Shown here: positions 1 through 32,000 of the stretch, in pieces
How the letters are laid out: each line of letters starts with the position of its first letter
Numbering within the stretch: position 1 is the stretch's first letter
Assembly: GCF_005696695.1 (NCBI RefSeq)
Contig: NZ_CP040006.1
Location: 510,001-542,000, forward strand
From: Schaalia odontolytica
GTDB taxonomy: Bacteria; Actinomycetota; Actinomycetes; Actinomycetales; Actinomycetaceae
Direction of reading: 5' to 3'
DNA length: 32,000 nt
Notes under the pieces: generated by a model
The model's input: the letters and a program-made list of their open reading frames with translations, nothing else
Told to the model about the DNA's origin: nothing
Databases searched by the model: none
Program-made: the position numbers and the translations under genes

Positions 1-2
1 CC

Positions 3-320
3 CACTTGCGCGTCCTGGATTGTTCTGGTGTGACCTACCAGGTGGGTGACGCGTTCTCACAGCAGCTTGATAATGGGGAGGGTGTTCAGGCTTCTCGACG
101 AGGCCGTGGCCGCCCGAGCAGGCGTCGCAGCTTGAGAAGAAGGCGTAGTGCGGCGGAGGAAGCGGTTGTATCCGGCTGTGATGAGCAGCAGGTTGTAGAA
201 CCGGAGTTCTCTGAGTTGCCCGAACACGAACCCGAGCCGCTGGCGGACACGGACCTCGCCGTGGTCCCGATCGACCCTCGTGAGGTGCTGTGGGCCGTGG
301 AGAAGATGGTCGAGCTGTGA
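3..320 (+). CDS. 3' end of an unidentified CDS entering from upstream of the window (Arg-rich segment, then an acidic C-terminal tail)
   Basis: The frame is open from the window edge to TGA at 318-320. Third-codon positions are moderately GC-rich. No recognisable domain. The TTG at position 6 in the ORF track is probably not the real start. Confidence 0.35.
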   Translation, partial: HLRVLDCSGVTYQVGDAFSQQLDNGEGVQASRRGRGRPSRRRSLRRRRSAAEEAVVSGCDEQQVVEPEFSELPEHEPEPLADTDLAVVPIDPREVLWAVEKMVEL

Positions 321-357
321 CTGTTCGTTGCCGTGTGCAGACGAGGAGGTGTGAACG

Positions 358-714
358 GTGAGGGAAGAACTCGTCGAGGCTGTCCTGCGGGTCGTGGAGG
401 AAATCCCTGCGGGGCGTGTGGCCACGTACGGCATGATCGCGCGAGCGCTTGGTACCGGTCCGCGCGTTGTGGGGCGGATTATGCACGACTGGGGCGGTGG
501 GGTCACGTGGTGGCGCGTCGTGAGCGTTCACGGAACTTTTCCGACAACTGTACGAGGTGAGGGATTTTTCGAGTGGGAACGAGAGGGGATCCCTCACGAT
601 CCGACACGCGGAAAAGTGCTGGTCGCGGCGTGTGTAGTCGAGCAGGACTGGCTGGACGCTGTCGCGCGTTCGGTCCTTGAAAATCTGAGCGATCATGCGG
701 AAATGTCAGACTGA
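358..714 (+). CDS. MGMT-family DNA-binding domain protein lacking the acceptor cysteine (alkyltransferase-like, ATL)
   Basis: 118 aa. The segment IPAGRVATYGMIARALG...PRVVGRIM...VTWWRVV aligns with the helix-turn-helix and active-site loop of O6-alkylguanine alkyltransferases. The PCHRV motif is replaced by TWWRV. GTG start. Confidence 0.7.
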   Translation: MREELVEAVLRVVEEIPAGRVATYGMIARALGTGPRVVGRIMHDWGGGVTWWRVVSVHGTFPTTVRGEGFFEWEREGIPHDPTRGKVLVAACVVEQDWLDAVARSVLENLSDHAEMSD

Positions 715-832
715 ATCATCCTGACATTCGGTTACGATTTGATTACGCGCACAGACATTTGGGTCGCGCGGGACACTGTGATGCTCTACTCTTAGGGGGA
801 CGCCGAAGAAGGCGATTCTCCGGAACAGTGAC

Positions 833-846
833 CGTTAGCGTTAACG
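833..846. promoter_or_regulatory. Candidate LacI-type operator (near-palindrome CGTTAGCGTTAACG centred on CG)
   Basis: 14-bp dyad with 6 of 7 symmetric pairs and a central CG, about 60 bp upstream of the ABC ATPase start. A LacI regulator is encoded in the same cluster. Confidence 0.3.
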
Positions 847-903
847 AAGCCGGGGGAGCAAACTCCAGAAACAGAGAAGTTACTGGTACCCAAGGGGTGA
901 GAA

Positions 904-2421
904 GTGACGAACTTACTAGAGCTAAAGGGGATCTCAAAGACGTTCCCCGGTGTGAAGGCACTGTCCGACGTGGACCTTGACCTTCGACCCGGTGAAGTCT
1001 TGGGTCTCTGCGGTGAGAACGGAGCGGGTAAGTCCACGCTCATGAAGGTGCTCACCGGTATCCACAAGTCCGACCCGGGCGGCGAGATCTGGCTGCAGGG
1101 AGAGAAGGTCGACATCCAGTCGCCGGAGCACGCGCGTGACCTCGGCCTGTCGATCATCCACCAGGAACTCAACATCGTTCCTGACCTGACCGTCGCCCAG
1201 AACCTGTACATCGGTCGACCCGGCACGTCCAAGTTTGGATACGTCGACGACCGCAAGATGGTCCGTGATGCGCGCGAGCTGTTCGAGCGCCTCAACATGG
1301 ACATCGATCCCACCGCCTACTGCCGCGACCTGCCGGTTGCGCGTCTGCAGATGGTGGAAATTGCGCGCGCGCTGTCCTTTGACTCGAAGATCCTGGTCAT
1401 GGATGAACCCACGGCTCCTCTGACCACGACCGAGACCGAGTCCCTGTTCGAGCTGGTGCGCGACTTCGTGTGCCCGACGACCGGCCTGATCTTCATCACG
1501 CACCGCATGCCCGAGCTCACCGAGCTCACCAACCGCATCTCGGTCCTGCGCGATGGCAAGTACATCGGAACGGTGGACACGGCCACGACGCCCATGAGTG
1601 AGGTCGTCAAGATGATGGTCGGCCGCGAGGTCCCTGCGGACGCGCGTCCCACCACCAAGCCGCTCTCCGACGAGGCCGTCCTGCGCGTCGAGCACCTCTC
1701 GACCGTCAAGGCCGTCCACGACGTGTCCTTCGAGGTCAAGAAGGGTGAAATCTTCGGGTTTGCGGGCCTGGTCGGCGCCGGCCGCACCGAGGTTGCCCGA
1801 GCCCTGTTCGGCGCTGACCCCCACACCGCGGGCGATATCTACGTCCACGGCAAGAAGGTCTCGATCAAGGGCGCGAACGACGCCGTGAAGAACGGTATCG
1901 GCTACCTGTCCGAGGACCGCAAGCAGTTCGGCCTGCTCCTCGACAAGGACATCTCTTTCAACACGGGTATGGCTGCGATGGGCCACTTCAGCACCGCGAC
2001 CGTCGTCGCGACGAAGAAGCTGCGCGAGGTGGCCAAGGACTACGTGGCGAAGCTGCGTACGCGCACCCCCTCCGTGGACGTCGAGCTGCGCAGCCTCTCC
2101 GGCGGCAATCAGCAGAAGGTCGTCGTGGCCAAGTGGCTGGAGCGCGACACTGACATCCTGATCTTCGACGAGCCGACGCGCGGCATCGACGTGGGCGCGA
2201 AGGACGAGATCTACACGCTGCTCGAGGACCTGGCGAAGCAGGGCAAGGCCATCATCGTGATCTCCTCGGAGCTGCCCGAGGTCCTGCGCCTGGCTAACCG
2301 CATCGCCGTCATGGCCCACGGCCGCATCATCGGCACCCTCAACAACGAGGACGCCACCCAAGAAAACATCATGGAACTGGCCACCGTCGGCCAGGAAGAA
2401 GCGAACGGAGAAGTCGCGTGA
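904..2421 (+). CDS. Sugar ABC transporter ATP-binding protein, duplicated-cassette RbsA/MglA type
   Basis: 505 aa with two ABC cassettes: Walker A GENGAGKST and a second GLVGAGRTE, and signature LSGGNQQK. GTG start preceded by AAGGGG. Confidence 0.9.
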   Translation: MTNLLELKGISKTFPGVKALSDVDLDLRPGEVLGLCGENGAGKSTLMKVLTGIHKSDPGGEIWLQGEKVDIQSPEHARDLGLSIIHQELNIVPDLTVAQNLYIGRPGTSKFGYVDDRKMVRDARELFERLNMDIDPTAYCRDLPVARLQMVEIARALSFDSKILVMDEPTAPLTTTETESLFELVRDFVCPTTGLIFITHRMPELTELTNRISVLRDGKYIGTVDTATTPMSEVVKMMVGREVPADARPTTKPLSDEAVLRVEHLSTVKAVHDVSFEVKKGEIFGFAGLVGAGRTEVARALFGADPHTAGDIYVHGKKVSIKGANDAVKNGIGYLSEDRKQFGLLLDKDISFNTGMAAMGHFSTATVVATKKLREVAKDYVAKLRTRTPSVDVELRSLSGGNQQKVVVAKWLERDTDILIFDEPTRGIDVGAKDEIYTLLEDLAKQGKAIIVISSELPEVLRLANRIAVMAHGRIIGTLNNEDATQENIMELATVGQEEANGEVA

Positions 2422-3422
2422 GCACCGTCGTCGACAACAAGGGCCTGGAGGCGCCGTCGCCTTTCAAGACCTTCATGAAGAACAATATGCAGCTGATGCT
2501 CGTCACGGTTGCGCTGTTCGTCATCTTGCTGTTCTTCAGCATCGCAGCCAACGGCTTCGCGAAGCCCAACATCTACCTGGACATCGTCCTGCAGTCGGCC
2601 TACACGGGCGTCATGGCGCTGGGCGCGACCTTCGTTATCGCGACCTCCGGCATTGACCTGTCCGTCGGTACGGGCATGAGCCTCGTGGCGGTTATGGCCG
2701 GTATCTTCCTGGCGGGCGACAAGATGAACCTGCCGCTCGGCCTCGGCCTCCTTCTGACGCTGCTGGTTGGCATGGCGATCGGCCTGGTCAACGGCCTCAA
2801 CGTCTCCATCCTGGGCCTGCCGCCCTTCATCGCGACACTTGCGATGATGATGGTCGCCCGAGGCCTGGCGCTGATCATCTCCGACAAGGCCTCGATCACG
2901 ATCGCGAACACCGGCTACAAGGCCATCGCGCGTGGTGAGATCATCCCCGGCGTCGCAAACGCCGTCCTGATCTTCGTGGTCCTCACCTTCCTGGCGACCT
3001 TCCTTATGAACAAGACGCTGCTCGGCCGCTACTCCCTCGCGATCGGCTCCAACGAGGAGGCCACGCGTCTGTCCGGCGTCAACGTCCGCCTGTGGAAGAT
3101 CATCATCTACGTCGTCGCCGGTGCCTTCATGGCCATCGGTGCTGTCCTCTACTCCTCGCGTGGTGGCCTCGTCCAGCCCGCTGAGGGCGTGGGCATGGAG
3201 CTCAACGTTATCGCCGCAGCCGTCATCGGTGGCACCTCCCTCTCGGGTGGCCGCGCCTCGATCCCCGGCGCCCTGGTTGGTGCGATCATCATGGAGACCC
3301 TCAAGAAGGGCCTGACGATGATGGGTATCGCCGCCGAATGGCAGTTCGTCGTCACCGGTATCGTCCTGCTCCTGGCCGTCGTCATCGACAACATTCGCCG
3401 CGTTCGCGAGAACGCCGCCTGA
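2418..3422 (+). CDS. Sugar ABC transporter permease (RbsC/BPD_transp_2 type)
   Basis: 334 aa, multi-pass hydrophobic protein. The GTGA start/stop overlap with the ATPase gene suggests translational coupling. Confidence 0.85.
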
Positions 3423-3515
3423 TTCTTACCCATTCAATTCACCCATCGTGGACCGACGTCGGTTCACGCACACCAAGGGCGGGAATGACCCCGCCACCCC
3501 ACGAAAGGAAAACCA

Positions 3516-4580
3516 ATGCGCCCCATCGGACGTATCTTCGCCGCCGCCGCCGTCGGCTCCATGGCCCTGGGCCTGGCTGCCTGCACGACTTCGTCGGACT
3601 CCTCCTCCTCGTCCTCCTCCGACGCCAAGCCCAGCGCGTCCTCCGGCTCCGCCAAGGTTGACACCTCCGGCGACATGCAGGATTGGGAGAAGGCCGCGGT
3701 CAAGGGTGACGGCACCAAGACCATCTACCTCGTCTCCAAGGGCTTCCAGCACCGCTTCTGGCAGGCCGTGAAGGAAGGCGCCGAGCAGGCTGGTGAGGAG
3801 CTGGGCTACCAGGTCAAGTTCGTCGGCCCGCAGGACGAGACCAAGGTGACCGAGCAGACCGACCAGCTGAAGTCCGCCCTGGACTCCGGCCCGGCCGCCA
3901 TCGGCTTCGCCGCCCTCGACTCGAAGGCTGCCGCCGACCTGCTCACCGAGATCAACGGCAAGGGCATCCCGGTCGTTGCCTTCGACTCCGGCGTTGAGTC
4001 GGACATCCCCGTCACCACCGTCCAGACGGACAACAAGGCCGCCGCCGCCGAGGCCGCCAAGCACATGATCGAGCTCCTCAAGGGCAAGAAGGGCTCTGTC
4101 GGCATGGTCTGCCACGACGCGACCTCCACCACGGGCAAGCAGCGCTGCGAGGGCTTCAAGGAGTACTTCAAGGCCAACGCTCCCGCCGACCTGAAGCTCC
4201 TCGACGAGCAGATCGCCGGTGAGGTCACCAAGGCCGCCGACACCTCCAAGGCCATCATCCAGGCCAACGACGACATCGTCGGCATGTACGGCTCGAACGA
4301 GGCCGCTGCCTCCGGTATCGTCCAGGGCTCGCAGGAGACCGGCAAGGACGTCACCGTTGTCGGCTTCGACTCGGGCAAGACCCAGATCGACGCCATCAAG
4401 GGCGGCACCGAGGCTGGCGCCGTGACCCAGTCGCCCGTGAAGATCGGCTACTACACGGTCAAGGCCGCTGTCGTCGCGATCAACAAGGGCGAGCTGCCCA
4501 AGGTCATCGACTCGGGCTTCGCCTGGTACGACAAGATGAACATCGACAACGCCGAGATCAAGGCGAACCTGTACGAGTGA
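3516..4580 (+). CDS. Sugar ABC transporter substrate-binding lipoprotein (RbsB/Peripla_BP_4 type)
   Basis: 354 aa. Signal peptide with lipobox LAAC, followed by a Ser-rich tether. Periplasmic-binding-protein pattern (VVAFDSG, VVGFDSG). RBS GAAAGGAAAA lies before the ATG. Confidence 0.85.
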   Translation: MRPIGRIFAAAAVGSMALGLAACTTSSDSSSSSSSDAKPSASSGSAKVDTSGDMQDWEKAAVKGDGTKTIYLVSKGFQHRFWQAVKEGAEQAGEELGYQVKFVGPQDETKVTEQTDQLKSALDSGPAAIGFAALDSKAAADLLTEINGKGIPVVAFDSGVESDIPVTTVQTDNKAAAAEAAKHMIELLKGKKGSVGMVCHDATSTTGKQRCEGFKEYFKANAPADLKLLDEQIAGEVTKAADTSKAIIQANDDIVGMYGSNEAAASGIVQGSQETGKDVTVVGFDSGKTQIDAIKGGTEAGAVTQSPVKIGYYTVKAAVVAINKGELPKVIDSGFAWYDKMNIDNAEIKANLYE

Positions 4581-4648
4581 GCCGATAGCTCCATCGGGCA
4601 CGAGGCCGGGGCTGGGGAAGTGACAAACTGACCTGGTGGCCCGCCGTG

Positions 4649-4698
4649 GGTCCCACTCCGCACCAGTGGGGTGGGACCTGCGGACCCGGCACTTTTTT
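4649..4698 (+). terminator. Possible terminator or processing hairpin after the transporter genes
   Basis: Stem 4649-4660 / 4667-4678 (GGTCCCACTCCG / TGGGGTGGGACC, 12 bp including 2 G-U). T6 tract at 4693-4698, but it sits 14 nt after the stem, which is not canonical. Confidence 0.3.
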
Positions 4699-4769
4699 GT
4701 TCAAAGGATCCGAGGGGGCGAGCGCCCCCGCGCTCCGACATCGACGTCACCATGAGGGATGAAGGAATA

Positions 4770-6533
4770 ATGACAAACCACCCCCGCATCGGAATCCGCC
4801 CCACTATTGACGGCCGCCGCAAGGGCGTTCGTGAGTCGCTCGAAGAGCAGACCATGAACATGGCGAAGTCCGTCGCCGAGCTTTTCACCTCCAACCTGCG
4901 CTACCCGGACGGCAGCCCCGTCGAGGTCGTCATCGCTGACACCACGATCGGCCGCGTCCACGAGGCCCAGGCCTGCGCCGCGAAGTTCCGCGCGAACAAC
5001 GTTGGCCTGACCCTGACGGTCACCCCCTGCTGGTGCTACGGCACCGAGACCACCGACATGGACCCCGCGATGCCGCACGCCATCTGGGGCTTTAACGGCA
5101 CTGAGCGCCCCGGCGCCGTGTACCTCGCCGCCGCCCTGGCCGGCCACGCCCAGATCGGCATCCCCGCCTTCGGCATCTACGGCGAGCACGTGCAGGACGC
5201 TGACGACACCTCCATCCCCGAGGACGTGCGCACCCGCCTCCTCGACTACGCGACCGCCGGCCTGGCCGTCGCGCAGATGAAGGGTGAGGCCTACCTGTCC
5301 ATGGGCTCCGTCTCCATGGGCATCGCCGGCTCCGTCGTCGACCCCGACTTCTTCGGCTCCTACCTCGGCATGCGCAACGAGTACATCGACATGACCGAGT
5401 TCACCCGCCGCATCGAAGAGGGCATCTACGATCACGAAGAGTACGAGCAGGCCTACCAGTGGATCCGCGAGAACTTCAAGCAGGGTAAGGATTGGAACCC
5501 GCCGGAGTGGCAGTACCCCGAGAAGCACGAGGACTGGTGGAAGTTCGTCACCAAGATGACGATCATCGCCCGCGACCTCATGCATGGCAACCCGCGCCTG
5601 GCCGAGCTGGGCTTTGAGGAAGAGGCCGGCGGCCACGGCGCCATCGCGGCCGGCTTCCAGGGTCAGCGTCAGTGGACCGACCACTTCCCCAACGGCGACG
5701 TTCTGGAGACCATCCTCAACACGAACTTCGACTGGACCGGCATCCGCCAGCCCTCCGTCGTGGCCACCGAGAACGACTCGCTCAACGGTGCCTCGATGCT
5801 GTTCGGCTACCTGCTGACCAACACGCCGCAGATCTTCTCCGACGTGCGTACCTACTGGAGCCCCGAGTCCATCGAGAAGGCCACCGGTTGGAAGCCCGAG
5901 GGCCGCGCGGCTGCGGGTCTGCTCGACCTGCGTAACTCCGGCTCGACCACGCTGGACGGCGCCGGCAAGGCCGTGCGCGACGGCGAAAACGTCATCAAGC
6001 CCTGGTACGAGTTCACTGAGGAGGACCGCGAGGCAACGCTCGAGGCCACGACCTTCCACCCGGCCTCGACCGGCTACTTCCGTGGCGGCGGCTTCTCGAC
6101 CCACTTCCGTACCTCCGGCGAGATGCCCGTGACGATGTGCCGCATCAACCTGGTGCGCGGCCTCGGACCGGTCATGCAGATCGCCGAAGGCTACACGGTC
6201 GAGCTGCCCGACGAGGTCGCTTTCACCATCGAAGAGCGCACCAACATCGAATGGCCCACCACCTGGTTCGTCCCGAACCTGACGGGTGAGGGTGCCTTCA
6301 AGAGCGTCTACGACGTCATGAACGCGTGGGGCGCCAACCACGGTGCGATCTCCTACGGCCACATCGGTGGCCAGCTCATCACGCTGGCGTCGATGCTGCG
6401 CATCCCGGTCAACATGCACAACGTCCCCGCGGAGCGCGTGTTCCGCCCCAAGGCGTGGTCGCTGTTCGGCACCGAGTCCCTCGAAGCCGCGGACTTCCGC
6501 GCCTGCGAGACCTTCGGTCCGATGTACCGCTGA
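4770..6533 (+). CDS. fucI: L-fucose isomerase
   Basis: 587 aa from the ATG at 4770 (RBS GAGGGATGAAGGA). Near-colinear with E. coli FucI as I remember it: [86 protein letters not shown]. Confidence 0.95.
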
Positions 6534-6541
6534 TGCAACCA

Positions 6542-6582
6542 CCGGTCGGGCTCGGGTGTCCTCTCTCCCCGAGCCCGACCGG
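6542..6582 (+). terminator. Strong GC hairpin immediately after fucI (terminator, attenuator or mRNA stabiliser)
   Basis: Perfect 15-bp stem CCGGTCGGGCTCGGG / CCCGAGCCCGACCGG with an 11-nt loop, starting 9 nt after the fucI stop. No U-tract follows. Confidence 0.5.
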
Positions 6583-6703
6583 GCTCGCCCCCACGCGGGG
6601 CACAACACCGGGATCCGGCCCCGGCCTCGCCGATGAGGAAAGCCGCACGAGAACCCAACGACGGGACGCGCCGCGCGAGGGCGTTTTGAGCAGGAGACCT
6701 TCA

Positions 6704-8113
6704 ATGACCACCGTACTTGCTGTTGACCTTGGATCCGCATCCGGACGCGTCCTCGCCGGAACGCTGCACGACGGACGCCTCGACGTCACCGACATCCACC
6801 GCTTTAAGCACGAGGCCCGCCGCCGCGAAGACGGCACCCTCACGTGGGATGTGGCCACGATGGAGGCCGAGACGATTACCGGCCTGAAGAAGGCCCTCGA
6901 ACAGTTCCCGGATGCCCGCGCGGTCTCCATTGACACGTGGGGCGTGGATTGGGCTCCCCTCGACGAGAACGGTGAGCTCGTCGGCGACGTCGTCGCCTAC
7001 CGCGACGAACGCACCTCCCGCACCCTTGACGCATTCCGCGATCGCATTGGCGACCGCGAGTTCTTCGACCTGACCGGTAACCAGCCGGCCACCATCAACA
7101 CGGCGAACCAGCTGTTCGCTTACCTGCAGGAAAACCCCGCCGACGCGCAGCGTGTCGCGGCTGCCCTCTTCCTGCCCGACTACTTTGCGTACCGCCTCAC
7201 CGGCGTCGTCGGCTGGTCGCGCACGATCGCCTCGACCTCCGGCCTGCTTACCCCGGGCGGCGGCGACTTTAACGACGAGGTCTTCAACCGTCTCGGTATC
7301 CCGCGCGGCTGGTTCGGTGACCTCGCCGCCGACCGCACCGTTGTCGGCCCCTGCACGGTCCCCGGCCTCGAAACCCTCACCGTCGTGCGCGGCGGTGCCC
7401 ACGACTCCGCGTGCGCCGTCCACGGCCTGCCCATCGAGGAAGGCAAGCGCGCCTACTTCCTGTCCTGCGGCTCCTGGTCCGTCCTCGGCGCCATCGAGGA
7501 TAAGCCCCTCATGAGCGACGCCGCCTTCGACCTGGGCATCACGAACGAGGGCCGCACCGACGGAGGAGTGCGCCCGCTCTTCAACATCACCGGCATGTGG
7601 ATCCTCCAGGAGATTCAGCGCCAGTGGGAGCGCGAGGGCACGCCCACCGACACCGACGAGCTGGTCGCGCAGGCCCGCGAACTGCCCGCCGCGTCCGGTG
7701 TTTTCGACCCCGACGAGGAAGCCTTCGCCACCCCCGGCGACATGCAGCGCAAGATCGACGAGGCCTTGGATGCCCAGGGCGCGGCACGTCCCGACTCCAT
7801 GGCCGGCTATGTGCGCGTCATCATCGAGTCCTTCGCCCGCCGCTACGCCCGTGCCATCGGCGAGCTGACCGAGGCCACGGGGAAGGCCCCCGACCAGCTC
7901 AACCTCGTGGGCGGCGGCGCACGCAACCGCCTCCTGTGCGACCTGACCGCCCAGATCTCGGGAGTCACCGTCGTGCGCGGCCCCATCGAGGCCTCGACCT
8001 TCGGCTCCCTCCTCGCCCAGCTCGAAACCATCGGTGCTCTCGCCGAGGAAGATCGTGCCTCCGTCATCGCAGCCAGTGCAGCAACCCATGTCCACGTCCC
8101 GACCCGCAGCTAA
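6704..8113 (+). CDS. FGGY-family sugar kinase, rhamnulokinase (RhaB)-like; probable ketose 1-kinase of the cluster (fuculokinase role inferred)
   Basis: 469 aa from the ATG at 6704 (RBS CAGGAG). Motifs match RhaB: AVDLGSASGRV, IDTWGVDW, AYRDERT, GSWSVLG, TNEG...NITGMWILQE, LVGGGARN, GPIEAST. Confidence 0.85.
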   Translation: MTTVLAVDLGSASGRVLAGTLHDGRLDVTDIHRFKHEARRREDGTLTWDVATMEAETITGLKKALEQFPDARAVSIDTWGVDWAPLDENGELVGDVVAYRDERTSRTLDAFRDRIGDREFFDLTGNQPATINTANQLFAYLQENPADAQRVAAALFLPDYFAYRLTGVVGWSRTIASTSGLLTPGGGDFNDEVFNRLGIPRGWFGDLAADRTVVGPCTVPGLETLTVVRGGAHDSACAVHGLPIEEGKRAYFLSCGSWSVLGAIEDKPLMSDAAFDLGITNEGRTDGGVRPLFNITGMWILQEIQRQWEREGTPTDTDELVAQARELPAASGVFDPDEEAFATPGDMQRKIDEALDAQGAARPDSMAGYVRVIIESFARRYARAIGELTEATGKAPDQLNLVGGGARNRLLCDLTAQISGVTVVRGPIEASTFGSLLAQLETIGALAEEDRASVIAASAATHVHVPTRS

Positions 8114-9083
8114 GAAGGTCTCGCTCGCCGACATCGCGCGGCGCGCAGGCGTCTCGACCAACACGGTCTCGCGCGTCGTGCGCGGGGACCCTGAGGTGTC
8201 CGAAAAGACGCGCGCGCGCATCGCGAAACTCGTCGAGGAGCTGGGCTACGTGCCCAACTATGCGGCGCGCGCGCTCGCGGCCAAACGCACCAATGTGCTG
8301 CAGGTCGTCCTGGCCGCCCCCATGTTCCACGGACACGGGCGCGTGCTGCTGTCGATCCTCAACGCCTCGTCGCAGGCCGGGTACCACGTGTCCATGTCCT
8401 ACGCGTACGGGCCGGACGGGCAGCTGCGCAACGACTTCGCTCCCTTCGACGTCGACGGCGTCATCATCCTGGGAGGCCAGGACCCGACGATCGACGTTGC
8501 GATTGAATCGGGTAAGCGCTTCCCGACCGTCCTCGTCTTGACGAGCGAAAAGGGCCTCGACGGTATCTCGACCGTCGCTGTCGACAACGTGCGCGGGGCG
8601 CGCCTGGCCACCGAGCACCTGCTCGCCCAGGGGCTCACCGACGTCGTTCACGTCTCTGGTCCCGCCGGTTGGTCGGACGCGCAGATGCGCAGGCTCGGTT
8701 ATGAGCAGGCATGCGCGTCCTACGATATCGAGCCCGTCGTCCTCCAGCCCGACTCGTGGGACTCTCGCGATGGCTACGACGTCATGCGTGCGGCCGGCCG
8801 TCTGCCCCAGGGCATCCAGACCGCGAACGACCAGCTGGCCCTCGGCGCCATGCGCTACATCTACGAGCGCGGGGGAGTGGTTCCGCGCGACGTGCGTGTC
8901 GTCGGCTTCGACGACATTGACGGCGCGGACTCCTACGCACCTCCGCTCACGACGATCCACCAGCCCTTCGATCGCCTGGGACGCACGGCCGTGCGCCTTG
9001 TGCGTTCGCTCATGGGCGGCGGTCCCTCACAGGACATCGTCCTCGACCCCGAGCTGGTCATCCGGGCCAGTTCACACCTGTAA
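8088..9083 (+). CDS. LacI-family transcriptional regulator
   Basis: N-terminal HTH VSLADIARRAGVSTNTVSRVVRG...YVPNYAARALA, then a periplasmic-binding-like effector domain. The ATG at 8088 puts the HTH about 10 aa from the N-terminus and overlaps the kinase 3' end by 26 nt. A start at 8034 is possible. Confidence 0.85.
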   Translation: MSTSRPAAKKVSLADIARRAGVSTNTVSRVVRGDPEVSEKTRARIAKLVEELGYVPNYAARALAAKRTNVLQVVLAAPMFHGHGRVLLSILNASSQAGYHVSMSYAYGPDGQLRNDFAPFDVDGVIILGGQDPTIDVAIESGKRFPTVLVLTSEKGLDGISTVAVDNVRGARLATEHLLAQGLTDVVHVSGPAGWSDAQMRRLGYEQACASYDIEPVVLQPDSWDSRDGYDVMRAAGRLPQGIQTANDQLALGAMRYIYERGGVVPRDVRVVGFDDIDGADSYAPPLTTIHQPFDRLGRTAVRLVRSLMGGGPSQDIVLDPELVIRASSHL

Positions 9084-9096
9084 GAAAGGCACGTTC

Positions 9097-9528
9097 ATGC
9101 TCTATGGACCTATGACGCACCCGCAGTTCCTGCGTGCGCTCGCGGCCGCCGGCCACGGCTCGAAGATTCTGCTGGCGGATGCGAACTACCCGCACACGAC
9201 GGGTGTGAACCCGCGCTGCGAACTCATTTCGCTCAACCTTGCCCCGGGTCTCCTGGATGTCAGCCAGGTCCTTGACGTCCTCAAGCGCACGATTCCGATC
9301 GAGCGCGCCGAGATCATGACCCCCGCCCCCGACGCCGATCCGGTCGAGATCCCGATCCACGACGAGTTCCGCGCTGCTCTGCCCGGCGTGGAGTTCGGCG
9401 AAATTTCCCGCTGGGACTTCTACGATGCCGCACGCGACGAGAACGTCGGCATCATCGTTGCGACGGGCGAGCAGCGCCTGTACGGCAACCTGCTCCTGAC
9501 GGTCGGCGTGCGCCAGCCCGGGGAGTAA
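9097..9528 (+). CDS. fucU: L-fucose mutarotase (RbsD/FucU family)
   Basis: 143 aa from the ATG at 9097. Aligns with E. coli FucU as I remember it: P-L-ALA--GHG--I---DA-FP ... IV-TGE-R-YGN-LL--GV. Confidence 0.85.
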   Translation: MLYGPMTHPQFLRALAAAGHGSKILLADANYPHTTGVNPRCELISLNLAPGLLDVSQVLDVLKRTIPIERAEIMTPAPDADPVEIPIHDEFRAALPGVEFGEISRWDFYDAARDENVGIIVATGEQRLYGNLLLTVGVRQPGE

Positions 9529-9637
9529 AACCTGTTTGCCGCCCCAGGGCGTGCCTTGTTGCATCGGTGACGAACGCTTTCGTTTCGTTTTCGTTTCAAC
9601 TGGATGGTGACTCCGGGGTGGAGACGACAGTTTCATA

Positions 9638-9671
9638 GCTGGTGGGTGGCTCGAGCGAGCTGCCCACCAGC
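9638..9671 (+). terminator. Candidate hairpin downstream of fucU
   Basis: 9-bp stem GCTGGTGGG / CCCACCAGC with a 16-nt loop that contains the palindrome GCTCGAGC. No U-tract. Confidence 0.3.
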
Positions 9672-9773
9672 GCGTTTATCCTTGCAATATCGTCGAATAA
9701 TGAAGAATGGACAGCGTTGCCCTGAACGTTTGTGCGCCCCGCGTGCACCTGCGTGAATCTTCTTCTCGTGATG

Positions 9774-9802
9774 TTGCATACTTTCGTTTTAGTGACTATT
9801 CT
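9774..9802 (+). promoter_or_regulatory. Sigma-70-like promoter for the DeoR-E2-E3-E1 operon
   Basis: TTGCAT (9774-9779), 17-nt spacer, TATTCT (9797-9802). Lies in an unusually AT-rich 330-bp intergenic region, about 60 nt upstream of the DeoR ATG. Confidence 0.5.
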
Positions 9803-9816
9803 TTTCTTAACGAAAG
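9781..9816. promoter_or_regulatory. Candidate operator: inverted repeat CTTTCGTT / AACGAAAG spanning the promoter spacer and -10 element
   Basis: 8-bp perfect inverted repeat (9781-9788 and 9809-9816). The same CTTTCGTT core is tandemly reiterated at 9577-9598. Confidence 0.4.
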
Positions 9817-9860
9817 GGAAAGCGACAAAGAAAGTCGCTGATTCTGTAAAGAGGTGCCCC

Positions 9861-10610
9861 ATGGGACGTGCAGAAGAACGCACGAACTACATCCTGGATC
9901 GCCTCGCCCGGGAGGGTGAGGTGAGCGTCGCGCAGCTTGCCTCCGATCTGGGAGTTTCGCCCGTCACCGTGCGCGCGTCGCTCAAGTCTCTCGACGAGCA
10001 GGGCTACCTCGTGCGCACCCACGGAGGAGCCCGTCCCACCACCTTCCGCAACATTCACCTGCGTCAGAACGATCGTGTTGAGATCAAGGAGCGCATCGCT
10101 CGTGCCGCCGCCGACATGATCCACGACGACGATCGCATCATGATCGAGGCCGGCACCACCTGCGCCCTCATCGTCAAGTACCTCACCGGCAAGCGTGGGG
10201 TTCAGGTTCTCACCAACTCCGTGCTCGTCTTTGCTAACGCCCGCTCCAACCCGAACCTGAACATCACGCTGACGGGTGGGCACTTCCGCGCCGAGTCCGA
10301 GTCCCTCGTGGGGCCGGTCGCCGAGCGCGCCATTAATGACTTCAACGCTCGCGTCGCGTTCCTCGGGACCGACGGGTTCAGCGTTGATCGGGGTCTGACC
10401 ACCCAGCTCGTAGAAGGTGGACAGGTCGGCTCCATTATGCGTACCCGCGCACAAGAGACGTGGCTGCTCGCTGACTCCTCCAAGTATGGGGAAGCCGGCT
10501 TTGTCAGCTTCATGGGGATCGACGAGGTCACCGGAATCATCACCGACGATGAGATCCCCGAAGAATCCATCAAGGAATTGGCCGAGCGCACGAAGCTGCG
10601 CATCGTCTAG
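9861..10610 (+). CDS. DeoR-family transcriptional regulator (sugar-phosphate-sensing type)
   Basis: 249 aa from the ATG at 9861 (RBS AAAGAGG). HTH_DeoR segment ILDRLAREGEVSVAQLASDLGVSPVTVRASLKSLDEQGYLVRTHGGA, followed by a DeoR C-terminal sensor domain. Confidence 0.9.
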   Translation: MGRAEERTNYILDRLAREGEVSVAQLASDLGVSPVTVRASLKSLDEQGYLVRTHGGARPTTFRNIHLRQNDRVEIKERIARAAADMIHDDDRIMIEAGTTCALIVKYLTGKRGVQVLTNSVLVFANARSNPNLNITLTGGHFRAESESLVGPVAERAINDFNARVAFLGTDGFSVDRGLTTQLVEGGQVGSIMRTRAQETWLLADSSKYGEAGFVSFMGIDEVTGIITDDEIPEESIKELAERTKLRIV

Positions 10611-10620
10611 GAGGAATTAC

Positions 10621-11964
10621 ATGGCCACCATCGTGGTGATGCCCCAGCTGGGCAACTCTGTTGAGTCATGCATCATCGTCGAGTGGATGATCGCAGAAGG
10701 CGACACCGTCTCCGTCGACCAGACGCTCGCGTCCATCGAGACCGACAAGTCGACCATGGAGGTGCCCTCGACCGCCGAGGGTACCGTCCTGAAGCTCCTG
10801 TGGGAGGAAGGCGACGAGGTCCCCGTGAAGGATCCGCTCATCATCGTCGGTGAGCCCGGAGAGGATATCTCCGGCCTCGTTCCCGGTGGCGACGCTGCCC
10901 CCGCCGAAGCCGACGCTCCCGCCGAGCAGGCCGCCGCTGCCCCCGAGGCTGCCGCTCCCGCCTTCGCGACCGAGCGCGCCACCGGCGCCGTCTCCCCGCG
11001 CGCCCGCGCCCTCGCCGCTTCGAACGGCGTCGACGCTTCCGCTATCGCCGAGGGCTCCGGCCCCCACGGCCGCGTCATCGAGCGTGACGTCGCCGCCGCG
11101 ATCGCCGCCGGCCCCGTCCTGACCTCCGCCGCGCGCGCCGCCGGTGTGAGCGCCGCCGAAGGCACCGGCATCGGTGGACGTGTGTCCGTCGCCGACGCCG
11201 GCCGCACCGCCGAGGCCGCGCCCGCCGCCGCTGTCGCCGCCCCCGCCGCGGCCGCCGACTTCCCCGGTGCCTCGACCTCCGCCCCGCTCAAGGGCGTGCG
11301 CAAGGTCGTCGCCAAGCGCATGATGGAGTCCCTGACCTCCACCGCCCAGCTGACCCTCAACACGACGGCCAACGCCGCCGGCATCCTCGCGATGCGCAAG
11401 AAGGTCAAGAACGCCGACGAGGCCCTGGGCCTGAACAAGATCACGCTCAACGACCTGGTCTGCTTCGCGGTGTCGCGCACCCTGCTCAAGTATCCCGTGT
11501 TCAACGCTCACCTGGAGGACGGCGTCCTCACCGAGTTCGAGCAGGTCCACCTCGGCTTCGCGTGCGACACCCCGCGCGGCCTCCTCGTCCCCGTCATCCG
11601 CTCCGCGCAGGCCCTGGGCCTCAAGGCGTTCTCCGACGAGGCCAAGCGCCTTGCCGGCGGCGCGATCGACGGCTCCCTGTCGCCCGACTTCCTGAGCGGC
11701 GGCACCTTCACGGTCTCCAACATCGGTTCCTTCGGTATCGAGACCTTCACCCCCGTCATCAACCTGCCCCAGACGGCCATCCTGGGCGTTGGCGCGATCA
11801 CCCCGCGCCCGACCGTGGCCGGAGACGGCTCGATCGGCGTCGAGCAGCGCCTCAACCTGTCGCTGACGATCGACCACCAGGTCATCGACGGCGCGGACGG
11901 CGCTCGCTTCCTGCGCGACCTGGTTGCCGCCATCGAAAACATCGACGTGACCGTTCTGGCCTGA
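10621..11964 (+). CDS. Dihydrolipoamide acyltransferase (E2) of a 2-oxoacid/acetoin dehydrogenase-type complex
   Basis: 447 aa. Strong RBS TAGGAGGAATTAC. One lipoyl domain (IETDKS), Ala/Pro linkers, an E3-binding domain (SPRARALAASNGVDASAIAEGSGPHGRVIERDV) and a catalytic domain with DHQVIDG. Confidence 0.9.
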   Translation: MATIVVMPQLGNSVESCIIVEWMIAEGDTVSVDQTLASIETDKSTMEVPSTAEGTVLKLLWEEGDEVPVKDPLIIVGEPGEDISGLVPGGDAAPAEADAPAEQAAAAPEAAAPAFATERATGAVSPRARALAASNGVDASAIAEGSGPHGRVIERDVAAAIAAGPVLTSAARAAGVSAAEGTGIGGRVSVADAGRTAEAAPAAAVAAPAAAADFPGASTSAPLKGVRKVVAKRMMESLTSTAQLTLNTTANAAGILAMRKKVKNADEALGLNKITLNDLVCFAVSRTLLKYPVFNAHLEDGVLTEFEQVHLGFACDTPRGLLVPVIRSAQALGLKAFSDEAKRLAGGAIDGSLSPDFLSGGTFTVSNIGSFGIETFTPVINLPQTAILGVGAITPRPTVAGDGSIGVEQRLNLSLTIDHQVIDGADGARFLRDLVAAIENIDVTVLA

Positions 11965-11980
11965 GGAAAGAGGAATACTC

Positions 11981-13348
11981 ATGAGTGACACGCATTTTGA
12001 CGTCATCGTCCTCGGTGCGGGCCCCGGCGGCTACCTGGCCGCCGAGCGCCTCGGACACGCGGGCAAGAAGGTCGCCCTCGTTGAGGAGCAGTACCTGGGC
12101 GGCACCTGCCTGAACGTGGGCTGCATCCCCACCAAGACCCTGCTCAACGGCGCGAAGAACTACCTGCACGCCAAGGAAGCCAGCCAGTTCGGCGTGGACG
12201 CCCAGGGCGTTGCCGTCAACTGGACGCAGATGCAGGCCTGGAAGGATCAGGTCGTCAAGGGCCTGGTCGCCGGCGTCGCAGCCACCGAGCGCAAGGCGGG
12301 CGTGACCGTCATCAATGGACGAGGCCACCTCGACGCCCCCGGTCGCGTGACCGTCGAGGGCACGACCTACACCTCGGATCACGTCATCATCGCGACGGGC
12401 TCCGTGCCGGCCATGCCCCCGCTGCCCGGCACCCAGGACAACCCCGCGCTGGTCGACTCCACGGGCATCCTCTCGCTGCCCGAGGTCCCGGCTCGCCTCG
12501 CGATCATCGGCGGCGGCGTCATCGGCGTCGAGTTCGCCTCCCTGTACTCCACCCTCGGCTCCCAGGTGACCGTCATCGAGATGGCCCCCGAGATCCTGCC
12601 CTTCATGGACGATGACCTGGCCGCCAAGGCCCGCGCCGCCATGAAGGACGTGACCTTCGAGCTGGGCTGCCGCGTCGAGTCCCTCGACGGAGGCACCGTC
12701 CACTACTCCAAGGGCGAGGAGAAGCTGAGCGTCGAGGCCGACGTGGTCCTCATGGCCGTTGGCCGCCGTCCCGCGACGGTGGGCTGGGGCGCCGAAGAGG
12801 CCGGCCTCGAGATCAACCGCGGCATCGTCGTCGACGACACGATGCGCACCAACCTGCCCAACGTGTGGGCCATTGGTGACGTCACCGGACGTTCCCTCCT
12901 GGCGCACGCTGCATACCGCATGGCGGAGATCGCCTCGGCGAACATCCTCGACCCCTCCGCGAAGAAGCGCGGCGAGGTCATGCGCTGGCACACCGTCCCG
13001 TGGGCCGTCTTCTCGATCCCCGAGGCCGCCGGCGTTGGTCTGACCGAGTCCGCCGCCAAGCGCGAAGGCCGCGAGGTCCTCGTTGCCAAGGTGCCCGCCC
13101 TCATGTCCGGCCGCTTCATCGCGGAGAACGGCTTCAAGGCCCCCGGCGAGGCGAAGATCCTCGTCGATCCGAAGACCCACCAGGTGCTGGGCATCCACGT
13201 CCTGGGTGCGTACGCCGCCGAGATGATCTGGGGCGCTCAGGCCGTCCTTGAGATGGAACTGACCGTCGAGGACCTGCGCCAGGTCGTCTTCCCGCACCCC
13301 ACGGTCTCCGAGGTCATCCGCGAAGCCGCGTGGGCCGTCAAGCTCTAA
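11981..13348 (+). CDS. lpd: Dihydrolipoyl dehydrogenase (E3)
   Basis: 455 aa. FAD motif GAGPGGY, redox disulfide GGTCLNVGCIPTK, second dinucleotide fold IIGGGVIGVE, C-terminal HPTVSE. Confidence 0.92.
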   Translation: MSDTHFDVIVLGAGPGGYLAAERLGHAGKKVALVEEQYLGGTCLNVGCIPTKTLLNGAKNYLHAKEASQFGVDAQGVAVNWTQMQAWKDQVVKGLVAGVAATERKAGVTVINGRGHLDAPGRVTVEGTTYTSDHVIIATGSVPAMPPLPGTQDNPALVDSTGILSLPEVPARLAIIGGGVIGVEFASLYSTLGSQVTVIEMAPEILPFMDDDLAAKARAAMKDVTFELGCRVESLDGGTVHYSKGEEKLSVEADVVLMAVGRRPATVGWGAEEAGLEINRGIVVDDTMRTNLPNVWAIGDVTGRSLLAHAAYRMAEIASANILDPSAKKRGEVMRWHTVPWAVFSIPEAAGVGLTESAAKREGREVLVAKVPALMSGRFIAENGFKAPGEAKILVDPKTHQVLGIHVLGAYAAEMIWGAQAVLEMELTVEDLRQVVFPHPTVSEVIREAAWAVKL

Positions 13349-13381
13349 CGAACATCCCCTACGTCAAGGAAGAGTAGAAAA

Positions 13382-15835
13382 ATGACTCAGTCTCTTATCA
13401 TCGACCCCAATGAGGTGCGTCGCCCCGGGTACGTGAAGTTCCCCGAGGTCCCCGTCAACCAGTACACCTTCGACCGTGACACCGAGATCGCCCGCTACGG
13501 CGAAAAGGGCATGGTCCAGATGCTCCACGACATGATCGTCGTGCGCACCTTCGAGTCGATGCTGGACTCCATCAAGAAGACCGGCGCCTGGGAAGGCGTC
13601 GAGTACAACCACCCCGGCCCCGCCCACCTGGGCATCGGCCAGGAGAGCGCCTACGTCGGCCAGAGCTTCGTGCTGTCGCCCGATGACTTCATCTTCGGCT
13701 CGCACCGCTCTCACGGCGAGATCCTCGCCAAGTGCTACTCGGCCATGCACCAGATGGACGAGAGCCAGCTCGAGGGCATCATGAAGGGCTTCCTCGGCGG
13801 CGAGACCCTGTCCTACGCCGAGAAGATCGACTACAAGGACACGAAGGACCTCACCGAGAACTTCATCCTCTTCGGCGCCCTCGCCGAAATCTTCGCCCGC
13901 AAGTCCGGCTTCAACCGCGGCCTGGGCGGCTCGATGCACACCTTCTTCCTGCCCTTCGGCTCCTACCCGAACAACGCGATTGTCGGTGGCTCCGCCCCCG
14001 TCGCCAACGGTGCGGCCCTCTTCAAGCGCATCAACCGCAAGCCCGGCATCGTCATCTCCAACGTCGGTGACGCCGCCCTGGCCTGTGGCCCCGTGTGGGA
14101 GGCCATGAACTTCGCGGCCATGGACCAGTTCCGCTCGCTGTGGCGCGAGGAGGACGGTGGCAACCCGCCGATCCTGTTCAACTTCTTCAACAACTTCTAC
14201 GGCATGGGCGGCCAGACCTTCGGCGAGACCATGGGCTACGAGATCCTCGCCCGCGTGGGCGCGGCCCTCAACCCCGAGGCCATGCACGCCGAGCGCGTCG
14301 ACGGCCTCAACCCGCTGGCCGTCGCGGATGCGACCACCCGCAAGAAGAAGATCCTCGAGGAGGGCCGCGGCCCCGTCCTCATGGACACCATCACCTACCG
14401 CTTCTCCGGCCACTCGCCGTCGGACGCCTCCTCGTACCGCACGAAGGAAGAGGTCGAGCTGTGGGAGCAGGTGGACTGCATCAAGGAGTACAGCAACCTG
14501 CTCATCTCCAACGGCCTGACCACGCAGGACGAGATCGACGGCTACACGGCCTCGCTGACCGAGAAGCTCGTCAAGGTCCTCAAGCTCTCGATCGACGACG
14601 AGACCACCCCGCGTGTTGCCGACGGCTACATCGACTCCGTCATGTTCTCCAACGAGAAGGTCGAGGCCTTCGACGACGCGACCCCCGAGATCGACCTCGA
14701 GGACAACCCGCGCGTCAAGGCGCTGGCCAAGAAGGTGCGTACCTCCGTCGACGAGAACGGCAAGCCCGTCTCCAAGATGCGCATGTACCAGTTCCGTGAC
14801 GGCCTGTTCGAGGCCATGCTGCACCGCTTCAAGACCGACCCGACGATGGCCGCTTGGGGCGAGGAAAACCGCGACTGGGGCGGCGCCTTCGCCGTCTACC
14901 GTGGCCTGACCGAGGCCCTGCCTTACCGTCGCCTGTTCAACTCGCCCATCGCCGAGGCCTCGATCGTGGGCGCCGGCGTCGGCTACGCGATGGCCGGTGG
15001 CCGCGCGGTCGTCGAACTCATGTACTGCGACTTCCTGGGCCGCTCCGGTGACGAGGTCTTCAACCAGATGGCCAAGTGGCAGTCGATGAGCGCTGGCCTG
15101 CTCAAGATGCCTCTCGTCCTGCGCGTGTCCGTGGGTGCGAAGTACGGCGCTCAGCACTCCCAGGACTGGAGCGCGCTCGTCGCTCACATCCCGGGCCTGA
15201 AGGTCTACTTCCCGACCACCCCGACCGACGCCAAGGGCATGCTCAACCTGGCACTCGCCGGAACCGACCCGGTCGTGTTCCTCGAAAGCCAGAAGCTCTA
15301 CGACAAGGGCGAGGACTTCGAGCCCGGCGGCGTGCCCGAGGGCTACTACGAGACCGAAGAGGGCGAGCCGGCGATCCGCCGCGAGGGCACCGACATCACG
15401 ATCGCTGCATACGGCGCGACCGTGTACAAGGCCCTCGAGGCCGCGGACGTCCTGGCTGAGAAGTACGGCCTGAGCGCCGAGGTCATCGACCTGCGCTTCG
15501 TCGCCCCGCTCAACTACGACAAGCTCATTGCCTCCGTGAAGAAGACCGGTCGCCTGGTCCTCACCTCGGACGCCGTCGAGCGTGGCTCCTTCCTCAACAC
15601 GGTCGCCGCCAACGTGCAGACCCTGGCCTTCGACGCGCTCGACGCGCCGATCGCCGTCGTCGCCTCGCGCAACGGCATCACGCCCGGACCCGAGATGGAG
15701 TCGTACTTCTTCCCGCAGGTCTCCTGGATCCTCGACGCGATTCACGAGCGCATCCTCCCGCTGCCCGGCCACGTGCCCACCACGAAGCACGCGACCGAGG
15801 CCGAGATCGCGCGCCTGAACCGCGCGGGACTCTGA
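13382..15835 (+). CDS. Fused thiamine-diphosphate-dependent dehydrogenase E1 component (alpha + beta in one 817-aa chain)
   Basis: The N-terminal half carries E1-alpha features (SHRSHGE; TPP motif GDAALACGP...NFFNNFYGM). The C-terminal half carries E1-beta features ([42 protein letters not shown], transketolase C-terminal-like end). RBS AAGGAAGAG. Confidence 0.9.
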
Positions 15836-15841
15836 GGCGCT

Positions 15842-15875
15842 GGGGGCGGGCCGTTCCCCTTTCCGGCCCGCCCCC
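15842..15875 (+). terminator. GC hairpin 7 nt after the E1 stop (candidate terminator or attenuator)
   Basis: Perfect 12-bp stem GGGGGCGGGCCG / CGGCCCGCCCCC with a 10-nt loop. No clear U-tract. Confidence 0.45.
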
Positions 15876-15906
15876 GTCCTTGGCTCGCATTCCCTGACGC
15901 GAGCCC

Positions 15907-15950
15907 GCGAGGCCGGGGCTACACTCCTCCTCACCGTGCCCCGGCCTCGC
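15907..15950. repeat. GAGGCCGGGG / CCCCGGCCTC inverted-repeat element (long-loop form)
   Basis: 12-bp arms GCGAGGCCGGGG and CCCCGGCCTCGC separated by 20 nt. Member of the recurring motif family described in the findings. Confidence 0.6.
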
Positions 15951-15994
15951 CCACATACTTGTTTCAATACCGTTTTTCTCCACCCAACGAAGAG

Positions 15995-17314
15995 ATGGCA
16001 GAACCCATGGACATCACCAACGACCCGGCCGCAACCCCGGCCCAGCGCATCGAGGCGCTGCGCGCCGGCGTGGCCGACGAGCACTTCCCCAGCTGGGTGC
16101 CCGAGTCGAACAACCACATCCACACGTGCTTCTCGTTCAGCCCCTACACGCCCACGCACGCCGCCCTGCTGGCGCGCCGCAACGGCCTGCGCGTCGTCGG
16201 CTCGGTCGACCACGACTCGATCGGCGCCGCCGCTGAGATGAGCGAGGCGACCCGCATCCTGGGCATGGGTTCCGTCACCGGCTTCGAGATCCGCGCCCGC
16301 TTCGGCGAAGGAACGCCGCTCGCGCAGCGCAAGCTCAACAACCCCGATTCCGAGGGCGTCGCCTACATGACGGTCCAGGGCGTGCCCGCTCCGGCCCGCG
16401 AAAAGGTCGCCGAGTGGCTCGCCCCCAAGCGCGCCGCCCGCCTCGAGCGCACCCTCGCCATGGCCGAGAGCGCCAACAAGATCCTCACCGACCTGGGCCT
16501 GGAACCCTTTGACCCGCAGGCCGACATGGTCGGCATCTCCCAGTACGCCAATGGGGGCGGGATCACCGAGCGTCACCTGCTGGCCGCCATGGCCTCGGCC
16601 CTCATCCGTGGTTTCGGCGGCGGTCCCGCCCTGGTCCAGGGTCTGGACTCGATGGGCGTTGAGATTCCCGAGTCCCTCGCGCGCGTCCTGTCCGACGCCG
16701 ACAACCCGCACCTCATGTACGACCTGCTGGGCGTCCTGAAGGCCAACTACCTGGATCGCATCTACATCCAGCCCACCGACGAGCTGCCGAGCGCGGCCGA
16801 GGTCGTTGAGTTCGCCGACTCGGTCGGTGCGATCGCCACTTACGCCTACCTGGGCGACGTGTCAGCCTCGCCGACCGGCGACAAGAAGGCCGAGAAGTTC
16901 GAGGACGACTTCCTCGATGAGCTCTTCGAGCACATGGAGTCGATCGGCCTGCGCGCCGTCACCTACATGCCCCCGCGTAACACCCCCGAGCAGCTCGAGC
17001 GCATCCACGCGCTCGCGGCCGCCCACGGCATGCTCGAAATCTCGGGCGTGGACATCAACCAGCCCCGCCAGCGCTTCACCTGCGAGGAACTGCGCCGCCC
17101 CGAGTTCGCGGACCTCAACGAGGCCACGTGGGCCCTCGTTGCGCACGAGGCCCTGTCCTCCGTGGACCCCTCGCTGCACCTGCTGGGCCGCACGGGTCGC
17201 CTGACCCCCGAGGCCCTCGCCGAGCGCATCAGCCAGTACGCACCCCTGGGGCGCGCGATTGCCGACGGCGAGGACGCCGCCGCTGTTGCCGCCCGAGCCA
17301 CATCGATTAACTGA
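15995..17314 (+). CDS. PHP-domain (polymerase/histidinol-phosphatase fold) metal-dependent phosphoesterase, substrate unknown
   Basis: About 439 aa. N-terminal NNHIHTCFSFSPY...GSVDHDS is the PHP HxH...D signature. The start is uncertain (ATG 15995 or 16007; the ORF-track start at 15959 has no RBS). Confidence 0.7.
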   Translation: MAEPMDITNDPAATPAQRIEALRAGVADEHFPSWVPESNNHIHTCFSFSPYTPTHAALLARRNGLRVVGSVDHDSIGAAAEMSEATRILGMGSVTGFEIRARFGEGTPLAQRKLNNPDSEGVAYMTVQGVPAPAREKVAEWLAPKRAARLERTLAMAESANKILTDLGLEPFDPQADMVGISQYANGGGITERHLLAAMASALIRGFGGGPALVQGLDSMGVEIPESLARVLSDADNPHLMYDLLGVLKANYLDRIYIQPTDELPSAAEVVEFADSVGAIATYAYLGDVSASPTGDKKAEKFEDDFLDELFEHMESIGLRAVTYMPPRNTPEQLERIHALAAAHGMLEISGVDINQPRQRFTCEELRRPEFADLNEATWALVAHEALSSVDPSLHLLGRTGRLTPEALAERISQYAPLGRAIADGEDAAAVAARATSIN

Positions 17315-17341
17315 CGAGTATCGTCAAGAAAGAGAGACATC

Positions 17342-18364
17342 ATGAGTAACGCTCCCGAGGTACGCGGGCTCTTCCTCAAGGCCCTCGGCCGCCCGGTTAT
17401 CGTGGCCCCCAGCTCGGCGGAGCCGACCGTCACCTTCGACGGCCCGCTCACCGAGGTGTGCCCCTGCTCCCTGAAGGAGACGGAGCTTCCCGTCGTCGTG
17501 CGCGCCGGCGAGGAGACCTTCGAGGTCCGCGCCACCGCCACGGGTGAGCGCGCCATCAACGGCCGCGTCGCCCTCGTCACGGGTGGTGCCCAGGGCTTCG
17601 GTGCGGAGATCGCGCGCGGTCTGGTGGACGCCGGCTGCTTCGTGTACGTCGCCGACCTGAACGGCGAGGGTGCGGCAGCCAAGGCGGCCGAACTCGGCGG
17701 TGAAGGCGTTGCCCACCCGATCACGGTCAACGTCGCCGACGAGGAATCCGTCGCCGCGATGGCCTCCGAGATTGAGCGCGTCACCGGCGGCCTTGACCTG
17801 GTCGTCTCCAACGCGGGCATCGTGCGCGCGGGCTCGGTCCTCGAGCAGGACGCCTCGGCGTTCCGCCTGTCCACCGACATCAACTACGTGGCCTTCTTCC
17901 TGGTCACCAAGCACCTGGGCCAGCTCCTGGCTCGCCAGCACTCGACCGCCCCCGAGTGGCTGACCGACATCATCCAGATCAACTCCAAGTCCGGCCTCGT
18001 CGGCTCGAACAAGAACGCCGCCTACGCGGGCTCGAAGTTCGGCGGTATCGGCCTGGTCCAGTCCTTCGCCCTCGAGATGGTTGCTCACGGCGTGAAGGTC
18101 AACGCGATCTGCCCCGGCAACTTCTACGACGGCCCGCTCTGGTCCGACCCGGACCGCGGCCTCTTCGTCCAGTACCTGAACTCCGGCAAGGTGCCCGGCG
18201 CCAAGACGGTTGCCGACGTCAAGGAGTTCTACGAGGCGAAGGTCCCCATGCGCCGTGGCGCCCAGGGCATCGACGTTCTGCGTGCGATCTTCTACATCGT
18301 CGAGCAGGAATACGAGACCGGCCAGGCCGTGCCCGTCACGGGCGGCCAGGTGATGCTCTCCTGA
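17342..18364 (+). CDS. Short-chain dehydrogenase closely resembling sorbitol-6-phosphate 2-dehydrogenase (SrlD/GutD), with a ~70-aa N-terminal extension
   Basis: 340 aa. RBS AAGAAAGAGAG. Motifs VTGGAQGFG, NAG, IIQINSKSGLVGSNKNAAYAGSKFGGIGLVQSFALE and a VTGGQVM end match SrlD as I remember it nearly block for block. Confidence 0.85.
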   Translation: MSNAPEVRGLFLKALGRPVIVAPSSAEPTVTFDGPLTEVCPCSLKETELPVVVRAGEETFEVRATATGERAINGRVALVTGGAQGFGAEIARGLVDAGCFVYVADLNGEGAAAKAAELGGEGVAHPITVNVADEESVAAMASEIERVTGGLDLVVSNAGIVRAGSVLEQDASAFRLSTDINYVAFFLVTKHLGQLLARQHSTAPEWLTDIIQINSKSGLVGSNKNAAYAGSKFGGIGLVQSFALEMVAHGVKVNAICPGNFYDGPLWSDPDRGLFVQYLNSGKVPGAKTVADVKEFYEAKVPMRRGAQGIDVLRAIFYIVEQEYETGQAVPVTGGQVMLS

Positions 18365-18371
18365 CAGTGTC

Positions 18372-18419
18372 ACGAGGCCGGGGACACATGCGGGTTTCTC
18401 CGGAGCTCCCCGGCCTCGT
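18372..18419 (+). terminator. GAGGCCGGGG / CCCCGGCCTC inverted-repeat element after the SDR gene (candidate terminator or stabiliser)
   Basis: Perfect 13-bp arms ACGAGGCCGGGGA / TCCCCGGCCTCGT with a 22-nt loop, followed by CCTTTCTTCCC. Confidence 0.5.
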
Positions 18420-18464
18420 CCTTTCTTCCCACGTCCAGTAGTTTTTCCAGTGAAAGAGTCAGTC

Positions 18465-20066
18465 ATGACCCAGATTCCCGCCACTCAGTACGCGATTCAG
18501 ATCGTCGGCAAGGAAGAGTTCGTCGTTAACCCGGCGAAGCCCGTTGACCCCGTTGGCCCGACGCAGATCATGCTCGAGGTCGAAGCCTGCGGCATTTGCT
18601 TCTCTGATACGAAGCTGCTCCACCAGTTTGATGGCCACCCGCGCAAGTCGGACGTGGTGGCGGGTATCGACCTGGATGCTCTCAAGGACATTCCGTCCTA
18701 CCACCCGAACCAGGAGGCCGTGACGCCCGGCCACGAGCCCGTCGTCCGCGTCGTGCAGGTCGGCGAGAAGGTCACGCACTTCAAGGTCGGCGACCGCCTG
18801 CTGGTCCAGGCTGACTGGAAGCACCTGCGTACCGCAAAGTCGAACGGTGCCTTCGGCTACAACTTCGACGGCGCCCTCGAGGAGTTCGTTGTCGTCGACG
18901 AGCGCTGCGTCGTGTCCCCGGAGGGCGAAGAGTTCCTCATCCACGTGTCGGAGGGCCCGTCGGCCGCGGCAGTCGGCCTCATCGAGCCCTGGGCGACCGT
19001 TGAGGGCTCCTACGCGTGGGCCGAGCGCAACCACGTCGCCGACGGTGGCCGCCTGCTGGTCGTTGGCGAGGGCGATATCGACGCCCTGACCGCCGAGCAC
19101 AAGCCCGCCGAGGTCGTGCGCGTTGCCGCTGACGCCATCGAGGGCGTCGAGGGAGAGTTTGACGACATCGTGTTCTTCGGCGCGGACGCCGACGCGATCG
19201 AGAAGGCTGCGCTCCTGATCGGTACCCGCGGCACCATGTGTGTCGTCCTGGGCGGCGAGAAGATCTCGCGCAAGGTGTCCCTGGACATCGGCCGCGTCCA
19301 CTACGACTTCACCCGCTTCTGCGGCACGACCGGCTCGGATCCGCGCGAGGGCTACGCCTGGATCCCCGCCAACGGCGACCTGCGCGAGAACGACAAGTGT
19401 GTCTTCGTCGGCGCCGCTGGCCCGATGGGTGTCATGCACACGATGCGCGCCGTTACCTCGGGTGTTCCCGGCCTCAGCGTCGTTGGCACGGACCTGTCGG
19501 ACGAGCGCCTGGCCAACCTGACGAAGGTTGTCGGCCCGACCGCCGAGAAGAACGGCGTGCCGCTGGACATCGTCAACACCTCCTCGACGCCCCTGGAGTA
19601 CGGCTACACCTACGCGACGTGCCTCGTGCCCGTCCCGGCGCTGGTCTCCCAGGCTGTCGACCTGCTGGCCGAGGGCGGCATCCTGAACGCGTTCGCCGGT
19701 ATCCCGGCCGGCACCTTCGGCGACTTCGACCTGCAGGGCATCATCGAACGCCGGATCTTCATGCTGGGCACCTCCGGCTCGGACGTCTCCGACATGCGCA
19801 CGGTCCTGCGCAAGATCGAAGCCGGCATTATCGACACCACGATCTCCCTGTGGGCGATCACCGGCATGGCGGGCTTTGGCGACGCCATCAACGCGGTGAT
19901 GGACCGTACCTCGGGCGGCAAGATCATGGTCTTCCCGATGATGCACGACCTGGGCCTGACCCCCGTGTCCGAGCTCGCCGAGAAGCTGCCGACGGTCGCC
20001 GCGAAGCTTGACGCCGCCGGCCTGTGGACCAAGGAGGCCGAGGAGGCGCTGCTCGCCACCCGCTGA
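18465..20066 (+). CDS. Zinc-type medium-chain dehydrogenase/reductase (MDR), oversized; possibly of the ketose-1-phosphate reductase (SorE-like) branch
   Basis: 533 aa from the ATG at 18465 (RBS GAAAGAG; the GTG at 18450 is less likely). Has ADH_N features EACGICFSD and PGHEP, with no structural-zinc Cys cluster. Rossmann motif VFVGAAGPMG appears only at residue ~314. The C-terminal pattern LNAFAGIP...GTSGS...DM...GGKIMVFP resembles SorE from memory. Confidence 0.75.
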   Translation: MTQIPATQYAIQIVGKEEFVVNPAKPVDPVGPTQIMLEVEACGICFSDTKLLHQFDGHPRKSDVVAGIDLDALKDIPSYHPNQEAVTPGHEPVVRVVQVGEKVTHFKVGDRLLVQADWKHLRTAKSNGAFGYNFDGALEEFVVVDERCVVSPEGEEFLIHVSEGPSAAAVGLIEPWATVEGSYAWAERNHVADGGRLLVVGEGDIDALTAEHKPAEVVRVAADAIEGVEGEFDDIVFFGADADAIEKAALLIGTRGTMCVVLGGEKISRKVSLDIGRVHYDFTRFCGTTGSDPREGYAWIPANGDLRENDKCVFVGAAGPMGVMHTMRAVTSGVPGLSVVGTDLSDERLANLTKVVGPTAEKNGVPLDIVNTSSTPLEYGYTYATCLVPVPALVSQAVDLLAEGGILNAFAGIPAGTFGDFDLQGIIERRIFMLGTSGSDVSDMRTVLRKIEAGIIDTTISLWAITGMAGFGDAINAVMDRTSGGKIMVFPMMHDLGLTPVSELAEKLPTVAAKLDAAGLWTKEAEEALLATR

Positions 20067-20085
20067 GCGCTCCGCCTAGACCTTC

Positions 20086-20122
20086 GCCCCGGCCTCGTCT
20101 GTCACTCGGACGAGGCCGGGGC
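20086..20122 (+). terminator. Intrinsic terminator (short-loop form of the CCCCGGCCTC / GAGGCCGGGG element)
   Basis: Perfect 14-bp stem GCCCCGGCCTCGTC / GACGAGGCCGGGGC with a 9-nt loop and a T-rich tail CTTCTTTCTCT, 20 nt after the MDR stop. Confidence 0.7.
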
Positions 20123-20132
20123 CTTCTTTCTC

Positions 20133-20141
20133 TGCGATAAT
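20133..20141 (+). promoter_or_regulatory. Candidate extended -10 element (TGCGATAAT) for the orphan gene
   Basis: TGn-GATAAT lies about 40 nt upstream of the ATG at 20181. No good -35 element. Confidence 0.3.
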
Positions 20142-20180
20142 GAGGGGGCAAGCGTTGCGGGATGGAACGAGGAGGTTCCC

Positions 20181-21008
20181 ATGACGGTCAACGATCACGC
20201 CTCGCAGGAGCGTTACGTGGCGTTGCAGGCATGGCTGTGCGGGCAGATGTCCCCGCGTGCGCCTCACGCGGCGGACCTCTTTGCGCAGGACAGGGAGTGC
20301 CTCTACGATGCCTTCCTGTCCGTGCTCATTGGCACGGGGCTGGGATTCATCGCCTACGACGACATCCGCTTCCACCACGGCCTCTACGCCTTCGACTTTT
20401 TCGTGGGCGACGTCCACGCGCCACCCCGGCGTGGGGGAGCGGACGGGCCGGGGGAGTCCCGCGCGGCAGGGCAGCTCTCCCCGGCGGTCGCCACCCCGGC
20501 GATGTGCCACGCGATTGTCGACACGTGGCTCGGTGACGTGGGCAGGCACATCCACTTCGTGGCATCTGTGATTGCCTCCGTGGCCACCCTCGAGCTCGTC
20601 GCCGACGTGAGCGTCGACGAGTGTGTCTTTGAGTGTGACCTGCCGCCGGGCTACGCCTGCTCCACCGCAAACAAACCGTGGGAAGACGGCAGCCTGCCAA
20701 TTGGCGCGCTCGATTCATCTCTGGTGGTCCCCGGTCCTCTCATTCACCTCGAGGCGCGCCCGCGCTACAAGGGACAGGCCCTGTCCCCCTTGGGCTTTAC
20801 CGAGGCCTTGGCATCGGCCGTGCAGATGGGGCTCTCCGTGGAGTCGTCCTCTGCGTTCGCCTTCGGGGCCGCCGCCACTCTGCGCGCCCCGCACGGGGGC
20901 CCTGAGATGCTCGGGTGGGCTGCCGACGCAGTGGCTCGCGCCCTGTCCGCGTGCGGGTACACCGGGGTAGTGCAGATCCGAGCGCGCTTCGCTCACGCGC
21001 CGGCGTAG
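20181..21008 (+). CDS. Hypothetical protein, no recognisable domain
   Basis: 275 aa. Strong RBS GAGGAGG 5 nt before the ATG. Third-codon positions are GC-rich. Bounded by terminator hairpins on both sides. Confidence 0.5.
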   Translation: MTVNDHASQERYVALQAWLCGQMSPRAPHAADLFAQDRECLYDAFLSVLIGTGLGFIAYDDIRFHHGLYAFDFFVGDVHAPPRRGGADGPGESRAAGQLSPAVATPAMCHAIVDTWLGDVGRHIHFVASVIASVATLELVADVSVDECVFECDLPPGYACSTANKPWEDGSLPIGALDSSLVVPGPLIHLEARPRYKGQALSPLGFTEALASAVQMGLSVESSSAFAFGAAATLRAPHGGPEMLGWAADAVARALSACGYTGVVQIRARFAHAPA

Positions 21009-21040
21009 TATCTGACCGCCGCGCCGTCGCGCATAACGAA

Positions 21041-21074
21041 GCCCCGGCCTCGTCCGTTGAGACGAGGCCGGGGC
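21041..21074. terminator. Bidirectional terminator between convergent genes (CCCCGGCCTC / GAGGCCGGGG element)
   Basis: Perfect 14-bp stem GCCCCGGCCTCGTC / GACGAGGCCGGGGC with a 6-nt loop, between the stops at 21008 (+) and 21097 (-). Confidence 0.7.
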
Positions 21075-21096
21075 AAGTTGCTAGAGGAGCGGACCC

Positions 21097-22566
21097 TTAA
21101 GCGTTGGTCTTCTCTGCGGCGACGGGAGCGTCGTCCTTCCAGAAGTCCAGCTCGTCGGGGTTCAGCCCGATCGAGGAGGCCTTGAAGTGCGGCTCGAGGC
21201 CGGCCTTGCGCTGGGCGACGTAGTCGTTCGCGCAGCGGATGGCCTGGTTGCCGAGGATGACGATGACGGGCAGGTTGATGAGCGCCATGAGGCCCATCAG
21301 GATGTCGCCCAGGTTCCATGCGACCTCGAACTTGAGGAGCGCGCCCGCGAAGACGAGCAGCGCGGCGACGGCGCGGAAGATCGAGAGCATCCAGTGCTTC
21401 ATGTTCTTGTTGCGCAGCAGGAAGCGGAAGTTCACCTCGGCGTAGTAGAAGTTGCCCACCAGCGTCGTGAACGCGAAGAGGAACAGCGCGACCGAGATGA
21501 AGACCTGCGCGACCGGCTGGCCGAGGACCGTGGCCATCGCGTCCTTCACGAGGGGAGCGCCCGTCACGCCGTTGTCATTGCCAACGCCCGAGGAGAGAAC
21601 CACGAATGCGGTGAGCGTGCAGATCACCATGGTGTCGATGAAGACGGAGAGCATCTGGACGAGGCCCTGCTTCGCCGGGTGCGACACGGAGGCGGAGGCG
21701 GCGGCGTTCGGCGCGGAACCGACGCCGGCCTCGTTCGAGTAGAGGCCGCGCTTGATGCCGTACATCATTGCGGAGCCCGCGAAGCCACCGAAGATGGCCG
21801 GGAAGTCGAAAGCGCCGCTGAAGATCGCCGAGAACATCGCGGGAATGTTCTGGTAGTTGAGCGCGACGACAACCAGGCCGACGCCCAGATAGATGATGGC
21901 CATGACCGGCACAAGCAGGGCGGTGACGTCGGTGAGACGACGCGTGCCGCCGAAGATCGAGCCGGCCATGAGGACCGCGAGGACGGCACCGACGATCCAC
22001 GGGGTCCATTCGTTCGCCCAGCTGTACTCGGTGAACGCGTCGGCAACGTTAAAGGAGGCGAGCAGATTGAAGCCACCCATGTAGGTCAGAATGAGCACCG
22101 ACGCGAAGAGCGTGGCCAGCCAGTTCTGCTTGAGGGCCATCTGAATGTAGTAGGCGGGACCACCGTAGGAGTGGTGGGGACCCTGCTTCTTGTAGATCTG
22201 CGCGAGCGTCGACTCGATGAACGCGGATGCGCCACCGAGGGTCGCGATGACCCACATCCAGAACACGGAGCCGGCGCCGCCGAGCGTCACCGCTGTCGCC
22301 ACACCGGCAATGTTGCCGACGCCCACGCGCGAGGCCGTGGAGACCATCAGAGCGCGGAACGAAGAAACCTCGCCTTCCTCGTGGGGAGGCTCGGTCACGA
22401 CGCGGATCGCTTCCTTAAACAGGCGCAGCGGAAGAGCGCGCGTGCGGATGAAGAAGTACAGGCCAACGCCAATCAGAAGGGCGACAAGCAAGTACGTATA
22501 CATAAAGCCCGAGATAGCATCCAGGGTGCCGGCAAGATCAAAAGCCGGACGCAGAGTTCCATTCAT
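21097..22566 (-). CDS. Alanine/glycine:cation symporter (AGCS family, sodium:alanine symporter)
   Basis: 489 aa from the ATG at 22566 (RBS AGGAAC). Polytopic membrane protein. AGCS-like blocks: GGAGSVFWMWVIATLGGASAFIESTLAQIYK, GGPAYY, SNEAGVGSAPNAAA. Confidence 0.85.
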   Translation of the reverse strand: MNGTLRPAFDLAGTLDAISGFMYTYLLVALLIGVGLYFFIRTRALPLRLFKEAIRVVTEPPHEEGEVSSFRALMVSTASRVGVGNIAGVATAVTLGGAGSVFWMWVIATLGGASAFIESTLAQIYKKQGPHHSYGGPAYYIQMALKQNWLATLFASVLILTYMGGFNLLASFNVADAFTEYSWANEWTPWIVGAVLAVLMAGSIFGGTRRLTDVTALLVPVMAIIYLGVGLVVVALNYQNIPAMFSAIFSGAFDFPAIFGGFAGSAMMYGIKRGLYSNEAGVGSAPNAAASASVSHPAKQGLVQMLSVFIDTMVICTLTAFVVLSSGVGNDNGVTGAPLVKDAMATVLGQPVAQVFISVALFLFAFTTLVGNFYYAEVNFRFLLRNKNMKHWMLSIFRAVAALLVFAGALLKFEVAWNLGDILMGLMALINLPVIVILGNQAIRCANDYVAQRKAGLEPHFKASSIGLNPDELDFWKDDAPVAAEKTNA

Positions 22567-22625
22567 CGTTGTTCCTAGCGTTGATGGATGTTCGTGGACA
22601 CGGCAAGGCCGCGCTGATGGTCCCG

Positions 22626-22655
22626 AGTATAGCCCGTCGGTCAACGAAAGGTAAA
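22626..22655 (-). promoter_or_regulatory. Candidate promoter of the symporter gene
   Basis: On the minus strand: TTTACC (22655-22650), 18-nt spacer, TATACT (22631-22626). About 60 nt upstream of the ATG. Confidence 0.35.
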
Positions 22656-22890
22656 GAGTTTACTAAAAAACGTGATGGCGTAGGCCGTGTGGGCAGTTCA
22701 GACGCTGATGATCGGTGACCCTGCGTTGAGTTACTCGTGAATCTTGCGAGTGCTGGCGCACATTTCGCCCAAATCCTTGTGGTCTGGAGCATTAAAATCG
22801 CCGATTTTGGAGCAATTTGGCCGTGTATAGCACAAGAAATCGTTGATATTCTGCGAAAGTTGAGGTGTAGCTGGATAGATTGCGCTTGAT

Positions 22891-22919
22891 TTGACGATGC
22901 TCGGACAAGTGCGTATTGT
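22891..22919 (+). promoter_or_regulatory. rrn operon promoter
   Basis: TTGACG (22891-22896), 17-nt spacer, TATTGT (22914-22919). Lies in an AT-rich ~520-bp non-coding region, upstream of the 16S processing stem that begins near 23033. Confidence 0.55.
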
Positions 22920-23170
22920 TTTCCTTGTTGCGCCGAACGGCAGCGAACGAAGCGAAAAGCTCGAGTCGCGGAAACATGGCGCGGAACACCTTTCGAAAAC
23001 ATGCGAGATATTCGTGTGCGCTTGATCGTGTGGGTGTTGTTTGTGAACTCGATAGTGTGTTTGTTTGTTTTTTATGCCTGTTTTTTGTTTTTGAGTGTTT
23101 TTGGTTGGGATTGCTGGCTGGCCTTTTTTGGTTGGTTGGTTTTTCTGGGCTTTAACGTTTTTGTTTTTGT

Positions 23171-28150
<4,980 letters not shown>

Positions 28151-28278
28151 ACCCAACACAACGGGTAAGAGCAAAAAACACGAACAAACGTCGTGCCGCA
28201 ACCACTATACAAACCACGATCAACCCACACCCCCACCAAACAAACGAGCGTGCGGGGAACAGTGTTGAACACCAATAC

Positions 28279-28398
28279 TTGTGGTGGTCATAGCACCGGG
28301 GAAACGCCCAGCCTCCATTCCGAACCTGGAAGCTAAGCCCGGCAGCGCCAATGGTACTGCAACCGCCAGGTTGTGGGAGAGTAGGACACCGCCACAAC
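28279..28398 (+). rRNA. rrf: 5S ribosomal RNA
   Basis: Contains GGTCATAGCACCGGGGAAACGCCCAGCCTCCATTCCGAACCTGGAAGCTAAGCC...GGGAGAGTAGGACACCGCCACAAC. The terminal helix pairs 28279-28287 with 28389-28397. Confidence 0.93.
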
Positions 28399-28409
28399 AC
28401 ACCTCAAGT

Positions 28410-28443
28410 CGAAGGGCCTCATCCAAACGGATGAGGCCCTTCG
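28410..28443 (+). terminator. rrn operon terminator hairpin
   Basis: Perfect 15-bp stem CGAAGGGCCTCATCC / GGATGAGGCCCTTCG with the tetraloop AAAC, 12 nt after the 5S end. Confidence 0.75.
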
Positions 28444-28548
28444 CGTATCTTCCGCAGTGTTTATTGCTTGAGGCTTGCGCGCCCTCATCTGCGGAATCGC
28501 AGCGCTACTGCACTATGGGACTTGTGTCCTAAACGATAGTGATCGTCC

Positions 28549-28577
28549 TTGTGTCAGGCTTCGTGGCGAACTATAGT
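28549..28577 (+). promoter_or_regulatory. Candidate promoter of the FMN reductase gene
   Basis: TTGTGT (28549-28554), 17-nt spacer, TATAGT (28572-28577). Confidence 0.4.
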
Positions 28578-28613
28578 AGTTGACGTTTCAATAAGACTTC
28601 GAAAGGAAACGTC

Positions 28614-29138
28614 ATGGCTTCCGTTGCAATCGTCCTTGGTTCCGTTCGTCCCGGCCGCGCCGGCGAGCAGGTCGTTCGCTGGATCGAGGACCAGGCTCGT
28701 CAGGTTGAGGGCGTGCAGACCGTGTTCTTCGATCTGCGCGACTATAACCTCCCTCTCTTCGCGGAGGAGATGCCCCCGTCGATGAAGGCTCCCGAGCTGG
28801 CCGAGGCTGTTCGCCTTCGCGCTAATCTCGAGGCAAACGATGCTGTCCTGTTCGTGACGCCTGAGTACAACCACTCCGTGTCCGCAGCCCTGAAGAACGC
28901 GATCGACTACCTGCCTCCGGCTACGCTCAAGGACAAGGCCGTTGGTCTGGTGGGCTACTCCTGGTACGGCGCGGTCAAGCCGCTCGAGCATCTGCGCGAG
29001 ATCGTCTCGACCTTCGGTTCTGACGTGCGTGATCAGCAGGTTGGCATCAACCTGGGTTCTGACTTCCAGGATGGCGTTTTCACGCCCTCCGAGGAGCTCG
29101 GTGCGCAGATCCGTGAGCTGCTCGCGTCGCTGGCGTGA
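28614..29138 (+). CDS. NAD(P)H-dependent FMN reductase family oxidoreductase
   Basis: 174 aa. FMN_red pattern: IVLGSVRPGR near the N-terminus and FVTPEYNHSVSAALKNAIDYL. RBS GAAAGGAAAC. Confidence 0.8.
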   Translation: MASVAIVLGSVRPGRAGEQVVRWIEDQARQVEGVQTVFFDLRDYNLPLFAEEMPPSMKAPELAEAVRLRANLEANDAVLFVTPEYNHSVSAALKNAIDYLPPATLKDKAVGLVGYSWYGAVKPLEHLREIVSTFGSDVRDQQVGINLGSDFQDGVFTPSEELGAQIRELLASLA

Positions 29139-29255
29139 GAAAGGCTTCTGAGTGGTTTTCGAGTGATTGTGGCGCCGGCGCGCGAGTGTGTGTGGCGTGA
29201 GTCTTCGTGCGACCGTGGTTGAACGCTTGGGGGCTCGTCGAAGCAGCCGTTCAGA

Positions 29256-29299
29256 GTAAGGGTGTGGCCCGGCATGAAACTGCCGGGCCACACCCTTAC
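29256..29299. terminator. Bidirectional terminator between convergent genes
   Basis: Perfect 19-bp stem GTAAGGGTGTGGCCCGGCA / TGCCGGGCCACACCCTTAC with the 6-nt loop TGAAAC. Confidence 0.75.
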
Positions 29300-29321
29300 C
29301 TGTTGGGGTCTATGCGGATTG

Positions 29322-31115
29322 TCAGATCCAGCTTTGCAGCCACATGTGGGCACGCCAGAAGTCGTAGTCGATGACGTCCCCGCGCCACAGCGGCATGAAG
29401 TAGATGGCGCACCCGAGGATCGCAGCCGTCACGAGCGCGGCAAACGCCCACCCCGTGATCTGAGTCCGGCGACTGGCTGGCGCGGGTTCGGCCGATCCGT
29501 CCATCGTCGCCCACCCCGCGAGGAGCCCAATCATCCATGCGACTGCCAGGGCGACGAAAGGTGCAAACGCGACCGTATAGAAAATAAAGATCGTGCGATG
29601 CGCATAAGCGAGCCACGGAACGTACAGGGCGATGTAGCCGAGGGCAATGATGCCCACACGCCAATTGCGGTAGTAGAACGTGGCGACAAGAACGAGTAAC
29701 AGTGCTCCGATGCCCACCCACCACAGGAGGGGATTGCCGAGGGCGACGACGTCACTCGCGCACTTGCCTGATCGACAGCCCATCACGGCCTCGCCGTTGT
29801 TCCAGTAAAAGGATGTCGCGCGCACCTGTGCGAGCCACGTGAACGGGCTGGACTGGTACTTGTGGGGCGTGTTCAGTCCGTTGTGGAACGCCCACATCTC
29901 CTTGTGGTAGAGCCATAGGTCGGCCAGCTGTCCGGCGAATCCTGTAATGCCGGAACGGCCGTGTCCGTGTGCGGCGGAGTGTGTGAACCAGCCGAACCAG
30001 GAGGCCACGTACGTCAGAATCGCGGTCGGAACCATGAGGACGAACGCCCACCACACGTCTGCGAGGAGTGCTCCGCGGATCGGCGTAGGATGTCCCGCGC
30101 GCCAGCGGCACGTCACCTCGCGCAGTGCGACGAACAGCCCGAGGAAGGCAAGCACGTAAATACCGGACCACTTGACGGAGCAGGCGAGACCCGCGCAGAT
30201 GCCAGCCGCGAAAAGCCACGGGCGGTTTCCTGCATTGGGGCCGATCGCAAAGGGGCGGCGATCGCGCAGTGTCAGGTGCGCCCAAGCGGAGCGCCACCCC
30301 TGCCTCGGCTCGCCCAGTCCATCCCAAGTCGCCAGCTTGGCGATGAGTGCGGGCTGTGCCATGTGCTGATCCTTCACGACGCACAGGAATGCGGCCAGCG
30401 CAAACATCGCGAGGAATCCGTCGAGGATGGATGTGCGGCTCATGACAATCGCCATGCCGTCCGTCGCGAGGAACAGGCCTGCGAGGAGGGTGATGGCGGG
30501 GGAGCGGAACAGGTTCTGCGCGAGGCGGCACAGCAGGAATACGGTGATGACGCCGCAGATTGCCGCCGCGATGCGCCACCCCACCGGATCTGCCTGGCCG
30601 AAGAACTTCATGCCCATCGCGATCAGCCACTTGCCCGTCGGCGGGTGAACGGGATAGCCGCCCACCGCGGACAAGCCGGAGGTGTCGCCGTTCGCGAACG
30701 CGGTGTCGACGTCTTTGGCCCACGTTCCCTCGTATCCGAGGGCGAGGAGTGACCAGGCGTCCTTCACGTAGTAGGTCTCGTCGAAGATGAGCGTGCGGAC
30801 GTTACCCAGTCCTGGCAGTCGGATGAGAGCGGCGACGAGCGTCGCAATCGCTGTCGCTACCCACCCCGCTGTGGGCGTCGACAGGCGCGGCGCCCATCCA
30901 TCGGTCGGGGGAGTGGACGAGGCCTTGGCTGGCTGTGCGGGGACCTCGTCGTTGGTCGCCGGCTCGCGCTCGGGGAGGTCGCTGGCGATCTCGTCGCCTG
31001 CCGCCTCCTGCTCGAGGGGGTCCGCGGTCTCGTCGATCGTGTCGTTGTGTGCGTTCGCAGTATCCATCGCATCCGAGTCTAGCGGCCCTATCGCGCTGAA
31101 AGGAGTGCGGCGCAC
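29322..31115 (-). CDS. Polyprenyl-phosphate-mannose protein O-mannosyltransferase (GT39, Pmt-like) / phospholipid carrier-dependent glycosyltransferase
   Basis: About 580-597 aa polytopic membrane protein. FDETYYVKDAWSLLALGYEG is the conserved loop-1 DE motif of actinobacterial Pmt. Acidic/Pro-rich N-terminal tail. The start is uncertain (GTG 31115 or ATG 31067). Confidence 0.8.
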   Translation of the reverse strand: MRRTPFSAIGPLDSDAMDTANAHNDTIDETADPLEQEAAGDEIASDLPEREPATNDEVPAQPAKASSTPPTDGWAPRLSTPTAGWVATAIATLVAALIRLPGLGNVRTLIFDETYYVKDAWSLLALGYEGTWAKDVDTAFANGDTSGLSAVGGYPVHPPTGKWLIAMGMKFFGQADPVGWRIAAAICGVITVFLLCRLAQNLFRSPAITLLAGLFLATDGMAIVMSRTSILDGFLAMFALAAFLCVVKDQHMAQPALIAKLATWDGLGEPRQGWRSAWAHLTLRDRRPFAIGPNAGNRPWLFAAGICAGLACSVKWSGIYVLAFLGLFVALREVTCRWRAGHPTPIRGALLADVWWAFVLMVPTAILTYVASWFGWFTHSAAHGHGRSGITGFAGQLADLWLYHKEMWAFHNGLNTPHKYQSSPFTWLAQVRATSFYWNNGEAVMGCRSGKCASDVVALGNPLLWWVGIGALLLVLVATFYYRNWRVGIIALGYIALYVPWLAYAHRTIFIFYTVAFAPFVALAVAWMIGLLAGWATMDGSAEPAPASRRTQITGWAFAALVTAAILGCAIYFMPLWRGDVIDYDFWRAHMWLQSWI

Positions 31116-31156
31116 ATTCGCTCTTGCACTTGGAGAGAATGTTCAGCTTGAGCCTC

Positions 31157-31186
31157 TTGAGAATTGTTCTCGCTTGTGGCTATAAT
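31157..31186 (+). promoter_or_regulatory. Promoter of the metal-binding lipoprotein gene
   Basis: TTGAGA (31157-31162), 18-nt spacer, TATAAT (31181-31186), about 33 nt upstream of the ATG at 31219. Overlapped by a GAGAAT(T)GTTC direct repeat. Confidence 0.55.
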
Positions 31187-31218
31187 TTCGTGTACCCGAA
31201 AATTGCACAGGAGCAATA

Positions 31219-32000
31219 ATGTTTTCCTCGACGACGCGCGGCGTAGCAGCCGCCGCTGGGCTGGCCCTGGCAACCGCCTCGCTGGCCGCCTGCTCGCCCT
31301 CCTCCTCGGCCCACGGCCTCGCGGTCGTTGCCACGACCACGCAGATCTGCGACTACGTCACCCAGATCGCCGCGAAATCCGCCGACATTTCCCTCGACAA
31401 GACCGACGCCGCCGGAAAGAGCAGCCACGTCGGCGCGCAGAAAGATGGCGCCGCCCTCTCCATGAGCCTCACCTGCCTGCTCGCCCCCAACGCATCCGCG
31501 CACGAGCACGAGATGACCCCCGCGCAGACCTCGGCACTCGCACAAGCCGACGTCATGGCGGTCTCCGGCGTGGACCTCGAGCACTTCCTCGACGACGCTG
31601 TCGTCTCCTCCGGCTTCAAGGGACGCATGGTTGTCACCTCGGGCGTCCTGACAGCTGCCGACATCGACAACCCGGGTACCCCGGACCCCGAGGGCCCCTA
31701 CACGATTGATCGCGGAAGTGAGCGCGTGGACGTCGCCCCGTGGCCGTTCCCTCCGGAGGAAGCGGGGGAGGAGCCCGAATTCCGCTTCGACCCGCACGTG
31801 TGGACCTCGCCGAAGGGCACCCGCGTCCAGGTCGCTAACCTCGGCGCGGGCCTCGCAGCCGCAGCGCCCGACGCTGCCTCGTCGATCAACGCGGCCACTG
31901 CCTCGTACCTGGAGGACATCGACGCCCTCGATCAGTGGACCGCCGAGGCCATCAAGACCGTGCCGGAAGGCCAGCGCGTGCTCTTTACCTCCCACGACGC
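31219..32000 (+). CDS. Metal (Zn/Mn-type) ABC transporter substrate-binding lipoprotein, ZnuA/TroA family, 3'-truncated by the window end
   Basis: Not in the supplied ORF track because it runs off the window. My own translation from ATG 31219 (RBS AGGAG 5 nt upstream): MFSSTTRGVAAAAGLALATASLAACSPSSS...VVATTTQICDYV...SAHEHEMTPAQ...FRFDPHVWTSP...VLFTSHD. Lipobox LAAC. The HE-E-TP and DPHVW motifs are typical of cluster A-I metal-binding proteins. No in-frame stop through position 32000. Confidence 0.8.
   Translation, partial: MFSSTTRGVAAAAGLALATASLAACSPSSSAHGLAVVATTTQICDYVTQIAAKSADISLDKTDAAGKSSHVGAQKDGAALSMSLTCLLAPNASAHEHEMTPAQTSALAQADVMAVSGVDLEHFLDDAVVSSGFKGRMVVTSGVLTAADIDNPGTPDPEGPYTIDRGSERVDVAPWPFPPEEAGEEPEFRFDPHVWTSPKGTRVQVANLGAGLAAAAPDAASSINAATASYLEDIDALDQWTAEAIKTVPEGQRVLFTSHD

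Follow-up and report, generated by a model that had tools for sequence, protein, structure and literature searches.

A conserved, putative L-fucose module without an aldolase gene in Schaalia odontolytica and its possible link to a DeoR-controlled E1-E2-E3 operon

Introduction

Schaalia odontolytica is an oral and gut actinobacterium, and L-fucose is a host sugar. The fucPIKUR/fucAO system of Escherichia coli shares several components with the window, the 32,000-nucleotide stretch of the S. odontolytica genome analyzed here. These are FucI (59% identity), a FucU-family mutarotase (32%), an FGGY ketose kinase, and a DeoR-family neighbor with 26% identity to FucR. In contrast to E. coli, the window has an ABC importer in place of FucP, an extra LacI regulator, and a RhaB-like kinase, while FucA and FucO are absent from the complete genome. 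D-arabinose is also a substrate of FucI, and in E. coli B this sugar is catabolized by way of FucI and a ribulokinase. In L-sorbose catabolism, a keto shift is carried out by SorE, a medium-chain-type (MDR) ketose-1-P reductase, and SorF/SrlD, an SDR alditol-6-P dehydrogenase, with fructose-6-P as the product. Within the MDR superfamily, SorE-type ketose-1-P reductases fall in the polyol-dehydrogenase branch (PMC11519228).

Based on sequence comparisons, we propose that positions 904 to 9528 of the window form a conserved aldolase-less ("type B") L-fucose module and that a DeoR-controlled PHP/SDR/MDR/E1-E2-E3 operon replaces FucA and FucO/AldA, a reading to which we assign a probability of about 0.55. 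If true, fucose would be broken down by an E1-E2-E3-linked route in place of FucA/FucO. None of the papers searched describes a route of this kind.

Results and Discussion

Gene content and predicted substrate of the fuc module

An earlier note on this DNA had listed an importer, FucI, an FGGY kinase, a LacI regulator, and FucU in one orientation. All of these genes are present on the plus strand (Table 1), with coding-type GC3 values of 0.75 to 0.98; the start of the LacI-family gene is a chosen start codon. The RbsD/FucU-family protein scored 40 bits against the FucU equivalog, under the cut-off of 141, and has 56 to 63% identity to its counterparts in other type B modules. The LacI slot between the kinase and FucU is kept in all type B modules.

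Table 1. Genes of the fuc module and of the downstream operon, with window coordinates
Feature	Coordinates	Strand	Evidence
ABC transporter ATPase, RbsA type	904..2421	+	two ABC_tran domains, PF00005 155 bits
ABC permease (BPD_transp_2), RbsC type	2418..3422	+	PF02653 127 bits
Periplasmic sugar-binding protein	3516..4580	+	Peripla_BP_4 175 bits
L-fucose isomerase FucI	4770..6533	+	NF008220 1016 bits (cut-off 775), TIGR01089 945 bits (cut-off 850)
FGGY sugar kinase, RhaB-like	6704..8113	+	FGGY_N and FGGY_C domains
LacI-family regulator of fuc module	8088..9083	+	LacI HTH and Peripla_BP_3
RbsD/FucU-family mutarotase	9097..9528	+	PF05025 97 bits
DeoR-family regulator, operon head	9861..10610	+	HTH_DeoR and DeoRC domains
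E2 lipoyl acyltransferase	10621..11964	+	Biotin_lipoyl, E3_binding, 2-oxoacid_dh domains
E3 dihydrolipoyl dehydrogenase	11981..13348	+	Pyr_redox_2 and Pyr_redox_dim domains
Fused E1 alpha-beta thiamine-diphosphate enzyme	13382..15835	+	E1_dh, Transket_pyr, Transketolase_C domains
PHP-fold metal enzyme	15995..17314	+	AlphaFold model and Foldseek matches
SrlD-like SDR with 70-aa N-terminal stub	17342..18364	+	sorbitol-6-P dehydrogenase model 206 bits (cut-off 307)
Oversized zinc-ADH-type (MDR) dehydrogenase	18465..20066	+	ADH_N and ADH_zinc_N domains

The binding protein fell under all NCBIfam equivalog cut-offs, with allose (95 bits) and ribose (76 bits) as the best matches, and is 67% identical to its counterpart in a canonical ABC-LacI-FucI-FucK-FucA-FucU cluster (L093). 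The ATPase has 61 to 68% identity to fuc-module ATPases of other genera, the canonical FucA-bearing cluster included, and orthologues of the permease (58 to 70%) are found at the corresponding place in Arachnia, Tessaracoccus, and genome G020. The whole importer is orthologous (59 to 67% identity) to that of the canonical FucIKA cluster of G020. As the importer is orthologous to a canonical one and the genome carries four GH29 fucosidase genes (five PF01120 matches), L-fucose is favored as the substrate, and the binding protein is predicted to bind it.

The kinase had been described in the earlier note as closer to RhaB than to FucK. The four motifs quoted there are present and fit E. coli RhaB better than E. 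coli FucK; identity is 35% to the former and 26% to the latter, and the rhamnulokinase model scored 345 bits (cut-off 528) compared with 76 bits for the E. coli FucK model. However, this likeness is not diagnostic, as the kinases of canonical FucI-FucK-FucA clusters in the same family share it (199 bits with the RhaB model versus 68 with the E. coli FucK model), along with the motifs. The gene is the sole RhaB-like gene in a genome without RhaA, and its product is 51 to 56% identical to kinases of other aldolase-less modules versus 31 to 41% to FucA-linked kinases. We infer that it is an L-fuculokinase producing L-fuculose-1-phosphate.

Genome-wide search for aldolase and lactaldehyde genes

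The reported lack of a class II aldolase or lactaldehyde enzyme in the 32 kb was borne out and extends to the complete genome (2.36 Mb, single contig, rated 100% complete). A PF00596 profile search of this genome gave one match, 1.1 Mb away from the fuc genes. This gene was rejected as the fucose aldolase; it is AraD (NF005123, 376 bits; cut-off 251) in a LacI-AraD-AraA-ABC operon, and it was also the only genomic match in tblastn searches with E. coli FucA, RhaD, FucO, and RhaA. No FucO-type Fe-ADH was found above the cut-off in the complete genome, and no AldA was identified among its three Aldedh genes, of which one is MMSDH-type and two were left unclassified (one in a 1230-aa reading frame, the other a weak 66-bit match, possibly ProA-type). 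As the PF00596 search picks up RhaE-type fused aldolase domains at 55 to 76 bits in other genomes, such a domain would have been detected here. The suggestion that the aldolase is encoded elsewhere thus finds no support: no fucA or fucO was located outside the window, the sole class II aldolase-family gene is AraD, and six relatives carry the same fuc genes without any PF00596 gene.

Distribution of the aldolase-less module

The seven-gene arrangement (ATPase-permease-binding protein-FucI-kinase-LacI-FucU) without an aldolase also occurs in Schaalia/Pauljensenia species, a further Actinomycetaceae genus (g7), Arachnia, and Tessaracoccus, with identities of 71 to 99% for FucI, 51 to 99% for the kinase, and 56 to 100% for FucU. 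No PF00596 gene was found in the module-bearing genomes G010, G100, G121, G138, G151, and G154; fuc genes without any PF00596 gene are seen in four sister species of the same genus, Pauljensenia hongkongensis, and Schaalia cardiffensis. The aldolase-less module is not a one-strain loss.

FucI was present in 20 of 151 Actinomycetaceae genomes. Twelve of these 20 lack a fused E1, and a class II aldolase lies within 3 kb of fucI in 11 of the 12; G145 has fucI with neither an adjacent aldolase nor a fused E1. None of the eight genomes with a fused E1 has an aldolase in the fuc module. Conversely, the 23 genomes surveyed that have the DeoR-E2-E3-E1 arrangement (Actinomycetaceae, Propionibacteriaceae, and Spirochaetota) all encode FucI, with PHP and SDR genes detected at 21 of the 23 loci. 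FucI often adjoins this cluster, the gene order taking at least three forms, and no PF00596 gene was found within 50 kb of fucI across these genomes. This repeated linkage across phyla and the complementary distribution with FucA lend strong comparative-genomic support to the earlier note's suggestion that the ketose-1-phosphate may meet a different fate through the downstream DeoR cluster.

In the FucI tree, the FucA-linked Actinomycetaceae proteins form their own clade (100/100), and the Schaalia FucI groups with type B Propionibacteriaceae FucIs (99/97). As the tree splits the FucA-linked and type B proteins, the module is a separate evolutionary unit and not the result of a recent fucA loss. 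However, in G006 a FucA-like gene (47% identity to a canonical-cluster FucA) lies in a convergent operon beside the cluster, which counts against aldolase replacement. Likewise, the kinases and MDRs are not orthologous between the actinobacterial and spirochaete versions of the module, which counts against the proposed replacement too.

The downstream operon

The DeoR regulator stands at the module head in three phyla. The best PDB matches of the E1 are PDH and BCKDH E1 subunits, and an acetoin or a 2-oxoacid type are both possible. No other alpha-beta E1 is encoded in the genome, and the protein has more than 595 orthologue-level relatives in species genomes. As another E2/E3 pair sits at 1.15 Mb, the E1-E2-E3 of the module is a second, dedicated complex. 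Apart from the E1, the module has no obvious C-C cleaving enzyme, and the E1 is a candidate for the cleavage step.

The PHP protein had no Pfam match at the threshold used. Its AlphaFold model (pLDDT 91) gave PHP phosphoesterases (3o0f, 2yb1, 9etk) as the top Foldseek matches, and 25 orthologues share without exception the HxH and DHD motifs and many Arg/Lys residues. The SDR scored 136 bits with the C-terminal half of RhaEW, compared with its score for the sorbitol-6-P dehydrogenase model (Table 1). The MDR is very divergent, with weak PDB matches only, and carries an insert of about 170 aa; ADH_N spans residues 36 to 155 and ADH_zinc_N residues 326 to 457 of the open reading frame starting at 18450. 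A strong terminator (20086 to 20122) follows the MDR gene.

Proposed route and alternatives

In the favored reading, L-fucose would be imported by the ABC system, anomerized by FucU, and isomerized to L-fuculose by FucI, and the RhaB-like kinase would form L-fuculose-1-phosphate. Instead of being split into DHAP and L-lactaldehyde, this ketose phosphate would pass to the adjacent DeoR-controlled operon. There, the MDR and SDR may shift the carbonyl from C2 to C5 via L-fucitol-1-phosphate, as SorE/SorF do in L-sorbose catabolism. The putative product, a 1-deoxy-2-ketohexose 6-phosphate, would have an acetoin-like methyl-ketol end, which the thiamine/lipoamide complex could cut between C4 and C5 into acetyl-CoA and a tetrose 4-phosphate destined for the pentose phosphate pathway. 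That the SDR is nearer to sorbitol-6-phosphate dehydrogenase than to RhaW argues for the keto shift. However, the shift would yield D-threose-4-P or L-erythrose-4-P, not D-erythrose-4-P, so an additional isomerase would be required, and it leaves the strictly conserved PHP enzyme without a role.

It seems unlikely, although several observations fit, that a hidden aldolase of a type other than class II, with the PHP enzyme as the best candidate, splits L-fuculose-1-P into DHAP and L-lactaldehyde, and that the SDR, MDR, and E1-E2-E3 turn lactaldehyde into an acyl-CoA, either via lactate and pyruvate or straight to lactyl-CoA. In a FucI-less sister module with a RhaB-like kinase, seen in five Actinomycetaceae genomes and the Propionicimonas group, a class II aldolase domain is joined to a homologous SDR (48 to 58% identity) with the domain layout of RhaEW, a validated aldolase and lactaldehyde dehydrogenase (PMC3870299). 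This aldolase domain keeps the Zn-binding histidines and the catalytic Glu and is apparently active. This is a caveat to the favored reading, as the presence of the module does not preclude an aldolase and the module may follow an aldolase step. The 70-aa stub of the window SDR aligns to the interdomain region of these fusions and looks like a remnant of one. Among the core components, the PHP enzyme differs most between the two variants (24% identity), which would fit a changed function. A further point in favor of the hidden aldolase, which would count against the keto shift, is the proposal of Rodionov et al. that, in Caldicellulosiruptor, L-lactaldehyde from a normal aldolase is processed by the homologous acetoin-dehydrogenase-like complex (PMC8579813).

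However, PHP-fold enzymes are known as phosphoesterases, as are all the nearest structures of the model, and a PHP homologue is also encoded in the variant that already carries an aldolase domain. The window SDR scores higher as a sorbitol-6-phosphate dehydrogenase than as RhaW. Unphosphorylated lactaldehyde as the substrate would not readily explain a DeoR regulator or an enzyme with a phosphoesterase fold, and a pyruvate dehydrogenase reserved for this pathway would be redundant with central metabolism. Finally, Caldicellulosiruptor saccharolyticus converts rhamnose to propanediol 1:1 (PMC4187192), and its complex therefore does not consume lactaldehyde.

Cleavage of L-fuculose-1-P by an unrelated or promiscuous aldolase elsewhere, with a regulatory or coincidental link to the DeoR cluster, is highly improbable. 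Candidates are encoded in the genome, namely, DeoC, two class II ketose-bisphosphate aldolases (PF01116), and an FSA-like protein, and AraD could moonlight; a transaldolase gene is also present; the arrangement in G145 likewise demonstrates that unlinked arrangements exist. However, no candidate gene lies near the fuc genes, and AraD is absent from six module-keeping genomes. Among DHAP aldolases, FBA/TBA-type enzymes give 3S products, while L-fuculose-1-P is 3R. Coincidence also fails to account for FucI being linked to the cluster in three lineages whose gene orders differ, and for the co-occurrence in 23 of 23 genomes.

That the isomerase and kinase act on a nondeoxy sugar, e.g., D-arabinose to D-ribulose and D-ribulose-5-P for the pentose phosphate pathway, with no need for an aldolase and another substrate for the downstream operon, would suit the known D-arabinose activity of FucI, the ribose/allose-like profile of the binding protein, and a kinase whose regiospecificity is a prediction, but deserves the least credence, as the nearest characterized kinase family (RhaB) phosphorylates C1, the importer is orthologous to the canonical FucIKA importer, alpha-L-fucosidase genes are present, and the conserved FucI-E1 linkage would be left without a reason.

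Comparison with known systems

The type A clusters of other Actinomycetaceae (LacI-FucI-FucK-FucA-FucU, e.g., L093 to L103) share the family, the enzyme families, and RhaB-like kinases with the window. Unlike the window, they carry a class II aldolase gene no more than 3 kb from fucI and have no fused-E1 operon, and their FucI (55 to 62% identity to the window), kinase (31 to 41%), and FucU (30 to 35%) are a separate lineage.

The downstream complex shares the alpha-beta TPP E1, lipoyl E2, and E3 with acetoin dehydrogenase/PDH-type complexes, including Athe_0702-4 of Caldicellulosiruptor bescii (PMC8579813), which, like the window complex, lies in a deoxy-sugar locus (rhamnose) under a DeoR-family regulator. 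In the window, however, the E1 is an alpha-beta fusion, PHP, SrlD-like SDR, and MDR enzymes accompany the complex, and an aldolase is missing from the fuc module; Caldicellulosiruptor, by contrast, has RhaD.

RhaEW (PMC3870299) resembles the SDR by homology in its C-terminal half, and its fused architecture recurs in the sister variant, but in the window only the stub remains in place of the aldolase domain. Even the fused proteins of the sister variant scored 254 to 323 bits, far under every RhaEW equivalog cut-off (568), with an SDR half that is more SrlD-like. With the SorE/SorF pathway of L-sorbose, the operon would share an MDR paired with an SrlD-like SDR after a ketose-1-phosphate, SorE being compared at the level of its MDR family. 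The window MDR, with its insert, is very divergent, the SDR is under the SrlD cut-off, and in place of fructose-6-P the predicted product would be a 1-deoxy ketose phosphate destined for cleavage.

Fucose genes of the window and their predicted substrate

The window spans G000:C1:510001-542000 of the S. odontolytica genome, a single contig of 2.36 Mb (rated 100% complete, G+C content of ~65%), and GC3 frame analysis supported a coding role for every forward-strand ORF within 904-21008. Profile searches bore out the gene list that the earlier note had drawn up from the sequence by eye, including an L-fucose isomerase of the phosphorylative L-fucose pathway, for which both FucI models exceeded their cut-offs. 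No RhaB-like gene other than the kinase occurs in this genome, which is without a rhamnose isomerase (RhaA). The likeness of the kinase to RhaB was rejected as a sign of a non-fucose substrate, since canonical FucA-linked kinases of the same family are also RhaB-like and have these motifs in common with it, and since RhaA is absent. The importer is 59-67% identical to that of a canonical FucIKA cluster (locus L093), and the genome contains four GH29 fucosidase genes, detected as five PF01120 matches. On the strength of these two observations, the substrate is most likely L-fucose.

Features of the window, with the model scores (bits) or searches on which the assignments rest
Feature	Position	Strand	Evidence or remark
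ABC ATPase	904-2421	+	profile search
Permease	2418-3422	+	profile search
Binding protein (SBP)	3516-4580	+	profile search
FucI	4770-6533	+	NF008220, 1016 bits (equivalog cut-off 775); TIGR01089, 945 bits (cut-off 850)
FGGY kinase	6704-8113	+	adjoins fucI; RhaB model, 345 bits (cut-off 528); E. coli FucK model, 76 bits (cut-off 471)
LacI regulator	8088-9083	+	profile search
RbsD/FucU protein	9097-9528	+	profile search
MDR	18450-20066		
ORF of 275 aa	20181-21008	+	coding-type GC3; no Pfam/NCBIfam match
Na+/alanine symporter	21097-22644	-	flanking, unrelated to the finding
16S rRNA	23168-24705		complete rRNA operon
23S rRNA	25026-28149		complete rRNA operon
5S rRNA	28280-28397		complete rRNA operon
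PMT-family protein O-mannosyltransferase	29322-31115	-	flanking, unrelated to the finding
ZnuA-type metal-binding protein	31219-31998	+	flanking, unrelated to the finding

Absence of a FucA-type aldolase and of recognized lactaldehyde enzymes from the complete genome

The earlier note had seen neither FucA nor a lactaldehyde reductase or dehydrogenase in the 32 kb, and this absence extends to the complete genome, in which no class II (PF00596) L-fuculose-1-phosphate aldolase was found. The one PF00596 match lies 1.1 Mb from the fuc genes and is AraD, located inside a LacI-AraD-AraA-ABC operon and scoring 376 bits to the L-ribulose-5-P 4-epimerase model (cut-off 251). The suggestion that the aldolase is encoded elsewhere is therefore not upheld. 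Likewise, tblastn of the genome with E. coli FucA, RhaD, FucO, and RhaA returned no match beyond AraD (FucA and RhaD queries). Moonlighting of AraD as FucA was rejected, since PF00596 is missing altogether from six genomes that carry this module. The arabinose operon itself (LacI-AraD-AraA-SBP-ATPase-permease; G000:C1:1631600-1639200, or L002:3624-11177) has no adjoining ribulokinase, the sole candidate being a divergent 557-aa FGGY gene at C1:2264159-2265832.

No genome match to Fe-ADH (PF00465, the FucO type) exceeded the cut-off. The best Aldedh gene is of the CoA-acylating MMSDH type, and the others are a gene in a 1230-aa frame and a weak 66-bit match. Neither a lactaldehyde reductase (FucO) nor a lactaldehyde dehydrogenase (AldA) was recognized genome-wide, a type having been assigned to one of the three Aldedh genes. 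Other aldolase families are represented by DeoC, two PF01116 ketose-bisphosphate aldolases, an FSA-like protein, and a transaldolase, none of them near the fuc genes.

Two types of fucose cluster in the Actinomycetaceae

FucI was present in 20 of 151 sampled Actinomycetaceae genomes. Eight of these also encode the fused E1 of the operon downstream of the window's fuc genes, namely, all seven genomes of the window's genus (the window's own genome, G000, included) and one further genome, G006. PF00596 genes are missing from four of the seven same-genus genomes and are represented by an AraD-like one only in the other three. The fused E1 is absent from the remaining 12 FucI genomes, 11 of which carry a class II aldolase within ~3 kb of fucI, in the canonical order LacI-FucI-kinase-FucA-FucU (type A).

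The aldolase-less module of the window (type B) has an invariable gene order, ATPase-permease-SBP-FucI-kinase-LacI-FucU. Arachnia and Tessaracoccus carry this block as well (FucI, kinase, and FucU 71-75%, 53-56%, and 56-63% identical, respectively), even where 4-80 kb separate it from the E1 operon. In a maximum-likelihood tree, type A FucIs formed a clade of their own (100/100), while the Schaalia FucI grouped with type B FucIs of Propionibacteriaceae (99/97). Because the tree splits the two types, we regard type B as a separate evolutionary unit and not as the outcome of a recent fucA deletion; the phylogenetic and synteny data also argue that the absence of the aldolase is not a one-off loss. 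The whole-genome absence test, the cross-tabulation of FucI against fused E1 in 151 genomes, and the type A/type B split with its FucI tree are new to this study.

Linkage of FucI to the E1 operon

The fused E1 shares 99% identity with its counterpart in Schaalia odontolytica UMB0018 and has >595 close relatives (orthologue level) in species-representative genomes; its alpha half has 2652 homologues. Among the best 80 of the >595 loci, a core of DeoR-E2-E3-E1-PHP-SDR(-MDR) was conserved across Actinomycetaceae, Propionibacteriaceae, and Spirochaetota, and FucI adjoined this core in at least three gene orders: with the fuc module upstream of DeoR (Schaalia), with the fuc module downstream of MDR (Tessaracoccus antarcticus), and with fucI directly before DeoR (Alkalispirochaeta-type MAGs). 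FucI was found in 23 of the 30 cluster-bearing genomes searched, all of which (23/23) have the DeoR-E2-E3-E1 arrangement, a co-occurrence that is new here. At 21 of these 23 loci both PHP and SDR were seen, and in several further genomes FucI lies just beyond the 10-kb flank of the cluster. No PF00596 gene was located within 50 kb of fucI in any of the 23 cluster genomes, and none was found anywhere in the genomes of P. hongkongensis and S. cardiffensis.

Enzymes of the downstream operon

The fuc genes are followed by genes for a DeoR regulator, E2, E3, a fused E1 alpha-beta, a 439-aa Pfam-less protein (the PHP enzyme), an SrlD-like SDR, and an oversized MDR. All Pfam domains of 2-oxoacid/acetoin dehydrogenase complexes are present in E1 (alpha and beta), the lipoyl E2, and the FAD-dependent E3. 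The thiamine pyrophosphate (TPP)-dependent E1 is the only obvious C-C cleaving enzyme of the module. Its best PDB matches are PDH and BCKDH E1 subunits. With respect to substrate class (acetoin ketol versus 2-oxoacid), all NCBIfam scores fell below their cut-offs and homologue names were generic; an assignment to the acetoin or pyruvate type from NCBIfam, PDB, or homologue names was dropped as uninformative. As another E2/E3 pair is encoded at 1.15 Mb, the complex is a dedicated second one.

The predicted structure of the PHP enzyme (pLDDT of 91) had as top Foldseek matches 3o0f, 2yb1, and 9etk, with a target TM-score of about 0.7. The fold is that of the PHP superfamily, HxH and DH metal motifs included, and its nearest structures are PHP phosphoesterases. 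PF02811 gave no match at the threshold used. Residues H41, H43, D72, H73, E98, H194, and H384 are invariant, as are many Arg/Lys residues. SrlD was the best-scoring family for the SDR (NF009050, 206 bits), although the cut-off of 307 was not reached. No PF00596 domain was detected in this 340-aa protein, and thus no N-terminal aldolase of the kind found in RhaEW, the bifunctional L-rhamnulose-1-P aldolase/L-lactaldehyde dehydrogenase. A single interrupted gene comprising the 451-aa ORF and the SDR, which share a frame, was rejected, as a stop codon lies between the two, with a good ribosome-binding site and an ATG after it. In the MDR, an additional stretch of ~170 residues separates the GroES-like from the Rossmann domain. 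The clusters of spirochaetes and G006 have a different, ~420-aa MDR (66-87% identical among themselves, ~25% identical to the window's MDR).

A strong terminator with a 16-bp stem (20086-20122) closes the operon after the MDR gene; a simple search of the intergenic regions for promoters and operators revealed nothing else convincing. A GC-rich hairpin arm (GAGGCCGGGGC / GCCCCGGCCTC) recurs in a REP-like manner at gene boundaries (4603-4620, 6618-6635, 15911-15955, and at the terminator). The 275-aa ORF has copies downstream of the operon (71-85% identical) in close relatives only. The drop in G+C at 22-28 kb is due to the rRNA operon.

A FucI-less variant with a fused aldolase domain

The fused E1 was found in 13 of the 151 Actinomycetaceae genomes, 5 of which lack FucI. 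These five, together with Propionicimonas-group loci, carry a sister variant (type R) composed of a RhaB-like kinase, a PHP homologue, SDR, oversized MDR, DeoR, E2, E3, and E1. Its PHP homologue is 24% identical to that of the window (hhalign probability of 98.4%), and its SDR is 48-58% identical. At many type R loci, a larger protein of 655-680 aa has the SDR as its C-terminal half and a class II aldolase domain (61-74 bits to PF00596) as its N-terminal half; the aldolase domain retains its catalytic Glu and the three histidines that bind Zn. The scores of these fusions come nowhere near any RhaEW equivalog cut-off, and the SDR half is SrlD-like. The 70-aa N-terminal stub of the window's SDR can be aligned with the stretch between the two domains of the fusions, and the type B SDR therefore looks like an aldolase-SDR fusion minus its aldolase domain, which is reported here for the first time.

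Among the best 80 of the >595 E1 loci, tblastn with FucA, RhaD, and AraD detected no class II aldolase in FucI-linked loci. This search misses the divergent SDR-fused domain, which the Pfam profile detects, so that the statement that none of the 80 E1 loci has a class II aldolase is wrong for the FucI-less variant. These architectures show that the E1 module can coexist with an aldolase-fold domain, which might be a C4 epimerase (L-rhamnulose-1-P to L-fuculose-1-P) or a true aldolase. In one genome, G117, the module SDR is fused to a PHP-like protein in place of the aldolase domain (751 aa, L125:2091-4346), which suggests that PHP and SDR act on neighboring intermediates.

G006 is a further partial exception: next to its cluster lies a convergent operon (L091:794-4744) with genes for a FucA-like protein, an LsrF-like thiolase, and a RhaEW-like protein. 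The RhaEW-like aldolase/SDR scores 750 bits, the class II aldolase is FucA/OtnC-like, and the LsrF-type 3-hydroxy-5-phosphonooxypentane-2,4-dione thiolase scores 456 bits, over its cut-off. This thiolase, too, makes acetyl-CoA, its substrate being a 1-deoxy diketo phosphate. FucI-less or additional module copies are adjoined at L123:6331-7986 (G105) and G167:C4:387216-388091 by a distantly FucI-like isomerase (about 510-550 aa; only 20-53 bits to FucI domains/model), which in G105 is accompanied by a FucU-like gene and an ABC importer and possibly acts on another sugar.

Proposed route of fucose degradation

In the mouth and gut, the fucose that is released from mucins and glycans of the host serves as a key currency, and current models have it degraded either by FucIKA, forming 1,2-propanediol that feeds propionate producers, or by an oxidative non-phosphorylative route. 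Genomes such as that of S. odontolytica are scored as fucose negative for want of fucA, though the module is intact, conserved, and widespread. As type B is intact and conserved in genomes without any class II aldolase, its remaining genes must suffice. We propose, with a probability of roughly one in three, that they encode a third, widespread, aldolase-independent L-fucose route in which E1-E2-E3 cuts a sugar phosphate into acetyl-CoA and a tetrose phosphate. Full-text literature searches yielded no description of an aldolase-free fucose route, and searches on fucitol phosphate and on fucose use by S. odontolytica or strain XH001 returned no relevant report.

Fucose would be isomerized and phosphorylated to L-fuculose-1-P before the module enzymes act. 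Following the L-sorbose model, the MDR and the SrlD-like SDR would then relocate the carbonyl to the methyl end, converting L-fuculose-1-P to a 1-deoxy-ketohexose-6-P with an acetoin-like methyl-ketol end, which E1-E2-E3 would cleave into acetyl-CoA and a tetrose-4-P. All steps from the MDR and SDR to the E1 cleavage are predictions. The tetrose is expected to be D-threose-4-P or L-erythrose-4-P, such that an isomerase would be needed. Five Tessaracoccus and Arachnia loci (L038, L044, L045, L049, and L054) have a short TAL/FSA-family gene close to the cluster; it would fit a tetrose-phosphate product but may reflect mere shared synteny. Under this proposal, the sister variant would probably follow the same aldolase-independent route for L-rhamnose.

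Weak points of this scheme are the isomerase that it calls for, the aldolase-fold domain of type R, for which it must account, and the PHP enzyme, which is strictly conserved yet has no part in it. In the main rival reading, which we consider less likely, L-lactaldehyde would still be formed by an unrecognized aldolase, perhaps the PHP enzyme, and be turned into acyl-CoA by the module, in line with a proposal for the homologous Caldicellulosiruptor complex (PMC8579813). However, C. saccharolyticus excretes propanediol 1:1 from rhamnose, and its complex therefore does not consume lactaldehyde in bulk (PMC4187192).

If cleavage of the sugar phosphate by E1-E2-E3 is correct, all six carbons would be kept and no 1,2-propanediol formed, in a route that would be common among Actinomycetota of the mouth and gut, Spirochaetota, and further anaerobes. 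For Schaalia, Arachnia, Treponema, and other taxa, the metabolic reconstructions would change, as would predictions of cross-feeding and the balances of their fermentations, and lipoamide complexes would gain a new role in direct sugar-phosphate cleavage. The question is directly testable, as S. odontolytica is culturable and genetic tools are available for it in the form of XH001, the host of Saccharibacteria.

In the L-sorbose route, SorE reduces the ketose-1-phosphate and an SrlD-type enzyme re-oxidizes the alditol phosphate at the other end. SorE is an MDR enzyme (PMC11519228), and the pairing of an MDR with an SrlD-like SDR in the window recalls the SorE/SrlD-type pair, SorE being compared here by description only.

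Follow-up and report, generated by a model that had tools for sequence, protein, structure and literature searches.

A conserved seven-gene block beside the L-fucose genes of Schaalia odontolytica: a candidate keto-transposing route for 6-deoxy-ketohexose phosphates

Described counterparts for the chemistry considered here are the L-sorbose-1-phosphate reductase SorE and the sorbitol-6-phosphate dehydrogenase SrlD of the sor pathway, together with acetoin dehydrogenase, whose E1 acts on acetoin. With regard to L-fucose itself, Ravcheev and Thiele (2017; PMC5583593) found FucA missing in 23 genomes and listed this as an unresolved problem. Table S3 of that survey records no FucA in the genome of either A. 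odontolytica ATCC 17982 or Actinomyces sp. HPA0247; for ATCC 17982, this supplies the genome-wide search for fucA that an earlier note on this DNA had proposed.

The window, that is, the whole stretch of 32,000 nucleotides analysed, comes from Schaalia odontolytica, an oral and gut bacterium. It contains at 9861-20066 a block of seven co-directional genes, located directly 3' of an ABC transporter-FucI-kinase-LacI-FucU cluster:

904-4580, + strand: sugar ABC transporter (ATPase 904-2421, permease 2418-3422, binding protein 3516-4580; NCBIfam)
4770-6533, + strand: L-fucose isomerase FucI (NF008220, 1015.9 bits, cutoff 775; TIGR01089, 945.5 bits, cutoff 850)
6704-8113, + strand: RhaB-like FGGY kinase, presumed L-fuculose 1-kinase (TIGR02627 rhamnulokinase, 346 bits, cutoff 528)
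8088-9083, + strand: LacI-family regulator of fuc genes (NF007075, 192.6 bits, cutoff 340)
9097-9528, + strand: RbsD/FucU-family mutarotase (NF011949 L-fucose mutarotase, 43 bits, cutoff 141)
9575-9821, no strand: AT-rich spacer with four TTTCGTTT boxes (9578, 9583, 9589, 9782) and an inverted partner at 9809-9821
9861-10610, + strand: DeoR-family regulator of the sugar-phosphate-sensing type (Pfam HTH_DeoR and DeoRC)
10621-11964, + strand: E2 dihydrolipoyl acyltransferase (Pfam Biotin_lipoyl, E3_binding and 2-oxoacid_dh)
11981-13348, + strand: E3 dihydrolipoyl dehydrogenase (TIGR01350, 466.8 bits, cutoff 408.8)
13382-15835, + strand: TPP-dependent fused E1 alpha+beta, 817 aa (Pfam E1_dh, Transket_pyr and Transketolase_C)
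15907-15950, no strand: REP-like hairpin (GCGAGGCCGGGGC ... GCCCCGGCCTCGC) within the E1-PHP spacer
16007-17314, + strand: PHP-fold protein, 435 aa, of the COG0613 type with insertion domain (PDB 3e0f profile match, AlphaFold model, Foldseek)
17342-18364, + strand: SDR related to sorbitol-6-phosphate 2-dehydrogenase, with an N-terminal extension of about 70 aa (NF009050, PDB 5o3z)
18372-18419, no strand: REP-like hairpin within the SDR-MDR spacer
18465-20066, + strand: SorE-related MDR, 533 aa from ATG 18465 or 538 aa from GTG 18450
20086-20122, + strand: intrinsic terminator, a 16-bp stem followed by a T-run, directly 3' of the MDR stop, ending the operon

Only E3 and FucI passed the curated equivalog cutoffs, every other family match among these genes being below. 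As the earlier note had described, the seven genes lie on the + strand, the first four being separated by 10, 16 and 33 nt and each start being preceded by a purine-rich Shine-Dalgarno sequence; the remaining gaps measure 171, 27 and 100 nt. With a ribosome binding site for each gene, no long-stem terminator-like site inside the block and a strong terminator after the MDR gene, the block is a real operon. The spacer at 9575-9821 may hold a promoter and a DeoR operator: TTTCGTTT has four exact matches, all within this spacer, against 0.38 expected, a count that was reached in 0 of 100 shuffles. In the upstream cluster, the ABC transporter, with matches of the RbsA/XylG/AraG, AraH/RbsC and AlsB/RbsB types (all below equivalog cutoffs), is predicted to be a fucose importer, and the same system in Actinomyces was predicted to be a fucose-specific ABC transporter (PMC5583593); a candidate operator palindrome, GTTAGCGTTAAC, is located at 834-845, upstream of its genes. 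The kinase scored 76.7 bits against the E. coli FucK model (cutoff 470.9) and is assigned as a fuculokinase because it adjoins FucI. The start of the LacI gene, as read from the sequence, overlaps the 3' end of the kinase gene, and the mutarotase orthologue in L097, a distant Actinomycetaceae MAG, has Pfam RbsD_FucU.

The catalytic motifs of the block (TPP, lipoyl-lysine, E2 histidine, E3 disulfide, SDR and MDR) are intact. E2 consists of a single lipoyl domain with the lipoyl-lysine motif ETDKS, an E3-binding domain and a catalytic core with DHQVIDG; E3 carries the redox disulfide CLNVGC and a C-terminal HP..SE motif, the fused E1 the TPP motif GDAA...NN, and the SDR the motifs TGGAQGFG, NAG and YAGSK. 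The previously claimed block-for-block match of the SDR to SrlD holds, its residues 75-338 aligning to positions 3-258 of the 259 in the sorbitol-6-phosphate dehydrogenase model NF009050 (206 bits, equivalog cutoff 307). Its best PDB match is the Erwinia sorbitol-6-phosphate dehydrogenase 5o3z (2e-43; next match, 2.6e-26), and it scored 136 bits against the SDR domain of RhaEW. In the MDR, Pfam detected ADH_N, with ADH_zinc_N below cutoff; residues 97-152 contain no Cys cluster, so that the structural-zinc lobe is indeed lacking. At about residues 190-300 it contains an additional, degenerate Rossmann-like insert; residues 190-292 and 306-420 align by BLASTP to one common SorE region, and the orthologue in L097 has 420 aa only. 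The likeness of its C-terminus to SorE, which the earlier note had pointed out, was borne out: a tblastn search of plasmids with the C-terminal half matched only YggP/SorE-type proteins, and BLASTP against SorE of the Serratia sor operon gave 27% identity over residues 306-530, C-terminal tail included. On a Deinococcus plasmid, an SDR and an FGGY kinase share one operon with a long MDR of 30% identity over the full length. Judged by sequence, MDR and SDR together match the sor-type keto-transposition pair, by homology to SorE and SrlD, respectively, beyond mere resemblance.

The complete seven-gene set was found in 40 of the 80 species-level loci, in the same order in 38, and conservation of the block spans Actinomycetaceae and Propionibacteriaceae at 46-100% identity. 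The DeoR gene lies directly 5' of E2-E3-E1 in all arrangements seen; in some Tessaracoccus species the MDR gene is located elsewhere, with its own SorC regulator. A FucU, FucI or FucK-like gene accompanies 32 of the 49 species-level loci with E1/E2, and this association, as the earlier note would have it, is kept through three different rearrangements, with the fuc cluster after the block (L063) or before a reshuffled block (L066 and L069). FucI-FucK-LacI-FucU also lie directly 5' of the block in L097, whose PHP protein shows 59% identity, and in a second clade the block occurs in linkage with RhaB-like kinases. Moreover, fructose-6-phosphate aldolase genes are found inside the rearranged clusters L066 and L069 (293 bits, cutoff 214), and weaker ones adjoin L075 and L077. 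This enzyme accepts hydroxyacetone as a donor substrate and serves in the synthesis of 1-deoxysugars (PMC7767278), so that the embedded genes fit a 1-deoxy-ketose-6-phosphate intermediate.

Homologues of the fused E1 (52% identity) occur in Rhizobium pRL8, Agrobacterium pAt15955, Pleomorphomonas, Bradyrhizobium, Leptothrix and Kaistia, those of the first three being full-length and located in sugar clusters. Each of these six Proteobacteria loci also encodes a lipoyl protein together with an alpha/beta-hydrolase of the AcoC type; a SorC sugar-binding regulator is present in five, none being called in the Bradyrhizobium locus. They are often adjoined by PfkB or XylB kinases and sugar ABC transporters, other frequent neighbours being a psicose-3-epimerase-like gene, a mannitol-dehydrogenase-family gene and lipA. 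The next-nearest split E1s likewise have a SorC regulator nearby, along with a transporter of the PTS or ABC type. By these neighbourhoods, the fused-E1 family is tied to sugar genes in other phyla.

In the following scheme, we infer all substrates and products as well as the sequence of steps. The block would be a catabolic module for phosphorylated 6-deoxy-ketohexoses, here L-fuculose-1-phosphate, replacing the missing class II aldolase, a proposal for and against which we consider the chances to be even. L-fuculose-1-phosphate would be supplied by the adjoining FucI and kinase. The SorE-like MDR would reduce its C2 keto group to give L-fucitol-1-phosphate (equal to 1-deoxy-D-galactitol-6-phosphate), and the SrlD-like SDR would re-oxidise the penultimate carbon, at the methyl end, to 1-deoxy-D-tagatose-6-phosphate, a methyl ketol (CH3-CO-CHOH-). 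The fused E1 would bind this ketol through TPP and cleave C2-C3, much as the acetoin dehydrogenase E1 does with acetoin; the hydroxyethyl-TPP would be oxidised onto the E2 lipoyl arm to yield acetyl-CoA, the lipoamide being regenerated by E3 with NAD+. The tetrose-4-phosphate co-product proposed earlier is retained, and stereochemical derivation gives D-threose-4-phosphate (or L-erythrose-4-phosphate), not D-erythrose-4-phosphate, so that a further isomerase would be needed before the pentose-phosphate pathway. The DeoR protein would regulate the operon by sensing a sugar phosphate.

The absence of an aldolase from the fuc cluster was confirmed, no Aldolase_II domain being found in the whole window or in any FucI-containing locus among L001-L096. 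Relatives with an aldolase count against the scheme: in L097 a 215-aa Aldolase_II gene is convergent to the MDR gene, and a RhaEW-type Aldolase_II-SDR fusion adjoins the MDR in six loci (L072, L073, L077, L079, L080 and L083). In one clade of relatives (L073 and L079) the fusion co-occurs with the E1/E2/E3 complex, and in organisms of this type an aldolase route may operate in parallel with the complex or upstream of it. Also counted against the catabolic module proposed here are that D-threose-4-phosphate is not a central metabolite, that in about ten species neither fuc nor kinase genes lie within 4-10 kb of the block, that the MDR gene lies apart from it in some Tessaracoccus species, that family matches other than those of E3 and FucI fall short of the equivalog cutoffs, and that the PHP protein has no place in the scheme despite being encoded by one of the most tightly linked genes of the block. 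The assignment of the latter as a PHP protein stands on the 3e0f profile match and on a confident AlphaFold model (pLDDT 90.6) with the COG0613 PHP phosphoesterases 3o0f, 2yb1 and 9etk as best Foldseek matches, Pfam giving no match for the window protein; its likely start is 16007, homologues beginning at the same Met. That it is a simple phosphatase is doubtful: conservation extends to HxH, DHD, E and D349 but not to the Asp that follows HxH or to the final His, both of which are replaced; two of the three ligands of the third metal appear to be lost; and in Bowdeniella (L076/L078) a translational fusion joins the protein to the SDR. It would act close to the SDR step, a phosphatase or a metal-dependent isomerase being possible roles. 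As to the regulator, whose best NCBIfam matches are AgaR, GlpR and SrlR (152-170 bits, all below cutoffs), it is not an orthologue of the E. coli FucR named in the earlier note (69.7 bits against a cutoff of 259).

A literature search found no paper on the seven-gene cluster. The cluster is real, and probably represents a new pathway variant. If the scheme is true, it would mean an undescribed way of digesting fucose, in which the keto group is moved along the sugar and acetyl-CoA is then cut off by a pyruvate-dehydrogenase-like complex.

The window has a GC content of ca. 65% and contains the following features.

Features of the window
904-4580, plus strand: Rbs-type sugar ABC transporter
4770-6533, plus strand: FucI (NF008220, 1015.9 bits against a cutoff of 775)
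6704-8113, plus strand: RhaB-like FGGY kinase
8088-9083, plus strand: LacI regulator
9097-9528, plus strand: FucU mutarotase
between FucU and DeoR: AT-rich spacer of 332 nt, separating the fuc cluster from the seven-gene block
9861-20066, plus strand: seven-gene block (DeoR, E2, E3, fused E1, PHP, SDR, MDR)
21097-22644, minus strand: AgcS-type sodium:alanine symporter (flanking gene)
23168-28397, plus strand: complete 16S-23S-5S rRNA operon (flanking)
29322-31115, minus strand: protein O-mannosyltransferase of the PMT family (flanking gene)

The organization of the block as seven co-directional genes, described in the earlier note, was confirmed. All seven are present on the plus strand with the domains and motifs ascribed to them, the first four are tightly spaced (gaps of 10, 16 and 33 nt), every gene is preceded by a Shine-Dalgarno sequence, and the sole strong terminator (20086-20122) is found after the stop codon of the MDR gene. 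The regulator encoded by the first gene comprises HTH_DeoR and DeoRC domains; its identification as FucR was rejected (69.7 bits against a cutoff of 259). In the fuc cluster, the LacI gene starts 26 nt before the stop codon of the kinase gene, in another frame (8088-8113), which suggests translational coupling.

The fuc cluster and the block are apparently transcribed as two units, each under its own regulator. The near-palindrome GTTAGCGTTAAC (834-845), located ca. 60 nt upstream of the start of the ABC ATPase gene, is a candidate LacI operator for the fuc genes, and no LacI-type operator, as a sign of co-regulation with these genes, was found in the spacer preceding DeoR. Between positions 9575 and 9821 this spacer bears four exact TTTCGTTT boxes, three in overlapping tandem at 9578-9596 and one at 9782, as well as an inverted partner, AACGAAAGGGAA, at 9809-9821. 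The boxes are found nowhere else in the window (four seen against 0.38 expected) and are candidate DeoR operators. A REP-like GC-rich hairpin (GCCCCGGCCTCG ... CGAGGCCGGGGC) is repeated in intergenic spacers (15907-15950, 18372-18419, 20086-20122 and 21041-21074), with half sites at 4601, 6619 and 7360, and, if one mismatch is allowed, the 11-mer CGAGGCCGGGG is present in 22 copies (2.6 expected). Two of the hairpin copies are located within the operon, in the E1-PHP and SDR-MDR spacers, where they could be mRNA stabilisers or attenuators, and the copy after the MDR gene doubles as terminator. A 275-aa ORF with no family match (20181-21008) lies between near-identical inverted hairpins (20086-20122 and 21041-21074); its identity in close relatives, 71-90%, is far below that of the neighbouring genes (95-100%), and it may be a fast-evolving or non-coding insert.

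The earlier note had also remarked on the lack of an aldolase beside the fuc genes, and this observation stands: an Aldolase_II domain is missing from the window and from every FucI-containing locus of the relatives compared with it (L001-L096), and a published genome survey likewise found no FucA. Among the genomes of that survey, published by Ravcheev and Thiele in 2017, are those of A. odontolytica ATCC 17982 and Actinomyces sp. HPA0247; it reports FucA as not found genome-wide in the former (PMC5583593, Table S3), and names the missing FucA in 23 gut genomes, Actinomyces included, as an unresolved problem (PMC5583593). These organisms seem to possess the means for fucose release, uptake, isomerisation and phosphorylation but to lack the known one for cleaving fuculose-1-P, and the genes just downstream of the fuc cluster are obvious candidates for the cleavage step. 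As in the fucose pathway of E. coli (FucP/FucI/FucK/FucA/FucO, with FucR), FucI, a fuculokinase-type FGGY kinase and FucU are encoded side by side, and a DeoR-family regulator is present. The window differs from that system in lacking FucO and, like its FucI-containing relatives and the surveyed genome, FucA, as well as in having a kinase closer to RhaB; moreover, the cleavage proposed here would be oxidative and take place between C4 and C5, giving C2 plus C4 instead of two C3 units. In full-text searches of the literature, the cluster was found nowhere described, nor was a fused E1 reported for sugar catabolism, and nothing was found on how Schaalia, Arachnia or Tessaracoccus metabolise fucose.

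Pfam domains and motifs indicate that a TPP-dependent E1 (alpha plus beta), a lipoyl-bearing E2 and an E3 share one operon. The fused E1, of 817 aa, consists of E1_dh, Transket_pyr and Transketolase_C domains and contains the GDAA...NN TPP motif; the E2 has lipoyl, E3-binding and catalytic domains, with the ETDKS lipoyl-Lys and DHQVIDG motifs; and the E3, which contains the CLNVGC disulfide, passes the cutoff of TIGR01350 (466.8 bits against 408.8). E3 is common to all complexes of this kind and hence does not discriminate between them. The NCBIfam matches of the fused E1 were to PDH models only and were all below cutoff, both for the alpha half (TIGR03182, 177 bits against 393.85) and for the beta half (NF006667, 237.9 bits against 321), and the E2 also fell below its PDH cutoff (TIGR01349, 255.9 bits against 445). 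No acetoin-specific E1 model appeared among the curated-model matches of the fused E1, and the acetoin-E2 model (AcoC, NF011457) matched the lipoyl domain alone (64.5 bits against a cutoff of 307). Among solved structures the E1 beta half is closest to PDH E1 beta, in a PDB that holds no acetoin E1.

The complex is similar to acetoin dehydrogenase (AcoA/AcoB, AcoC, AcoL) in combining a TPP-dependent E1 alpha/beta with a lipoyl-E2 and an E3, and the reaction proposed for the block would have the same form, from CH3-CO-CHOH-R to acetyl-CoA plus R-CHO. It differs in that E1 alpha and beta form one chain, in that the E2 has a classical 2-oxoacid_dh core, in that the regulator is of the DeoR type (SorC in Proteobacteria) and not AcoR, and in the addition of the PHP protein, of SrlD-like and SorE-like enzymes and of a linkage to sugar kinases. 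In addition, curated models do not assign it to that system, and its substrate would be a sugar phosphate and not acetoin.

In the enterobacterial sor pathway, SorE reduces the C2 keto group of L-sorbose-1-P and an SrlD-type SDR re-oxidises the other end of the molecule, giving fructose-6-P. The likeness of the SDR of the block to SrlD, noticed earlier, was upheld by a full-length match to the sorbitol-6-phosphate dehydrogenase model (NF009050), whose 206 bits are below the equivalog cutoff of 307 although this is still the best family, and Erwinia SrlD (5o3z, 2e-43) is by far the best solved relative. The protein consists of an adh_short domain and a 70-aa extension, with no Aldolase_II domain. 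The MDR, as had been read from the sequence, lacks the structural-zinc lobe, the set of four Cys residues being missing, and the resemblance of its C-terminus to SorE was corroborated by both tblastn and BLASTP. In the plasmid collection searched by tblastn, its C-terminal half matched only YggP/SorE-type proteins. BLASTP against annotated Serratia SorE aligned residues 306-530 (27% identity, E 1e-14), including the distinctive tail (GLWTKEAEEALL vs GIWSAEAEQYLL), with 25% identity in the N-terminal domain; this alignment demonstrates homology but does not demonstrate orthology. Residues 190-292 aligned a second time to the Rossmann region of SorE already matched by the C-terminal half, so that the extra length of the protein corresponds to an internal degenerate duplication; the distant orthologue found in an Actinomycetaceae MAG (L097) has only 420 aa. 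The AlphaFold model of the MDR is of low quality (pLDDT 67.7, and under 50 in the N-terminal domain), and its Foldseek matches are generic MDRs.

The Serratia sor operon, which was retrieved for comparison, encodes SorC, an SDR, a PTS and SorE. It shares with the window, where homologues of both enzymes are found, the pairing of a ketose-1-P reductase of the MDR type with a hexitol-phosphate 2-dehydrogenase of the SDR type, which in the sor pathway shifts the keto group to the opposite end of the hexose. Regulators of the SorC type are also found beside the solo MDR of Tessaracoccus and with the proteobacterial fused E1. The differences are that the sugar would be phosphorylated in the window by an FGGY kinase and not by a PTS, that the identities are low (25-27% between the MDR and SorE, and 24% between the SDR and that of the Serratia sor operon), that the MDR carries an extra insert of ca. 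110 aa, and that a 6-deoxy sugar as substrate would render as product a 1-deoxy-ketose-6-P, unusable in glycolysis. The trio of the window, SDR, long MDR and FGGY kinase, is also found in a Deinococcus plasmid operon.

We propose that a kinase replaces the PTS and that the homologues of the sor pair act on L-fuculose-1-P, which would be converted to L-fucitol-1-P and then to 1-deoxy-D-tagatose-6-P; L-rhamnulose-1-P would be converted to 1-deoxy-D-sorbose-6-P by the same pair. Such a 1-deoxy-ketose-6-P would bear a CH3-CO-CHOH- group, of the type cleaved by acetoin-type E1, and its cleavage would yield acetyl-CoA and a tetrose-4-phosphate. As derived from Fischer projections, both deoxyhexoses would converge on one tetrose, which would be D-threose-4-P if the reduction is SorE-like or else L-erythrose-4-P, and not D-erythrose-4-P, so that an isomerisation step would still be needed; no phosphatase would be required. 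All the parts of the block belong to known superfamilies, and the logic joins sor-type keto transposition with acetoin-type cleavage. The chances of this mechanism being correct are, in our estimation, about even, and it is more likely than that that the block is a deoxyhexose or sugar-phosphate module with an E1 acting on a sugar-derived ketol. In the transketolase-dependent sulfoquinovose pathway (sulfo-TK), a TPP enzyme and not an aldolase cleaves a 6-deoxy-6-sulfo ketohexose by removing a C2 unit. The block would be similar in that a TPP enzyme would split a C6-modified ketohexose in place of an aldolase, and different in that in sulfo-TK the C2 unit from the keto end is passed to an acceptor aldose non-oxidatively, with no lipoyl-E2/E3 and no acetyl-CoA.

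A further hint is that genes for a fructose-6-phosphate aldolase-type enzyme (FSA; 293 bits against a cutoff of 214) are present inside the rearranged clusters of two Tessaracoccus loci (L069 and L066), with weaker FSA-like genes on the flanks of the module in L075 and L077. FSA takes hydroxyacetone as donor and makes 1-deoxysugars, and its physiological role has been called enigmatic (PMC7767278); it could cleave the same 1-deoxy-ketose-6-P non-oxidatively.

A scan of the MDR-family alignment against one genome per GTDB species rendered 173 relatives, of which the best 80 loci were kept, all of them from Actinomycetaceae or Propionibacteriaceae. Among these best 80 of 173, all seven genes are present in 40 loci, with the gene order of the window in 38 of the 40 (46-100% identity), and E1/E2 were seen in 49, with FucU, FucI or a FucK-like gene within the fetched span in 32 of the 49. 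The loci of S. odontolytica UMB0018, Actinomyces sp. HMSC035G02 and Pauljensenia sp. show 99% protein identity to the window. Two further records, NZ_JVKM01000028.1 (L001, 'Xylanimonas cellulosilytica strain 352_XCEL') and NZ_JVOJ01000059.1 (L013, 'Sanguibacter keddieii strain 250_SKED'), contain a locus with 97-100% protein identity to that of Schaalia odontolytica and are very probably mislabelled. The whole ABC-FucI-kinase-LacI-FucU cluster is located downstream of the block in Tessaracoccus antarcticus (L063). In T. oleiagri (L066) and Tessaracoccus sp. OH4464 (L069) the cluster comes before the block, whose genes are reshuffled; in the distant MAG (L097) the order is FucI-kinase-LacI-FucU-DeoR-E2-E3-E1-PHP-SDR-MDR, with a PHP protein only 59% identical. 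A second clade (Bowdeniella, Propionicimonas, Nigerium and related MAGs) has the module together with a different RhaB-like kinase and an Rbs-type transporter. The adjacency to fucI on which the earlier note was built is therefore found again in relatives, across rearrangements. In several Tessaracoccus species the MDR gene is found elsewhere, beside a gene for a SorC-type regulator, and DeoR-E2-E3-E1-PHP-SDR remain together. Several Propionibacteriaceae have methylmalonyl-CoA carboxyltransferase genes (5S, 12S and biotin carrier) after the block (L052/L099, 14210-20731; L085, 14326-18027); in L052/L099 an NMO-like gene and an Fe-ADH gene are also present, and the latter could encode a FucO-type lactaldehyde reductase.

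Outside these families, tblastn with the fused E1 identified full-length homologues on plasmids at 52% identity, and a protein search identified a large family in Hyphomicrobiales, Bradyrhizobium and Leptothrix. Six contexts were compared (Rhizobium pRL8, where L087 corresponds to region 85082-87547, Pleomorphomonas pSM30-1, Agrobacterium pAt15955, Bradyrhizobium, Leptothrix and Kaistia). In all six the fused E1 is followed by a lipoyl protein of ca. 78 aa and an alpha/beta-hydrolase, which is the AcoC-type E2 architecture, and in five of them a SorC regulator (PF04198, sugar-binding) comes next, none being called in the Bradyrhizobium locus (L090). Other neighbours include PfkB or XylB kinases, sugar ABC transporters, RbsD/FucU, a psicose-3-epimerase-like gene, a mannitol-dehydrogenase-family gene and lipA. 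The next-nearest homologues in the plasmid tblastn have split alpha and beta subunits (32-36% identity), accompanied by a PTS or sugar ABC transporter and a SorC regulator, and the nearest of these split forms are themselves unnamed, sugar-linked complexes. No aldolase or lactate enzymes were found in the fused-E1 and split-E1 contexts examined, which argues that the clade acts on sugar-derived phosphorylated ketols and not on pyruvate. The clade is large and apparently unstudied in Alpha- and Betaproteobacteria and Firmicutes (L087-L092, L095 and L096); a SorC regulator is present in seven of these eight loci, most of which also have sugar transporters or kinases nearby, and in the Brevibacillus and Sinorhizobium loci the split E1 is found with E2 and Lpd.

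It can also be the case that the same chemistry serves another substrate, such as a deoxy-polyol, L-ketohexose or tetrulose/pentulose phosphate, with the E1 cleaving another phosphorylated ketol or removing C2 from a normal ketose phosphate, and that the adjacency of the fuc genes reflects a shared sugar island. Consistent with this, ca. 10 species (Arachnia-like and others) hold the seven genes alone, away from any fuc genes; each of the two gene sets comes with a regulator of its own, LacI in the fuc cluster and DeoR in the block, which also has its own promoter spacer; the Bowdeniella-type clusters have no isomerase in the span examined; and the sugar and polyol genes of the proteobacterial fused-E1 clusters are varied (XylB, PfkB, the mannitol-dehydrogenase family, psicose-epimerase-like) and do not include FucI. 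However, the association of the block with FucI/FucU or a RhaB-like kinase recurs across two families and in four or more different gene orders, nothing else is known in A. odontolytica that would consume fuculose-1-P, and a methyl ketol, the type of substrate known for acetoin-type E1, would arise naturally, from established chemistry, only from a deoxy sugar. We consider another substrate unlikely, yet the strongest competitor of a pathway for fuculose-1-P.

The call of the fifth gene as a PHP phosphoesterase held only with respect to the fold. Neither Pfam nor NCBIfam gave a usable family (there was no Pfam hit), and tblastn against the plasmid collection rendered no match, but the profile of the protein family matches the PHP protein 3e0f, and the AlphaFold model, which is confident (pLDDT 90.6), matched COG0613 PHP phosphoesterases in Foldseek (3o0f, 2yb1 and 9etk; probability 1.00, E 1e-12 to 1e-9, TM-score 0.68-0.73 on target). 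Homologues number 4645 at E <= 0.001. As in the COG0613 proteins (Cv1693 3',5'-bisphosphonucleotide phosphatase, 2yb1; BAD_1165, 3o0f; RNase AM, 9etk), a (beta/alpha)7 PHP barrel with an insertion domain is predicted and, of the metal ligands, HxH, DH, E and D are conserved; the protein of the window is ca. 150 residues longer and belongs to a sugar operon, sometimes being fused to the SDR. It lacks the full trinuclear ligand set (HxH..D, DH, E, H, H, DxH): the Asp after HxH is replaced by Phe or Ser, and the final His of DxH by an invariant Asn351 ('GVDIN'), in 20 of 20 aligned family members. These two residues are third-metal ligands in PHP enzymes, so that the site is probably reduced to two metals, and the protein may not be a phosphatase, which makes that part of the call doubtful. 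A role as tetrose-phosphate isomerase, proof-reading phosphatase or even lyase is possible. The gene is linked to the block as tightly as any other gene. In Bowdeniella nasicola (L078, 7671-10004; L076, 7750-10005) the PHP-like domain and the SrlD-like SDR form one polypeptide of ca. 750-777 aa, and in the second clade a shorter paralogous type (395-420 aa, ca. 25% identity) occupies the same position; a 419-aa gene of L083 taken for rhamnose isomerase was rejected as such and encodes a short PHP-like protein.

Among the relatives L001-L096, Aldolase_II was found solely in L072, L073, L077, L079, L080 and L083, fused to an SDR. These fusions are RhaEW-like (285-297 bits against a cutoff of 568), and in L073, L079 and L083 they are true Aldolase_II-SDR fusions at the same place in the cluster. 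The E1/E2/E3 genes follow the fusion in L073 and L079, and the idea that complex and aldolase domain are mutually exclusive alternatives was rejected, as these two loci carry both. They could represent a parallel aldolase route, another role of the domain, or a complex acting downstream of lactaldehyde; that the domain is a 4-epimerase between rhamnulose-1-P and fuculose-1-P is chemically conceivable. In the L097 MAG, a second, GntR-controlled cluster of deoxysugar type (13932-17867), convergent to the MDR gene, has genes for a 215-aa Aldolase_II protein, an aldolase of the DeoC family, a cupin and a fusion of Aldolase_II with an SDR; next come those for an isomerase of the IF-2B family and an ABC transporter. 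RhaEW itself, described by Rodionova et al. in 2013, yields DHAP and L-lactate, and neither DHAP nor lactate was seen without NAD+ (PMC3870299); the order of reactions in this family may not be fully settled. The SDR of the window is in the same SDR neighbourhood (136 bits to the RhaW part), with an N-terminal extension that is the counterpart of the RhaEW linker region. It differs in having no aldolase domain and in scoring higher against SrlD than against RhaW, and in Bowdeniella the fusion partner is a PHP domain instead.

The simplest filling of the gap left by FucA would be that the PHP protein is a new metal-dependent fuculose-1-P/rhamnulose-1-P aldolase and the SDR a RhaW-type L-lactaldehyde dehydrogenase, with lactate being converted to pyruvate, the E1/E2/E3 acting as a dedicated PDH, and the MDR as a lactaldehyde/propanediol oxidoreductase. 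The Bowdeniella PHP-SDR fusion would then mirror the RhaE-RhaW (aldolase-SDR) fusion, whose products are known, and both the SDR score to RhaEW and the loss of third-metal ligands, as well as the nearness of the E1 beta half to PDH E1 beta, would fit. Nevertheless, the structurally closest PHP-fold relatives are all phosphoesterases or nucleases, we know of no PHP-fold aldolase, and in L073, L079 and L083 the short PHP protein is found together with an Aldolase_II domain. Furthermore, the block contains no lactate dehydrogenase, the PDH models score well under their cutoffs, and both the SorE homology of the MDR and the fused-E1 homologues found with sugar kinases, AcoC-type E2 and SorC, without aldolase or lactate enzymes, would be left unexplained, all of which makes an aldolase of this kind improbable. 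An ordinary acetoin/2,3-butanediol operon (AcoABCL with SDR- and MDR-type butanediol dehydrogenases) lying by chance beside the fucose genes would account for the E1/E2/E3 composition, for enzymes of two families in both of which butanediol dehydrogenases occur, and for the SDR matches to BudC-type models (ca. 100-107 bits) and the weak match of the MDR to (R,R)-butanediol dehydrogenase (6ie0), but it is very improbable given that the SDR score to sorbitol-6-P dehydrogenase (206 bits) is about double the 107 bits reached with BudC-type models, that SorE/YggP are the only clear MDR relatives in the plasmid tblastn, that the acetoin-E2 model reaches only the lipoyl domain, that the regulator is not AcoR, that the PHP protein is conserved and sometimes SDR-fused, and that the linkage of the block to sugar kinases and isomerases is recurrent.

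Taken as a whole, the keto-transposition reading comprises several propositions: that this is the first complex of the 2-oxoacid-dehydrogenase type (TPP/lipoyl/E3) with a natural sugar-phosphate substrate; that it provides a third route for L-fucose and 6-deoxyhexoses, to acetyl-CoA and a C4 phosphate after SorE/SrlD-type transposition, which would explain the use of fucose by Actinomyces/Schaalia and possibly by other FucA-less gut and oral bacteria; that the SorC- or DeoR-controlled E1 clade cleaves sugars or deoxysugars; and that the PHP partner has a non-phosphatase or otherwise new role. That all of them hold jointly seems to us somewhat less than an even prospect.

Fucose, once released from mucins and from glycans of the diet, is one of the major nutrients of oral and gut bacteria. 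The cluster offers a concrete and testable answer to the fuculose-phosphate aldolase gap in 23 gut genomes (PMC5583593). If the reading is true, fucose carbon would flow to acetyl-CoA (acetate plus ATP) and a C4 phosphate, and not to DHAP and lactaldehyde/propanediol, and the predicted fermentation products, cross-feeding and metabolic models would change for Actinomycetaceae and Propionibacteriaceae. Sugar phosphates would be added to the substrates of the pyruvate/acetoin-dehydrogenase superfamily, the metabolism of 1-deoxy-ketoses could turn out to be a natural role of FSA-type aldolases, and widespread unannotated E1 complexes, together with an uncharacterised PHP-fold family, would be flagged for study. 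If this is confirmed, fucose catabolism would have a third route, and a sugar phosphate would be, for the first time, the substrate of a lipoyl-dependent dehydrogenase complex.
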